Source: an uncultured virus (IMG/VR IMGVR_UViG_3300032167_007852) (Duplodnaviria > Heunggongvirae > Uroviricota > Caudoviricetes). From it: DNA of 64,000 nt. Below, one piece after another: positions 1 through 64,000 of this stretch (within the stretch, counting starts at the first letter, position 1; every line of letters starts with the position of its first letter). Location of the stretch: IMG/VR virus record IMGVR_UViG_3300032167_007852, positions 1 through 64,000 of that record, one strand, 5' to 3'. The notes beneath the pieces were generated by a model. That model was not told where the DNA came from, did no database searches, and saw nothing but the letters and a program-made list of their open reading frames with translations. Made by a program: the position numbers and the translations under genes.

Positions 1-1791
1 AGTATCAAAATTACTTACATCCAATGAAGTTAATGCATTACAATCACGGAACATACCACCCATAACAGTTGCACTACTAGTATCCCAATTACTTACATCT
101 AATGAAGTTAATTTATTACAATCATAGAACAGATTATTCATATCAGTTACTTTACTAACATCCCAATTACTTACATCTAATGAAGTTAATCTATAACAAC
201 TTACAAACATATAACCCATATTTTTCACATTACTAGTATCAAAATTACTTACATCCAATGAAGTTAATGAACGACAACTATGAAATAAATCATGCATATT
301 AGTTACATGAGCAGTATTCCAATTACTTGTATTTATTGATAATAAATTTATACAGTATCTAAACATACTATGCATATTAACAATATTATCGATATTTACA
401 TATGCAACGTCCAATAAACATTTATGTTTATCTTCAACTGGATTTGGATTCATTACACCAAATATCATCGATGTAGGTAAACTATTTCCTAGTATAGTTC
501 TTATAACATGATTGCTATTCTCGCTATCTATCTCATCACTTATAGTATATCCAGTATACCCTTCATTAAACTCAGGTATTAAATTTTCATATATACTTTT
601 ATCAAATTTATATTTAGCTACTTTATACTTATTGATTACACTCCAATTTTTAGCACGTGCACCAGATAAATTTACAGAGCCTAAACTATCTATACCTCCT
701 ATATATAATTCAGCATTATCAACTTGAGGTAATTGTTCTATAATTCTATTTACCGAAGCATAATCAGAATTATACATGTATATAGTTTTTACACCGCAAC
801 TAGTTAACATTGCAACTGTAACACATGTGCTTTTGATATTCCAATCACTTAAGTCTAATGTAGTTAATGATTGACATTCTTCAAATGCATATTCCATTGT
901 ATCTACATTACTAACGTCCCAATTGCTAGTATCTATATCCTTTAAAGCATAACAGTTTTCAAACAATCCTTTCATAGTTGTACTCTTATTAGTAATAAAA
1001 TTTCTAATATTTCCTACTGATTTTATAGCATGACAATTATGGAACATTTGATGCACATTGGTTACTTTACCAGTATTCCAATTACTCATATCTAATGAAG
1101 TTAATGATTGACAATTAAAAAACATTTGACTCATATCAGTTACTTTACTAGTATTCCAATTACTTACATCTCCTATTGTAGTTAAATTATTACAATAAGA
1201 AAACATATAAAACATATTAGCTACATTACTAACATCCCAATTACTTAAATCTAATGAAGTTAAATTATAACAATTATGGAACATGTGCTCCATATTAGTT
1301 ACGTTACTAGTATCCCATGTGTCAAGTCCTATTATTTCAGTTAAATTGATACATTGCGAAAAATATGCATATAAAACTCCAGTTACGTGTATATTACTTA
1401 CATCTATTGAAGTTAATGAATAACAACGTGTAAATGTCTGTCTCATTTCAGTTACATTTCTAGTATCCCATCCATCAGTATTTATTCTGTATACATTAAA
1501 ACAGCTTCTAAACATACTGTGCATGTTAGTTAACGCACTTGTATCTAATGAAATAATTTCCAATAAAGATTCATATCGAGCACCACCTAATACTGCACCC
1601 TCTTGCCATACTTGACCGAATCGCATTAGCGTAGGCTTCATATTATCATGACTTATAGTTCTTATAACATGATTGCTATTCTCGCTATCTATCTCATCAC
1701 TTATAGTATATCCAGTATACCCTTCATTAAACTCAGGTATTAAATTTTCATATATACTTTTATCAAATTTATATTTAGCAATTATACTCAT
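1..1791 (-). CDS. Second BspA/DUF285-type leucine-rich repeat protein (partial, runs off the left edge)
   Basis: Not in the ORF track because there is no stop in the window. ATG at 1791 after AAGGAG; my translation starts MSIIAKYKFDKSIYENLIPEFNEGYTGY...RTI...PTLMRFG, followed by 26-aa MFxxCxxLTSLDVSNWDTSNVT repeats. Same module layout as the upstream 4181-aa gene. Confidence 0.9.
   Translation of the reverse strand, partial: MSIIAKYKFDKSIYENLIPEFNEGYTGYTISDEIDSENSNHVIRTISHDNMKPTLMRFGQVWQEGAVLGGARYESLLEIISLDTSALTNMHSMFRSCFNVYRINTDGWDTRNVTEMRQTFTRCYSLTSIDVSNIHVTGVLYAYFSQCINLTEIIGLDTWDTSNVTNMEHMFHNCYNLTSLDLSNWDVSNVANMFYMFSYCNNLTTIGDVSNWNTSKVTDMSQMFFNCQSLTSLDMSNWNTGKVTNVHQMFHNCHAIKSVGNIRNFITNKSTTMKGLFENCYALKDIDTSNWDVSNVDTMEYAFEECQSLTTLDLSDWNIKSTCVTVAMLTSCGVKTIYMYNSDYASVNRIIEQLPQVDNAELYIGGIDSLGSVNLSGARAKNWSVINKYKVAKYKFDKSIYENLIPEFNEGYTGYTISDEIDSENSNHVIRTILGNSLPTSMIFGVMNPNPVEDKHKCLLDVAYVNIDNIVNMHSMFRYCINLLSINTSNWNTAHVTNMHDLFHSCRSLTSLDVSNFDTSNVKNMGYMFVSCYRLTSLDVSNWDVSKVTDMNNLFYDCNKLTSLDVSNWDTSSATVMGGMFRDCNALTSLDVSNFDT
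493..1779. repeat. Identical 126-bp direct repeat (493-618 and 1654-1779) encoding the LRR-module cap
   Basis: Base-by-base identity by eye; offset 1161 bp, in frame. Confidence 0.9.
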
Positions 1792-1883
1792 ATTTTTTCT
1801 CCTTTCTATATTAAATAGGCGTATAGAGAAATCTCTATACGCCCTTTTCTCTTATCTATTTGTTTTTAGATAAAAGATTAATA

Positions 1884-4800
1884 TTATTTTCTTCCAGCTT
1901 TACCAAATTGAATTGGTGAATTACTTACAACCATTTCAACTCTGTATTTACCTTCAGTTGTTTGATACTTATCAAACGCATTTCTCATTCCGTTCATTCT
2001 ATTTTCAGGTAATTCATCCTCAGATAATTCACCTTCAAATATGTTTATATTTTTAAGTTCGTGCATATTTTCTTCACTCCATCCCTCTGTAAATCTACCA
2101 AGTACCGAGAATAAACTTTCAACTTCAGATAGATTTATAATAACAGATGAATTAGCAGCTATATCTACACCTCTACCATCAGCATTTTGTACTTCACTAT
2201 TATATATTCCTATTTTTATAGGTTTATCATTAAAGTTAGTTATAGTTATGGATTTATTTGTTATATCATGTGAATTATAAATATATGCACCATAGTTATC
2301 AGTAGGATGTATAAATTTTCCCCATCCAATTATATCCATTAAGTTAACCATAGTTCTTCCGTAGAATTTAGGTCTAATAGAATTATCTTCTAATATTTCT
2401 CCTGTTTGTATAGGAGCATCAGATTCTTCTGATAATTCAACAGAGAATTGTTGATTAGAAACGTTCATAACTGAATCCCCTTGTATTGTATCTATAATCA
2501 TATTACCATCAGAATCAACTCTATTTATAGAAGCAGTTGGGTCTGACATATAAAGTACTCCGTTTTCATAAAGTTCTACGTCTATATTAGCTCTTGGTAA
2601 ATCAATTACTTCAGTCCAAGGTTCTGCTAATGAATAAATTAAAGTAAGAGGATTTTTAGCTAACCATGCTTTTCCTTCTGCAACTGTATTAGCAATTTCT
2701 CTTGATAATTTAATAGATGCTGCTCTATTATAAATTGATGTACCACTATCTAATAAACTTATAAATGATTTATCAAGTGGATAAATAGTAGCATCAGCTG
2801 TAGTATCAGTATATAATCTAGGTATTCTATCACATATCGCAAATCCTCTAGATAAATAATTCGAATAACTATGACCATATGTAAGAACTTCTTGAGAATA
2901 TAATTCAATTCTATAGTTACTAGTACCTACAGAACCTAAAACCCAACCTTCGTCAGTACTACCATCAAATACATCCATACCAGTATTATGAACATGACAT
3001 AACTGTCCATCTACTACTTTTATTTCATCACCTTCAAGAAGTGGTGAGCTAAGTAATAATCTCTCTGCGTTTTCTAGTTGTATACTGTAAGTTATGTGGT
3101 CGTATTGGTCTAGTGATGCTATTTCTTCTGCTGTTAAGTGAGTTCCTATCCATATAGTGATTGGTTGTACTGGTGTTTGTGCTGCTACTATGTTAATAGT
3201 TTCAACATCACAGTGAACCATACCTATGTCTGTTAAAGTATTTCCAACATTATAGAATAATTCATTAACATTACTAGAAACATTCAGTTTAATATTGCTT
3301 ATGTCAATAGTTTCTAGATTATGACATTCTTCAAACAACTCAGAAATATTTTCAGTTATTGTAATAGTGTTAGATAAATCTATAAATTTAATAGATGTTG
3401 CGTATCTAAACATACAAGCATATGATGTCGACATATTAAATTTAGGTAATTTAACTTCCTTTAGATTAGAGCAAAAACTAAACATCCAACCAAAACCGTT
3501 AGCATTAGTCATTTTATCTAACTCAAAATTACTTAGATCGATTGATTCAAGCAATCCACAACCATAAAACATACTGTGTATTCTGTATACTTTACCAGTA
3601 TTCCAGTTACTTACATCTAATGTAGTTAACGATTTACAATTAACGAACATTTCATACATATCAGTTACATTACTAGTATCCCAATTACTTACATCTAATG
3701 AAGTTAATGACTCACAATAAGCAAACATTCTTCTCATAATAGTTACTTTACTAGTATCAAAATTACTTACATCTAACGAAGTTAATGATTTACAAAGACC
3801 AAACATATATTCCATAGTAGTTACTTTACCAGTATCAAAATTACTTACATCTAATAAAGTTAATGATTCACATCTATAGAACATGTAATCCATATTAGTT
3901 ACATTACTAGTATTAAAATTACTTACATCTAATGAAGTTAATTTATAACAATTAGCAAAAGCTGTATACATGTCAGTTACATTATCGCCTATTGTGTTTA
4001 ACTCAATTTTTCTTATATTCGTACAAAGTCTAAACATATGACGCATAGTATTTATTGCATTCATATCTATATAATTAACTTCCAATAACGACTTATGTTT
4101 ATTTCCAATTAAATTGTCGCCATAAGGGTATCCAAATTTCATCATTATAGGTAAATCACCTAAACTCCAAATAGTTCTCTTAACCAATGTCTTAACAGTA
4201 CCGTCAACACCTTCTCCTTCAATCTCTTCGTCATTTATAAAGTATCTTACAAACTCAGCGTTGAACTCAGGTATTAATGAAGCCCAAACATCAGGGTCGT
4301 ATACATATTCAGCAACTTTAATAAATGAATCAGAAGTAACGACAGTCCAGTTCTTAGCTGCTAGAGCTGCTAGTGTTTCTTCAGATATTTCAGCATCTGA
4401 TATTATTATGCCAGGTTCTAATTCTTGTTCTTTTGTAATAAGTTTAGGAACAATCATTCTTACACTTTCAGCATTATTACATCTAATTACACGAAGTGCT
4501 GAACTAAATAAAACTTCAATATTAGTATTTTCGTTTATTGTAAAATTACATAGATCTAACACTGACAAAGTATGACAAGAAGCAAACATAAATTGCATAA
4601 GTGATATTTTAGTTGTATCCCAATTACTCAGATGTAAGACTTTTAATGAACTACAAGCATCAAACATATAATGTGCTGCAACTACATTACTAGTATCCCA
4701 ATTATTTACATCTAATGAAGTTAATTTATTACAATAAGAGAACATATTGCTTATATTATTTACTTTACTAGTATTAAAATTACTTACATCTAATGAAGTT

Positions 4801-7800
4801 AAATTATAACAATTAGCGAACATACTTCTCATAGTAGTTACATTACCAGTATTAAAATTACTTACATCTAATGAAGTTAGTTTATTACAATAACTGAACA
4901 TATATCTCATATCAGTTACTTTACTAGTATCCCATTTACTTACATCTAATGATGTTAATTTACTACAATTCCAGAACATATCAGCCATATTATCTACTTT
5001 ACTAGTATTAAAATTACTTACATCTAATGAAGTTAAATTATAACAATTAGCGAACATACTTCTCATAGTAGTTACATTACCAGTATTAAAATTACTTACA
5101 TCTAATGAAGTTAGTTTATTACAATAACTGAACATATATCTCATATCAGTTACATTACTAGTATCAAAACCACTTACATCTAATGAAGTTAACTTTTGAC
5201 AATTATTGAACATAGCTCGCATATTAGTTACTTTACTAGTAACCCAATTAGCATTGATTTTAATAACATTTATACACCAATCAAACATATTTTCCATAGT
5301 ATTTAAATTATTAGTATCACAGTCATATACTTCTAATAAACTCAATAAATTTTTAGGTATATTTTCTACCCCATCATTTCCAGCCGCACTCTGACCAAAT
5401 CTCATTAATGTAGGCAACTGATTACTTTCTATAGTTCTATGCATAATTCCTTGTCTTTCATTTAAGTAATCAAATACTTCAAAATCAGTAAATTCATCAT
5501 TAAATACAGGTATATAATCGTTAGCTATCATAGCATCATAAGCATAATGAGCAATCATTCCTTTTAATCCCCATCCTAATCCTTCGATTACTCCTCTTTC
5601 TTCTTCAGTTAAGTCATGTACACGACTACTTACTATTTCTTTTACTTCAGCAAAATTATTATTTTCATCTCTAAGTATATTCATAAATACTTCATTTTGA
5701 ATATCTCTTACCCTTATTTTACATAATTTATTACATCCAGCGAACATTCCTTCATATGAAGTAATTTCGTCAAATTCCATTCTATAAATATCAAATAATT
5801 CTAAGTTAGAACATCCTTCAAACATATGAGAGACATTTGTAGGAGTTTTTTCTCCAACACAGATATTTAGATAATTTAAGTTAGTACAGTTTTTAAACAT
5901 TTCAGAATAATCAGTTATTCCAGTTAAGTTAATATCACCTATTTGCATTAATGCATTAGTTCTAGCATCAGGTTCATCTCCACCGAATTTAATTGTTGAT
6001 GGTAGTTTACCTTCAAAGTTCATGATATCTCTATGAACAAAATATCCACCGTGAACATGGTCAGATATAGATAACGCAGAAGCATCATAATCTTCATTGA
6101 ATATTGGCATTACATCTTCGCATACAGTATTATCAAATCCATAAGCTGCAATTGTACATTCATCAACTGAATGAACTACCCAGTTTTTATTAGTAAGTGT
6201 AGTTTTAGCTGTAGATGATAGAGCATCTGGATTATAAGTTACTATATGTCCTTTGTCATTAACATCTCTAGTTGGAAGTTGTGGAAGTAATTTTTCCAAT
6301 GAAGCAGCGTCGTCTAGTTTTAAATATTTGATTGATTTTTGAAAATCTATCATATAAGTTATATCACAATCATCATTGATTATAAAATTGGATAAATCCA
6401 TATATGTAGATTTACATCCATTAAGCATGTTATTCATAGTCGTTACTTTACTAGTATCAAAACCACTTAAATCTAATTTACTTAATAAAGCACAACCCTG
6501 TAAAAATCCATTCATATGAATGACATTACTAGTATTCCAATTATTTAAATTTAATGATTGTAAACCTGAACACCATGTAAATACACAAGTCATACCGCTT
6601 ACATTACTAACATCCCAATTACTTAAATCTAATGAAGTTAGTGAATCACAATGATAGAACATAGCTTGTATAGTAGTCACATTTCTAGTATCCCAGTTAC
6701 TTAAATCTATTGAAGTTAATTTTTTACAAGCAAAGAATACTGATGACATTGCAGTTATTTTGTTAGTTACTAACATACCTTCAACTTTTCGTAAATTTTT
6801 ACATACATTAAATAGGCGTGTTATATCTGTACAGTTACTGATATCAATATACAATACTTCTATTAGTGATAAACGATAGTGGTAGACTTCATCAGTGTAT
6901 AAATTCTGTTCCATATAAGCAGCACCGAATCTAATACTACTTGGAGATTCTCCTTTAAGATTATAAATTTTTCTTCTTATAACCATTCTTCCTTCAGTTT
7001 CTTCTAAAGTCATTATTCCTTCGTTTTCATTTACTACTTCTACTTCATCTGTTGGTTCTACGTAGTTTAATATCACCTCATCTTCTATAACACAATCATC
7101 AAGATAACCATCATTCATAACAGGTATCATACTATTATGTATAGCAGGGTCGAATATATAATCAGCTACTAATAGACCAACTTCAGATGTTATTTCCCAG
7201 TTCTTTTCTAATAACACTTCAAAGCAATAAGGATTTAATCTATCTTGAACAGTAGTTATTAATTTACCTGGGTTTTCTTGTCCGTTTCTATCTGGAAGTA
7301 ACTCTACCAATTTATGTATAGTAGAAGGCTTATCACATTTTAATACTTCTAGATTATTAGTGCCAAGAAGTATTTCTTGATAATCATCTGCAGTAAATTC
7401 AACATGTGTTAAATCAAGTACTTTTAATCGTGCCATTGCTTTAAACATGGAATTGATAATATCGACTTGCGACATATCAAAATTACCACAATCTAATTTA
7501 TTAACATTTGAAACATTACGGAACATTTCACTCATACTAGTTACTTTACTAGTATCCCAATTACTTAAATCAATTTGTGTTAATCCTATACATGATAAAA
7601 ACATACAATGCATAGTAGTTACTTTACTAGTATCCCAATTACTTACATCTAATGAAGTTAAGCCATAACAATCTTGGAACATACCACACATATTAACTAC
7701 TTTACTAGTATTCCATTTACTTACATCTAAAGCATTCAATTTATTACAATAGAAAAACATATAATCCATTCTAGTTACTTTACTAGTATCCCAATTACTT

Positions 7801-10800
7801 ACATCTAATGAAGTTAATGATTTACATTGATGGAATATACCTTGTATAGTAATTACATTACTAACATCCCAATTACTTACATCTAATGAAGTTAATTTAT
7901 TACAATTATAGAACATATTATGCATCTGAGTTACTTTACTAGTGTCCCAATTACTTACATCTAATGAAGTTAATGATTGACAATTATAAAACATACCAGC
8001 CATATCAGTTACTTTACTAGTATCAAAATTACTTACATCTATCGTAGTTAACGATCTACATAAGTTAAACATTCCATGCATATTAGTTACTTTACTAGTA
8101 TTAAATCCACTTACATCTAATGAAGTTAATAATTGACAACTAGAGAACATACTAGTTAAGTATGCAACGTTACTAGTATCAAAATTACTTACATCTATCG
8201 TAGTTAATTTATTACAATTATAGAACATATATTGCATATTAGTTACATTGCTAGTATCAAAATTACTTACATCTAATGAAGTTAATTTATCACAATATGA
8301 GAACATACTATACATATCAGTTACATTACTAGTATTCCATCCACTAGTATTTACGTTTGTAAGATTTGCACATTTTTTAAACATTAATTTACATGAAGTT
8401 AAATTTTCAGTATTCAAGTAATCGACACTTATTAATGCTTTTTCATCTCCAGGTACATAATCAACATCTACTGAAATGGATGTACCAAATCTAACCATTG
8501 TAGGTAAATTCTCATCTAAACATTTTATAGTTCTAGTTACTATATTAGGTTTAGTTTCATCTTCAATTTCATCTATCCAGAAGTATCCAGTAAATTCAGG
8601 ATTGAATACTGGAAGCAAATCTCTATAGATATTCATATCATATTTATATTGAACTACAACGTTACCAACTTCTTTTAAGTTAACAATATTCCAGTTTTTA
8701 GCAGCTAGATTAACTTCCATATCTAATGTATAATCAGCGTTAGTTACAAAGAATCCTGGGTCTTCTACTGTTCTAGCTGGAATTTGTCCTATTATCATAT
8801 TAATGTTATTAACATTATTACATTGAACGTATTTAAGTCCTATTCTATTAGCGAACATTGAACTATAATCTTTATAAGGTAATGTTACATCTGTAAAATA
8901 AACAGTTTTTAATGACATTCCTTGTTCTGTATTAGCACCATCGCAAGAGAATATATGAGTAGCAGGATTACCAGCATCTTGTAAACTCGATAGATCAAAT
9001 TTACTAATATTGACAGTGATTAGTTTAGTATTATTAAACATTCCATGTACAATAAGTGCTTTGCTAGTATCCCAATTACTTACATCTAATGAAGTTAATG
9101 ATTTACAATATTGGAACACTCCTTGCATAGCATTTACATTACTAGTATCAAAATTACTTACATCTAATGATGTTAACTTATGACAACCAAAGAACATGTA
9201 AGTCATATCAGTTACATTACCAGTATTAAAACCACTTACATCTAATGAAGTTAATGATTGACAATTTTGGAACATCCAACGCATAGCAATTACATTACTA
9301 GTATTAAAACCACTTACATCTAATGAAGTTAATGACTGACAATCAGAGAACATATAACTCATATCAGTTACATTACTGGTATTCCAATTACTTAAATCTA
9401 ATGAAGTTAAGTTTTTACAATTAGTGAATATACCTTGTTTAACACCATTAGCATCAGTATAAACTGTATAAATTAGTTTTTCAGTATTCCAATTAGAAAT
9501 ATTTAATATTGATAATTGTTCACACTTAGAAAATAAACCAGACATATCGGTTACATTACTAACATCCCAGTTTTCCAAACCTATTATTTCAGTTAGTAAA
9601 CGACAATTGAAGAACATTTGTCCAATAGTACCTACATTACCAGTATCAAAATTACTTACATTTATTGAAGTTAATCTTACGCATGTATGGAACATGCCTG
9701 CCATATTAGTTACTTTACTAGTATCCCATCTAGTAAGATCTAGTGTTGTTAATTGAGCACAGTTGGCGAATGAATAATGCATAGTATTTACATTACTAGT
9801 ATTCCAATTACTTACATCTAATGAAGTTAATGATGCACAATCTTGGAAAGATCCATATAAAGTAGTTACATTACTAGTATCCCATTTACTTACATCTAAT
9901 GAAGTTAACCTCATACAAGCACGGAATATATAATACATATTATTTACTTTACTAACATCCCATTTACTTACATCTAATGAAGTTAAATTACTACATTTAT
10001 AGAACATATGATTCATAGTAGTTACATTACTAGTATTAAAATTACTTACATCTAATGAAGTTAAATCAGTACATTGGTAGAACATAGCTTGCATATTAGT
10101 TACTTTACTAGTATTAAAACCACTTACATCTAATGAAGTTAATTTATTACAATAATAGAACATATATTGCATATCAGTTACATTACTAGTATTAAAATTA
10201 CTTACATCAAGATTTACTAACTCAAAACAGCTAGCAAACATATATTTCATATTAATAACCTTACTTGTATTAAATCCTTCTCCAAAAGTTATTGATTGTA
10301 ATTTATGACAACCACTAAACATACCACCTGATTCATTATCGTTAGTAATATATATTAGACTATCTGTATTCCAGTTACTTAAATTAAGTGATAATAAATT
10401 AGAACATCCATGGAATATCATAGCCATATTTTCAACTTTAGAGACATTGAAATTGTTTAATCCTACGATTTCAGTAAGAAGATTAGACTCTCTGAACATA
10501 CCTGCCATAGTAGTTACATTACCAGTATTAAAATTACTTACATCTAGTGCTGTTAAAGCTTTACAAGCTGCAAACATAGTATCCATATCAGTTACATTTC
10601 TAGTATCCCATTTACTTACATCTAATGAAGTTAACGATCTACAATTATCGAACATACTTCTCATATCAGTTACTTTACTAACATCCCAGTTACTTACATT
10701 TATTACAGGAAGTAATTCACATCTATAGAACGTAGCATACATATTAGTTACTTTACTAGTAACCCATTTACTTACATCTAATGAAGTTAATTTATTACAA

Positions 10801-13800
10801 GCACAGAACAACACACTCATATCGGTTACATTACTAACATCCCAGTTACTTACATCTCCTATTGAAGTTAATTCATTACACCCGTAGAACATATGACTCA
10901 TATTAGTTACATTACTAGTATCAAAATTACTTAAATTTAATGAAGTTAATTTATTACAAATATTGAACATTGAACTCATATTAATTACATTACCAGTATC
11001 CCATTTACTTACATCTAATGAAGTTAAATGATTACAGTTATAGAACATAGCATACATAGTAGTTACATTGCTAGTATCAAAATTACTTACATCTATTGAA
11101 GTTAATGATTGACAACTACGGAACATATTATCCATATGATTTACTTTACTAGTATCCCAATCACTTACATCTAATGATGTTAAATTAGTACATTGATAGA
11201 ACATATGACTCATATTAGTTACATTACCAGTATCCCAATTACTTACATTTAATGAAGTTAATGATTGACAATTATCAAACATACGGTCCATTCTAGTTAC
11301 TTTACTAGTATCCCAATTACTTACATCTAATGAAGTTAATTTAGGACATTCATGGAACATATTTTGCATATCAGTTACATTACTAGTATCAAAATTACTT
11401 ACATCTAATGTAGTTAATGAGCGGCAGTTACCGAATAAATATCTCATACTAGTTACTTTACTAGTATCCCAATTACTTACATCTAATGAAGTTAATCTAT
11501 TACAATTATAGAACATATTTTCAATATACATTACATTACTAGTATTCCAATTACTTACATCTAATGAAGTTAACTGATTACAATCATAGAACATATATTG
11601 CATACTAGTTACTTTACTAGTATCAAAATTTTCTCCAATTATCAACTCTTCCATTTTTTCACAATCATCAAACATATGATACATATAAGTTACATTAGCA
11701 GTGTTCCAATTACTTATATCAAGTCTTTTTAAATTATGACATCTCATGAACATATAGTGCATCTGAGTCATATTTTTAGTTTCCCAGTTTTCTAAGCCGT
11801 TTATGTATTCTATATTATTACAATCTCTAAATAATCCATACTCAATTCCACTTATATTAGCACAAGGATATACAACTTTGCTTACATTAAATCCACCTAA
11901 GTCTAAATATTTAAGAGCTTTACAGTTAGCAAACATTGCAGCTATATCAGTTAATTCACCAGTAACCCAGTTACCAATACCTCTAATTTCTTCAAGTTTT
12001 TCACAGTTATAGAACATTTGGTTCATATCAGTTACTTTTTCAGGATTAAAATAAGTAGTATCTCCTAATGTAGTAAGACTTGGACAGTTATAGAACATTT
12101 GCTTCATATTAGTAACGTTTCTAGCAGACCAAGTTCCTAGGTCTAGTTTTTGTAGATTGATACAACTAATAAACATACCATACATATTAGTTACGTTACT
12201 AGTAACCCAACCAGATACATCTAATTTAACTAAATTAGTACAATATGGAATAAAACTATCCATATTAGTTACTTTACTAGTATTCCATTTATGTAGGTCA
12301 AGTTCAGTTATCTCTCTACAAGTTGCAAATGTACATCTCATATCAGTTACTTGACTAGTATCCCAATCACTTACTTTTAATTCTTTTATAACTCTACAAT
12401 CACGGAATGTGAAAGCTAAACTAGTTACTTTACTAGTATTCCAATTACTTACATCTAATGAAGTTAATTTATAACATTGATTAAATGTATACCACATACT
12501 AGTTACATTACTAGTATCCCATTTACTTACATCTAATGTAGTTAATTCATAACATTGATTAAACATACCCCATAATGTAGTAAAATTACGAGTATCCCAT
12601 TTACTTACATCTAATGAAGTTAATAATTGACAGTTATAGAACATGTCTCTTGTAGTAGTTACATTACTAGTGTCAAATCCATTTACATCTAATGAAGTTA
12701 ATGATTTACAACTTGTGAACATACGACTCATATTAGTTACATTACTAGTATTAAAATTACTTACATCTAATGATGTTAAATTATTACAACCAGCAAACAT
12801 ACTTCTCATATTAGTTATATTACCAGTATGCCATCTATCTATCCCAATTATTTCAGTAATAGCATTACAACTATCAAATAATCCATGGTCAACGTCATCC
12901 ACAATACCAACTATATCAGTTACATTACTAACATTAAATCCACTAACATTTAAACTAGTTAAAGCTTTACATCCATAGAACATAGCTTTCATACTAGTTA
13001 ATTTAACACTAGTAACCCAGTTACTTAAGTCTAACGTTGCTAATTTTTCACATCCGTAGAACATATAGTCCATGTTTGTTATATTAGAAACATTTAAATC
13101 TCTTATACCTTGTATACTTTCTAGATTGATACAATCTTTGAACATATTAGCAATTGTTTTATTTTTAGTCATATTTAATCCAGAAATATTGACATTAGTT
13201 AATCCTGAACATCCTTCCAATAATCCAGATAAATCAGTTACATTAACAGTATTAAAATTAGATAAATCTAGAGAAGTTATTGCTTTACAATTTTTAAATA
13301 AGCAAGACATATTAGTTACATTTTGTGTATCAAAATTTATAACTGTACTTATATCTTGTAATAATTCACAACCGTTGAACATACTTCCCATTTTTTGTAC
13401 TTTAGCAGTATTCCAGTTAATCATCCCTTCTATTACTGTCAGGTTAGTACATTCTTCAAACGTTCCTTGGAAAGTAGTTACATTACTAGTATCAAATTTA
13501 CTTACATTTAATGAAGTTAAATTAATACATTTATAAAATGTTCTATTCATATTAGTAACTACTTTAGCATCCCATTTAGATACGTCTAATGTTGATATAC
13601 TTTCACATCTTGCGAATGTGTGACCTAAATGTTCAACTTTACCAACATCCCAATTGGACACATCTAATGCTTCTAATTTATAACAATGGTGGAATGCTGC
13701 TTCCATAGAAGTTACATTACTAGTATTCCAATTACTTACATCTAATGTAGTTAATTCATAGCATCGCCAAAACATCCATCCAATGTGCTTTATATTACCA

Positions 13801-14429
13801 GTATTCCAATTACTTACATCTAATGTAGTTAACATATTACAGTTAGAGAACATACGCATAGCATCTGTAACATTTGTCATGTCTATCATTGCAACGTCAG
13901 CTTTTATTAAATTTGCACAATTATTAAACATATAACGAGTATTAATTGGTGATAATTGTGTTTGTATGCTAAATTTTCTCAAGTTTTCACAACCATTAAA
14001 TGCACCACCTAAATTATCTGATTTGGCAGTTAAGTTTTTTACTTCAACAAGACACTCTTTCATACTATCTGTAGGTGCAGAGCTTTTACCGAATGTGAAG
14101 TGTCCACTTATGTCATAAATACCAGCTTTATTATATATATGCACAGTCGGATCTTCGTTTTCTTGACCAATCACAGATTCATCTATCGTTGAAGCTATAT
14201 TATCTTCAGAAATTTGTAAAAAGTTTCCACTACCGTCTCCCCAACTGATAATCGCATCATCCTCAGTTATGTGATCAGTTGAAGACACTACTTTTAGTGA
14301 ATAATTATCATAAGGAATTTTAACAGTTATTTTTGTTATTCTGTCAATTTTTTCATCAAATAATATTTGATCAATTATATCATTTTGATATCTTCCTTCT
14401 ATACTTTTTCCTCTATATATAATCTTCAT
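1884..14429 (-). CDS. Giant 4181-aa BspA/DUF285-type LRR protein, probable virion fibre/adhesin
   Basis: Roughly a hundred 26-aa repeats (xMFxxCxxLTSLDVSNxDTSNVT) in blocks separated by five related cap domains (A/V-x-Y-x-Y/F-D...IPxFN...RTI...LPxxMRFG); phage-tail-like C-terminus (WLAKNPLTLIYSLAEP); no signal peptide; late-promoter motif upstream. Confidence 0.9.
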   Translation of the reverse strand: MKIIYRGKSIEGRYQNDIIDQILFDEKIDRITKITVKIPYDNYSLKVVSSTDHITEDDAIISWGDGSGNFLQISEDNIASTIDESVIGQENEDPTVHIYNKAGIYDISGHFTFGKSSAPTDSMKECLVEVKNLTAKSDNLGGAFNGCENLRKFSIQTQLSPINTRYMFNNCANLIKADVAMIDMTNVTDAMRMFSNCNMLTTLDVSNWNTGNIKHIGWMFWRCYELTTLDVSNWNTSNVTSMEAAFHHCYKLEALDVSNWDVGKVEHLGHTFARCESISTLDVSKWDAKVVTNMNRTFYKCINLTSLNVSKFDTSNVTTFQGTFEECTNLTVIEGMINWNTAKVQKMGSMFNGCELLQDISTVINFDTQNVTNMSCLFKNCKAITSLDLSNFNTVNVTDLSGLLEGCSGLTNVNISGLNMTKNKTIANMFKDCINLESIQGIRDLNVSNITNMDYMFYGCEKLATLDLSNWVTSVKLTSMKAMFYGCKALTSLNVSGFNVSNVTDIVGIVDDVDHGLFDSCNAITEIIGIDRWHTGNITNMRSMFAGCNNLTSLDVSNFNTSNVTNMSRMFTSCKSLTSLDVNGFDTSNVTTTRDMFYNCQLLTSLDVSKWDTRNFTTLWGMFNQCYELTTLDVSKWDTSNVTSMWYTFNQCYKLTSLDVSNWNTSKVTSLAFTFRDCRVIKELKVSDWDTSQVTDMRCTFATCREITELDLHKWNTSKVTNMDSFIPYCTNLVKLDVSGWVTSNVTNMYGMFISCINLQKLDLGTWSARNVTNMKQMFYNCPSLTTLGDTTYFNPEKVTDMNQMFYNCEKLEEIRGIGNWVTGELTDIAAMFANCKALKYLDLGGFNVSKVVYPCANISGIEYGLFRDCNNIEYINGLENWETKNMTQMHYMFMRCHNLKRLDISNWNTANVTYMYHMFDDCEKMEELIIGENFDTSKVTSMQYMFYDCNQLTSLDVSNWNTSNVMYIENMFYNCNRLTSLDVSNWDTSKVTSMRYLFGNCRSLTTLDVSNFDTSNVTDMQNMFHECPKLTSLDVSNWDTSKVTRMDRMFDNCQSLTSLNVSNWDTGNVTNMSHMFYQCTNLTSLDVSDWDTSKVNHMDNMFRSCQSLTSIDVSNFDTSNVTTMYAMFYNCNHLTSLDVSKWDTGNVINMSSMFNICNKLTSLNLSNFDTSNVTNMSHMFYGCNELTSIGDVSNWDVSNVTDMSVLFCACNKLTSLDVSKWVTSKVTNMYATFYRCELLPVINVSNWDVSKVTDMRSMFDNCRSLTSLDVSKWDTRNVTDMDTMFAACKALTALDVSNFNTGNVTTMAGMFRESNLLTEIVGLNNFNVSKVENMAMIFHGCSNLLSLNLSNWNTDSLIYITNDNESGGMFSGCHKLQSITFGEGFNTSKVINMKYMFASCFELVNLDVSNFNTSNVTDMQYMFYYCNKLTSLDVSGFNTSKVTNMQAMFYQCTDLTSLDVSNFNTSNVTTMNHMFYKCSNLTSLDVSKWDVSKVNNMYYIFRACMRLTSLDVSKWDTSNVTTLYGSFQDCASLTSLDVSNWNTSNVNTMHYSFANCAQLTTLDLTRWDTSKVTNMAGMFHTCVRLTSINVSNFDTGNVGTIGQMFFNCRLLTEIIGLENWDVSNVTDMSGLFSKCEQLSILNISNWNTEKLIYTVYTDANGVKQGIFTNCKNLTSLDLSNWNTSNVTDMSYMFSDCQSLTSLDVSGFNTSNVIAMRWMFQNCQSLTSLDVSGFNTGNVTDMTYMFFGCHKLTSLDVSNFDTSNVNAMQGVFQYCKSLTSLDVSNWDTSKALIVHGMFNNTKLITVNISKFDLSSLQDAGNPATHIFSCDGANTEQGMSLKTVYFTDVTLPYKDYSSMFANRIGLKYVQCNNVNNINMIIGQIPARTVEDPGFFVTNADYTLDMEVNLAAKNWNIVNLKEVGNVVVQYKYDMNIYRDLLPVFNPEFTGYFWIDEIEDETKPNIVTRTIKCLDENLPTMVRFGTSISVDVDYVPGDEKALISVDYLNTENLTSCKLMFKKCANLTNVNTSGWNTSNVTDMYSMFSYCDKLTSLDVSNFDTSNVTNMQYMFYNCNKLTTIDVSNFDTSNVAYLTSMFSSCQLLTSLDVSGFNTSKVTNMHGMFNLCRSLTTIDVSNFDTSKVTDMAGMFYNCQSLTSLDVSNWDTSKVTQMHNMFYNCNKLTSLDVSNWDVSNVITIQGIFHQCKSLTSLDVSNWDTSKVTRMDYMFFYCNKLNALDVSKWNTSKVVNMCGMFQDCYGLTSLDVSNWDTSKVTTMHCMFLSCIGLTQIDLSNWDTSKVTSMSEMFRNVSNVNKLDCGNFDMSQVDIINSMFKAMARLKVLDLTHVEFTADDYQEILLGTNNLEVLKCDKPSTIHKLVELLPDRNGQENPGKLITTVQDRLNPYCFEVLLEKNWEITSEVGLLVADYIFDPAIHNSMIPVMNDGYLDDCVIEDEVILNYVEPTDEVEVVNENEGIMTLEETEGRMVIRRKIYNLKGESPSSIRFGAAYMEQNLYTDEVYHYRLSLIEVLYIDISNCTDITRLFNVCKNLRKVEGMLVTNKITAMSSVFFACKKLTSIDLSNWDTRNVTTIQAMFYHCDSLTSLDLSNWDVSNVSGMTCVFTWCSGLQSLNLNNWNTSNVIHMNGFLQGCALLSKLDLSGFDTSKVTTMNNMLNGCKSTYMDLSNFIINDDCDITYMIDFQKSIKYLKLDDAASLEKLLPQLPTRDVNDKGHIVTYNPDALSSTAKTTLTNKNWVVHSVDECTIAAYGFDNTVCEDVMPIFNEDYDASALSISDHVHGGYFVHRDIMNFEGKLPSTIKFGGDEPDARTNALMQIGDINLTGITDYSEMFKNCTNLNYLNICVGEKTPTNVSHMFEGCSNLELFDIYRMEFDEITSYEGMFAGCNKLCKIRVRDIQNEVFMNILRDENNNFAEVKEIVSSRVHDLTEEERGVIEGLGWGLKGMIAHYAYDAMIANDYIPVFNDEFTDFEVFDYLNERQGIMHRTIESNQLPTLMRFGQSAAGNDGVENIPKNLLSLLEVYDCDTNNLNTMENMFDWCINVIKINANWVTSKVTNMRAMFNNCQKLTSLDVSGFDTSNVTDMRYMFSYCNKLTSLDVSNFNTGNVTTMRSMFANCYNLTSLDVSNFNTSKVDNMADMFWNCSKLTSLDVSKWDTSKVTDMRYMFSYCNKLTSLDVSNFNTGNVTTMRSMFANCYNLTSLDVSNFNTSKVNNISNMFSYCNKLTSLDVNNWDTSNVVAAHYMFDACSSLKVLHLSNWDTTKISLMQFMFASCHTLSVLDLCNFTINENTNIEVLFSSALRVIRCNNAESVRMIVPKLITKEQELEPGIIISDAEISEETLAALAAKNWTVVTSDSFIKVAEYVYDPDVWASLIPEFNAEFVRYFINDEEIEGEGVDGTVKTLVKRTIWSLGDLPIMMKFGYPYGDNLIGNKHKSLLEVNYIDMNAINTMRHMFRLCTNIRKIELNTIGDNVTDMYTAFANCYKLTSLDVSNFNTSNVTNMDYMFYRCESLTLLDVSNFDTGKVTTMEYMFGLCKSLTSLDVSNFDTSKVTIMRRMFAYCESLTSLDVSNWDTSNVTDMYEMFVNCKSLTTLDVSNWNTGKVYRIHSMFYGCGLLESIDLSNFELDKMTNANGFGWMFSFCSNLKEVKLPKFNMSTSYACMFRYATSIKFIDLSNTITITENISELFEECHNLETIDISNIKLNVSSNVNELFYNVGNTLTDIGMVHCDVETINIVAAQTPVQPITIWIGTHLTAEEIASLDQYDHITYSIQLENAERLLLSSPLLEGDEIKVVDGQLCHVHNTGMDVFDGSTDEGWVLGSVGTSNYRIELYSQEVLTYGHSYSNYLSRGFAICDRIPRLYTDTTADATIYPLDKSFISLLDSGTSIYNRAASIKLSREIANTVAEGKAWLAKNPLTLIYSLAEPWTEVIDLPRANIDVELYENGVLYMSDPTASINRVDSDGNMIIDTIQGDSVMNVSNQQFSVELSEESDAPIQTGEILEDNSIRPKFYGRTMVNLMDIIGWGKFIHPTDNYGAYIYNSHDITNKSITITNFNDKPIKIGIYNSEVQNADGRGVDIAANSSVIINLSEVESLFSVLGRFTEGWSEENMHELKNINIFEGELSEDELPENRMNGMRNAFDKYQTTEGKYRVEMVVSNSPIQFGKAGRK
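4761..5153. repeat. Identical 159-bp internal duplication (4761-4919 and 4995-5153) in the LRR gene
   Basis: Identical by eye; offset 234 bp = three 78-bp LRR units. Confidence 0.85.
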
Positions 14430-14538
14430 AATTTATTTTTTCTCCTTTCTTTTAATAAATTATACATTATCTATTTGTTTTTGAATAGAAAAAATAAAGA
14501 GAAGATAGGAATTATCTTCTCTTTATCATTGTTTTATC

Positions 14539-15138
14539 TTATAATCCATCTATTATATCTGTGATATCTTCATCAGTAACAGGAGGACATTCACATCCAG
14601 TTTCAATTGGAACTCTCTTAATTATATTGATTCTTCTACTACCATCAACTATAACAAATTCTCCATATAACATATAGTCTTGACCATTGAATACAGTATC
14701 AACACCATTTGCTCCAAGAACAGATTCGTCGAATTTCATAGCTCCACCAAATCCATCATCTTTATTAGCAACTAAATCAAATATTACAGGTATAGCTATT
14801 ACTATAAGTTGACCTTGTTCGACATGACCAATAGATAATGCTCTTTCACCTGGTTTAGTAGATATAAAGTCATCTCTAGATACCATTTCAAATGTTATAT
14901 CTTTGAATGAATGTATATTACCAACTTCTTTAGGATCTAATATACCATAATACATTTGTGCAGTAATATCATATTCAGGAACAACGAACATACCAAGCAT
15001 GTCGTTAACTTCATTAATAGCACCAAGTACAGTTTTATCAGAAGTTTGTAATTGTTCGAATTTTTTAACTTCAAGTCCTTTTATAGCATCACGTACAAAT
15101 TCTTCTGTAGCGATTGTAACTACTCTCTTTACACCCAT
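14539..15138 (-). CDS. Putative virion/fibre-associated protein
   Basis: AAGGAG RBS; LQTSDKTVLGAINEV resembles the LxTxxK...AINE motif of phage fibre proteins; structural context. Confidence 0.6.
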   Translation of the reverse strand: MGVKRVVTIATEEFVRDAIKGLEVKKFEQLQTSDKTVLGAINEVNDMLGMFVVPEYDITAQMYYGILDPKEVGNIHSFKDITFEMVSRDDFISTKPGERALSIGHVEQGQLIVIAIPVIFDLVANKDDGFGGAMKFDESVLGANGVDTVFNGQDYMLYGEFVIVDGSRRINIIKRVPIETGCECPPVTDEDITDIIDGL

Positions 15139-15179
15139 GTTATTTCACTCCTTTCTTATGGTTATAGTCTTGTTTTTTC

Positions 15180-16244
15180 TTACTCTTTAGGTACAAATAC
15201 TTTAGAAACTCCACCTATAGTTACAACTAGTTCTCCGTTTTCATTAAATTTAAACATATTTGCTAATTCTTTAACAGCAGAGAATAAACTTATTCCATGA
15301 CACTCTTCGTTAGTTAAGTTTATTCTTATAGCATCAGTTCTTATAATATTGCCTTCATCATCTAACCATTCTATTATATAATCCCATCCTATAGGTTTTG
15401 CAGCTGTAGAGTTTTTACCGAAATAAGTCCAATTTCCTCCACTTAAACTAGCAAGAGCTAACCATATAGTTTTAGATTTTTTACCTTCTAATCTAACATT
15501 TCTTTCAGCAATAACACCTTTGTCACCTTCATTGAAAGCAACCGCACCTTCTGGAGCTTCTGTAGTCATTGACATATAATACATATTAGGGTTTCCAGTT
15601 TCTCCAACTTCTTGTTGTTTGAACACTGCTTCTTTTGGACACATTATTCTTATTTCATCTTCTCTATAGTCAACTATAGTTCCTTCTGGTACTCCACCTA
15701 TCACATGTTTTTCTTTTACTAATTCAGCAACTTCTTCTTTAGTAGCTAATCCAGCTAATACTTCAGGGTCAACATCTTTTCCAGCAGGTCCTTGAGGTCC
15801 TTCTGGTCCTTGTATACCCTGTTCACCTTGGTCCCCTTTCTCTCCTTTTTCACCTTGAGGTCCTTGTTCACCTTGTGGTCCTTGAGGTCCAACTTCTCCT
15901 TGTTCCCCTCTTTCACCTTGTGGTCCTTGTTCACCTTGGTCCCCTTTCTCTCCTTTTTCACCTTGTGGTCCAACTTCACCTTGGTCACCTTTATCACCTT
16001 TAGGTCCTTGTTCACCTTGTGGTCCTTGTGGTCCAACACCACCTTCTGATCCACCACCTACAACAGCCCACTTACCAGGACAACCATCTTCTACACATAT
16101 ATACATAGGTTCTGTTTCTCTTTTTTCTCCAACATTTACAATAATACAACCTTTAGTATAATGGCGTCTATTATTAGGTATTCCATCACCGATAAGTATC
16201 GAATGAAGACCTAATAAATTTTCTTCATTGTATTTTTTACTCAC
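15180..16244 (-). CDS. Collagen-like (Gly-X-Y) virion protein
   Basis: Uninterrupted [13 protein letters not shown] triplet run; GTG start after AAAGGAG. Confidence 0.85.
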
Positions 16245-16333
16245 ACTGTCATCTCCTTTCTATTATTTTTTATTGCTTACCTAATTGTTTTTTTAATAAA
16301 GAATATGAGTATAGACCAAAGTCTATACTCATT

Positions 16334-16666
16334 TTATCCTTTAGGTTCTTCATCGTTTTCGCTTAAGTTTGCTTCACCTTTATAGTTTTCTATTTCACTA
16401 TCATATGCTCTAGCTTTTTGTCCGTTAGCTATTTTAGATTTTTTAATAGAAGCTAATAACCAAAGTTCTCCAGTACAAAATGCATAAAAGCATGTAGTTA
16501 ATGTAGGAGATATTTCTATTCCTATTTTTAATTGTAACCATATTGCTGCAGTAGTATAAGTAAATAAAGACACGATAACAAATGCTATTATCCATTTACT
16601 TGTTCTACTATGTGATTTCATTCTTTTACGTTTGATTTTGTCTTTGATAAGACGTATCTTAAACAT
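16334..16666 (-). CDS. Two-TM membrane protein, holin candidate
   Basis: Basic N-terminus, two hydrophobic segments, charged tail; divergent from the endolysin. Confidence 0.55.
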   Translation of the reverse strand: MFKIRLIKDKIKRKRMKSHSRTSKWIIAFVIVSLFTYTTAAIWLQLKIGIEISPTLTTCFYAFCTGELWLLASIKKSKIANGQKARAYDSEIENYKGEANLSENDEEPKG

Positions 16667-16778
16667 TAGAATTCCACTCCCTCAATTTAGTTTTTATTAA
16701 ATATTTGTTGACATGAAACAACTAATTAAATTGGATAAAGAAATTCAATAATAGCAAATTTTAAAGGGAGTGTTGAAT

Positions 16779-17257
16779 ATGGCTAGATATATAATATTAG
16801 ATGCAGGTCATGCGTCTGTAACTGCAGGAAAGCGTTCTCCTGATAGTACATTAAAAGAATGGGAGTTCAATAATGCAATGCAGTATAAACTAAAAGCTAG
16901 ATTAGAACAGTTAGGATTTATAGTTTATTTAGTAAATCCAAATCCTGAAAAAGGTGCTGAAGTTTCTCTAGCAAGTAGATGTTCAAAAGCAAATAGCTAT
17001 TGGGCAGGAAAAGGTAAACCAGGTGATACATTATATGTTTCATTACATGCAAATGCTGCTGGTAGTGGAGGATGGTCAACTGCAAGAGGTGTTGAAGTAT
17101 TCACATCTGTAGGATGTTCATCTAAATCTGCTAATGCTGCTAAAAAGGTTTGTAATGCAATTTATAAAGACGTTTATGCTATAGATAAAGGATTTAAAAA
17201 CAGAGGACATAAATCAAATAACTATTATGTTGTTAAAAATACAAACATGCCAGCCGT
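16779..17257 (+). CDS. Endolysin exon 1: N-acetylmuramoyl-L-alanine amidase (Amidase_3)
   Basis: ILDAGH, KEWEFN and SLHANA zinc-ligand motifs; ends ...NTNMPA-GT at the group I 5' splice site. Confidence 0.9.
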
Positions 17258-18263
17258 AAACGATTAATGCGGCTGTAAAAATCTTTCGAATTGCGGGAAC
17301 ACCCTTAGAGCTTAAACTACTAAACTATAATAGTGATATTATAGTGGCTAGGAGTAATTACCCTAGGTATAGTAAAAAGGTTTAAGATTGGGCAATCCGC
17401 AGCCAAGTATAATTATTCAATAAAAATATAACATATCTTTAATTTCATTTAAAAGGGAGTGTTGTATAACATGGAAGAGATATGGAAAAATCATCCGTAT
17501 TTAGAAAATACGATGGTATCTAATTTAGGTAGAGTTAAAAATATTAAACCATACGCTTATCAACAAAGCGTTGTTAACAAAGGACGTAGTGGAAAAAGTA
17601 GAGAAAGAATATTATCATTAATTTTACAACCTAATAATGGATACTATTATGTTCATATTCAAGTCAATGGTGTTTCTAAAGGATTTAGAGTTCATAGATT
17701 AGTTGCTGAAACATTTATACCTAATCCAGAAAATAAACCTTTTGTAAATCATATTGATGGTGATAAAACTAATAATACGGTAGAAAATCTCGAATGGTGT
17801 ACAGCTAAAGAAAATACAAATCATGCCATAAATAATGGTATAATGGATATAAACAATCATTGGGAAAAAGTTAAAGATAAAATGAATGGTTCAGAATATC
17901 TTAAAAAACCAATCGTTTTATATGATAAGCATACAGATGAATTTGTTAGAAGATTTGATAGTATAACAGATTGTGCTCATTGGTTTATAGAAACTGGACT
18001 TTGTAAGGGGACGTTTAAAACAGCTAAAACGTCAATAGATAAAGTTTTAGCAGGAATAAGACCTACAACATATGGATTTAAAATATACTATGAATAATTA
18101 TAAAGGTTCAACGACTATCTCGTAAGAGAGTACATTCAAGCGAATGGAAGTGGAAGATTTACCTATTGGTAAGTGATATAGTCTTATCTCATATGAAAGT
18201 ATGAGCAGTCTTGTAAAGACGGGTCGGATAGTAGCGAATCCGATTGAAAATAAATTATAAATG
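17258..18263 (+). mobile_element. Group I self-splicing intron (1006 nt) with homing endonuclease
   Basis: P1: exon CAGCCGU pairs with GCGGCUG, with U-G at the splice site; P10: CGAUUAAU pairs with 3' exon GUUAAUCG; core motifs AAUUGCGGGAA, AAUCCGCAGCCAAG, GUUCAACGACU, GAUAUAGUC; terminal G at 18263; splicing restores MPAVLIEYEFYTN. Confidence 0.93.
17471..18097 (+). CDS. Intron-encoded NUMOD4-HNH homing endonuclease
   Basis: EIWK...VSNLGRVK (NUMOD4); VHRLVAETFIPNPENKPFVNHIDGDKTNNTVENLEW (HNH); C-terminal NUMOD1-like segment. Confidence 0.92.
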   Translation: MEEIWKNHPYLENTMVSNLGRVKNIKPYAYQQSVVNKGRSGKSRERILSLILQPNNGYYYVHIQVNGVSKGFRVHRLVAETFIPNPENKPFVNHIDGDKTNNTVENLEWCTAKENTNHAINNGIMDINNHWEKVKDKMNGSEYLKKPIVLYDKHTDEFVRRFDSITDCAHWFIETGLCKGTFKTAKTSIDKVLAGIRPTTYGFKIYYE

Positions 18264-18672
18264 GTTAATCGAATATGAATTCTATACTAATCAAGCAGGA
18301 GTGGCTTTATTAAAAAACAAAAGAGATTTATTATGTGAAGCAACATTAAAAGGAATATGCGAACATTTTGGTATAACTTATAAAGCTCCAAGTGTTGCTA
18401 AAGAACCTGTTAAAGAAACAACTCAACCAACTAAATTACCTTCTACAGGTAAACCATGGAAAAATGGAACTTATAATGCTAAGGTTAAAGTTACAGCTTC
18501 TAGCTTAAATGTTAGAGCAGGAAGACCTGGAAGTGGAAACTATAATACAATTTTAGGTCAATTCAAAAAAGGTGATGTTATAACAGTTGGATATTGCTTA
18601 GATGGATGGTTTGGAGTTATCTTTAATGGAAAACAAGGATTCCTATCAGGAGATTATGTAGTATTAGTATAA
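18264..18672 (+). CDS. Endolysin exon 2: end of amidase domain plus SH3b cell-wall-binding domain
   Basis: LIEYEFYTN carries the catalytic Glu; VTASSLNVRAG...GWFGV...GFLSGDYV is SH3b-like; spliced product is 295 aa. Confidence 0.9.
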
Positions 18673-18738
18673 AAAATTTAAATAGAAGGATGGGCTATGC
18701 TCCCATCCTGCATAAATATTTTTAAGGAGTAGGTTGAT

Positions 18739-19107
18739 ATGAATAACTATGTTTATAGATACGATCAGTTCGTTGTTAGAAAAACAACTGATGGAGGTTT
18801 TGTTGTAGTAAATACAAAATCAGGTTATGAATGTCATTCACATGTAAGTTCAGTTCAGGCTGGAAAAGCTTTATGTAAATTGGCAGCAAAACATAAATTA
18901 CCAAGAAATAATGATTTATATTTTATAGAAAGTTTAATTAGGTTATCCAACAATAAAAAATATTTATGTGAGTTGAAAAAGTTAAGAGATGATATAATAA
19001 ATAATAGAGTTGTAGAAACAAAGAAATCAAAAATGATGAGAGAAAATGAAAATGATATAAGAAAAGAAATAAAAGAAGGATTAGATGAGTATTATGAAAA
19101 TGAATAA
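18739..19107 (+). CDS. Hypothetical protein
   Basis: ORF with AAGGAG RBS. Confidence 0.7.
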   Translation: MNNYVYRYDQFVVRKTTDGGFVVVNTKSGYECHSHVSSVQAGKALCKLAAKHKLPRNNDLYFIESLIRLSNNKKYLCELKKLRDDIINNRVVETKKSKMMRENENDIRKEIKEGLDEYYENE

Positions 19108-19110
19108 AAG

Positions 19111-19150
19111 ATAATCTATCATATAAGCATATGCTTATATGATAGATTAT
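19111..19150. terminator. Perfect 40-bp palindrome, probable bidirectional terminator
   Basis: ATAATCTATCATATAAGCAT-ATGCTTATATGATAGATTAT between convergent genes. Confidence 0.75.
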
Positions 19151-19155
19151 TTGTT

Positions 19156-19368
19156 TTAATGTTTAATCATACGTTTAATCATTATTTTTAATACTGCATA
19201 TAATAATAATGCTATTAAACCTGAAGCACCAAATATAAAGCCTATAACAGCAGACCAATTAGGACTCATGTTTAAATCTGGAAAATTATCATTCCCTACT
19301 TTCACACCCTCATGTGCAACAAATGCACATAAAACCATTAATGCTAATGATAATAAAAATTCTAACAT
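19156..19368 (-). CDS. Small two-TM membrane protein (paralog of 56323-56520)
   Basis: Two hydrophobic segments; shares a W-x-A-x-IGF-x-x-G-x-x-GL motif with 56323-56520. Confidence 0.7.
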   Translation of the reverse strand: MLEFLLSLALMVLCAFVAHEGVKVGNDNFPDLNMSPNWSAVIGFIFGASGLIALLLYAVLKIMIKRMIKH

Positions 19369-19382
19369 ATTAGTTCACTCCT

Positions 19383-20081
19383 TTAATTATTTAATATAGA
19401 TTCAAGTTCTTCTAGAGTTATCTTACTAACTATTCCTCTCCATTCAACTGGAGAACAAGAATAAGTTGGTATAACGTCTTCGTCATCATCTTCAAGAACT
19501 GATAATAAACCTACTGTTATTAATGATTGTATATCACTATTAATTACTATATATTGTCCGTCAATATTAAATACAACTTTCAATTCTATTTCACCAACAC
19601 TTTCTAGATTACCATTAATCATTATGTCATCTAATATTTGTAAGTTTGGTGGTGTTAATAATACTAATTTTAATAATGGAATTCTTCTTATATTACAGTT
19701 CTCTCCATTAACTAAAATTCTTTCATTTCCACTTACATCACATAATATTATATTATCAGCATCTAACGGTTTAATTTCATCTGCTATATCTAATAATTCC
19801 TCTGTTGATACAAATGAATCCTTGAATTCATCTGGAACTATGTCTTCTTCATGTATTTCTACTGAAGGGCATGCTTCAGGATGAACTATATCTGATAAAT
19901 TTGTAAATTCTTGTATTTCTCCTATTTCTTCAACTAACTCTGAATCTATTAAAATAAAAGGTTCTATAACAACCTCTTCTTCAACCTCTTCCTCTTCTGT
20001 ATGGTTTATTTCTTTATGTTTTTTTAACACTTCCTTTAATGCTTTTTCTATTACTTCTTTCATATCTCTTTTTTCACTCAT
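19383..20081 (-). CDS. Acidic hypothetical protein
   Basis: GGAGGT RBS 8 nt before the ATG at 20081; late-promoter motif upstream. Confidence 0.75.
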   Translation of the reverse strand: MSEKRDMKEVIEKALKEVLKKHKEINHTEEEEVEEEVVIEPFILIDSELVEEIGEIQEFTNLSDIVHPEACPSVEIHEEDIVPDEFKDSFVSTEELLDIADEIKPLDADNIILCDVSGNERILVNGENCNIRRIPLLKLVLLTPPNLQILDDIMINGNLESVGEIELKVVFNIDGQYIVINSDIQSLITVGLLSVLEDDDEDVIPTYSCSPVEWRGIVSKITLEELESILNN

Positions 20082-20217
20082 ATTCAATTACCTCCATTTA
20101 ATTATTTTCTTTCATATTATTTTGTTATATACTATATAATTTTTAACAACCCTTTCTCCAACTACTCAAAAAACAAACTATTAAGGATAAAAACTATTTT
20201 AAAAAGGAGGCTTTAAT

Positions 20218-23200
20218 ATGGATATAGAGAGATATCAATTTAGATATGACGCTTATAAAAATAACACTTTTGATTTAGATACAGTAGAAAAATCTATAGA
20301 AGAATCAAAAATGTCAGCGTTCCAATATCTAAGAAAATTCCAATTAGATTCTACTGGATATAGACGATTTGATTTCGGAATGCGAGAAATTTATAGAACT
20401 AATAAAGTTAATCATACTTACACATTAGTTCCTAGAAAATGGGTTTTCTACTTAGAGCATGAATTTATAAATGTAGGTAAACGTCTAGCATATAAGAGAT
20501 CGGAATTATATGAAAAAGAATTATCTTTCGATGATATAAAAAATAGACCAGATTTATTCGATTCTACTTTCTTATTATTTATCGATGGTACATTATATCT
20601 TAGAGGTATCCAAATATTATGTAAAGAAGATAAAACTTATCTTGTAATAAATTGTCAAGAACTACCTTCTAAAGAAGGTATAACTATCGATGCTATGAGA
20701 AAATTCTTAGAAAACGATGCAAGAGTTACAATATATTTTATACCTAATATAGGAATTAAAAATATATCAACTAACGCATATAGAATAAGAACATTAAATA
20801 ATTCTACAGGTATTCCTTTAAGAAACCTTAATTTACCAGAACATATAGATTACAATAATTCATTAATTTATATGAATCATGTTGATTCAGTTAGTTCTGT
20901 AGCTACTTCTGGTGAACTTACGGATACTGGATTATTTATAAATAATGATGATGTAAATGAGATGATAAGAACTAATCCTAACAATACTGCAACAGATATA
21001 ACATTAATTCCTTTAAGACATCTTTTAGATAGAATACCTATTCAAAAAGGTAATAAATGGTTCGAAATACCAATGCAAGATTATCCAGTTGCTGTAGAGA
21101 ACTGTTTAGTTACAGATATAACTGGTAAATTTATTCATGATGCTAAAGTTACTCATTATTATCCTAACGTTTATTCTATAGAAAATATAGATGAAATAAT
21201 AGAAGTGACTGATTTATATGTATACGTATTCTATTATGAAAATAAATATAATCAACTTAAGCATTTAGATATGTTAGCAGCATATCATAAATACGTACCA
21301 GATTATCTTGAAAAATATAAAAATGGTACAATAAATCCAATGGTTAGAGATTTTGATCCTACTGTAGTAGATTATACAATCGATAACTATCATAAGTCTG
21401 AAGAATACGATGATCACTTCAGATATAAAATAGCTAAGATGAGAGAATTCATTAAAGCTGACCCAAATAACTTTAAACGTTATTTAAGAAACTTAGGATT
21501 AGGAAATAATTATTACTACGTGGATGTTTCTAAAATAGACCTAAGTTTAAGAAAAAGAAAAGATAATAAAGATACTAAATTAACTTACGCTGAATTTGAA
21601 GAAGATATGTACATGTTCGTATTCAGAAATGACTTTAGAGGTATGTATGATGAGATAATAATTCATGTCGATGGTACTAGATATCAAGAACAAATTCAAG
21701 TATTTAGAACTGATATGTTAGACTACGTTTATATACCTTGTGAACTAGTTCAACCTGATACTGTATTAGAAATAGAAAAAGTTACAGATGTTAAAAAAGA
21801 AATACCATTTAGAGCTAGAAATTTAACTGATATAATTAGAATTAATATAGGTGATTTTGCTGTAAGAAACAAAACTCTTTATAATGACTTATTTATAGTT
21901 GATAAAGCTACAGGCAAATATTTACCTACAGACGCTTATCAAATAATATTACCAGTTAAATTCCATATGGATGATATAGAATCTGACATTATATTAGACT
22001 ATGTTATAACTGAAACAGATAGCGGTTATTTCCAATTAGCTATATTAGACCATGGATTAATAGAGATATACACTGACGATGAAATGGAAATTGCAGATAA
22101 CGCATTCTTCCTAGCATTACAAAGTGATGATAATAATTTCTATCAATTTGATATGGAAAATAATAAAGCTAAATTTAATAAAGTTGACTCTATAAACGGT
22201 TATCTTACAAATAAAGTTAGATCTATGGATAAGAAAATGGTATATCAATTCAAAATGGATAATGGAGTTGTTAAAATAGAAATCACTGAAGATGATGGTA
22301 AAGGAAAAACATTAGCTGAAGGTGGTTTAAGTTTAGTTGATATAAATGATGTATTCTTACCTTGTCCTAAAGAAATAAAAATAAGAATATTAGATAATGA
22401 ATATATAGGAAAAGATTTATCATTATACATTAAAAAACATCATAACTATGAAGTTATTGAAGATGATTTATTAGTAGAAGAAATGTTAATATATGATGTA
22501 GATGGTACACCTCGTAAAGTTCCTGTATTAAAAGATCAAATAAGATCTAGATTTTATAATATTCATGAATGCCCAAGTTTATACTTCAGAAATGATGAAG
22601 GTGACTTATATGAAGCAGATATATTCAAAGGAAGACTACAACTAATTCCTATTGAAGACGAATCTGAAATTGACCTAGACAACTCAATCATTTTCAAAGA
22701 TATGTATACTGAAGATGTTAATGATAATGCGGTTTATAGAATTTTCCTTAACGATCATAATAGACTATCAACTGAATTATGTACAAAAGATGTAGAAGTA
22801 TGCAATGAAATACATATTGAAGATGAAAATGGTTATTTCTTTATATTAATGACATATAATGGTAGGTTAGCAACGGCACCACTTAACTGGGATAGAGATC
22901 CAGAATTAGACTTCTACCCTATAATATTTAAAACTATGTCTAAGAATGATTATAGATATTTTAGAGTATATAATAATGGTAGATTAATACCTAGACATAT
23001 AGCCTCAGTTTGTTTCCCTGATTATACTATATTCTCAGAAGCAGAGTTAAGATTAGGGATTAAGCGTATGCTAGGAGTTCATTATAATATATCTGTTGAA
23101 TGTATGCCTTATATGATGAAACAAGTTTGTTATTTAGAATCCATCCCTAGCGATAAAGTAATTAACTTAAAGGGTAAAATAGATAAACCATTTGATTTTA

Positions 23201-23697
23201 AATGGTATGATATTTATTTAAATGGTAAGAAACTAGTTAAAAAAGACGTTGAGATAGTTTCTGCAAATTTAATTAAGATATTAAAATCTGATTCATTACA
23301 TGGATTAGAAATAATAGAAAACTCTAGAGATAGAGAATACTTTGGTGGATTTGATGTATTTAGAGATATAATAGATGATTTATTTGAAACTGATAAAGAT
23401 TTTGCTGATAATTTAAATGGTTCTGTAGCAGATAACGAAAATTTAACAGACGATGAAGTTCCTAATACTGGTACTACAATTAATCCTTTAGATTATGTTG
23501 TGAGACAGCTTTATAATTTCTTGGTAGGATCATTTGGTATGATTAACCCTGATTATTTACAACTATCACAATATGAAATTAATACTTATAAAGATCTTAC
23601 TGATGAAAGCGGTCCATTAATTTTAGGATTTGATGTATATGGTGAAAATAGAAAAGATGATGAAAAAACTATATTACCTGTAAACCCTGATGCTTAG
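20218..23697 (+). CDS. Large putative virion structural (baseplate/tail) protein
   Basis: 1159 aa, AGGAGG RBS, late-promoter motif, beta-rich with short internal repeats; function inferred from context only. Confidence 0.6.
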   Translation: MDIERYQFRYDAYKNNTFDLDTVEKSIEESKMSAFQYLRKFQLDSTGYRRFDFGMREIYRTNKVNHTYTLVPRKWVFYLEHEFINVGKRLAYKRSELYEKELSFDDIKNRPDLFDSTFLLFIDGTLYLRGIQILCKEDKTYLVINCQELPSKEGITIDAMRKFLENDARVTIYFIPNIGIKNISTNAYRIRTLNNSTGIPLRNLNLPEHIDYNNSLIYMNHVDSVSSVATSGELTDTGLFINNDDVNEMIRTNPNNTATDITLIPLRHLLDRIPIQKGNKWFEIPMQDYPVAVENCLVTDITGKFIHDAKVTHYYPNVYSIENIDEIIEVTDLYVYVFYYENKYNQLKHLDMLAAYHKYVPDYLEKYKNGTINPMVRDFDPTVVDYTIDNYHKSEEYDDHFRYKIAKMREFIKADPNNFKRYLRNLGLGNNYYYVDVSKIDLSLRKRKDNKDTKLTYAEFEEDMYMFVFRNDFRGMYDEIIIHVDGTRYQEQIQVFRTDMLDYVYIPCELVQPDTVLEIEKVTDVKKEIPFRARNLTDIIRINIGDFAVRNKTLYNDLFIVDKATGKYLPTDAYQIILPVKFHMDDIESDIILDYVITETDSGYFQLAILDHGLIEIYTDDEMEIADNAFFLALQSDDNNFYQFDMENNKAKFNKVDSINGYLTNKVRSMDKKMVYQFKMDNGVVKIEITEDDGKGKTLAEGGLSLVDINDVFLPCPKEIKIRILDNEYIGKDLSLYIKKHHNYEVIEDDLLVEEMLIYDVDGTPRKVPVLKDQIRSRFYNIHECPSLYFRNDEGDLYEADIFKGRLQLIPIEDESEIDLDNSIIFKDMYTEDVNDNAVYRIFLNDHNRLSTELCTKDVEVCNEIHIEDENGYFFILMTYNGRLATAPLNWDRDPELDFYPIIFKTMSKNDYRYFRVYNNGRLIPRHIASVCFPDYTIFSEAELRLGIKRMLGVHYNISVECMPYMMKQVCYLESIPSDKVINLKGKIDKPFDFKWYDIYLNGKKLVKKDVEIVSANLIKILKSDSLHGLEIIENSRDREYFGGFDVFRDIIDDLFETDKDFADNLNGSVADNENLTDDEVPNTGTTINPLDYVVRQLYNFLVGSFGMINPDYLQLSQYEINTYKDLTDESGPLILGFDVYGENRKDDEKTILPVNPDA

Positions 23698-23771
23698 AAT
23701 TATAATTGTTTTCTGGGGATTGCCCCAGAAAACAATTATTTAATAAATTTATAAATTTGAAAGGAGAGTAA

Positions 23772-24404
23772 ATGATTATGAGTAATCAAGCTTTGAGTGA
23801 ATTAATACAAAGATTTGCTATATCTGCTCTGTCTAGAGAGAGAAAAGCAGAAGCTCTTAATGAAGAAATATTAGTAGGTAAATATTCTGGAGAATTCTAT
23901 ATCAAAACTAAAGAAGGTATAGTCCTATCTGCAGATATAATGAACCGTGCTAAAGCTGCAACTAATGAAGCTGTAAGAATTGCAGAATTAGTTGGTATGA
24001 CTGGTGACATATATCATGTAGATTTTGAAAATATAGTATTGCCTGGATTCGTAGATTATGATGACAATATACTTCAACAAGAACCTATTAATATACCTGT
24101 AGATGCTAAAGAACTACTTATTCATTTAGACCTAGATGAATATAAGATATTAAACGGGGATCCTCAATTAATCCATAGTGATGGTAACGTTAAAATATTA
24201 ATAGAAATTGTAGAAGACGGGGTTACTAGATATGTGCGTGTAGATAAAGATTTATCTAGTATAAACTTTAATAAAATTCCTTTAGAGCTTAAAGGAAAAG
24301 TATCTTCTATAAAAATAATGAATATTACTATAGGAAAAGCTGCAAATATCGGTGCTAATAATACAATATTATTACATAACCTATTTGTGACTATAAATCA
24401 TTAG
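23772..24404 (+). CDS. Putative structural protein
   Basis: AAGGAG RBS; late-promoter motif at 23731. Confidence 0.55.
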   Translation: MIMSNQALSELIQRFAISALSRERKAEALNEEILVGKYSGEFYIKTKEGIVLSADIMNRAKAATNEAVRIAELVGMTGDIYHVDFENIVLPGFVDYDDNILQQEPINIPVDAKELLIHLDLDEYKILNGDPQLIHSDGNVKILIEIVEDGVTRYVRVDKDLSSINFNKIPLELKGKVSSIKIMNITIGKAANIGANNTILLHNLFVTINH

Positions 24405-24416
24405 GAGGTGTGAAAA

Positions 24417-25187
24417 TTGGCTAAGCTTACATTTGTTAAAAAAGTTGTAAATGAAGAAGTTATAAATAGTTATAACTTAATATTAAATGTTTTATTCGGT
24501 GGTAAAATACCTGAAATATACGATGAGAATAAAATATATAATAAAGGTGATAGTGTTATAATACAACAAGATGGTATATTCAAAGTTGTTACTATAACTA
24601 AAGATGGTGTTACTGGACCAATAGTTCCTGATAATTTCACTGATATTGTAATAACAGATATATACAAAGATAGTAGCATAATAACACAAAATAATACTGT
24701 TCTTCAATCTACTCAAGAAGCATTATCTGACGATGTTGCTACTTTAGTATATGAATTAGCAGGAATGTTAGATCATAGATTAGTGTTAAAAGTTTTATTT
24801 AGAGAAAACTTTAGAGACTTAGAACATCTTAATCTAGTTACTGGTTTACATGTACCAGGATCTGTTAAAGCTTTACCAGGATATGGTATAGATGTTAGAT
24901 TAACTGAACCTATAGAATTAATTACCCAACCTAAAAAATATAAAATAAAACATATTATAGAAATGCTTGGAGCTCCTACTCTTGGTTGCTCTATTACTTT
25001 CAATGCATTAGATGCTAACCCTCATTGGTTTAATGCTAATGAAGCAATATTATCTGCAGACTTTTTTGAAATACCTGAATTTGTAAAAGAAGAAGGAAAG
25101 CCATACGCTTTAGATATTAAGATATTTGGAGACTGTGCTGTAGGATCGTCTTTAGAAATATCTGACTTTATGGTGGTGTTTATATAA
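24417..25187 (+). CDS. Putative structural protein
   Basis: TTG start after AGGAGG; operonic with neighbours. Confidence 0.55.
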   Translation: MAKLTFVKKVVNEEVINSYNLILNVLFGGKIPEIYDENKIYNKGDSVIIQQDGIFKVVTITKDGVTGPIVPDNFTDIVITDIYKDSSIITQNNTVLQSTQEALSDDVATLVYELAGMLDHRLVLKVLFRENFRDLEHLNLVTGLHVPGSVKALPGYGIDVRLTEPIELITQPKKYKIKHIIEMLGAPTLGCSITFNALDANPHWFNANEAILSADFFEIPEFVKEEGKPYALDIKIFGDCAVGSSLEISDFMVVFI

Positions 25188-26179
25188 TGAAATCTATTTT
25201 TGAGAAAAACGTGCTTAGAAAATATTTGCTCATGGTGGCATGTCTGATTTTATTTTTTGCAGGAGGTTTTAGAGCATTCAATCTATACAAGACATATAAA
25301 AGTTATAATCAAGAAATAGCAGCTATAGAAAAAAATACTGATGAAAATATTCATACTATATTACGAGCAATTCTAATGGAAACACATGATATGACTGAAC
25401 GAAATACAAAAAATGATTCATTAACATTGCATAGAATAATGATAGAATCGATGAATATTGATGAAATATATGATAATATAGTTAATATGAATTTAGATAA
25501 AACCTTTATAGGTATATTAGATGAAGTATTTGATTTATCTGATAAAAAAGATGAAATAATAATTACAGTCGGTACAAAAGACTATGTGTTTTATAGTAGA
25601 TCAAATATAGATTTGGATAAATATAAATATATCGAATCCGAAGGTAAATATTTAACTTGGGATGAATACTATGAACAAGTGGATGGGTCAGGTGTAATGA
25701 AACAAGCATATGAAGACATAGCATTAAATAGAGTTGATTATGCTATAATCAGAACTGACGGTTATTATCCTAATGGAACTTACTATACTATAGAGGACGT
25801 TATAACAGAATACCATAATAATGGTATGAAAAATATGGATAAATATATGATTGTGACTATGGGAGTTATAACTGAAAATGGTGATATATTTGGAGAGACT
25901 GATAGTCACTTCTTAGCTAAAAATCCAAACGTTAATAAGATATATGTATTTAAATCAGTTTCTCTAGGGACAATTTTAGAAAACTATTTACCTTTATTAG
26001 AACAATGCGATCAATCAGTAACTATTAAAATTATCCAATACAGAAATACTACTGAATTTACAAATGCATTGATCAATATATTCTTAGTAACAGCAACTAT
26101 AATTATATTAATGGTCGTGATTAAAAATATAGATGATGAGAATATACAAATAAAAGAAAATTCAGATGACCTTGATTAA
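25187..26179 (+). CDS. Membrane protein with N- and C-terminal TM helices and a large soluble loop
   Basis: Hydrophobic segments near aa 13-30 and aa 293-313; start overlaps the upstream stop. Confidence 0.7.
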   Translation: MKSIFEKNVLRKYLLMVACLILFFAGGFRAFNLYKTYKSYNQEIAAIEKNTDENIHTILRAILMETHDMTERNTKNDSLTLHRIMIESMNIDEIYDNIVNMNLDKTFIGILDEVFDLSDKKDEIIITVGTKDYVFYSRSNIDLDKYKYIESEGKYLTWDEYYEQVDGSGVMKQAYEDIALNRVDYAIIRTDGYYPNGTYYTIEDVITEYHNNGMKNMDKYMIVTMGVITENGDIFGETDSHFLAKNPNVNKIYVFKSVSLGTILENYLPLLEQCDQSVTIKIIQYRNTTEFTNALINIFLVTATIIILMVVIKNIDDENIQIKENSDDLD

Positions 26180-26196
26180 ATCAAGGGGTTGATGCC

Positions 26197-26625
26197 ATGC
26201 AAGGAATGAATATTGATGTATTCTTATCTATAGCTATACCTTTATCATTGTATTTTTTAATTACATTAGCTGGATCTTTTGTAAAGGATATGTATAATAG
26301 TATCAGAGGTACAGACACATCCTTTAGATTATATAGAATTTTAATAGGATCATTATTTAGTGCATTTGTAATGGTTGGACTAGAAAGCTGGCTTTTAAAA
26401 CATATAGGACTTAAAGAGATAGTCGTCCTCGCTTTTTTTGTAGGACTGCTTAGTTTTGAATTATTTGAAAGATTATCCAATATAGACGGTTTATTTAAAT
26501 TCTATCAAACTTACCAAATGATTAAACGTGGTGATAAGGTTGATTTACATGATAAACCAACACTAACCGAAAGTGTTGAAAAGAAAAAAGAACAATCCTC
26601 TGATAGTAAAGATGAAAAGAAATAG
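26197..26625 (+). CDS. Three-TM membrane protein, holin candidate
   Basis: Three hydrophobic segments and a highly charged C-terminus. Confidence 0.55.
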   Translation: MQGMNIDVFLSIAIPLSLYFLITLAGSFVKDMYNSIRGTDTSFRLYRILIGSLFSAFVMVGLESWLLKHIGLKEIVVLAFFVGLLSFELFERLSNIDGLFKFYQTYQMIKRGDKVDLHDKPTLTESVEKKKEQSSDSKDEKK

Positions 26626-26679
26626 ATATATCCATATGGATATATCTATTTTTATTTGTATGAACCGTAATTCTCAGGA

Positions 26680-26705
26680 TTTCGATACCATATTATAAAA
26701 GTGAA
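26680..26705 (+). promoter_or_regulatory. Conserved putative early promoter TTTCGATACCATATTATAAAAGTGAA
   Basis: Near-identical copies at 40881, 50886 and 53630; variants at 37104, 37170, 42719 and 56765; always upstream of an RBS. Confidence 0.75.
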
Positions 26706-26740
26706 GTATAATAAAAATAATTTAATTTGGAGGTACTTGT

Positions 26741-27154
26741 ATGTATAATATATCTAAAAATAAATTTGGTTTTGAATATTTTAACTTTGAAGGTAGAGAA
26801 GTTACGATAATGAAATATTCTCCTTGCTTCTGTAGAGTAAATGATTTAGATAGAATATATGTAAATCAACAATTTATGGAACAAGATGAGAATACACAAA
26901 AATTCGTATTATATCATGAATTCGGACATATATATTATGGACATAATAAAGTAGATAATTCAATAACAAACTTCAAAAGAAAATTATTCCATAGATTTGG
27001 ATTAGTAGTAAAACAAGAAATACAAGCAGATTTCCATGCAGTTAAATTATTAGGTAAAGAAAATGCCTTAAAAGCAATAACAGAAACAATAAAATTTATA
27101 CCATCAAGAGAATTAAAAACTAGACGTTTATTAATAAAATTATTTGCTAAGTAA
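26741..27154 (+). CDS. HExxH zinc metallopeptidase (ImmA/IrrE- or M48-like)
   Basis: VLYHEFGH plus downstream EIQADFHA third-ligand motif. Confidence 0.75.
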   Translation: MYNISKNKFGFEYFNFEGREVTIMKYSPCFCRVNDLDRIYVNQQFMEQDENTQKFVLYHEFGHIYYGHNKVDNSITNFKRKLFHRFGLVVKQEIQADFHAVKLLGKENALKAITETIKFIPSRELKTRRLLIKLFAK

Positions 27155-27203
27155 GATTTGTATGTTCCTATAAAAAATTATAAAAAATATGGAGGGTATT
27201 AAT

Positions 27204-27721
27204 ATGTTAAATAATTTAATGAATATAATAAATGGATTAGAAACTAGAGTATTTGTAGATGAAAACGATGCTATAACTGATAAAGATATAAATGAATATG
27301 GATACGTTACAATAAGAAATAATGAATTACTAATGTACAACGGATTAGCTATAGCAATGGCTGGATTCTTACAATTCGATAATATGGATAACTATGTTCC
27401 TATGATAGTTGTAGATGATAGATTTATGGAAATGAGTGAAAATGGTAGAAAATTTACAATAGCACATGAATAGGACATTTTAATCTACATGCTACAGAAG
27501 ATAAATTATTCAATAATGAATATGAAAGAGATATAAATGATGAATTTGAAGCTGATGAATATGCTGCAAAACAAATGGGATATCAAAGTGCTATATTTGC
27601 ATTGGAAGAATTACAAGAAGTATTAGATAAAACTAGTAATGGAGAAAACGTTGAAGGTATACAAGAAATGGAAATAAGAATACAACATCTATTTGATATA
27701 TGTAATGGTGTGACTTGTTAA
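27204..27721 (+). pseudogene. Frameshifted HExxH metallopeptidase paralog
   Basis: FTIAHE-stop at 27471; the -1 frame continues IGHFNLH...EFEADEYAAKQMG to TAA 27721, where a terminator hairpin sits. Confidence 0.75.
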
Positions 27722-27780
27722 TCAAGTCACACTTTATGTGTTCTTTAATAATAAAAACAAATAATAATGGAGGTAGTTTT

Positions 27781-27972
27781 ATGTATAAAGATTATATGGA
27801 AATGAATGTTGAGTTTAGAAAAATGTATGAAGAAAATATTAATAATATGCTACAAATAGTTGCTAATGATAATACTTTTACAAATACAATAAGAAACTTA
27901 TGTACCCAAGCTTTAAAGAACAATTGGGAATTATATAAGAAAGTTAATATACTTAATATAATAAATAAATAA
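27781..27972 (+). CDS. Hypothetical protein
   Basis: GGAGGT RBS before the ATG at 27781. Confidence 0.7.
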   Translation: MYKDYMEMNVEFRKMYEENINNMLQIVANDNTFTNTIRNLCTQALKNNWELYKKVNILNIINK

Positions 27973-28013
27973 GAAATAATAGAATATCCATTAGGATATT
28001 CTATTATTTTTTT

Positions 28014-28457
28014 TTAATCATAAAACTTAGGAACTTTACTATAAGCATCAGCTATAACGTTTAATTTTTTATATCTTAATAAAGTAATTATTAACTCATC
28101 AGCTTTTAAATGAGCTTTATTTACAGTAATTTCTCCAGCTATAGCTTTTTCAGCTATAGAAAGTAATTCCATTTCTATTAGTTCTTCTTCATCATAAATT
28201 ATTTCACATTCAAAGAAATGTCCACTTCTTTCTATAGCAACAACTTTGAATGTTCTAACACCTTGATTATTTTGATAATGAACTAATATTTTATCATTTA
28301 TTCCACAAGGTATATAATTAATTCCATCATAATCTATAGGCTCAACAATGTCTCCTTCTGGTGTAATAACTATAGTTCTACAATCTATACTTTGTTCTAT
28401 TACTAATCCTACACCGTTTTCATCGACATGTCTAGCTATAAGTACCACAGCATTCAT
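28014..28457 (-). CDS. Hypothetical protein
   Basis: ORF with AAGGAG RBS. Confidence 0.7.
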   Translation of the reverse strand: MNAVVLIARHVDENGVGLVIEQSIDCRTIVITPEGDIVEPIDYDGINYIPCGINDKILVHYQNNQGVRTFKVVAIERSGHFFECEIIYDEEELIEMELLSIAEKAIAGEITVNKAHLKADELIITLLRYKKLNVIADAYSKVPKFYD

Positions 28458-28473
28458 ATATTAATCAACTCCT

Positions 28474-29412
28474 TTATCTGTATAAATTTCTTAGCATTTT
28501 TTCTCCACTTTTTTCTATTATCGGTTCTAATTGTATTTGATTAAATACTTTTTCTGCTCCTCTTCTTACAGTGTTAACCATAAATATAAAATATATCATT
28601 GACTCTAAGGCAAATGGTGCAGATTCTCCGTACATAGAAATATAATTGAATAAGTAATTTCTTATCTGTAATTTACCTTCGAATCCTAATTGTAATCTCT
28701 CATCACCTAAAGCTTGAATAAATGTTCCTAAATCTTGATACGCTTCTTCATCTACTAAACTATCAGTTTCTTTTAAAGTATATGGAGATACTCTATTAGC
28801 TATCTTAGATCCTACGTTAAATATATATTCATCATTATCTATTCCTAATACATTTTTTAAATAAAATTTAGATGCTAAAAATAATATCTTACCTTCTCTT
28901 ACACTATCTAAATTAGTATTAAACATTTTATTTATCGGTTTTATAAATATATTAGCATACATTAAAGCACCTTGTTGTCTTACTAATGTATCGTTTTTAA
29001 TAGCATTGTAATTATCAGCAAAGTTCTTAGCTAAGTAAGCACTTTCTAATAAAGTGTATAATAAGTTACCTCTAATATTTAATAATCCATCTGATCTCAT
29101 ATTACAGAAAGGATTTAAGAATACTACAGCTTTATGACCCATTTGTGATGGTATTAATACAAATGGCATTAATTTAGATACTTGAACATTATCAGCATAT
29201 ATTACTTCTATTCTTCCTTCTTTAAACTCTGTCATTACCCTTTGTTTTAATAAAGATTTTTCATAATTTCTTATATAAACAAATTGTTCTAATAAGTCTT
29301 GTTCAGAATATCTTTTTCCTTTACTAGCTGCTTCATTTATTTTTCCAGTTAGTACACTTCCTCCTAAATTCTTAAATAAGAATGTACTAGTAATTGGTTT
29401 ATATCCTGCCAT
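28474..29412 (-). CDS. Hypothetical late protein, possibly virion-associated
   Basis: 312 aa, AAGGAG RBS, AACA-N6-TA at 29466-29455. Confidence 0.7.
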   Translation of the reverse strand: MAGYKPITSTFLFKNLGGSVLTGKINEAASKGKRYSEQDLLEQFVYIRNYEKSLLKQRVMTEFKEGRIEVIYADNVQVSKLMPFVLIPSQMGHKAVVFLNPFCNMRSDGLLNIRGNLLYTLLESAYLAKNFADNYNAIKNDTLVRQQGALMYANIFIKPINKMFNTNLDSVREGKILFLASKFYLKNVLGIDNDEYIFNVGSKIANRVSPYTLKETDSLVDEEAYQDLGTFIQALGDERLQLGFEGKLQIRNYLFNYISMYGESAPFALESMIYFIFMVNTVRRGAEKVFNQIQLEPIIEKSGEKMLRNLYR

Positions 29413-29791
29413 ATCTTATTCAACTCCTTTATTTTCTTAGTTAACTATTTCTCTTACTAAATTGTTTAAAATTAAAAAATGTAGATAGTTGGTTAATGTC
29501 ACCAACTATCTACAAAGAGCCAATTAATCAAAATCTCAGAAAAAACCGTCCATGCAAATGGACGTATCTTCCTAACCGTATTCTAATATTTAACAACTTA
29601 TTATCCGCTCCTCTTTTGGAGAGTCGCTTCATTTCTAATTAATGCTATCGCATTAATAAGTTGTTGTACTGTTGATAATTAATTATATGGTTTCTATGAA
29701 ATTTTATATATTATAACAATAAACACATTTGAATGAAATTATATCAACTATAGAACATTACTGTAATTTGAATAATATAGGAGGAAATGAT

Positions 29792-30127
29792 ATGAAGAGA
29801 ACAACATTTACGCTTTATAGATTTGAGCATTTAATAAAAACTGATTTAATGTATGTAGAGGAATTACCTGAAAAACAAACTTACAAAATAAGAGTTGAAG
29901 GAGATAATATTGAAGAAATATTAGAAAGAATGTATTTACCTGAGAGAGTAAAACAAGATCTAAGACAAGATATTGTAAATATAGTTAATGGTTATAAAAT
30001 ATTAACTTCTCAAATGGCTTATACAAAAGAGAATAATGATTTATGTAAAAAATATTTTAGAGACATGTTTGCAAAATTCTGTCAAATACACGGAAGCTAT
30101 TATCAATTTAAAGAAGACGAAATATAA
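29792..30127 (+). CDS. Hypothetical protein
   Basis: AGGAGG RBS before the ATG at 29792. Confidence 0.7.
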   Translation: MKRTTFTLYRFEHLIKTDLMYVEELPEKQTYKIRVEGDNIEEILERMYLPERVKQDLRQDIVNIVNGYKILTSQMAYTKENNDLCKKYFRDMFAKFCQIHGSYYQFKEDEI

Positions 30128-30141
30128 GGAGGTACAAATAA

Positions 30142-30342
30142 ATGGCTAATAGTTTAGGTATATGGTGTATAATATATAGTGATTATACAACAGAGTTTGT
30201 TAAAGCATATAATATTTGGCAAATAATAAACACGGGTAAAATTGATAAAGACCCAGATTATATTGTAAGTATAACAAGAGTAGAGTTTGCAGGTGGTTGG
30301 GCTGATGAAAATGATATAAAAGATGTAACACATTGGGATTAA
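30142..30342 (+). CDS. Hypothetical protein
   Basis: AAGGAGGT RBS. Confidence 0.7.
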   Translation: MANSLGIWCIIYSDYTTEFVKAYNIWQIINTGKIDKDPDYIVSITRVEFAGGWADENDIKDVTHWD

Positions 30343-30359
30343 TTAGGAGGTAAAAATAT

Positions 30360-31007
30360 ATGGGGAAATATTCTGATCATTCAACTTATATGAATAAAAA
30401 GATGGAAGAAGTTCCATCAGTTACAACTATAATGAAAGTCTTAAATAAGCCAGCTATTCCTATGTGGGCTAATAGTTTAGGTTGGAAAAGACAATCTTAC
30501 AAACAAGTATTGGAAGAAAAAGCAGATCATGGGACATTTGTCCATGAGTTATTGCATGAATTTATGTTTAAGGAAGGAAAGAAATTTGATATAAGTCAAC
30601 CAGGAACAGTTGAGCTTATTAAAGAATATATTGACGGATTTAAAGTATTTCTAGAAGAATATAAAGTCAAACCGATATGGGGAGAAAAATCATTCAGTTG
30701 TGAACTATATGGTGGAACTATAGATTTATTATGTGAATTAGAAGAAAAATTAACAATATTAGATTTTAAAACATCTAAGAGATTTTATTCATCTCATTTT
30801 ATACAATTAGGAGCTTATATACAATTATTAGAATATAACGATATAAAAGTAGAACAAGTTGCAATAGCTAGAGTTAGTGAAGAAGGAGTCAAACTTAAGG
30901 TAATGTCAGTAGAAGAAATGCAACCTTATATAGATTTATTTAACTCATTAATGAATACGTTTTATATGGTTTATGAATTAAATGAAGAATGGGGTGATAT
31001 GCTTTGA
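30360..31007 (+). CDS. PD-(D/E)XK family exonuclease
   Basis: PSVTTI, GTFVHE, GTIDLL, ILDFKTS and QLGAY motifs. Confidence 0.85.
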   Translation: MGKYSDHSTYMNKKMEEVPSVTTIMKVLNKPAIPMWANSLGWKRQSYKQVLEEKADHGTFVHELLHEFMFKEGKKFDISQPGTVELIKEYIDGFKVFLEEYKVKPIWGEKSFSCELYGGTIDLLCELEEKLTILDFKTSKRFYSSHFIQLGAYIQLLEYNDIKVEQVAIARVSEEGVKLKVMSVEEMQPYIDLFNSLMNTFYMVYELNEEWGDML

Positions 31008-32149
31008 TGAAAAGATTTTTAGTAGTGGGTGATATCCATTTTGGGTATTACCCTCCTGAATTATTATACAAAGAGTTTCAATTAATATTACACACAATTG
31101 AAGATAATGCTATCGACTGTGTGGTTATAGCAGGAGATTATTACGATACTAAATTATCTATGGCTAGTGCTCATTCAGTATATTCAGTAAAAGCATTTTC
31201 AGATTTAATTAAATCATGTGAAGAAAAAGGTATTAAAGTTAGACAAATTAAAGGTACTAATTCACATGACCCTGAGAATCAATTAAAGAATTTAGCACAA
31301 ATAGCGAATAGTAGTAAATGTGATTATAAACTTATTTTAACAGTTGACGAAGAGGAAATATTCCCAGGTATGAATGTTTTATATATACCTGAAGAATATA
31401 TGGAAGATTCTAAAGAATATTATAAAGAATATTTCAATAAAAAATATCAATTAGTATTTGGTCATGGTATGTTTGAAGAAACTAATTTCTCAACTAAACA
31501 ACATACAGGAATGAAGAAATATCCAATATTTAATTCTAAAGAGATGGAAGAAATATGCGAAGGACCTATAGTATTTGGTCATATTCATACAGCTCAAAGA
31601 ATAAGAGATAGAATTCAATATACAGGAAGTTTAGTTAGAAGTAGATTTGGTGAAGAAGAAGCTAAAGGATTTTATATAGTAGATTTTGATGAAGAAACTA
31701 AAGAAACGGATTTCACATTTATTGAAAATGAATTAACTATGAAATACGATACAATAGAAATTAAACCTAATAACTGCGTATTTAGTTATATGGTAAACGA
31801 GCAAATAAACTATTTCAAAAATCTTGTTAAGAATTATTGTAGAGATTATCTTAGAATAAAAATATATACACCAGAAGATATGATCAATTCAGCAACATTT
31901 GTTGATAGTATGAATGTAGTATTTAATGACATGAAAAATGTTAAATTACAGATTATAGAAAATAGTAAACTTAAATTAGATAAAGAGTTAAAAGAAAAGG
32001 TTAGTTTATTGATGGATAAGTATAATTTCATATTCGATAAATCTGTAGGCTACGATGAGAAGATACAAGAATATATAAAACTTAAAACAGGAAAAGAAAT
32101 AAGTTTAGACAGGATCAGGTCAATGATATCAGGAAACGCTGTTAAATAA
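31004..32149 (+). CDS. sbcD: SbcD/Mre11 (T4 gp47-like) metallophosphoesterase nuclease
   Basis: GDIHFG, AGDYYD, GTNSHD, GHG, GHIH, YTGS...FGEEEAKGF. Confidence 0.85.
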   Translation: MMKRFLVVGDIHFGYYPPELLYKEFQLILHTIEDNAIDCVVIAGDYYDTKLSMASAHSVYSVKAFSDLIKSCEEKGIKVRQIKGTNSHDPENQLKNLAQIANSSKCDYKLILTVDEEEIFPGMNVLYIPEEYMEDSKEYYKEYFNKKYQLVFGHGMFEETNFSTKQHTGMKKYPIFNSKEMEEICEGPIVFGHIHTAQRIRDRIQYTGSLVRSRFGEEEAKGFYIVDFDEETKETDFTFIENELTMKYDTIEIKPNNCVFSYMVNEQINYFKNLVKNYCRDYLRIKIYTPEDMINSATFVDSMNVVFNDMKNVKLQIIENSKLKLDKELKEKVSLLMDKYNFIFDKSVGYDEKIQEYIKLKTGKEISLDRIRSMISGNAVK

Positions 32150-32300
32150 AATGCTTCAGAGCTAGTAGACGGCTCTGAAGCAGTGATTTTTTATTTAATA
32201 ACATTATTATAACGATTGAATAAAATTATATTTTATTATTAACAAACTGATATTATAAAAAGAAATTTGAATTTTCAAATACGGAAGGGAGAATATAATT

Positions 32301-34241
32301 ATGGATAATAACAATTTACAAGCACCCGTAACATTCCATGGAGATGGAACAGTTTCAGGAAATAGCTTAATACAAACAAGTGGAAAAAATAAATTCTTAG
32401 AGAATTATAATAAAATGAAGAAAACTGATACGGAACAGTTATTACAGGGTCTGCCTGAATTTATAATAAAGGATATGGTTTTATATTTCTTATTTGACGA
32501 ATATCCAAAGAAAAGTAATTATATAACAGGATTATTAGAGACATTTGTAAATCAATTAACATTAAAACACATTAAAGATGTTAAGATATATGATATGATT
32601 CAATGGTGTAAAACAGCAATAGACGCTAGAAATAAAGGTATATGTTCGGGATATGCGTTTCTAGATTATTGCGATACAGGAGTGGAAAAAGAAATAGGAT
32701 ATTTAGATTTAGTAAATCATGTTAAAAAAGAATTACCGATAGATGAATATTTAGGACATATGAGTGATTCAGATATGTATAAATATCTTTCAGAATCAGC
32801 ATTTAATTATATGGTAAATAGAATATCAAAAAATAAATTCTTATTTGAACAATGTGAAGATTATGAAGCTTTACAAGCTACAATCGATGGATTGAGAGAA
32901 GGTAAAGACGTTGAAGAAGATTATATAAATTTAAAGAAAAAAATAGAGAGAAATAGACAAAAATTCTATAGATTAAATATGGATAATAAAGTAGGAAAAA
33001 GTGCGTTAGAAACAGGATTTACAGCAAACTTAAATGAAGAAGAATGTAGAGATGAGAACCAAAGAAACTTACAATTACAAGTAAATGGTTGTAATAAATT
33101 TAGATTTGGTCATCGTTGGTTAAATATGATAACAGGTGGAGGATTAGAGTCAAAACAACTTATGGTTTACGGTGCTCCATCAGGAAACGGTAAAACTACA
33201 ATGATGATAAGTTCTGCAATAGATATGGCATTATATAATCCACAAGTTAAACATGAACCAGGATTAACACCATGTATATTATACATTTCTGCAGAAACAG
33301 GTGTAGAAGATATAAAAGGTAGATATATAAAAATGTTAACTGGTACAGATATATCTTGGGAAGATGAATTAACAAGAGAAAAAATGAGATTAAGTAATGA
33401 AGAAATAGAAAATGAATTAGTTGAAGCAAGTAGAATATTATCAAGACATACACCAACTAGAATAAGATTTATACAAGTTCCAAATAATTCATATTCTAAA
33501 AATGAAATAATAAGAGATATAGAAATATTAAGAGAGTCAGAAAAATTACAAGTAGTAGCAGTAATTGCCGATTATCTTAAAGGATTTAAACCAGTTGAAA
33601 ACCATGTTGAAAACAGAATAAGAATAGATAATATAACTTCAGATTTACGTGCTTTAGCAATAGAATGTGACGTTGCAGTTATAACAGCATCACAAGTTAA
33701 AGTTGAAATGAGTAACGAAGTTTTCAAAGCAAGAGGAAAAATGGAGACAAGTGTAATACCTAAAGATTGTCCTGAGACAGTATTCTCAGAATCAAAAGGT
33801 GTTGTTGAATGTGCCGATTTCGCATTAGTATTTGCACAAACATCAGAAAATTATGAGAGAGATGAATTATCAGATGCTATCAAATTTACACATTTAGAGG
33901 CATTAGTTATAAAATCAAGAGCAGGTAGACATAATGCGGCAAGATGTTTTATACCTTATGTTGAAGGAAGTCAGATAGCATTCCAAAAAGATTACGATTT
34001 ATTTGATGAACATGGTAAACCTATTTGGTTAACAGTAAAAGAATTAGAATTTAAAGGTGATAAGTCTCAATTACCTAAAACTAAACAAAGTAATACAACT
34101 GGATTATTTGATAAACCTAGTAAGAAAAAGCAAGTAACAGTAACACCTGAATGTAATTTAAATAGAGAAGGAAACGTTTTAGATACATTACCAGATAGTG
34201 GTTTTGGAAATCCTGCATTAGCAGGTATGATAGCAGCTTAG
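32301..34241 (+). CDS. dnaB: DnaB-like replicative helicase (SF4)
   Basis: Walker A GAPSGNGKT, ILYISAE, IADYL, LRALA...VITASQ, KSR arginine finger. Confidence 0.85.
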   Translation: MDNNNLQAPVTFHGDGTVSGNSLIQTSGKNKFLENYNKMKKTDTEQLLQGLPEFIIKDMVLYFLFDEYPKKSNYITGLLETFVNQLTLKHIKDVKIYDMIQWCKTAIDARNKGICSGYAFLDYCDTGVEKEIGYLDLVNHVKKELPIDEYLGHMSDSDMYKYLSESAFNYMVNRISKNKFLFEQCEDYEALQATIDGLREGKDVEEDYINLKKKIERNRQKFYRLNMDNKVGKSALETGFTANLNEEECRDENQRNLQLQVNGCNKFRFGHRWLNMITGGGLESKQLMVYGAPSGNGKTTMMISSAIDMALYNPQVKHEPGLTPCILYISAETGVEDIKGRYIKMLTGTDISWEDELTREKMRLSNEEIENELVEASRILSRHTPTRIRFIQVPNNSYSKNEIIRDIEILRESEKLQVVAVIADYLKGFKPVENHVENRIRIDNITSDLRALAIECDVAVITASQVKVEMSNEVFKARGKMETSVIPKDCPETVFSESKGVVECADFALVFAQTSENYERDELSDAIKFTHLEALVIKSRAGRHNAARCFIPYVEGSQIAFQKDYDLFDEHGKPIWLTVKELEFKGDKSQLPKTKQSNTTGLFDKPSKKKQVTVTPECNLNREGNVLDTLPDSGFGNPALAGMIAA

Positions 34242-34300
34242 TAACACAATAAACAAATGATGAATATTTAGAATTAATTTTTTATTATTTTATATTTTTA

Positions 34301-34386
34301 TATTGAGATTATCCATGCAGTTTATGGGTAGGGAATAGCGAAAGTTATTCTTTCGATTGGTATTTTTATATCAGTCGGTCTCAATA
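34301..34386 (+). ncRNA. Candidate four-way-junction structured RNA
   Basis: Closing stem UAUUGAGAU/GUCUCAAUA around three hairpins, one with a GAAA tetraloop; many G-U pairs valid only on the plus strand. Confidence 0.5.
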
Positions 34387-34414
34387 CAACAAAACGAAGA
34401 TAAATGAGTATACA

Positions 34415-34861
34415 CTACTCATTTATCTTCTTAAGTACCGACATTTCGTTGTCTATATAATCTTCAGATTCCATTACTAAAATTTCATTTAACAATGAAA
34501 CAATTGAAGGTTTGAATACTCTAACTTCTTTAAAATCAAAGTTTATTACAGAATAAACATAGTTAAGACGTAATAATAAATAATATATATCAGGATTACC
34601 ATAAAGGTCTTTAGCTAATAATCTTGGTTGATATCTATATTTAAGATATTCTTGTTCAGTTAATACTACAGTCGTAACATCTTCTAGTAATAGTTCATAA
34701 TATTTTTCATAAAGGTTATACATATTAATTACAAACATATCACCCGAACTGTTTGTAATTACTTCTTTAAAGCATAAATCCTTTATTGTCATTTTTAGTT
34801 CTAATCCCTCTTCAATTACTTCTTTCATTGTAGATCTATTTCTAAAATTACTTCTAGCCAT
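34415..34861 (-). CDS. Putative baseplate wedge protein (T4 gp53/LysM-like)
   Basis: YRYQPRLLAKDLYGNPDIYYLLLRLN resembles the gp53-like RPxxLAxxxYG...WxxLxxN pattern. Confidence 0.6.
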   Translation of the reverse strand: MARSNFRNRSTMKEVIEEGLELKMTIKDLCFKEVITNSSGDMFVINMYNLYEKYYELLLEDVTTVVLTEQEYLKYRYQPRLLAKDLYGNPDIYYLLLRLNYVYSVINFDFKEVRVFKPSIVSLLNEILVMESEDYIDNEMSVLKKINE

Positions 34862-34872
34862 TTAATCACCTC

Positions 34873-35319
34873 TTATAGGAAGTTTGTCAAATATGCATCA
34901 TTTATATTTCCGTTCATAAAACATACAATCATCTTAGCACCTTTCGGTAGATATGCTTCAACTATATGACCATCTATAAATGTCATTTCGTCACCTAGAC
35001 AGTCTTTTATTAAAACGTGGTTTACTACTTTACATCCACATTCTTTTTTCTTTAAAACTGCAGATTTAGACAGTTCTAATCCTGAGAATGTTTTAACTGT
35101 TATAGTATCCGATAATTTGATAGGATTAACAACTTTTGGTTTACATTCAGGATCATTAACCAATATAGACTCCTGTGCTCTGACAGTGGTTTTACTCGTA
35201 TCAACAGTTAACTTAGGTATATATACTTTAACAGTTTCAGCAGGTAAATAAGTTTTCTCTGCTACAGTACAATATTCCAATAAATTAACCTGCAATTCCT
35301 CTAAATTTGATAAATCCAT
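34873..35319 (-). CDS. Putative baseplate hub/spike OB-fold protein
   Basis: VKVYIPKL...LPKGAKMIVCFMNGNINDAY resembles the gp5/GpV OB-fold signature; adjacent to the gp53-like gene. Confidence 0.45.
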   Translation of the reverse strand: MDLSNLEELQVNLLEYCTVAEKTYLPAETVKVYIPKLTVDTSKTTVRAQESILVNDPECKPKVVNPIKLSDTITVKTFSGLELSKSAVLKKKECGCKVVNHVLIKDCLGDEMTFIDGHIVEAYLPKGAKMIVCFMNGNINDAYLTNFL

Positions 35320-35407
35320 TTTATTCCTCCTTAAAATTTAATAATTATAATATTGTATAATTTAATAGACAAATATGTATTGATTCCGTTTTAAAGGAGG
35401 TAAGTAT

Positions 35408-36598
35408 ATGGGAATAGTCTTAAATGACCAACAAGACGAATGTGTTAAAATGGCAGTTAAATGGTTTAACAATTATTCGTCTAAACAGACATTTGAGATA
35501 AGCGGTCCTGCAGGTTCGGGTAAGACGACTATAGTTAGAACTATAATTCAGAACCTAGGATTGAATATGGAAGATGTTTTATTTGTCGCTTATGTCGGGA
35601 AAGCGGCTCTACAATTAACCAGAAGTGGTGTAAATGGTAGAACTATACATAGTGCTTTCTACGATATAGATTTTGTACCTGTAAAAGATGATGACGGAAA
35701 ACCAGTTATAAAGAATGGGAAAGTTGTTACAAGACCTGAATTTATAAAGAAGGAAAAAATTCCTAGAAATATCAAATTGATAGTAATAGATGAAGCTCCT
35801 ATGGTAAATGAATCATTTGGAGTTGACATAGAGTCTTTTAACATCCCTATCATTTGTCTAGGAGATTTACAACAACTTCCCCCAGTTATAGGAGGAACTA
35901 AATACCTTATTAGACCTGATTATGTACTGACAAAAATAATGCGACAGGCAGAAGGTAATCCTATAATATATTTAAGTCAATTAGCATCTAGAGGTGAACC
36001 TATTCCTTATGGTAAATATGGGGATAAATGTTATGTTATACCAAAGGATAAGGTTAATGATAATATGTTATTAAAAGCAGATATGATATTAACACCAACT
36101 AATGCTAGTAGAGCTAGAATTAATAAATATATAAGAGAAGAATTAAGAGGTATTGATTCAGATTTACCAGTTGTAGGAGAAAAATTAATTTGTCGTAAAA
36201 ATAATAGAAATAGAATTATCGGTGACGGTGTATATCTAGTAAATGGTATGTTGGGTTATGTTGTTGACGTAAATAAGTCAACATATAATACAAGAACAGT
36301 TGATATATCCTTTTCACCAGATTTCAACGATCAATTAATATTTAATAATGTAAGAATAGATTATAAAACTTTAATCCAAAGTATACAAACAGATAATGGA
36401 GTTTATAAAAAAGGTTATTCTGTGTATGATATGTTTGAATTTGGAGATTGTATTACAGTACATTTATCCCAAGGTTCTCAAGCAGAAAATGTGTTATTTA
36501 TGTCAGAACCATTTGGAAGAGGTGATAGAGATATTCAAAACAAATTGAACTATACAGGAATAACTAGGGCAAGAGAAGGTTTAATATATGCGTATTAA
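35408..36598 (+). CDS. Dda/RecD-like SF1B DNA helicase
   Basis: GPAGSGKT, RTIHS, IDEAPMV, GDLQQLPPV, MRQ, ITVHLSQGS, YTGITRA. Confidence 0.9.
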   Translation: MGIVLNDQQDECVKMAVKWFNNYSSKQTFEISGPAGSGKTTIVRTIIQNLGLNMEDVLFVAYVGKAALQLTRSGVNGRTIHSAFYDIDFVPVKDDDGKPVIKNGKVVTRPEFIKKEKIPRNIKLIVIDEAPMVNESFGVDIESFNIPIICLGDLQQLPPVIGGTKYLIRPDYVLTKIMRQAEGNPIIYLSQLASRGEPIPYGKYGDKCYVIPKDKVNDNMLLKADMILTPTNASRARINKYIREELRGIDSDLPVVGEKLICRKNNRNRIIGDGVYLVNGMLGYVVDVNKSTYNTRTVDISFSPDFNDQLIFNNVRIDYKTLIQSIQTDNGVYKKGYSVYDMFEFGDCITVHLSQGSQAENVLFMSEPFGRGDRDIQNKLNYTGITRAREGLIYAY

Positions 36599-36610
36599 GG
36601 AGTTGATATT

Positions 36611-36781
36611 ATGATACCTAAAAACTTAGAAAAAACCTTTAGAGGTACAGGAAGGAGTAAAACTAATTGGTCTCCTCCTGAGACCAAAGAGGAAAGAATT
36701 GAAAGAATTATGAAACAATTAGGTATTGAGAAACATGGTAAAGGTAAAAGAAAAAAGAAGAAAGGTGGTAAAAGAAAATGA
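36611..36781 (+). CDS. Small basic protein (56 aa)
   Basis: AAGGAG RBS; MIPKNLEK...KGKRKKKKGGKRK; ATGA overlap with the next gene. Confidence 0.6.
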   Translation: MIPKNLEKTFRGTGRSKTNWSPPETKEERIERIMKQLGIEKHGKGKRKKKKGGKRK

Positions 36782-37056
36782 CAAAATCAGTAGTTGAAGC
36801 TATAGCTAATGATGCAGGAGGTTTTGATCATATAGTCGGTATGAGAATGGCGAATGGAACTAAATTTTATTGGAGCCGTTATGCTTTAAAAGCAGAAGAT
36901 TTTGTAACAATTGGAGGAATGGAGATTCTTAAATTATATCATAAAGATACAATGGGAGGAGAAGCCGTTTCGTATTTAGATGTATCTGAAATAGTTCAAG
37001 TGTATACAGTAAAAGATATAGGAAAACCTATAGTACTAAGAGATATTTTAGACTAA
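36778..37056 (+). CDS. Hypothetical protein
   Basis: Translationally coupled ORF. Confidence 0.7.
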   Translation: MTKSVVEAIANDAGGFDHIVGMRMANGTKFYWSRYALKAEDFVTIGGMEILKLYHKDTMGGEAVSYLDVSEIVQVYTVKDIGKPIVLRDILD

Positions 37057-37103
37057 AAATTTATATATTGATAAACAAATTTCTAAAGTGTAATTGATGA
37101 GAT

Positions 37104-37195
37104 TTTCAATGCTATATTATATAGGTGAATAGAAATATTAATATATTATTAAAAGTGTAAAACGTAGAATTTCAATGCTATATTATAATAGTGAA
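37104..37195 (+). promoter_or_regulatory. Tandem duplicated early promoters
   Basis: TTTCAATGCTATATTATA...GTGAATAGAAATA at 37104 and 37170. Confidence 0.7.
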
Positions 37196-37268
37196 TAGAA
37201 ATAATAATATATTAATTTCTATGATCCAGAATAAAAAAATATATTAAAATTATTAGGAGGTAACAAGT

Positions 37269-37730
37269 ATGAGCCAATTAAATAACAATAACCAAAATCA
37301 AGGAAATGGAAATAGAATAGCAGATGAATTAAGACAAATGAAAATAGATAGACAAAACTTAGATAGAAGAGATAAACAAATTAGATTTAGATGTGACCAT
37401 AAAGATGGTCACGGTAGACCAGCAGTACAACAAGGACAAGAAGACGGTGTTTTAGTATGTAGAATCTGTGGTTGCAAGATCAATGCTAAAATGCAAAACA
37501 AAGTTGAAGTAGATAGAAAATTAAGAGAAGTTATAAACATAATAGAAGCTATTAAGATAGCATCTAGTTCAGATTTAACACCTAGCTTAGCTAAGATAGA
37601 AGAAGGTGTTGATAGCTTATTAGCATTATATGAAAGAATAATATTAAAACAAGGAAATGTTAACAAGAACAATAATAACAATAATAACAATCAAAGAAGA
37701 GGTGCAAGCTACAATCAAAGTAAGCTTTAA
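37269..37730 (+). CDS. Zinc-finger-like protein with Asn/Gln-rich termini
   Basis: CDH...CRICG; poly-Asn tail. Confidence 0.65.
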   Translation: MSQLNNNNQNQGNGNRIADELRQMKIDRQNLDRRDKQIRFRCDHKDGHGRPAVQQGQEDGVLVCRICGCKINAKMQNKVEVDRKLREVINIIEAIKIASSSDLTPSLAKIEEGVDSLLALYERIILKQGNVNKNNNNNNNNQRRGASYNQSKL

Positions 37731-37836
37731 GATATATAAAGGTATAGACAATTTGTCTATACCTTATTTTATTTGCTTAAAATTGAATTTTTCGTATAAC
37801 AAAATATTATAATAAAATTTTAGGAGGTAAATAATT

Positions 37837-38826
37837 ATGAATAAAATGCATAAATGTAATGTTAGATTCAATGGTCCTGTAAAGGAAATAATGAAATTTA
37901 TGGTAGACAATATGGAGTTCTCTGAAGTAAGTGATGTTGGAGTTAAATTTATAGTTGGCTTAGATTTTGGTAAATTGATGAAAGAACATGATGAATTATT
38001 TATGAAAGATCAATATGGTGTTAATCTTAAAGATATATGTATTAATACAAAAGTATTTGTATCCAATGTTGAATATAAAGAATATTATGATGACGAATAT
38101 TATGATTATGATGAAAGACCTAAAAATATATATGAATTCGAAATTCAAAATCACGGTTGCTTCTTTGATGTAACTAAAGTATATGAAAAAGAAGTATGTT
38201 TTAAAGATGAGTTTGTAAAAAGACCTAAAGAATTTATGAGTGAGTTCTTTAATTATTTCTCATTAGGAAGTGTTAATTCACGCAAAGATCAAGATGAATT
38301 AATAAGACGAATGAATCTTTCATCAATGTTAGAAATAGAATTTTTCACATATGCTTTCCCTGTAGAAATTCTTAATGCTTGGAGAAGCAAATATAATTTA
38401 AGTGTAAGAGCACATTGGGCTGATGAAAATGAATTCTTAATATATGCAAGATATCAAGATGATCCTGAAGATTTATCTGAAGATAAATATGTACAGCATA
38501 TAACTGCTGAAAAGAGTTTACAAAGATACACAGAAATGTTATGTGTGCGTAAATGGTTAGATTGTCATGCAATGGTTATAGATGTATGCAATATGTTATA
38601 TGACATGAAAGATAATTTCCCAGTTAAGATTGATTTAGAACTTAAAGAAGTGCCTGAAGGTGAAGTGGCATTTAATAGTAATAATCCTTTTAAATATAAT
38701 GTAACATATGGAAGTATATCAAATACAATTTATGGATTAGCAAACAATGGTGATAATTTCACATTAGCTAAAATGTATGCAGCATTAACAAAAATGCATG
38801 AAAAATTTATGAATGAAAATAAGTAA
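37837..38826 (+). CDS. Diverged DUF1281/ferredoxin-like-fold paralog 1
   Basis: Aligns by eye with the next gene (N-x-x-x-NG...LDF...late F-x-T...P segment). Confidence 0.5.
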   Translation: MNKMHKCNVRFNGPVKEIMKFMVDNMEFSEVSDVGVKFIVGLDFGKLMKEHDELFMKDQYGVNLKDICINTKVFVSNVEYKEYYDDEYYDYDERPKNIYEFEIQNHGCFFDVTKVYEKEVCFKDEFVKRPKEFMSEFFNYFSLGSVNSRKDQDELIRRMNLSSMLEIEFFTYAFPVEILNAWRSKYNLSVRAHWADENEFLIYARYQDDPEDLSEDKYVQHITAEKSLQRYTEMLCVRKWLDCHAMVIDVCNMLYDMKDNFPVKIDLELKEVPEGEVAFNSNNPFKYNVTYGSISNTIYGLANNGDNFTLAKMYAALTKMHEKFMNENK

Positions 38827-38870
38827 ATAAAAATATAAATAAAAAATTAAATTAAATGGAGGTAATGCAT

Positions 38871-39689
38871 ATGCCAAACTGGTGTGCTAATAATATAATA
38901 GTAAATGGTAAAGGAAAAGATGTAAAACAATTCATACAAGAGAATTTCAGAACTAATAAATATCCTTATAAAGAAGATAGTAATGAGTATGCTTATATAT
39001 TAGATTTTGAACAGTTCTGTCCAACACCATTAGATGAAAAAGGTGAAGTATTTAGTGAATGGTACAATTGGAGATTAGCTAATTGGGGATGTAAATGGTC
39101 CCCTTCTTATGAACAATGTATTCAATTATCAATAGAACATGAAGATGAAGAAGGTGTTAAAATAGTTTACGGTGAACATGAAAACGAAGATAATGAAATA
39201 TTTAATGAATCATTCGTAAATAGTATACCAGATGATGATTGTAAAATGAAATTAGAATTATCTTGTTTCTGTGAAACTCCTTGGGGACCACCAGAAGGAA
39301 TGTTTAATAAATGGTATGAAAAATATAATGACGTGTTAGAAATCACAATGAAATTCTATGAACCAGGATGTTGTGTTCTAGGTGAATTATGGTTTAGTGG
39401 TGATGAATATTGTGATAAAGTTATAGATGATAATGATAGAAAAGCTTATATAGAATATCTATTAACAGAAGGTTGGGAATGTAGAGAATGGTATATTGAT
39501 GAATGTGCTGATATGATACAAGAAATGCATAGTGCTGAAGAAGCTGAATTAATATCAGCTAAAGTTGCTGAAGTGCTTAACAATTGTAAGACAGAAGATG
39601 CTGCTACATTAATAGCAGATATCTTTGATAAGTATTACAAATGGTTACAAGAAGGGGATGAAAAGAAAGATGAGCAAGGTGAAAAATAA
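38871..39689 (+). CDS. DUF1281 (Api92/YubB-like ferredoxin-like fold) protein
   Basis: MPNWCxN, LDFxxxxPTP, WYNWRLANWGCKW, ETPWGPP and YEPG motifs. Confidence 0.75.
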   Translation: MPNWCANNIIVNGKGKDVKQFIQENFRTNKYPYKEDSNEYAYILDFEQFCPTPLDEKGEVFSEWYNWRLANWGCKWSPSYEQCIQLSIEHEDEEGVKIVYGEHENEDNEIFNESFVNSIPDDDCKMKLELSCFCETPWGPPEGMFNKWYEKYNDVLEITMKFYEPGCCVLGELWFSGDEYCDKVIDDNDRKAYIEYLLTEGWECREWYIDECADMIQEMHSAEEAELISAKVAEVLNNCKTEDAATLIADIFDKYYKWLQEGDEKKDEQGEK

Positions 39690-40473
39690 ACTGAAAGTTA
39701 CAGGTAGTATTAAAGACCTTGTGATGTTTATAAATGATAATTATGTAGAAGATATATACCATCCTAGTGATGGTGTATATCCTTCTAATCTTATTTTATT
39801 TTTTGGTAAATTATACCCAACACCTAAAGATATTGAAGATAACAAAGATAATGTGTACCGATGGAGAATGAATAATTGGGGAACTCCATTTTTAATAGAT
39901 AATGAAGATTTTAGTAATGAAATAACTATACTGTATAAACATGATTATGATTATACACCATATGATATAGATAAATTTAATGCTTATACAATAAGAAAAA
40001 TATTAGAATATTCAGAAATGTTTTATGGTGAGAATATTCACAAAGAAGATAATGAAATAAATTCATTATTTACTACAACGATGACACCACCAACTAAACT
40101 TATAACTAATTGGGTTAATAGATATAAATATACATCACTAAAGTTTAGATTAGATTATATAGATATGGAAGATAGATATGTCGGTAACATTCATCAGGTT
40201 AATAATGAATATATTCTTGAGCATTATGTTAAAGATCATAATGTTACAGCATATGTTAATTATACCCTAGAAGAAGATATTAGAACTATAGAAGATTATT
40301 CAAGTGAAATAGCTAAAATGATAATAACTGTTAATCCTGAAAAAACAGATTCAGATTTTAAAGAGATATACAATATGATATTAGAAGAAATTGAAACAAA
40401 AGATAGTTTAAAAGAACAAGTTGATTTTATATCAATGATGATAAGATATCTAAATGGAAAAATATATAATTAA
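39670..40473 (+). CDS. Diverged DUF1281-like paralog 3
   Basis: NKLKVTG, FGKLYPTP, YRWRMNNWGT, TTMTPP. Confidence 0.6.
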   Translation: MSKVKNKLKVTGSIKDLVMFINDNYVEDIYHPSDGVYPSNLILFFGKLYPTPKDIEDNKDNVYRWRMNNWGTPFLIDNEDFSNEITILYKHDYDYTPYDIDKFNAYTIRKILEYSEMFYGENIHKEDNEINSLFTTTMTPPTKLITNWVNRYKYTSLKFRLDYIDMEDRYVGNIHQVNNEYILEHYVKDHNVTAYVNYTLEEDIRTIEDYSSEIAKMIITVNPEKTDSDFKEIYNMILEEIETKDSLKEQVDFISMMIRYLNGKIYN

Positions 40474-40495
40474 AATCAATTGGAGGTAACGGGAT

Positions 40496-40813
40496 ATGAT
40501 TAGAGAAATAGGAAGTACGTATCATAAAGTTAAATTCATGGAGGATAAAATATATATAAGAATAGATGATGTAGATTATGCAGTTCAAGGTGAATGGATT
40601 AGATTCACGTATAAAGTAACTAAGAAAGGTGATGCTATAGTTGGTGCTAGATTAGCCACACAACCTGAAATAGAAGAAGCAAAAAGATTGGCAGGATATA
40701 TAGAATTAGATAAGATAATTACAGAAGAATGGGAAAAAGTTAAAGAAAAATTTGGCATTCTTAAAGAAAAAGCAAAAGCTAAGCTTAAAGAATTAAAAGA
40801 CAAACTAGATTAA
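40496..40813 (+). CDS. Hypothetical protein
   Basis: GGAGGT RBS. Confidence 0.7.
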   Translation: MIREIGSTYHKVKFMEDKIYIRIDDVDYAVQGEWIRFTYKVTKKGDAIVGARLATQPEIEEAKRLAGYIELDKIITEEWEKVKEKFGILKEKAKAKLKELKDKLD

Positions 40814-40880
40814 TAGCATAAGAATAGATACTATGAGGTATCTATTCTTTTTTATGTTCCAAGAAGTGTAATTCGTAGAA

Positions 40881-40905
40881 TTTCGATACCATATTATAAT
40901 AGTGA
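40881..40905 (+). promoter_or_regulatory. Putative early promoter
   Basis: TTTCGATACCATATTATAATAGTGA, shared with 26680, 50886 and 53630. Confidence 0.75.
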
Positions 40906-40943
40906 AGTACAATAAAAATAATTTAATTTTGGAGGTATTTTAT

Positions 40944-41141
40944 ATGATGAAAATAGAAGCTAAATTAATGGAAATGGAAACAAGAAGAGCTATGATAGTT
41001 GAGTATTTAAATGAATATCATAAATATAATAAAGAATACAATACAAATGAAATGGATATGTATATAGAAAGATATGAAGAAGCATTAGTTAAATGTGATA
41101 TGATAATAGAAGAACTAAAAAGCTATACAATAGAATGTTAA
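40944..41141 (+). CDS. Small helical early protein
   Basis: GGAGGT RBS before the ATG at 40944. Confidence 0.7.
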   Translation: MMKIEAKLMEMETRRAMIVEYLNEYHKYNKEYNTNEMDMYIERYEEALVKCDMIIEELKSYTIEC

Positions 41142-41192
41142 GATTTATATGTTCCAATTAAAAAAATAAAAAATAAATGGAGGTAATAAGTT

Positions 41193-41816
41193 ATGAAAAA
41201 ATTAAGTTTACAAGTATTAATGATGATATGTGGTATATTAGCTGGTATAAATGTATTCGCTACAGTAATAGGTGTATTATGTTTAGATCCAACTTTAATT
41301 GTATTCTATGGAATATTTGCAGCAATATTTATATTCGCTAATAGAAAACTAGTAGCAAAAGTTAAAGTAATAAAAGCTGAAGCACCTAAAGAAAAAGTTA
41401 AAGTTAAAAAAGAAAAACCTGTTAAAGAAAGAGTTACAATAACAGATAGAATCAATGCTAAATTTGATGAATGGGACAAAAAACTTGATAAAAAGATTGC
41501 AGAAGGAACTGATGAAAATGGAGAATATCATATAAGTGAAAAAACAGAAAAGAGAGCAGCATTTGCAGGTAAAGTAATTGGTGTTCTTATATGTATAGGA
41601 ATGGTAGTAGGGGGTATAGCTTTAATAGTATTATTATTTAACGTATTAGGTGCTGTAATAGCATTCTTATTTGACATATTATTTTACGTATTAGGATTCA
41701 TAGCAGCTATATTTATAATAGGTGGATTCTTAAGCTTCTGGTGGGATTTAGTTAAATGGGAACACGTATACAAACCAAGAGGATATGTAAGAGTTAGAAG
41801 AAGACGTAGAAGATAG
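41193..41816 (+). CDS. Multi-pass membrane protein with poly-Arg tail
   Basis: About four hydrophobic segments; ends RVRRRRRR. Confidence 0.75.
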   Translation: MKKLSLQVLMMICGILAGINVFATVIGVLCLDPTLIVFYGIFAAIFIFANRKLVAKVKVIKAEAPKEKVKVKKEKPVKERVTITDRINAKFDEWDKKLDKKIAEGTDENGEYHISEKTEKRAAFAGKVIGVLICIGMVVGGIALIVLLFNVLGAVIAFLFDILFYVLGFIAAIFIIGGFLSFWWDLVKWEHVYKPRGYVRVRRRRRR

Positions 41817-41909
41817 ATAATAAAGAGTTCTAGGAGGCATCTCTAAAAGCCTCCTTCCAATAGGATTTATATGATCCTTAAAATAATATAATTAGGTGGA
41901 GGTATTATT

Positions 41910-42080
41910 ATGTGGATAGTTGCGTTTTTAGTGTTATTATTAATGCTTGGTTTTAGAAATTTTATAAAATATATATTATATATGGTTGCTGCATGTTTTG
42001 GTATATTCTTAATATTTACATTCTGTCCGATATTAATGATACCTTTATTATTATGGGCAGCTTTTGGTTATTTATTTTAA
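41910..42080 (+). CDS. Small hydrophobic protein (56 aa)
   Basis: GGAGGT RBS; MWIVAFLVLLLMLGF... Confidence 0.65.
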   Translation: MWIVAFLVLLLMLGFRNFIKYILYMVAACFGIFLIFTFCPILMIPLLLWAAFGYLF

Positions 42081-42095
42081 TTAGGAAGTGATATT

Positions 42096-42245
42096 ATGAA
42101 AAAGAAATTAAATAGAATTGGATATGAAGTAGAAGTAATTCATGATGATTGGAAAGTTAATGTTATATATGCAGGTAGAATATTATATTTCTACCTGTTT
42201 GATAATGAAGTAGAAGCAATAGATAAATATAATGAATTTAATTAG
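42096..42245 (+). CDS. Small hypothetical protein (49 aa)
   Basis: AGGAAGTG RBS; fills the gap between neighbours. Confidence 0.55.
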   Translation: MKKKLNRIGYEVEVIHDDWKVNVIYAGRILYFYLFDNEVEAIDKYNEFN

Positions 42246-42258
42246 GAGGTAGTTATAT

Positions 42259-42411
42259 ATGATGAATGTAATGGTAATATTTGGAGTAGTTATAGTAGTA
42301 GAAGCTGTAGCAGTATGGGCTTTAGGAAAACTGTTTAAAAATTTAAACGATGAAGAACTTGATGTAGTTGTAAAAGCAATGCAAGAAGCACATTGTAAAA
42401 GATTTTGGTAA
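42259..42411 (+). CDS. Small single-TM protein (50 aa)
   Basis: AGGAGGT RBS; N-terminal hydrophobic helix. Confidence 0.65.
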   Translation: MMNVMVIFGVVIVVEAVAVWALGKLFKNLNDEELDVVVKAMQEAHCKRFW

Positions 42412-42492
42412 TTATAATAACAGGATTTATCCTGTTATTTTTTATATGTTCCTCAACATTAATATAATAAAATAATTAGGAGGTAATTAATT

Positions 42493-42675
42493 ATGAAAAT
42501 AGTTAAAAGATGTGCTTATATGATATATGAGGATGAATTAGTAAGAGATGATTTAATTCTTGAATGGGATGCTAAGCATTGGTGTAAACATTATAATGAA
42601 ATTAATGAAGATCGAATGGTATTTTATCAGGTTGTGTCTGATGAATATAAATTAAAACAAGGAAAGAAAAGATAA
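42493..42675 (+). CDS. Hypothetical protein
   Basis: AGGAGGT RBS; terminator follows. Confidence 0.7.
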   Translation: MKIVKRCAYMIYEDELVRDDLILEWDAKHWCKHYNEINEDRMVFYQVVSDEYKLKQGKKR

Positions 42676-42774
42676 GGGTGCTTCCTTATCTTTTTTTTGC
42701 TATCGTAAAAAGGTGTTATTTCAATTATATATTATAACAATGAAATAAAAATAAAAAATATTGGAGGTATTGGT

Positions 42775-43455
42775 ATGAAAAATTTAGAAGAATTAAAGAA
42801 AGAATATATGGAATGGCATGAAACATTTAGAGAATTAGGTTATGAAAGAGTTAGACATTTTAGAGAAGGTATGAGTGCATTAGAAGAAGAAATGGAAAAT
42901 GAACGAGCTAGGAAAGTAGAAGAGAAAATAGAAAAACTTCGAGAAGAATATGATGAATGGAAAGCTAAATATAATTTGTTCGATATAGCGTTAGAATGGA
43001 GTGTAGAATTTTATGGATTTGTTACGTGGGAGGATGAAAGACATTTCTATAGAGATTGGATGACAGATCATGAAACTAATAAGCATGTACAGGATTCTAT
43101 ACATGCTACAGATGAAAAAGAAGTTGAATTATTTATAGAGAATGCAAGAAAAGCATTAGAATCTATTGGTTATACACACGATTTTGATATTTATGAAACG
43201 CATGATTTTATAGATTATATTGAATATATAAATAGAGATTTTAGACATGACATAGAAAATGGATGTATGACGGTATTAGCAATGGATATATTAGAAAATA
43301 GAAAACTTTGGGTTCCTTATAGAGAAGGATTTAGTGATTGTCTAAAGAATGTTTCAGACGAAATAGATTCAACATTCTTACATTTCAATCTTAGTGATTG
43401 GGAGGAACCTGAAGGAGGTTGGTATTATGAAGAAGAAGATGATTATAATAATTAA
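42775..43455 (+). CDS. Acidic early hypothetical protein
   Basis: Early-promoter variant at 42719; GGAGGT RBS. Confidence 0.75.
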   Translation: MKNLEELKKEYMEWHETFRELGYERVRHFREGMSALEEEMENERARKVEEKIEKLREEYDEWKAKYNLFDIALEWSVEFYGFVTWEDERHFYRDWMTDHETNKHVQDSIHATDEKEVELFIENARKALESIGYTHDFDIYETHDFIDYIEYINRDFRHDIENGCMTVLAMDILENRKLWVPYREGFSDCLKNVSDEIDSTFLHFNLSDWEEPEGGWYYEEEDDYNN

Positions 43456-43531
43456 TACAGGGGTTACTCTGTATTAATTATTATATTTTTACCAACAAAT
43501 AAGTGTAAATACCATTAATAGGAGGTATTAT

Positions 43532-44351
43532 ATGAGTAAAAATAAAGAATTTTTAAATGAATATAAACCTATAGAAGAACGGGTAGGACAGATAGGTGTA
43601 AATAAATTAGGTGAACGTATGGAAATAATAAAATGTTATCCAGATTATAGAGTTGATGTAAAGTTTTTAGACGGAAATGAATGTATAATAAACATAAAAT
43701 ATAGTAACTTTAGAGATGGTATTGCAAAAAAATTATAACAGAGTAGAATACGGGTTTAATGGTTATGTCGGTAAAGGTCCATATATTACAGGTTATCGTG
43801 AAAACGGAAAAAAGTATATGACACCCGAATTCAATGTATGGTTAGCTATGCATAGACGTGCTGAAAATTATATTGGGAATAAACCATCTTATGCAGATGT
43901 TACAATTTGTAAAGAATGGTGGTGTTTCCAAAATTTTGCTAAATGGTATAACGAAAATAAATATACATGTAAAGAAAAATTATGCTTAGATAAAGATATA
44001 TTATTTCCTAAAAATAAGATTTATTCACCAGAAACATGTAGATTAGTTCCTGATAGTATAAATCAATTATTTAAGCAACAACCTAAAAAAGAGAATGAAT
44101 TACCTATAGGTGTATATTTTGATAGTAATAATAAAAGTAAACCTTATAGAACATGTAAATTAAGATATGTTAATAAAGATGGAGAGGTTCATTTAACACA
44201 AGTTTCAACCGAAACATTAGATGAGGCATTTAATATATACAAAAAATATAAAGAAAAATATATACAAGATTGTGCTGAATTTTATAAAGGAAAAATTCCC
44301 GAAGATATTTATGTTGCTATGAAAAATTATAAGTTTGATTTATATAATTAA
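43532..44351 (+). pseudogene. Free-standing HNH-type homing endonuclease split by a frameshift in an A7 run
   Basis: Removing one A at 43726-43732 fuses the two ORFs (...GIAK-NYNRV...); C-terminal part has CKEW..FQNFAKW...LDKDIL...YSPETC, typical of Firmicute-phage HNH endonucleases. Confidence 0.7.
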
Positions 44352-44364
44352 GGAGGTATGTAAA

Positions 44365-46791
44365 ATGGCTAAAAATAAAAAATTTATTGAAGAAACAATG
44401 CAAGTTGTTGAAAATGATTTGGATAAGTTACGTAGTGCACCATATATGTATATATCTCGTCTTGGAGAATTAGGAGCAATACATCTAGCAAAAGAATGTA
44501 TTAATAATAACATAGATGAATGTATAAATGTCAATTCACCAGGAGAAAATATATATTTATATTTAAATGAAGATACAAATACGTTTACGTCTGAAGATGA
44601 TGGTAGAGGTTTACCATTTGATAAAATGTTAGATGCGTGTACAAAATTACAGTCAAGTACAAAATTTAATAAGTTATATGGACAACGCTCAGCAGGAGTT
44701 AATGGTTGTGGTATAAAAGCTACAAATGCTTTCTCTAAATATTTTAAATTAGAAGTATATAAATTAGGAGAATATGGTGTAGTTGAATTTAAAAATGGTG
44801 TTCAAGTTCAAGATGGAACTGTAGTAAAATGTAAAGATAAAGAAAGACATGGTACGATAGTAACATTTACACCTGATGAAAAATATATGGGACCGTGTCA
44901 AATGAGGGGTGAGTATTTAATAGAATGGCTTGAAAATATAAAACATTTCTTAAATGACGGTATTATAATAGAACTTGAAATTGAAAAGAAAGGTAAAATT
45001 AAAAGATATACCTTTGAACGTAGTAAGAATGGTGTTGGAGATTTATTAGTTGAAATGTCTCCTAAAAATAATACAAATATAACCAGAGCTTCAGGTTTAG
45101 CAAAAGTTGAAGAAGAGGTTAGAATAATTAAACCTGGTGGTAAAGTTGAAGAAAAAATGATGCCTAGAGAATTAGAGTTAGAATTCGCATTTGCTTTAAA
45201 CGTGAATTTATTAGAAACTCAAGCCAAATCTTTCTGTAACTTTGTATATACAGAAGATGGTGGGGACCATTTAAATGCAGTAGTTACAGCAATATGTGAA
45301 TATCTAAGTAGAAAAACTAGAGATATATTAACAGATAAAGAAAAAGAAAAATATAGTATCATATATAACGATATCACATCTTGTTTGGTGGTTGCATTAA
45401 ATATAAGTACATCTATGGAAGTTAGATTCACATCGCAAACAAAAACAAAAATAGAAAATGCTAAGATGGTTAAACCATTAAAAGAAATAGTAAGATCTCA
45501 GTTAACAGTATTCTTTGAGAATAATCCTAAGGAACTTAAAACATACACAAATTTAATTAAAGCAAATGCTAAAGCAAGATATGAATCTACAAAAGCAAAA
45601 CAAGCAGTAATTAAAAGAGAAGTTGGAGCAGTTGCAGAACATTCAATACCAAATTATTTCCCTGCAAATAAGAAAGGTAAAAAGGATTATAGAGAGTTAT
45701 TTATATTTGAGGGGTTATCAGTTAAATCAAATGGTACACAAGCAAGAGATGCAGATTATCAAGCAATGTATACAATGAGAGGTGTTCCAGGAGAAGCATA
45801 TACAATGAGTAGTAATGATGTATATACAAAGAATGAAACATTTAAGAATTTAACAAGAGCAATTAATGCAGGTATTGGAGATAATTTTGACGTAAGTAAA
45901 TGTAGATTTGATAAAGTGATAATGTGTAGTGATGGAGATGTAGATGGATTCTATATCTTCTCATTATTAGGTGGATTCTTCTTAAAACATATGCCTGATT
46001 TAATATATGATGGGAGATTATATTTATCAGTTCCCCCATTATATAAAATAAAAGATAAGAAAACTCCATTCGTAACAGATAAAGAACAATATCAAAATGT
46101 ATATTTTAGAAATATCTTAGATAAATATACATTACAAGAAGATGGAGGAAAAGAATTAACTAAGAGAGAAATGTTAGAATTTTTACAATTAAATCAATAT
46201 TATCTTGATGAATTAAATAGATGTAAAGATCATTATAGTGCAAATTCGACATTAATAGAATATGTTATAAAATATAAAAATGATAAAAACTTTAAGAAAA
46301 ATATGGCTAAGAAATTCCCAGAGATAAAAATTGAATTTGATAAAGATAATAAAACTGACATGATAGTTGAAGGAATATATGAGGGGGCATATCAAATATT
46401 TACAGTTGATAGATTATTTGATAAGAAAACGGAAAAACTTAAAGATCTTATGGATAAAAATAATAGTCAATATTATAAAGTGGTTGAAAAATATAAAGAT
46501 GGAAGAGAATTTAGAGGGAAACTTAGTATTGGTGAATTCTTACAATTAACAGTTAAGTTACAACCAGGAATAGATTTAAGATATAAAGGGTTGGGGGAAC
46601 TTTCGAGCGTAGATATGTGGGAAACAGTAATGAACCCGGAGAAAAGAACATTAATTCAATTAACAGTAAGTGATTTAATGGAAACGTATAAAATGTACGA
46701 CAAACTATTAGGAAAAGGTAAATCTAATATGGAGAGTAGAAGAAAATTAGTTGAAGAATTAAAACCTTCAAGGGATATCTTTGATAACTAA
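44365..46791 (+). CDS. gyrB: Type IIA topoisomerase B subunit (GyrB/ParE-like)
   Basis: ECINNNIDE, DDGRGLP, GVNGCG (GHKL ATPase); FEGLS and DGDVDG (TOPRIM); RYKGLGE. Confidence 0.93.
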   Translation: MAKNKKFIEETMQVVENDLDKLRSAPYMYISRLGELGAIHLAKECINNNIDECINVNSPGENIYLYLNEDTNTFTSEDDGRGLPFDKMLDACTKLQSSTKFNKLYGQRSAGVNGCGIKATNAFSKYFKLEVYKLGEYGVVEFKNGVQVQDGTVVKCKDKERHGTIVTFTPDEKYMGPCQMRGEYLIEWLENIKHFLNDGIIIELEIEKKGKIKRYTFERSKNGVGDLLVEMSPKNNTNITRASGLAKVEEEVRIIKPGGKVEEKMMPRELELEFAFALNVNLLETQAKSFCNFVYTEDGGDHLNAVVTAICEYLSRKTRDILTDKEKEKYSIIYNDITSCLVVALNISTSMEVRFTSQTKTKIENAKMVKPLKEIVRSQLTVFFENNPKELKTYTNLIKANAKARYESTKAKQAVIKREVGAVAEHSIPNYFPANKKGKKDYRELFIFEGLSVKSNGTQARDADYQAMYTMRGVPGEAYTMSSNDVYTKNETFKNLTRAINAGIGDNFDVSKCRFDKVIMCSDGDVDGFYIFSLLGGFFLKHMPDLIYDGRLYLSVPPLYKIKDKKTPFVTDKEQYQNVYFRNILDKYTLQEDGGKELTKREMLEFLQLNQYYLDELNRCKDHYSANSTLIEYVIKYKNDKNFKKNMAKKFPEIKIEFDKDNKTDMIVEGIYEGAYQIFTVDRLFDKKTEKLKDLMDKNNSQYYKVVEKYKDGREFRGKLSIGEFLQLTVKLQPGIDLRYKGLGELSSVDMWETVMNPEKRTLIQLTVSDLMETYKMYDKLLGKGKSNMESRRKLVEELKPSRDIFDN

Positions 46792-46805
46792 AAGGAGGTA
46801 AATAT

Positions 46806-49205
46806 ATGAGAAAAGATGAATTTAAATTTAAAGAAAATGTTACAGAAATGGAATTAAAGGATAAGGCGTATGATGCTATTAGCATCTACGCCCCTAATAA
46901 AAATTTATATAGACATATACCATCAATGAATGACGGATTGTTGCCAGGTGAAAGAAGATTGCTTTATAGTATGTTCCATGATGTTAAAGCTTATCCTTGG
47001 GCGAATTATAAAAAGATGGCTTTAGCAATAGGGGCTACAATGACAAGACATCCGCACGGTGATGTAAATATTTACAACACAGCAGTTAAATTAGCTAGAC
47101 CTTGGGAGAATGCATGTGAGTTTATAGATGGATCTGGTTCTTATGGTAATATAGTTGGGGATGAAGCAGCCGCTAGTCGTTATCTTGAACTTAGATTGAG
47201 CAAGTTTGCTTATAAATGTTATTTTGAAGATTTTGATGAAGATTTAGTAGAAATGAAACCTGGTTTTATAGAAGGTATATATGAGCCAGAATATCTACCA
47301 TCAAGATATCCAATAGCTCTTACAAAATCAAATAAAAGTATAGGCTATGGGGCTTATTCACAATATCCAAATTACAACTTTAAAGAGTTGGTTGAGTTTA
47401 CATTAAAACTAATGGATAATCCATCATATGACAAATTATTATATCCTGACATTCCTAATAATTGTGAGATAGTAGATGACGGACAATTTGATGAAATAAG
47501 AAGAACTGGTAAGGGAAGCTTTAGAATGAAATCTAAAGTTAATATAAATTATGAGGAATGCAAGATAGAAGTTTTATCAGTACCTCAAGGAACTAACCTA
47601 GCTGCTATAACAGAAAAAGTTGTAGAAATGGGTAAATCAGGAGAGTTAGTCGGATTTATTGATGTTCATAACATAAACGATCAGAGACATAATAAAAGTA
47701 AAAAGAAAAAAGGTGAAGAAGGTAAATTAAGTATAGAAATATTATTTAAACCAGGTAGTGATTTAGATAAAAATTTAGATTTGTTATATAAGAAAACAAC
47801 AATGTTATCTACAGCTAGTTATGACCTTACATTAATAGATGAATATTGTTCTAAGCATTATACAGTTAGAACTTTATTATTGGATTGGATAGCATTTAGA
47901 AGAGATATTAAAAGAAGACAGATAAATAAAAAGATAACTAAGAAGATGGAAAGAAAACATATCTTAGAAGTTCTAATATTTATAACAAATGAAAAGAATG
48001 GTAAAACTACGATATCATTAGCAACTAAATCTGAAAATACAGAAGAATTCCAAAGTAAATTAGTTTCAACGTTTGGTATATCAACATTACAAGCAAACAA
48101 TATTGCTAAGATGCGAGTAACAGCATTTAACAAAGAAGCCCATAGAAAATATAGAGAAGAATTAGAAGAAATCAATAAAGAATTGGATGAATTATTAGTT
48201 ATAACAAAATCATCTAAATTGATAGATAATATAATCAAAGATGAATTAAAAGAAGGTATAGAATTATTTAGTAGACCAAGAAGCAGTGATATAGTAACAT
48301 TTGGTGATAGTAAGTTTATACCTGATTCAGATCATAAGATAGTGATAACTAAAAATGGTAGAATAAAGAAATTAGATGCGAATGTAAATGGAATAGGTCA
48401 GTTAGAAGATGGTGATAAAGGTAAAGATTTATTCCCAGTAAATAATAGAGGCAGTATATTAGTGTTTGACAAAAGAGGTAATATGAGTAATATAGATGTA
48501 AATGATATAAGTTCAACTCCAATAGATAGTGGTGGAATTGATATATCCACAATGGTTACAGTAGCAGGGAATATAGTAACATCATTCCCTAAACCACCAG
48601 AAACTATTAAAGATGAAGAGGTATTCTTAGTATTAACAACTAAGAAAGGTTTAAGTAAGAAATTAAGTTATAAGAATTTCCAAAAGATAAGAGGAACAGT
48701 AACAGCTATTAAATTAGCAGACGATGATGAATTAGTTTCAGTTGACGTATTATTTGGAAAGAAAGATATAGTTATATATACAAAAGAAGGTGGAGCTATA
48801 AGAATAAGTACAGATGATATAAGAGAATGTGGTAGAGCTGCTTATGGTATAGTTACAATAGATTTAGCAGGTAATGATGAAGTTGCAGGAACTGCTATAA
48901 TAAATAAGAATCATAAATATATAGTAGTATTAACTTCAAAAGGTAAAATGAAATTATGCAACTTAAATCAATTTAAAACAATGAAAAGAAAATCTCCAAC
49001 ATTACAATTAACTAGATTGGAGAAAAATGAAGTTGTAGTTTGTGTTAAATCAGTTAAGATGACAAATAGAGTAATGGTTTATACGCAATTTACAGAAAAC
49101 GAATTTAAAGTAAAAGATATTCCAGAATTAACAAGAAATCATCCTTGTAAGAAAATGGTAACATTAAAGAATAAGGATATTGTTCTGGAATTAGTTGTAG
49201 AATAG
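46806..49205 (+). CDS. gyrA: Type IIA topoisomerase A subunit (GyrA/ParC-like)
   Basis: DGLLPGERR, HPHGD, AAASRY catalytic Tyr, beta-pinwheel C-terminal repeats. Confidence 0.93.
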   Translation: MRKDEFKFKENVTEMELKDKAYDAISIYAPNKNLYRHIPSMNDGLLPGERRLLYSMFHDVKAYPWANYKKMALAIGATMTRHPHGDVNIYNTAVKLARPWENACEFIDGSGSYGNIVGDEAAASRYLELRLSKFAYKCYFEDFDEDLVEMKPGFIEGIYEPEYLPSRYPIALTKSNKSIGYGAYSQYPNYNFKELVEFTLKLMDNPSYDKLLYPDIPNNCEIVDDGQFDEIRRTGKGSFRMKSKVNINYEECKIEVLSVPQGTNLAAITEKVVEMGKSGELVGFIDVHNINDQRHNKSKKKKGEEGKLSIEILFKPGSDLDKNLDLLYKKTTMLSTASYDLTLIDEYCSKHYTVRTLLLDWIAFRRDIKRRQINKKITKKMERKHILEVLIFITNEKNGKTTISLATKSENTEEFQSKLVSTFGISTLQANNIAKMRVTAFNKEAHRKYREELEEINKELDELLVITKSSKLIDNIIKDELKEGIELFSRPRSSDIVTFGDSKFIPDSDHKIVITKNGRIKKLDANVNGIGQLEDGDKGKDLFPVNNRGSILVFDKRGNMSNIDVNDISSTPIDSGGIDISTMVTVAGNIVTSFPKPPETIKDEEVFLVLTTKKGLSKKLSYKNFQKIRGTVTAIKLADDDELVSVDVLFGKKDIVIYTKEGGAIRISTDDIRECGRAAYGIVTIDLAGNDEVAGTAIINKNHKYIVVLTSKGKMKLCNLNQFKTMKRKSPTLQLTRLEKNEVVVCVKSVKMTNRVMVYTQFTENEFKVKDIPELTRNHPCKKMVTLKNKDIVLELVVE

Positions 49206-49288
49206 ATACTTCGGTATCTATTCTTTTTTACCTCAACTGAAACAAATCATTAATGATTGAAATATATAACAAAAAAGAAGGTGATAAC

Positions 49289-49672
49289 ATGGATATTGAA
49301 AGAATATATGAAGCGTATGACAGTACTATATTAGAAGAATTTAGAAAACAAAAAGAATATATAAAAGCTGACATGATGCGAAATGATTTCTATAGATATT
49401 TAAAACAACAATATCCTGATTTTGATAAAAAAGAGTTCACAAATGCTAAAAACAAAGAAGACGCCAAAGCAGTTGCTGATAAATATCAAGATGACTTTCA
49501 AAGGTTTATAAAACAACAGCCTAAGAAATTTATACCATCCGCAATACGTTGGGGATTAATAGCGGCTGACTTTACAGGACTTATACCTAAAGATGTTACT
49601 AACAAAATGTATAAAATAATGTTAGCAGATGATATTCAATATTACGGTAGAGAATTAAGTAAAGGATTTTAA
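49289..49672 (+). CDS. Late protein, paralog A (possible internal head protein)
   Basis: Shares IYxAYxSTILE and EFxNAK...A.KY..DF with the next gene; late-promoter motif at 49241. Confidence 0.7.
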   Translation: MDIERIYEAYDSTILEEFRKQKEYIKADMMRNDFYRYLKQQYPDFDKKEFTNAKNKEDAKAVADKYQDDFQRFIKQQPKKFIPSAIRWGLIAADFTGLIPKDVTNKMYKIMLADDIQYYGRELSKGF

Positions 49673-49689
49673 AGAAGGGAAGTGTTAAC

Positions 49690-50145
49690 ATGGATAATTT
49701 TAAAGAATATGTAGAAGAAAGAATGGAAAATATATACGGTGCTTATAATAGCACTATATTAGAAGCACATAAAAGTGAATCTGATAAAATGAATAAATCG
49801 AAATTTAAGTTTGCATTTATAAATTATCTTGTATATAAATATGAAGACAAAAATATAAAATATGAATTTAGAAATGCTAAAACTGATAAAGAAAGAGAAG
49901 CCTTAGCTAAAAAATATGCCAAAGATTTCGAAGAATGGAGAAAGCGTCAAAGTGGTGTAATGAAAATACTTGCTGTTGATGCTGCTTCTTGTGGCTTAAA
50001 TGCAGCTGGTATCATGAGTGCTGGAGCAGCCAATCTGATAGGATTATTATGTTGGGGTGCACTTTTCAAAACATTCCATAATGATTATAAAGCTAGAGAC
50101 AATGCTAGGGAGGAAAAATATCTTAAAGAAAAAAATAAAAAATAG
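49690..50145 (+). CDS. Late protein, paralog B (possible internal head protein)
   Basis: Same motifs as paralog A; Gly/Ala-rich hydrophobic C-terminal segment. Confidence 0.7.
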   Translation: MDNFKEYVEERMENIYGAYNSTILEAHKSESDKMNKSKFKFAFINYLVYKYEDKNIKYEFRNAKTDKEREALAKKYAKDFEEWRKRQSGVMKILAVDAASCGLNAAGIMSAGAANLIGLLCWGALFKTFHNDYKARDNAREEKYLKEKNKK

Positions 50146-50157
50146 GGGGCTGAAATC

Positions 50158-50841
50158 ATGCAATTATTTTTAACAAGCGTTTCAAGTGGAGTTGAATCCA
50201 TAGATTATTTAAAGGAGAATATAAATAGTCAAACTCAATTAGTGGTTCTTCCATTTGCAAATCATTTTGAGTATTTAAGGTGTGCTGAAGATATTTATAA
50301 ACGTTTTGACAGAAATCCATTTAATAAGGAATCTATATTTTGGAAAACTATAGAACCTTTTGTTAATATAGGTATAAATCCTGATAGGGTTGTAGTTATT
50401 AATAGATTTACAGATTCTATAGGATTAATAAAACATAAACTTCTTGCAGATAATACGATAGTTTATCTACCAGGAGGATTTCCAGAAAATATAGTAAAAA
50501 TATTAAAAGAACTTAAATTAACCAACATGATAAAACAATGTAAAATAGTTGTAGGGGAATCGGCTGGATCTATGTTTTGGAGTAGAAGATTTTTCGTATA
50601 TCCTGATAATGATTATGCTGGATATAAGTGCTTTAGGGGAATAAGATTTATAAAAGATTTTGTAATCTTACCACATTACAATCCTTGGGATATTGAGCAG
50701 AGAAATAAAATTTTAGAATCTGCTAGAAGATTTAAATTGTTTCACAGGGAAAAGGTTTATCTAATAAGCGATGGTGGTTGGGTATGGTATGATTCAGAAT
50801 CTGGAAAGATAGTAAAATTTGCATTTTGTAAAGTTATGTAG
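50158..50841 (+). CDS. Peptidase E-like (S51, class I glutamine-amidotransferase-like fold)
   Basis: YLPGG, GESAGS nucleophile elbow, LPHY. Confidence 0.8.
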   Translation: MQLFLTSVSSGVESIDYLKENINSQTQLVVLPFANHFEYLRCAEDIYKRFDRNPFNKESIFWKTIEPFVNIGINPDRVVVINRFTDSIGLIKHKLLADNTIVYLPGGFPENIVKILKELKLTNMIKQCKIVVGESAGSMFWSRRFFVYPDNDYAGYKCFRGIRFIKDFVILPHYNPWDIEQRNKILESARRFKLFHREKVYLISDGGWVWYDSESGKIVKFAFCKVM

Positions 50842-50944
50842 AATAGATACCTAAGGTATCTATTCTTTTATTGCAATTTATAGAATTTCGATACCATATT
50901 ATAATAGTGAAATACAATATTAATATAATTTGGAGGTAATGTTT

Positions 50945-51583
50945 ATGTTTAAAAAATTAAAAGGAAAAGTTGAAAGTAGTATATTATATAGTAGAATAGA
51001 GGCTGAAATGTCTAGAGTAACACATCCAGTTAAAAATAAAATTAAAAAAGAAATAGCATATGCTAAAGAACATCCTGTTAAAGCGACAGTGAATGTTGCA
51101 ACAACTGCATTAAAAGTATATGCTACAGCACAAGCAACAACTTTACCAAATTGTAGAATGTTATGTTCATTAAACAATGAAACTGCAGAATCTGCTAAAA
51201 CTGTAGTTAAAAAATATGTTAGCGTTTTTGGTGTTAACTATGCAGCAGAAAAATTAAACGATTATAATAATAAACTAAATAATAAAAATTCTAAGTTTAA
51301 TGCGGTCAATAATGTTTTAATAACACATACAATAACAAATGTTTATAAATGTGGGAATAATGTGAGTACAGCAATTTCATGGGAAAATCAATTTCCAAAT
51401 AAAAATAAGATATTTGCTACAAAAGAATTGCTTAAGACATACCCAGCTATTTATGTTCCAGAACTAATAGATGTTACAATTAGCACAGCCGCTTATAGTG
51501 TAAACAAATCAGTCAAAGATAAAAAAGATGAAGAAAGTGATATAGATTTTGATAAATTATTACCTTTCTTTAATAATAATTAA
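50945..51583 (+). CDS. Early hypothetical protein
   Basis: Early promoter at 50886; GGAGGT RBS. Confidence 0.7.
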   Translation: MFKKLKGKVESSILYSRIEAEMSRVTHPVKNKIKKEIAYAKEHPVKATVNVATTALKVYATAQATTLPNCRMLCSLNNETAESAKTVVKKYVSVFGVNYAAEKLNDYNNKLNNKNSKFNAVNNVLITHTITNVYKCGNNVSTAISWENQFPNKNKIFATKELLKTYPAIYVPELIDVTISTAAYSVNKSVKDKKDEESDIDFDKLLPFFNNN

Positions 51584-51668
51584 AGATAGCTTATAAGCTA
51601 TCTTTTTTTCTATGTCCCGAAACAATTGACTAAGAACTGTTTTGAATTTAATGAGAGGAGTGATTTAA

Positions 51669-52850
51669 ATGGCTGATAGTACTGTTATTTATACACGTTT
51701 ATATCCAAGATTAGAAAAAGCTTTATCACAATCTAATAACGTAGCTAAATTAAAAGAGTTTTATAATGAAGTTATATCAAGAAATAATGAAGCTTTATCT
51801 GATACTATACCTAGTAAAACTGTTTTTGTTGATAGAAGAGTTGAAGCAAAATTTTATCAGGCGATAGATATACAACCTGAAGAAGTTATGCAAGCACTTA
51901 AAGCTTCTGATTATGTGGGTGATAATTGGCACACTGTCCAAAATCCAATGTATGTATTATTGATACTATTAATTATATATTTCAATAATAAGAAAAAAAC
52001 AGATATGGTTAACTTATCTATGTTAATTTGTTCAATTTATGCTTATAAGAATGTCAGATCTAAATATTTTAGACAAACAAGTGAGAAAACTATAAATTGT
52101 ATGAAGGCAACAATTGATAGATTGTCTTATAAAAACGACTTTAAAAAATGTGGTTCTATATTAAAAACTTTAATGAAAAAAGGCGATTCTTTTTTAAATA
52201 ACTGGTTAGTTGAACGTAAAAAAGAAACTGTTGGGGTTGAAGTTACAGATAAGACAATTTGTGATATGGTAAATAGAAATCATAGAGATTATGCTAAATT
52301 ATTGAATAATTTTTATGCTGAATTTAGAAAAGACTTTGACGCTGGTAATTATTCCAACGTTGATAAAGATATAGATACTGAAGATGAATACATAGAATCA
52401 GATAATGTATCATTTATGGTTGAAAAAAATACACAAAAAGTAATGAATAAATTTATACTATCAACATATCCTAACGGGAAGATAATGGAACAAGTTTGTG
52501 AACGTGAAAAAGATTGTTCTATGAATAATCTCAGAAACATGTTACATTATGTATATAATGATCATGAGCGTGATTTCGAGAAATTAGTTAGAGTTATAAT
52601 ACAAGTTTATTTATTCGATAAAAAGAAAAAAGTAGAAGACTTAAAAACGTACGATTTTGAAATAGAAATGAAAGATTATTATAAAACACAAAAAATAAAT
52701 GATAAAAACTTACAGGAACTTAAAGCTATAGTTGATAAAATATTTAAAAATTCTAATATAAAAACAACAAGAAGTGCAACTATAAATGCATGTAAGAGAG
52801 CATTTTATTTATATACTGTAGTTTATATTAGATATTCAATAATAGGATAG
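51669..52850 (+). CDS. Late hypothetical protein co-transcribed with the RNAP subunit
   Basis: 393 aa, GAGGAG RBS, late-promoter motif at 51621. Confidence 0.75.
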   Translation: MADSTVIYTRLYPRLEKALSQSNNVAKLKEFYNEVISRNNEALSDTIPSKTVFVDRRVEAKFYQAIDIQPEEVMQALKASDYVGDNWHTVQNPMYVLLILLIIYFNNKKKTDMVNLSMLICSIYAYKNVRSKYFRQTSEKTINCMKATIDRLSYKNDFKKCGSILKTLMKKGDSFLNNWLVERKKETVGVEVTDKTICDMVNRNHRDYAKLLNNFYAEFRKDFDAGNYSNVDKDIDTEDEYIESDNVSFMVEKNTQKVMNKFILSTYPNGKIMEQVCEREKDCSMNNLRNMLHYVYNDHERDFEKLVRVIIQVYLFDKKKKVEDLKTYDFEIEMKDYYKTQKINDKNLQELKAIVDKIFKNSNIKTTRSATINACKRAFYLYTVVYIRYSIIG

Positions 52851-52865
52851 GAGTGATATATAATT

Positions 52866-53585
52866 ATGATGAATAAAGCTAAAAGAAAAGAGATGGAAGA
52901 TTTAATATATGGATTCTTTGATTTATTTGACCCATCTGGAAGAAACACTGAATATTATAGAAATAAGTTTAAAAGTATGTCAGATGCTGAATTCGATCAA
53001 TACTTTAAATTGCTATTTGAACAAGATGACCCATATTTAACAGCAACTATGGTTGATTACGAAAATCCATTAAAAATAGAAAATATAGAAAAGGCTGCAA
53101 AATTTTTAGATGTACCATTATTTGAAAAAGTTGTTTTACCTTATGCAAGTCAAGATCCAAATAATCCAATAATAACTAAACATGAATGTCTAGTTGGATA
53201 TTTAAATATAAAACGTTTACAACAACTTAACTTCAAGAAGATAGGTATATCTACGGATATAAGTGAAAGAAATATGATAACTGGTCAGGTTGCAGGTCAT
53301 GATAAAAACTCAAGAAACTCTGACCAAGAAACTATAGCGTTACTTACAGTAGGTGCAAATGTTTCATTAAAAGAACTTATGTCTATGAGAGCTGATGATA
53401 TGGTTATGAAAGCTGAAATGAATAAAAAGATAGCAAGAGATGGTTATGTTGCAATGAATGAATTAACAGATAAATTATCAAATAAAACAACATTAAATTC
53501 TGCAGCAGTATTCTTTATAGGTGCAGGATTAATGACAGACTTAGTAATGAACGACTATTTCTTACCAAAAACTTTAGATGAATAA
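52866..53585 (+). CDS. Split multisubunit RNA polymerase, beta C-terminal fragment (phiKZ gp149-like virion RNAP subunit)
   Basis: VGYLNIKRLQQ...ITGQV...SRNSDQETIALLTVGA...LKELMSMRADD parallels the RpoB C-terminal GYxYxxKL...TxQP...RFGEMExxAL...GA...LxE...SDD pattern. Confidence 0.8.
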   Translation: MMNKAKRKEMEDLIYGFFDLFDPSGRNTEYYRNKFKSMSDAEFDQYFKLLFEQDDPYLTATMVDYENPLKIENIEKAAKFLDVPLFEKVVLPYASQDPNNPIITKHECLVGYLNIKRLQQLNFKKIGISTDISERNMITGQVAGHDKNSRNSDQETIALLTVGANVSLKELMSMRADDMVMKAEMNKKIARDGYVAMNELTDKLSNKTTLNSAAVFFIGAGLMTDLVMNDYFLPKTLDE

Positions 53586-54337
53586 GATACCTTAAGGTAT
53601 CTTATTTTTTTCTGTAATTTGTAGAAAAACGATACCATATTATAATAGTGAGGTAAAATAAAAATTAGAAGGAGAAATGATATTATGAAAAAATTAAATC
53701 AATATTTAGAAAGTATAATAGAAAGATATGAAAGTTTCGATCCAGCACACAACAAAGATCATGCAAGAATGGTAATACAAAATTCAGAATACATTGCAAA
53801 AAACATGATGAAAGATGAACATGTTGAGTTAAACATAAACATGGTAAAAACAATAGCAGCAATGCACGACCTAGGATTAAAATATGACAGAGAAACACAT
53901 CACCTAAAATCAGGTGAAATCGTAAGAAGAGAAGAAGAGTTAAAAGAATACTTTAACGAAGAGCAAATTGAAATAATAGCAAAAGCAGTAGAAGAGCATA
54001 GAGCAAGTTACAAAGGAGAATACACAAGTATATATAGCAAGATAGTTTCAGACGCAGACAGAATGAATGATATATACACAATGATAGAAAGAACATATAA
54101 ATGGAACAGAAAACATTATCCAGATAAAAACAACAAAGAAATATATGAAGAAGTAATAAGTCATTTACAAGACAAATATGGAGAAAAAGGATATGCTAGA
54201 TTCAATACAAAATATGCAGAAGACATGTTAAATGAGTCAAGAAAAATAATAATGAATGAAGAAGAATTCAACAAAATATACGAAGACATGTATGGAATGG
54301 AATGGAAATAAGATACCTCAAGGTATCTTATTTTTTT
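53581..54337 (+). repeat. 31-bp near-identical terminator palindromes flanking the HD gene (53581-53611 and 54307-54337)
   Basis: AATAAGATACCT(T/C)AAGGTATCTTATTTTTTT, 30 of 31 identical. Confidence 0.85.
53685..54311 (+). CDS. HD-domain phosphohydrolase
   Basis: DPAHNKDH, AAMHDLG, HH, EEHR, DADR. Confidence 0.88.
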   Translation: MKKLNQYLESIIERYESFDPAHNKDHARMVIQNSEYIAKNMMKDEHVELNINMVKTIAAMHDLGLKYDRETHHLKSGEIVRREEELKEYFNEEQIEIIAKAVEEHRASYKGEYTSIYSKIVSDADRMNDIYTMIERTYKWNRKHYPDKNNKEIYEEVISHLQDKYGEKGYARFNTKYAEDMLNESRKIIMNEEEFNKIYEDMYGMEWK

Positions 54338-54383
54338 ATAACATATATAACAAATATTTAGAATAGAAAGGGGAATGATATAA

Positions 54384-54863
54384 ATGAAAAAGATTATAAT
54401 TGGAAAATTGATAAAAAATATAGCAATTATAGGTTTAGCCCTTATCTTAACTTTATGTTGTTTAGGGTTGACAGGATGTCAAAATAATGAACCTGAACCA
54501 ACAAAAGAAAATATTCAACAAGAAATTGATGTTGTTGTTTTAGAACAAGAATATTTTGCAATAATGAGATTGATAGATAATGTGTTATTTACAATAACAG
54601 AAGACGAAGATTTAACAATGAACGATGCGATTAATTTATTTGATTATATGACAAAAAATAGAATCAAACCAACACAAAAACTAACTATAGAATTAGATAA
54701 TTGCTTAGACGAATTAATGGAATTAGGATTAAAATATACAATAGCTGCAAACGAACAAGAAAAAGCTGAAATAGAAGAAGAAATAACTTTAGTATTAGAT
54801 AGAATGAATGAACTAATGATTGAAATAGAAGAAATAATAAATAATAATTACGAGTTTATATAA
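54384..54863 (+). CDS. Predicted lipoprotein with acidic helical body
   Basis: Basic N-terminus, hydrophobic core, lipobox LTGC. Confidence 0.75.
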   Translation: MKKIIIGKLIKNIAIIGLALILTLCCLGLTGCQNNEPEPTKENIQQEIDVVVLEQEYFAIMRLIDNVLFTITEDEDLTMNDAINLFDYMTKNRIKPTQKLTIELDNCLDELMELGLKYTIAANEQEKAEIEEEITLVLDRMNELMIEIEEIINNNYEFI

Positions 54864-54948
54864 TTTTATATAACAAATAACAAAATATTAATAGAAAAGC
54901 ATCGAGAAAACTAAATAAAAAATATAAATTAAAAAGGAGAGATTTTAT

Positions 54949-55542
54949 ATGAACAAAAAAGTTAAAAGTTTATTAGTAGCAGGTTTATTAGTATTTGGAA
55001 TGAGCGGAAATGTATTTGCAGACGATGTACATGTTAATGATGCGTTAATTGTTGAAAATATAAAATTAGATGAAGTGTTCATATTCCAAGATAACAATGT
55101 TTTTTTAGAACTAGATGGACCATCTAATATTTTATTAGCAGATATAAAAGCAGCATGGGTTGAAAATTATAATATAACATACGTTAAATTAATATTAAAA
55201 GATGGATCTGAAGTTAATGTACCAATGGAAAAAATAAATGTAGAAAATAATGGGTCTGGATTGATACGTAATAGTGTAGATCTTGACGATCTTGACGATC
55301 CTCTTGGAGCATCAGATGTAAAAACTGTAAAAATAGGAATAGATTATAAATATCCACAAGATGAAGATGGAAACGGTGTGCCTGATTTTAAAGATGACGA
55401 ACCAGTCGATCCACCAGTAGAAGAAGAACCAGAAATACATGATCCAAATACAGGAGATGCTGGTATGATGGTTGGAGCAATAACAGTAGCAGCAGCAAGT
55501 ATAGGATTATTTGTAGTTAATAAAAAGAAAGATGAAGAATAA
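54949..55542 (+). CDS. Secreted cell-wall-anchored protein (sortase substrate, DPNTG)
   Basis: Sec signal peptide ending VFA-DD; acidic Pro-rich stalk; DPNTGD + hydrophobic helix + KKK tail. Confidence 0.85.
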   Translation: MNKKVKSLLVAGLLVFGMSGNVFADDVHVNDALIVENIKLDEVFIFQDNNVFLELDGPSNILLADIKAAWVENYNITYVKLILKDGSEVNVPMEKINVENNGSGLIRNSVDLDDLDDPLGASDVKTVKIGIDYKYPQDEDGNGVPDFKDDEPVDPPVEEEPEIHDPNTGDAGMMVGAITVAAASIGLFVVNKKKDEE

Positions 55543-55605
55543 GTAAAATAGAGTGGAGAAAGATTCTCCACTCTATTTTTTATTTTAGTATAGGAGGTAT
55601 AATTT

Positions 55606-56274
55606 ATGAAATTAAAGAATGTTATAAATGTAATATTAATTGCAGTATTATCTATAAGTTCATGGGAAATTGGTCAAAAGCAATGGGAATATTATAAAGC
55701 TAAGAAAACTTATGAAGAAGTACAAAACGAAAAAACACGATCAAATGATACTAGTAAGTATTTAAAAGAGCATGGATATGATTGGATAACAGTAGAAGGA
55801 ACTGCTATAGACTATCCTGTTATGACATATACAGATAATATTTTTTATATCAATCACGATTATCAAGGGAATGAAAGCAATAGTGGAGCTATATTCTATT
55901 GCTCTAGTGATGAACCTTTTGATGGTAAGTATACAATGTTGTACGGACATAGTATGAAAAATGGAACAATGTTTAATAACTTACATTATTTTCAAAAAGA
56001 CCATCAAAGATTTAAAGAGTCTGTATTGACTATAGAAACGGCAGAAAATACAAAAACATTCAAGCCGTTTGCTTATTATGTTACAAATAACAATTTCTTT
56101 TATAAACAAATTGACAATATGGAAACATCTGATGCTGTGGCATTGATAAAACAAAATAGTGATTATTTTATTAATGGTGTTGAATATGATGAGAATAGTC
56201 ATATAGTTGGATTATATACATGTGATTATAGTGTTAAGAATGGTAGATTGATTGTATTTTATATATCAGAATAA
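55606..56274 (+). CDS. srtB: Class B sortase
   Basis: N-terminal anchor; WITVEGTAIDYPV, LYGHSMKNGTMF (His), LYTC (Cys), NGRL (Arg). Confidence 0.9.
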   Translation: MKLKNVINVILIAVLSISSWEIGQKQWEYYKAKKTYEEVQNEKTRSNDTSKYLKEHGYDWITVEGTAIDYPVMTYTDNIFYINHDYQGNESNSGAIFYCSSDEPFDGKYTMLYGHSMKNGTMFNNLHYFQKDHQRFKESVLTIETAENTKTFKPFAYYVTNNNFFYKQIDNMETSDAVALIKQNSDYFINGVEYDENSHIVGLYTCDYSVKNGRLIVFYISE

Positions 56275-56322
56275 TTTTTTATAATACGATATACAATTAT
56301 TTAGAAAAGGAGCGTGAAAAAA

Positions 56323-56520
56323 ATGGAAATGTTAATACAATTAATAGCTTGGATATTATTTGGATTCATAGGATTTAGATGGGCAGAGAAATTAAATGTT
56401 GAACATGGAATGAATTTTGACGCTAGAATTTGGGCAGCAATCGGATTCCTATTAGGTTTAATAGGATTAGCTGGATTAGGAATATATGGGCATTACAAAA
56501 TAAGACATAAGGGTGAGTAG
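56323..56520 (+). CDS. Small two-TM membrane protein
   Basis: Paralog of 19156-19368. Confidence 0.7.
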   Translation: MEMLIQLIAWILFGFIGFRWAEKLNVEHGMNFDARIWAAIGFLLGLIGLAGLGIYGHYKIRHKGE

Positions 56521-56522
56521 AG

Positions 56523-56711
56523 ATGAAAGGAACTTTCAATTTAGTTTGCGATGTGCTTATAATAGGTATGTTATTAGTCACAGGATTAATCGTTATACAA
56601 GACGTGGTTATGAAAGGTTTATTATCTGCTGTAGCTTGTGCAGCAATATTCCTTAAATTGAAAGAACTATATTTAGTAATAAAGAAAAATCATGATAAAA
56701 ATAAAGAATAA
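56523..56711 (+). CDS. Small two-TM membrane protein
   Basis: Two hydrophobic segments; terminator follows. Confidence 0.65.
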   Translation: MKGTFNLVCDVLIIGMLLVTGLIVIQDVVMKGLLSAVACAAIFLKLKELYLVIKKNHDKNKE

Positions 56712-56820
56712 GTTATGGTGATTTAAGTCACCATAACTTATTTTATTACTGTAAAAAGGTGCTATTTCAATGCTATATTATATAGATGAAGTAAAATAAA
56801 AATATTTGGAGGTAGATACC

Positions 56821-57171
56821 ATGGCTATAAAAAGAGAAGATATAATGAAAAAAAGAAATAAAGAGTTTAGTCTTAGTGAAGCGATAGATTTAGCAGCTGT
56901 TGAAGCAATGAAAGGAAATGAATATAGTAGAGCAATAACAATGTATTGCTTAACTCATAATTCAATGAGTGATAAAGAAAAAGAAGAAGCCTTAGATGAA
57001 TTAGGAGAATTATATGTGAATGATTTTTGTAAGAAAATTATATCTTGGGCAGAAGAGTCTGTAATAAAAGATGAATTTGTTAAAAGGATACCAGAAGTTA
57101 GAGATGAATGGAAGCAAACACATGTTGAGAGCTTAAAAGCACAATTTAAAGAATGGGATAACTTAGATTAG
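56821..57171 (+). CDS. Early hypothetical protein
   Basis: Early-promoter variant at 56765; GGAGGT RBS. Confidence 0.7.
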   Translation: MAIKREDIMKKRNKEFSLSEAIDLAAVEAMKGNEYSRAITMYCLTHNSMSDKEKEEALDELGELYVNDFCKKIISWAEESVIKDEFVKRIPEVRDEWKQTHVESLKAQFKEWDNLD

Positions 57172-57222
57172 TAATTTATATGTTCCAAAAAATAAATTAT
57201 AAAAATTTTAGGAGGTAAGTAT

Positions 57223-58137
57223 ATGAGAGAACTAAATATAAAAGGATTTGTAAATGAAATGAGTTATGATTTAACAATGCAAGAATTAGAAGCAGCTGTA
57301 ATAGATTATCAAGAAGTGATAATAGATTATTTTGTAAATAACATGTATAATTATAAAGCTAAGAAAGAATTTAATGAAGTGTGTGAAATCATTAGAGGAA
57401 AAAGATTTATGAATACAATTTCATATTTAATAAATTCAGGAGATTCAAGAATTAACTTTAATATGGCATTTGTATTATATACAGCAACACATCATATAGA
57501 AGATAAAGAATTAGCAAATGAAGCTTATATGTTAGGATATCAATTAAGAGAAATAGAATTAGGAATGAATATAACAGGACATAAAGAAACTGATATAGTA
57601 ATATTAATGTCTTCAGTTAAAACAGTTAGGGGATATGAAGTAACTCCATTCTTTAGATCTAAAGAAGTTGAAAACATTTTAGAAAATTTACCAGAGATAT
57701 TATTTAAAGCATATAATGGTAAATATTCAATAAGTGCTATAAGTGAAAATGTTTTAGGAGCAATATTAACACAAGCAATTCCAGATTTACAACCAGAAGA
57801 ATTTGTAACAGCATGTTGTAAAGCAGGAATAGATAAGAATATAGATGAAAAACATAAACCATATGCAACAAGAATACAATCATTCTTATATAAAACTTGT
57901 GGTGCATTATCTGAAGAAAAATTTGAAAAAGCATTACACGCAGCTTGTAATTCAATAGTAAGATTTAATGAAAGAACAGGAAGAAAAGAAACGTTAATAG
58001 ATAAATATCTTAATTATAAATTATTAGAAGCAGTTGTAAATAATAAAGATATGAAAGTTCCTGAAAATATAAAATTAGCATATGCTAAAATGAACAAATT
58101 TAAAATCAATAACGAAAAATTTAAACATTTATTCTAA
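57223..58137 (+). CDS. Hypothetical helical protein
   Basis: 304 aa, AGGAGGT RBS. Confidence 0.75.
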   Translation: MRELNIKGFVNEMSYDLTMQELEAAVIDYQEVIIDYFVNNMYNYKAKKEFNEVCEIIRGKRFMNTISYLINSGDSRINFNMAFVLYTATHHIEDKELANEAYMLGYQLREIELGMNITGHKETDIVILMSSVKTVRGYEVTPFFRSKEVENILENLPEILFKAYNGKYSISAISENVLGAILTQAIPDLQPEEFVTACCKAGIDKNIDEKHKPYATRIQSFLYKTCGALSEEKFEKALHAACNSIVRFNERTGRKETLIDKYLNYKLLEAVVNNKDMKVPENIKLAYAKMNKFKINNEKFKHLF

Positions 58138-58208
58138 TGATGAATCAAATAATCAATAAGGATAAATTTATCCTTATTGATTAACTATATTTAATATAAC
58201 AAGTAATT

Positions 58209-58560
58209 ATTGTTAACATGATTAAGTTTAATAATAATTAAAAATACAAAACTGAATATTCTAATACCGTAGGCTAAGGTCTAAGACTATGCCAAAAGTA
58301 TGAACCTGAGAGAAAGAGAGGGGTTAACCTGAAAAGGTGTGAATGGTATGAGTACCAGCCAAGCTCGAGTAATTAGGTGAATGGATATTCTAATGTTATA
58401 GTAAGCTAAGGATTTTAAAATCTATGCTGAAGACATTAATCCTGAGAGAAAGAGAGGGGTTAACCTGAAAAGGTGTGAATGGTATGAGTACCAGCCAAGC
58501 TCGAGTAATTAGGATATAATAAGTATATACAACATTATTAGACTTAATCATGTTAACAAT
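58209..58560 (+). ncRNA. Candidate novel structured RNA with two tandem units inside a long terminal stem
   Basis: 29-bp inverted repeat 58207-58235/58534-58562; identical 73-nt GC-rich repeats 58305-58377 and 58441-58513; covarying receptor hairpins; AACA-N6-TA motif puts +1 at 58209. Confidence 0.75.
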
Positions 58561-58591
58561 AAAAATTATAAAAATAAAGGAGAATGATATT

Positions 58592-59122
58592 ATGAATAGT
58601 GAATTAAAATTTTACAAATTAATGAAGTATGGTAAAGAAGTTGAAATTGGTTATGTTGCTTATAATGACGGTATATGGGTGAAATATAAAGATATTGGAA
58701 ATTATTTTGGGTACCGAATGCATACGTATTCAATAATATGGAATGATATAAAAGATGAATATAAAGATACAATAACTGTTAGTTTCACGGATCAATATGG
58801 TGACGTTTATCCAGATGAACAAGATTTCATTCATATATCAGTGATATTAGATTTAGCAAGACGAAATGATGAATTAAGTAATAATGCTAGAACTATGGTT
58901 TACGATTTAGAAAAGAATACACCATTAGAAGGAGAAGTATCTGAAGCTGAAGCTGTTAATGAATTCTTAGAAATTTGGAGAGACCCGAATACAACTAATG
59001 TTAAAATAACATATACAGTTGTAGATGAGGAAACAAAGAAACGTGAAGAGTTGTGGAAAGCTTGGAGAAGATCAGGTGCTAAAACAACATGTCCTAGTTG
59101 GATAAAAGATGTATTAAAATAA
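58592..59122 (+). CDS. BRO-N-like DNA-binding protein
   Basis: IWVKYKDIGNYFGY...FIHISVILDLARR resembles BRO-N (WFxxxDxxxxLGY...FIxExxxYxL). Confidence 0.6.
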   Translation: MNSELKFYKLMKYGKEVEIGYVAYNDGIWVKYKDIGNYFGYRMHTYSIIWNDIKDEYKDTITVSFTDQYGDVYPDEQDFIHISVILDLARRNDELSNNARTMVYDLEKNTPLEGEVSEAEAVNEFLEIWRDPNTTNVKITYTVVDEETKKREELWKAWRRSGAKTTCPSWIKDVLK

Positions 59123-59143
59123 TCATGTGAGGAGAAAAAACAG

Positions 59144-59257
59144 ATGACAAAACTTACAAAATATTTAATAGCAAATGGTTCAGTTACATCAATGAACCGT
59201 AAGGAAACATTAATAATGAGAATAAAAAGGAAGTTTCGAAGCTTCCTTTTTTGTTAA
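59144..59257 (+). CDS. Possible 37-aa peptide
   Basis: GAGGAG RBS; the 3' end overlaps a terminator hairpin. Confidence 0.35.
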   Translation: MTKLTKYLIANGSVTSMNRKETLIMRIKRKFRSFLFC

Positions 59258-59321
59258 AATTTATATGGGTATATACAATGAATTAATAAAATTATGGAAT
59301 AGGAAAAGGAGAATAATTAAT

Positions 59322-61718
59322 ATGATAAAAGAATTTGATAGAGTTGATAATTTTAAAAAGTTAATTGAAAAAAACGCAACTAAAATATTTCAAAAGAATG
59401 TAGATCAATTAAATGTATTTGAAAGATTTGACGTTTTAGCAAATTCTTTAAAAGATACAATGTCAGAAGATTGGAAAAGATGTAATCAAAATCTTGAAGG
59501 GAAGAAAGAGGTACATTATTTTTCAATAGAGTTCTTATTAGGAAAACAACTTAAATCAATAATTTTAAATAGAGGATTAGAAGATGTAGTGAATGAAGTT
59601 ATGGATGACCTTGATTGGGATTTAAATGAATTAGTTGAAGTAGAACCAGAACCAGCTATAGCAAACGGAGGATTAGGTAGATTAGCTGCTTGTTTCATAG
59701 ATTCAATGGCGTGTTTAGAATATGCAGGTTATGGTCAAACTATAAGATATAGACATGGGTTGTTCAAACAAGAAATATTTAATGATGAGCAAGTTGAGTT
59801 ACCTGATAGATGGCTTAAGAATGGTTATTATGCTTGGGATTCAAAATCAGGTGAAGAATATATAATCAAACTTAGAGGTTCGGTTAGATTTGAAACTAAT
59901 GGAAATGATTTAGTTCCAATTCTTGAAAACTATGAACCAATAGTAGCAAGAGCATATGATATACCAGTTCCTGGTTATGAAAATAATACAGTGAACTATT
60001 TAAGAACTTGGGAAGCTGATATGCCTTCTTATAATATTCTTGATGAATGTGGAATAAACTATTGTCATGATAATAACATGCAAAGAAGAAGGACATTAAT
60101 AAATCAAATATGTGAGAATCTTTATCCAGATGATTCTACACATGAAGGTAAAGAATTAAGATTAAAACAAGAATATTTCCTATGTTCTGCAGGTATACAA
60201 TCTTTAGTTAATAAATTCAAAAAACGTGGAGTGAATTTAAGAGAACTAGATAAACATCTTGCAGTTCATATAAATGATACACATCCATCTTTAGTTATAC
60301 CTGAATTAATGAGGGTGTTAATGGATGAAGAAGGATTAGGATGGGATGAAGCTTGGAATGTAACAACTAAAGTTTGTAGTTATACAAACCACACAATAAT
60401 GCAAGAAGCTCTTGAAGTATGGAGTGGGTATATGTTACAATCTTTAATTCCAAGAATATATATGATAATACAAGAAATAGACAGAAGATATGTAGAGTAT
60501 TTAAGAAAAGTAAAAGGATATAATACATCTAAAATAGATAGAATGAAAATAATAGATAACTACGGAAACGTACGTATGGCTAATATGGATTGTATGTGTA
60601 GCTATAGTATAAACGGAGTTGCTGCATTACACACAGAAATATTAGAAGAAGAAACTCTTAAAGATTTCTATATGGATAAACCACAAGCATTTAATAACAA
60701 AACAAATGGTATAGCACATAGAAGATGGTTATTATTAGCAAATCCTGATTTAACTAGATTCATAACTACAATATTAGGAGAAGGTTGGAAACAGGATCTT
60801 AAACAAATGAAAGAATTAGAACAATTCCATGATACAGGTGCAATATTATGGACAATAAATGATATTAAAATGCTTAATAAACAAAGATTTATAAGAGAGA
60901 CAGGATTGGATTTAGATCCTAATAGTATATTCGACGTTCAGATAAAACGTATTCATATGTATAAAAGACAAATAATGAACGTATTAAGAATAATGATGAT
61001 ATACAACGATTTATTAGAAAATCCAGAAAAAGAATTTTATCCTATGACATTTATAATGGCTGGTAAAGCGGCAGCTAGTTATAGATCAGCTAAGAATGTT
61101 ATAAAAGTATTTAATAAATTAGCAAAAGTTATAAATAATGACGAACGAGTAAATGGAAAAATGAAACTTGTATTTATAGAAGATTACAATGTTTCTAAAG
61201 CAGAATTAATAATACCTGCTACAGATATATCTGAACAAATACCAACTGCATCTAAAGAAGCATCTGGAACATCAAATATGAAATTCATGATGAATGGTGC
61301 TTTAACATTAGGTACATTAGATGGTGCTAATGTTGAGATAACTGAATATGTAGGAGAAGAAAATATATTCTTATTCGGTTTACGTAAAGATGAAGTTTTA
61401 AATAGATATGCTACATGGACAGATTTAAGTGGAAGACATATAGTTAAAACAAACAACAAGATAGAAAAAGCAATGGAAATGTTAAAACAAATTGATAGAG
61501 CTGGTGAAGAATTATATTGGGAATTAATGTCAAATGACCATTTCTTCACATTAACAGATTTACAAGAATATCTTGATAAAACATATGAAATGAATAGTTT
61601 ATACAAAAATAACAGAAGAGAATGGAACAAAAAATGTTTAATAAATATAGCAAACAGTTTCCCATTTACAACTGATAGGACTATCAAGCAGTATGGGGAC
61701 GAAATATGGTTTAAATAA
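59322..61718 (+). CDS. glgP: Glycogen/starch/alpha-glucan phosphorylase (GT35)
   Basis: NGGLGRLAACF, LRLKQEYF, NDTHP, YTNHT, NKTNGI, KRIHxYKRQ and the PLP motif EASGTSNMKFMMNG. Confidence 0.95.
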   Translation: MIKEFDRVDNFKKLIEKNATKIFQKNVDQLNVFERFDVLANSLKDTMSEDWKRCNQNLEGKKEVHYFSIEFLLGKQLKSIILNRGLEDVVNEVMDDLDWDLNELVEVEPEPAIANGGLGRLAACFIDSMACLEYAGYGQTIRYRHGLFKQEIFNDEQVELPDRWLKNGYYAWDSKSGEEYIIKLRGSVRFETNGNDLVPILENYEPIVARAYDIPVPGYENNTVNYLRTWEADMPSYNILDECGINYCHDNNMQRRRTLINQICENLYPDDSTHEGKELRLKQEYFLCSAGIQSLVNKFKKRGVNLRELDKHLAVHINDTHPSLVIPELMRVLMDEEGLGWDEAWNVTTKVCSYTNHTIMQEALEVWSGYMLQSLIPRIYMIIQEIDRRYVEYLRKVKGYNTSKIDRMKIIDNYGNVRMANMDCMCSYSINGVAALHTEILEEETLKDFYMDKPQAFNNKTNGIAHRRWLLLANPDLTRFITTILGEGWKQDLKQMKELEQFHDTGAILWTINDIKMLNKQRFIRETGLDLDPNSIFDVQIKRIHMYKRQIMNVLRIMMIYNDLLENPEKEFYPMTFIMAGKAAASYRSAKNVIKVFNKLAKVINNDERVNGKMKLVFIEDYNVSKAELIIPATDISEQIPTASKEASGTSNMKFMMNGALTLGTLDGANVEITEYVGEENIFLFGLRKDEVLNRYATWTDLSGRHIVKTNNKIEKAMEMLKQIDRAGEELYWELMSNDHFFTLTDLQEYLDKTYEMNSLYKNNRREWNKKCLINIANSFPFTTDRTIKQYGDEIWFK

Positions 61719-61734
61719 AAAAAGGAGTTAGAGA

Positions 61735-61956
61735 ATGGCAAAAAGTAAAGATATAATGAAATTAAAAGGTACGGTTATAAAATGCTTACCAGGAGCAAAA
61801 TTTATAGTGAAAGCTGATGAAGTTGAAGTTACAGCAACTTGTTCTTTATCAGGTAAACTAAGACAAAATAAAATAGCTATAGTTGAAAATGATAAGGTAG
61901 ATTTTGAAATTTCTGTTTATGATTTAACAACAGGAAGAATAGTTTGGAGATATTAA
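61735..61956 (+). CDS. infA: Translation initiation factor IF-1
   Basis: GTVIKCLPGAKF...SGKLRQNKI...DKV...YDLTTGRIVWR. Confidence 0.9.
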   Translation: MAKSKDIMKLKGTVIKCLPGAKFIVKADEVEVTATCSLSGKLRQNKIAIVENDKVDFEISVYDLTTGRIVWRY

Positions 61957-62016
61957 TTGTATAAGGAAGGAAACTTCCTTATACATTTTTAATTCATAGG
62001 AGGTATTAATTTACTA

Positions 62017-62436
62017 ATGAATGCTACAATTTCATACTTTTGCGAAGATGATGAAGGTACTGTTTTAGTAGAATTATTCAATAAAGCCTACGATATAGGA
62101 CTTGAGAATGAAGATGGTATAATATTAACCTATATTAACCTTACAGGTAGTTATAGTAAAATAACAATAGATGATTTAACTTATCCTATAAATTATACAT
62201 CTTATTCAGAATATAATGATTATACACTAGAAGAATTAGAGGAACAACTTTATGTTATATATCACGATTTCTATTCTAAAGGTATTTATTATGATCCTGT
62301 AGTTATAATGATACACGATGCAACTAAAATGTGTGATGATAATGATGATTATGAATTGATAAGATATATAAATGATAAATTAGCTTTATTAGAAGTTATG
62401 AGAGTTTATATATTCTGCACAGTAAGAGATAGATAG
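62017..62436 (+). CDS. Acidic hypothetical protein
   Basis: AGGAGGT RBS. Confidence 0.7.
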   Translation: MNATISYFCEDDEGTVLVELFNKAYDIGLENEDGIILTYINLTGSYSKITIDDLTYPINYTSYSEYNDYTLEELEEQLYVIYHDFYSKGIYYDPVVIMIHDATKMCDDNDDYELIRYINDKLALLEVMRVYIFCTVRDR

Positions 62437-62489
62437 AAAATAATAAATAATATAACAAATAAATATAAAAAATAAGGGAGGTAATATTT

Positions 62490-63227
62490 ATGATGAGAGT
62501 TATGTTTGCTACAATTCAATCCGAAAGCGGTCTACATTTATTAGGATTATGGCACATATGTTTATTGGTCGGAAGTTTTACCTTTTTAAATTGGATGGTT
62601 AAATATCAAAAACAAAATATTTTTATTGAAAAAATATCAACTTTATTTATATTAGGATTACAAATTATATTATATGGTTGGTATATAATAGGACCTGAGA
62701 GTTTGTTTCTAAAAGGATTACCTCTGTATACATGTAGAATAGTGTTGTATTTATTTACAATAGGCATATTTTGTAATAATAAGTTTTGTCTAAAATTAGG
62801 TAGTTATTGGGGATTTTATGGGGGTATAGCAGGGTTAATATTCCCTACAATATTTAAATATCCTTTCCCGCATATATTACAAATAACAACTGTATTATTA
62901 CACGTATATATTATGTTAATATCAGGCAACTATCTGTTTGTCAAAAAGATTGGTTCAACTAGAGAGGATGTAAAAATGTGTTGTATAATAACAACTATTT
63001 TGTTAACGATTAATACAATAATTAATTTTATATTCGGCACAAATTATACATCGACAACTAGAATGCCATTACATTTAATAAATTTAGGTATAAATATTCC
63101 AATTCAGTTTTGTTATTTAGCAGTTGTATTAGGTTATATTATAGTAACTATATTTCAACATTGGGTTGTTGGAAGAGTAAATAGTAAATATGAACCTATT
63201 ATAACTACAAAGGAGGTATCTAAATGA
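62490..63227 (+). CDS. YwaF/TMEM164-like integral membrane protein
   Basis: About six TM segments; LPLYTCRI, conserved His (LLHV), GTNY. Confidence 0.7.
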   Translation: MMRVMFATIQSESGLHLLGLWHICLLVGSFTFLNWMVKYQKQNIFIEKISTLFILGLQIILYGWYIIGPESLFLKGLPLYTCRIVLYLFTIGIFCNNKFCLKLGSYWGFYGGIAGLIFPTIFKYPFPHILQITTVLLHVYIMLISGNYLFVKKIGSTREDVKMCCIITTILLTINTIINFIFGTNYTSTTRMPLHLINLGINIPIQFCYLAVVLGYIIVTIFQHWVVGRVNSKYEPIITTKEVSK

Positions 63228-63400
63228 TTCCTGTAAATATTTTAATATTATTAATTATATTTGTAATATTATATATTATAGGTGCTGGATTAACAGTTTA
63301 TGCATTCATTAAAAGTATTCAAGATAAAAAAATAGCAACAACTATAATTTCATTTATAATAATAACATTTTACGTTGTATTTTATTTATTATTAGTATAA
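63224..63400 (+). CDS. Small two-TM protein (58 aa)
   Basis: AAGGAGGT RBS; ATGA overlap with the previous gene. Confidence 0.65.
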   Translation: MIPVNILILLIIFVILYIIGAGLTVYAFIKSIQDKKIATTIISFIIITFYVVFYLLLV

Positions 63401-63492
63401 TTGTTAATAAGGATATAATCCTTATTAACTTTTTATTTGTTTAATAACAACTAATTATATTTATAATAAAAAATATAAGGAGGTAATTAATT

Positions 63493-64000
63493 ATGGCAAA
63501 TCCTTTATTAAGTGCGTTAAGAGAGAATGATAAAGAAGGTTTATTTAATGCATCACCAGCAATGGTATGTTATCCAACAGGGATACCAACATTAGATTAT
63601 CAATTAGGATATACATTAGTATCTAAAGATAGTAATGGAGCAGTAACTGGGACACATGATTGTCTTGGTTTAGTTGGTGGTAGTTTTATAACTATCATAG
63701 GAAAATCAGGAACTGCTAAAACAGCGATAGCATGTAAAATGGGAGCTGAAATAGTTAAAAATCATAAATCAAGTTTCGTTTTACATTATGATTTAGAACA
63801 AGCATTAAACCCAACAAGGGTTATGAATGTAACAGGATTAACAAATGCAGAATATATGGACCATTATGTATTAAAATCTTCACGTTCATATATTGAAGAT
63901 ATATTTGATACGATTATGGATATAGCAAATGAAAAGCAAAAGAATAAAAAACTTTATCAGTATACAACTGATTTTAAAGATGAGTTTGGTCAACCAATAA
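63493..64000 (+). CDS. RecA/UvsX-like recombinase (partial, runs off the right edge)
   Basis: My translation: YPTGIPTLDYQLG...GLVGGSFITIIGKSGTAKT...LHYDLEQAL. Confidence 0.8.
   Translation, partial: MANPLLSALRENDKEGLFNASPAMVCYPTGIPTLDYQLGYTLVSKDSNGAVTGTHDCLGLVGGSFITIIGKSGTAKTAIACKMGAEIVKNHKSSFVLHYDLEQALNPTRVMNVTGLTNAEYMDHYVLKSSRSYIEDIFDTIMDIANEKQKNKKLYQYTTDFKDEFGQPI

Follow-up and report, generated by a model that had tools for sequence, protein, structure and literature searches.

The question raised by this locus is whether the non-coding gap at positions 58138-58591 encodes a folded RNA, on which strand, and how that RNA relates to the gene that follows. The gap lies in a stretch of 64,000 nucleotides (hereafter the window), which comprises positions 1 to 64,000 of a 128-kb IMG/VR record of an uncultured Caudoviricetes virus (IMGVR_UViG_3300032167_007852). 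The original prediction had described here a candidate RNA made of two tandem folded units clamped by a long terminal helix. The features of the locus, all on the + strand, are as follows:

58138-59130, +, insertion cassette made up of a terminator hairpin, the RNA element and the Bro-N-like gene, with an approximate right edge
58150-58183, +, hairpin closing the upstream gene (57223-58137), a perfect 17+17 palindrome, listed as terminator-like
58196-58206, +, promoter-like motif ATAACAAGTAA, holding most of AACA-N6-TA (58198-58209, which extends 3 nt further)
58207-58235, +, 5' arm of the terminal helix (from repeat search, fold and mismatch analysis)
58254-58261, +, inter-unit segment of unit 1, GAAUAUUC, paired with 58383-58390 in the MFE fold
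58264-58301, +, unit 1 hairpin: outer stem, CGUA/AAAA loop, GCUAAG/UAUGC receptor-like motif (58273-58278/58288-58292)
58305-58377, +, unit 1 core domain: P2, 6x6 purine loop, GAG/CUC, GGU/GCC, GAAA hairpin (58331-58334), UGAG hairpin
58383-58390, +, inter-unit segment of unit 2, GGAUAUUC, paired with the unit 1 segment in the MFE fold
58392-58437, +, unit 2 hairpin: outer stem, AUAGUA/GAA loop, receptor-like motif (58405-58410/58423-58427)
58441-58513, +, unit 2 core domain, same as that of unit 1, GAAA at 58467-58470
58534-58562, +, 3' arm of the terminal helix (from repeat search, fold and mismatch analysis)
58577-58594, +, Shine-Dalgarno AAGGAG and ATG (58592) of the Bro-N-like gene, 30 nt beyond the helix
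58592-59122, +, Bro-N-like gene of 176 aa (ORF176), assigned from homologues, fold and Pfam Bro-N matches among family members

Fold and strand of the element

The inverted repeat (58207-58235/58534-58562) was recovered as two arms of 29 nt, 97% complementary and 298 nt apart, and its lone mismatch was, as predicted, a T in the 5' arm facing a G in the 3' arm, which reads as U.G on the + strand. The predicted terminal helix of 29 bp comprises 28 Watson-Crick pairs and one G.U. Between the arms, the two 73-nt copies proved 100% identical at the claimed spacing of 136 nt, and the repeat search found further, shorter repeats within the element (TGAATATTCTAAT/TGGATATTCTAAT and GTAGGCTAAGG/GTAAGCTAAGG). 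The folds proposed earlier for the two hairpins and for the 73-nt domain, with its three-way junction bearing two hairpins, also held in the predicted structures. Comparing unit 1 with unit 2, 3 of the 29 predicted pairs were altered on both sides with pairing kept.

The MFE of the + strand was -98.0 kcal/mol, compared with -65.7 ± 5.1 in 100 shuffles (z -6.4; none of the 100 as good), and was about 20 kcal/mol better than that of the - strand (-78.4). The G+C content of the inner part was 38%, against 27.9% genome-wide. The MFE agrees with the covariation and the G.U mismatches presented below in pointing to a structured RNA on the + strand, as originally claimed, and we regard it as confirmed that the gap 58138-58591 contains a real folded RNA.

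No family of Rfam 15 matched the 64-kb window at the gathering threshold, in keeping with the earlier failure to place the RNA in a known family. With E up to 10 allowed over 58100-58650, three weak matches appeared (17-21 bits, against thresholds of 42-45), all of them at 58129-58208, outside the units. Rfam matched nothing within the related phage elements, and a tRNA/tmRNA scan of the window returned none.

A family of related elements in megaphages

Related megaphage records repeat the same layout, namely a terminator hairpin, tandem units, a Shine-Dalgarno sequence and then a Bro-N-like gene. The family is defined on 7 distinct loci, drawn from 6 records of related phages; it has two units per element (once three) of 123-145 nt each, and a long terminal helix of 28-33 bp at 6 of the 7 loci. 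Since units within one locus are mostly identical, they provide no independent covariation. Across five standard units, 96.2% of 184 cells were paired and 17 of 38 pairs were changed on both sides, a level reached by none of 500 shuffles, while slid controls were 29-41% paired with 1-4 pairs changed on both sides. These compensatory changes hold six helices in register. When thirteen units were aligned to a model of the standard unit (R2), 95.1% of cells were paired and 27 of 38 pairs were compensatory, in an alignment that was itself fitted to the model. Covariation in the predicted stems, which the original prediction had looked to homologues to provide, is present in the elements of the related phages. 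The terminal helices of six distinct loci are unrelated in sequence, and all 7 transition mismatches in them are G.U on the + strand, with none A.C.

Model R2 recovered three units of locus G003_16, outside its training set, at 29.8-37.7 bits, and in the window it scored unit 2 at 16.5 bits and unit 1 at 16.0 bits, on the + strand and in register (E about 1e-3 in 551 nt). The alignment of the window units spans the core P2-P3-P4-P5, including the invariant GGU/GCC helix; their first hairpin does not align. The standard subtype is marked by conserved junction and loop letters (GAAGU, UUGUCAA, CAAAAG and GGU/GCC). Because the unit-closing P1, the GAAGU/UUGUCAA junction strands and the CAAAAG-loop hairpin of R2 are missing from the window units, whose P1-like stem closes the receptor hairpin only, we assign the window to a separate subtype. 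The G002 element, missed by R2, constitutes another. A model built from the window's two units (R1) found nothing real in G001-G004; its best match, at 18.7 bits, was one site common to G002 and G004 with the core replaced by 18 nt. The context of the window element fits the family throughout (terminator hairpin, long helix, two units, 8-nt complement and Bro-N-like gene), and the layout of two units inside a long helix recurs in related phages with different, covarying sequences. We conclude that the window element is a divergent member of an undescribed family in cattle-gut megaphages.

Beyond these records, searches were negative. Among GenBank phages, blastn gave no match to the window element or the L048 element, and tblastn none to ORF176 or to ORF226 of G001. 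Pattern scans of IMG/VR built from the window's unit returned 0 stretches, and IMG/VR held no relatives of the upstream 304-aa protein or of the ORF176 alignment. In JGI metagenomes the ORF176 alignment gave 163 pattern matches with 0 relatives and the family alignment A4 gave G001's own contig only; A4 gave 146 pattern matches and 0 relatives in GTDB genomes. The standard-subtype pattern retrieved 19 loci from IMG/VR, 4 already known and 15 single matches rejected by R2, and 29 loci from GTDB genomes, among which R2 made only one 15-bit match (E 0.17). No further family member was found in GenBank phages, other IMG/VR records, JGI metagenomes or GTDB genomes.

An 8-nt pairing between the units, seen in the MFE fold of the window, was predicted in all six full-length loci folded. 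A variant in the sequencing runs (58384 G>A) turns the unit 2 segment into an exact copy of the unit 1 segment. At locus G001_42 the two units differ only within their first ~20 nt, and the corresponding segments (GAUAUGAA and UUCAUAUC) are complementary to one another and non-palindromic. The pairing between units runs across the P1 helices inside standard units, and must therefore be a pseudoknot or an alternative fold.

Each window unit had also been credited with a GAAA tetraloop and its receptor. The 11-nt receptor consensus is an asymmetric internal loop, CCUAAG...UAUGG, set in a helix. The corresponding letters are present, GCUAAG...UAUGC in both units and putative GAAA loops at 58331-58334 and 58467-58470; the receptor-like motif has a helix on either side and keeps the G.U closing pair, departing from the consensus in its outer C:G pair, which is G:C in both units. 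The GAAA caps a Watson-Crick stem (ACCU-GAAA-AGGU at 58327-58338 and 58463-58474). The consensus of the loop E (sarcin-ricin, bulged-G) motif is AGUA opposite GAA between two helices. Candidate loop E letters, also predicted, are present: the unit 2 hairpin has AUAGUA/GAA, both 73-nt domains have GAGUAA/GAGAAA, and the unit 1 hairpin has a variant, CGUA/AAAA, at that position; the strand that would be the equivalent 3' strand reads AGUA in L048 and AAUA in G001_18 and G001_42.

Within the family the GAAA loop with an 11-nt receptor occurs only in the window's member. In the five standard-type loci the equivalent hairpin carries UAAA, and the receptor hairpin is replaced by one with a (U/C)CAAAAG loop, so that loop and receptor differ jointly between the two subtypes. 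The GAAA loop and receptor would thus take the place of the UAAA loop and the conserved hairpin, and both combinations probably make the same tertiary contact; such a natural swap points to a specific contact. The letters CUAAG...UAUG in the core of G003_164 were considered as a receptor and rejected, as they are not so arranged around P3 (by eye).

The mobile cassette and its Bro-N-like gene

Sister-strain contigs of 3 runs (X18, X19 and X9) lack the cassette: they match the window up to 58137 and continue with GGAGAAACATATGAC, which opens the small ORF at 59145. In all four related records with an ORF304 homologue, the small ORF follows within 9-15 nt and the cassette is absent from the syntenic site, and cassettes occupy different sites in different phages (by eye, from ORF lists). 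The RNA and the Bro-N-like gene move together as a cassette.

The downstream gene had been called a BRO-N gene, and this identity is supported by three comparisons. Pfam Bro-N was matched weakly by 8 of 14 family members (best E 1.9e-4), 28 of 30 Atlas matches belong to the Bro-N set, and the modelled protein fold matched 4ye7 (Z 9.1) and the APSES domain of Mbp1 (Z 6.8). The window's own 176-aa protein had no Pfam match, its model had no Foldseek match in the PDB at E <= 0.001, and a profile search of PDB sequences gave a single match (E 0.11). Its 20 metagenomic homologues, from ENA/Logan contigs, share 66-84% and 46-48% identity. Bro-N is recognised as a DNA-binding domain, not as an RNA binder, which counts against the tie between RNA and protein proposed below.

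Given an inverted repeat of 29 bp around a short non-coding insert, palindromic 8-mers, an adjoining gene with a DNA-binding fold and a region that is an insertion polymorphism, the sequence could instead act as DNA, either as a MITE-like mobile element with terminal inverted repeats or as iteron or operator sites for the Bro-N-like protein. We consider this highly improbable: compensatory changes preserve six helices in register, each of the 7 helix mismatches reads as G.U on one and the same strand, the 128-kb record holds a single locus, the polymorphic insertion (58138 to about 59130) includes the gene and extends beyond the repeats, and the G001_42 8-mers are mutually complementary without being palindromic.

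Assemblies from RNA libraries, which may contain DNA, also covered parts of the element: a contig of X19 covers 58350-58513, crossing the boundary of units 1 and 2, and one of X18 covers 58467-58900, across the 3' arm into the gene, while 58172-58341 is uncovered in both runs, which we do not read as absence. In X19 the contig depth was 12.8 over unit 2 against 4 over the gene, a weak measure. Separately, a contig of run X17 skips 58305-58440, giving a one-unit form that could reflect genuine variation or the assembler having collapsed the 73-nt repeat; this form was left out of the evidence.

The X19 contig that crosses the unit boundary bears on whether the units are self-cleaving or otherwise catalytic RNAs, processed to monomers. 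The units are tandem and self-contained, in the standard subtype each is closed by its own P1, and conserved junction letters adjoin that P1, all in favour of this reading; no known ribozyme family was matched, however, the closing P1 is missing from the window's units, and the X19 contig runs from one unit into the next. Catalysis is accordingly a very doubtful explanation.

A tandem element lies directly upstream of all 8 full-length family genes (from 5 records). The family gene of G004 stands at a contig end. The RNA might nevertheless be a free-standing stable molecule, released at the helix and acting on the host as a decoy or sponge for a defence or RNA-binding factor, with the gene merely co-riding in the cassette. 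The accessory cassette with its own promoter-like motif and upstream terminator, a long helix suited to excision and, weakly, the higher X19 depth over unit 2 are consistent with this; the strict co-occurrence with one protein family, across subtypes diverged beyond recognition by the model, argues instead for a functional tie, and we hold the free-standing RNA to be rather unlikely.

The flanks of the element bear on its expression. A hairpin equivalent to the one at 58150-58183 precedes the element in G001_42, L048 and L050, and also, by eye, in G001_18, G003_164 and G003_16. The AACA-N6-TA promoter of the original prediction is present at 58198-58209, but the motif is loose, with 164 occurrences on both strands of the 128-kb record. 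The longer ATAACAnnTA[AC] also occurs 38-79 nt upstream of the window ORFs 54949, 62490 and 63493, and it precedes the 5' arm or the first unit at 4 of 7 loci, namely, besides the window, G003_16, G003_164 and G001_42 (by eye); judged from its sequence and placement, we take it as a putative promoter-like motif. A weak sigma-70-like site in the 5' arm (9/12) was no better than shuffled expectation and was discarded. A gene start at 58550 was likewise rejected in favour of 58592, which follows AAGGAG.

This leader could represent a tandem riboswitch or other ligand-sensing device, in which each unit is an aptamer whose occupancy controls the Bro-N-like gene. Wherever it occurs, the element occupies the 5' leader and shares the gene's strand, with about 25-30 nt separating it from the ATG (spacing in other loci by eye), its standard-subtype junction and loop letters are highly conserved, two cooperative units are reminiscent of tandem aptamers, and at G001_42, alone among the loci, a terminator-like hairpin stands between RNA and gene. 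In the window, the gap between element and gene has no terminator-like site, as had been claimed, and the Shine-Dalgarno is unpaired in the predicted MFE fold, so that no expression platform is visible, which weakens this option. Moreover, nothing ties Bro-N-like genes metabolically to a ligand, the peripheral parts diverge greatly among subtypes and no Rfam aptamer matched; ligand sensing is therefore a distinctly improbable role.

Known systems and the proposed mechanism

The tandem glycine riboswitch has two homologous aptamers in one leader, and the element resembles it in placing two homologous folded domains in cis in a 5' leader with contacts between them. It differs in its near-identical unit copies, in ends clamped by a helix of 28-33 bp, in lacking an Rfam match and an evident platform or ligand, and in its setting before a phage Bro-N-like gene.

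Type III toxin-antitoxin systems (ToxIN, CptIN) carry RNA repeats of 34-45 nt. The element shares with them tandem direct RNA repeats immediately upstream of a protein gene, a mobile cassette, a protein of roughly 170-230 aa and, at G001_42 only, a terminator-like hairpin between RNA and gene. Unlike theirs, its repeats are 123-145 nt long, richly folded and in two copies only, and its protein is of Bro-N/APSES-like fold, with no PADLOC match. A type III toxin identity, raised as a repeat RNA precedes a gene of ~176 aa, was lowered because the protein model matched Bro-N/APSES-like domains: such DNA-binding domains stood at the top of the fold search, and no ToxN-type chain was among the matches listed. 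A retron ncRNA was also considered and rejected: flanking inverted repeats are present, and no reverse transcriptase (Pfam) was found in the six adjacent ORFs scanned between 54949 and 61718.

The GAAA tetraloop and 11-nt receptor form a module of the group I intron P4-P6 domain and of tectoRNA. The window units appear to share it: GAAA caps a 4-bp stem in them and a helix contains GCUAAG...UAUGC. They differ from the canonical receptor in the outer G:C pair, and the module is missing from the five standard-type loci. Among large ornate RNAs, ROOL, GOLLD and OLE are reported to form homo-oligomers (PMC12286853). The element is like them in being large and ornate and in having identical copies associate by RNA-RNA contacts, and ROOL comes from rumen or phage settings. 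Whereas they are single-copy genes whose RNAs assemble in trans, the element has two copies fused in cis and clamped. None of the three had an Rfam match in the window.

RNase III processing stems flank rRNAs and phage T7 transcripts, and the enzyme acts on uninterrupted RNA duplexes of at least about 20 bp. The sequences flanking the element are likewise predicted to pair into a long helix, one that would exceed this length. Unlike in the rRNA and T7 stems, the base of the helix lies about 15 nt before the Shine-Dalgarno, and a cut by RNase III would therefore also reshape the mRNA leader.

The explanation we find best overall, and consider reasonably probable, is a + strand twin-unit RNA of an undescribed family, with release by RNase III and a tie to the Bro-N-like protein, both of which we infer. 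Transcription would begin immediately ahead of the 5' arm, at the promoter-like motif, and continue into the gene. Host RNase III would cleave the long perfect helix, freeing a twin-unit RNA of roughly 330 nt and leaving the Bro-N mRNA with a short leader. The released RNA could then partner the Bro-N-like protein, neutralise it or offer it a binding site for autoregulation. We favour the RNA being a partner or regulator of that protein, a function we infer, and regard its release by RNase III as probable. In a more specific and tentative version, which we consider possible though unlikely, the RNA would be the protein's dedicated partner, the cis-dimer binding and restraining a protein dimer, as an antitoxin would, or guiding it, within a selfish self-regulating cassette. 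The twin-unit RNA fits no known family or system, and may still turn out to be a riboswitch, or else an antitoxin with a new shape.

New classes of large folded RNA with good support seldom appear, and the design of this one is unusual: one transcript carries two near-identical units, a short helix connects them and a long one clamps the whole, amounting to a built-in RNA dimer. As the RNA is about 330 nt long and symmetric, it is a good structural target. Phages and large DNA viruses commonly carry Bro-N-like genes, a class that is little understood and, to our knowledge, has no known RNA partner. The cassette allows a direct test of RNA control over a bro gene. If the RNA is indeed the dedicated partner of the protein, it would be the first RNA partner for the Bro-N/KilA-N superfamily and could explain the multi-copy, mobile bro-type genes of large DNA viruses.

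The twin-unit element and its neighbouring gene

The gap between the gene end at 58137 and the gene start at 58592 is occupied by an element with the following features, in window coordinates.

57223-58137: upstream gene for a 304-aa protein (ORF304)
58207-58235 / 58534-58562: inverted repeat, 29 nt, 97% complementary, 298 nt between arms
58305-58377 and 58441-58513 (+ strand): identical 73-nt copies, 136 nt apart
58592-59122: 176-aa Bro-N-like gene

A repeat search thus recovered both the inverted repeat and the two units with an identical 73-nt domain that had been predicted, and the sole mismatch of the repeat was indeed U.G on the + strand. The + strand of the element folded at -98.0 kcal/mol (z -6.4; 0 of 100 shuffles as good) and the - strand at -78.4 kcal/mol, and the G+C content of its inner part was 38%, compared to 27.9% for the genome. 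As the original prediction had stated, the hairpins of the two units differ in sequence and retain their fold, with both-sided changes in 3 of 29 predicted pairs; the claimed tetraloop and receptor letters are likewise present, both units carrying GCUAAG...UAUGC and GAAA-capped stems, and the AGUA/GAA letters, which we take to be of loop E type by consensus, occur in the 73-nt domain and in the unit 2 hairpin. The claim that the RNA matches no known family agreed with an Rfam search: no family passed its gathering threshold anywhere in the 64-kb window, and relaxing the cut-off to E <= 10 brought up none within the units. Separately, in a contig of public sequencing run X17 position 58304 is followed directly by 58441, so that only one unit is left; this may reflect genuine variation in copy number, or the assembler may have collapsed the 73-nt repeat.

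The downstream gene had been called BRO-N, a name that held at the level of the family and not for the 176-aa protein itself, which had no match in Pfam, PHROG or PADLOC. The protein had 21 metagenomic matches (46-100% identity, the best being its own cluster); in an alignment of the wider family, Pfam Bro-N was matched by 8 of 14 members (best E 1.9e-4), and the Bro-N set held 28 of the 30 Atlas neighbours. Residues 1-111 of its AlphaFold model (mean pLDDT 73.6) resembled the N-domain of CpGV Orf22 (4ye7; Z 9.1, rmsd 3.6, 95 residues aligned) and the Mbp1 APSES DNA-binding domain (Z 6.8), as well as Bqt4, Swi6-N, Dachshund and DdrC. On the basis of the fold match, the Pfam matches of the family and the Atlas neighbours, we place this protein with the Bro-N proteins.

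A family of twin-unit RNAs and its subtypes

In the related megaphage record G001, the intergenic region before another Bro-N-like family gene contained, in order, a terminator hairpin, a tandem pair of units spaced 139 nt apart with 121 nt identical, a second hairpin, a Shine-Dalgarno sequence and an ATG. When tandem repeats of long period in G000 (the window's own record), G001, G003 and G004 were set against ORF maps, four such elements emerged; a protein-guided scan led to a further record, G005, with two more, and G002 added one. A tandem element was found directly upstream of all eight full-length Bro-N-like family genes (five records), only seven of these loci being distinct since G005_93 is near-identical to G003_164. 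Units were 123-145 nt long, with two copies in seven loci and 2.9 copies in G003_16. The elements in related records had no Rfam match, no family member was found in GenBank phages, and the literature searches, as far as they reached, turned up no description of such an RNA, a motif entry in a large candidate-RNA catalogue being possible.

Two further observations were made in these records. ORFs of 178-185 aa (G003 164333-164818, G005 92537-93022, G002 54650-55144) matched the Bro-N-like family over its C-terminal half alone (E 1e-10 to 3e-9); those of G003 and G005 sit immediately upstream of a twin-unit RNA, and no repeat was found in the stretch around that of G002 (156 nt downstream of the ORF). 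A second, short and intergenic repeat type (L017:10515-10675; G001 79955-80121; G003 34938-35140; G004 34786-34990), with a period of 84-88 nt, 1.8-2.4 copies, 38-52% G+C and 100% identical copies, adjoins genes for a 354-361-aa protein family and is a candidate for a second element family, of RNA or DNA; repeated small hairpins (AUAGAGCCUGCCCUCUAU) make up its copy at G001 10515.

Covariation was sought in an alignment of five units of the standard subtype (L048A, G003_164A, G001_42A, G001_42B and G001_18A), in which helix P1 closes the unit around hairpin Ha (loop (U/C)CAAAAG), helix P2 and the invariant helix P3 (GGU/GCC); P3 in turn bears the hairpins P4, whose loop is UAAA, and P5. Pairing was kept in 96.2% of 184 cells and 17 of 38 pairs were compensatory, changed on both sides, values reached by 0 of 500 shuffles; slid partners gave 29-41% paired and 1-4 both-sided pairs. 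A model built from these five units (R2) recovered the three G003_16 units, which lie outside the training set, at 29.8-37.7 bits. With filters off, it also reached the window element, aligning its two units in register and on the + strand with scores of 16.5 and 16.0 bits (E ~1e-3 in 551 nt), the aligned part being the core (GAAAG-AGAGGGGU, P4, GUGAAU, P5, AGCC, AGUAAUUAGG); the first hairpin of the window units did not align, and the G002 element was missed altogether. Aligned to R2, 13 units were 95.1% paired with 27 of 38 pairs compensatory, in an alignment fitted to the model. A weak R2 match was also seen outside the window, at G000:108764-108843 (21 bits, E 0.01, 80 nt).

Since its core aligns to R2 at ~16 bits and its first hairpin does not, the window element is a divergent subtype of a diverse family. 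Its P4 loop is GAAA, compared to UAAA in the standard subtype, and the letters of the 11-nt receptor occupy its first hairpin, where the standard subtype has a conserved AUGUAAG/CUUACAU stem with a CAAAAG loop; at the 3' strand equivalent to that of the loop E letters, L048 has AGUA, and G001_18 and G001_42 have AAUA. We infer that the first hairpin and the P4 loop would form a putative 3D contact throughout the family, into which the window's lineage would then have swapped a GAAA/receptor module.

Inter-unit and terminal helices

Each unit has an 8-nt segment able to pair with its twin, and long flanking helices of unrelated sequence (28-33 bp) were found in six distinct loci.

Terminal helices and inter-unit segments by locus
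Window: 29 bp, 1 G.U; GAAUAUUC with GGAUAUUC
G001_18: 31 bp, 2 G.U, 3 mismatches; GUACUGUAC
G003_164: 28 bp, no non-Watson-Crick position; GGUAUAUC
G003_16: 33 bp, 2 G.U; UGUAUACA (units B and C)
G005_197: 30 bp, 1 G.U; GUAUAUAC
G002: ~31 bp, 1 G.U, 1 U/C position; GUAUAUAC

The G001_42 units are identical except for their first ~20 nt, and their inter-unit segments, GAUAUGAA and UUCAUAUC, are mutually complementary, neither being palindromic. The inter-unit helix formed in the full-length MFE folds of all six loci folded, and this predicted pairing offers a possible reason for the two copies. Because it crosses the intra-unit P1 helices of standard units, it would form a pseudoknot or belong to a domain-swapped fold.

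An inverted repeat of this length could also belong to an element acting at the DNA level. Read on the + strand, the seven transition mismatches in the terminal helices are G.U without exception, with no A.C among them, as expected for an RNA helix on that strand and not for a DNA palindrome. In G001_42 a local hairpin of 9 bp takes the position of the long helix; judged by eye, ~25-30 nt separate the end of the helix or hairpin from the ATG in every locus.

The insertion cassette and the proposed role of the RNA

The IMG/VR virus record whose first half is the window has 128,249 nt and encodes a DnaB-like helicase, gyrase/topoisomerase subunits, a sortase adjoined by an LPXTG-anchored protein, and a full-length glycogen phosphorylase (Pfam E 7e-264; window 54949-56274 and 59265-61718). 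This gene content suggests a large phage that infects a Gram-positive host; the sortase/LPXTG pair and the glycogen phosphorylase are unusual auxiliary genes that hint at such a host. Near-identical sequence was found in 20 of the 24 public runs listed (13 studies), each with a feces, bovine gut or gut metagenome label. A 4181-aa ORF (window 1884-14429) is densely repetitive with a period of 78 nt (26 aa), a region similarly rich in repeats occurs at ~92-134 kb of G004, and G003 holds a group I intron (L035:11843-12155; Rfam RF00028, 101 bits, E 7e-25).

In runs X18, X19 and X9, contigs matching the upstream gene break off at 58137 and continue with GGAGAAACATATGAC..., the ribosome site and start of a small ORF at 59145 (59145-59258, 37 aa, MTKLTKYL..., followed by a terminator-like hairpin). 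In all four related megaphage records located via a topoisomerase-like protein (75-88% identity), this small ORF begins 9-15 nt after the ORF304 homologue and an IF1-like gene comes next. As contigs of three runs skip it and the four relatives have the ORF304 homologue directly before the small ORF, the stretch from 58138 to ~59130 (terminator hairpin, RNA and 176-aa gene) is a cassette limited to the window's lineage.

The late-promoter motif originally proposed, AACA-N6-TA, was too loose to carry weight (164 matches in the record). The longer ATAACAnnTA[AC] has 17 matches in the record and, by eye, immediately precedes the 5' arm or the first unit at 4 of the 7 loci, where it is a plausible, putative phage promoter; this promoter-like motif (TATAACAAaTAA) also lies at window 54870, 62452 and 63444, 38-79 nt upstream of three other + strand ORFs (54949, 62490 and 63493). 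RNA-library contigs of X19 (58350-58513, depth 12.8) and X18 (58467-58900, depth 3.9, across the 3' arm into the gene) weakly suggest transcription of the element, as such libraries can contain DNA. One transcript would start just before the 5' arm and continue into the Bro-N-like gene; the long perfect helix would be an RNase III substrate, and its cleavage would both free a ~330-nt twin-unit RNA and shorten the Bro-N mRNA leader.

To conclude, the twin units constitute a family of + strand structured RNAs that is linked to Bro-N-like genes and polymorphic as a cassette. Such an RNA might be a ligand-sensing leader, a decoy directed at the host or a ribozyme; we favour a role as partner of the Bro-N-like protein or as its regulator, since the association of RNA and protein is kept even between subtypes too divergent for the model to recognise, and RNA and gene move together as one cassette.
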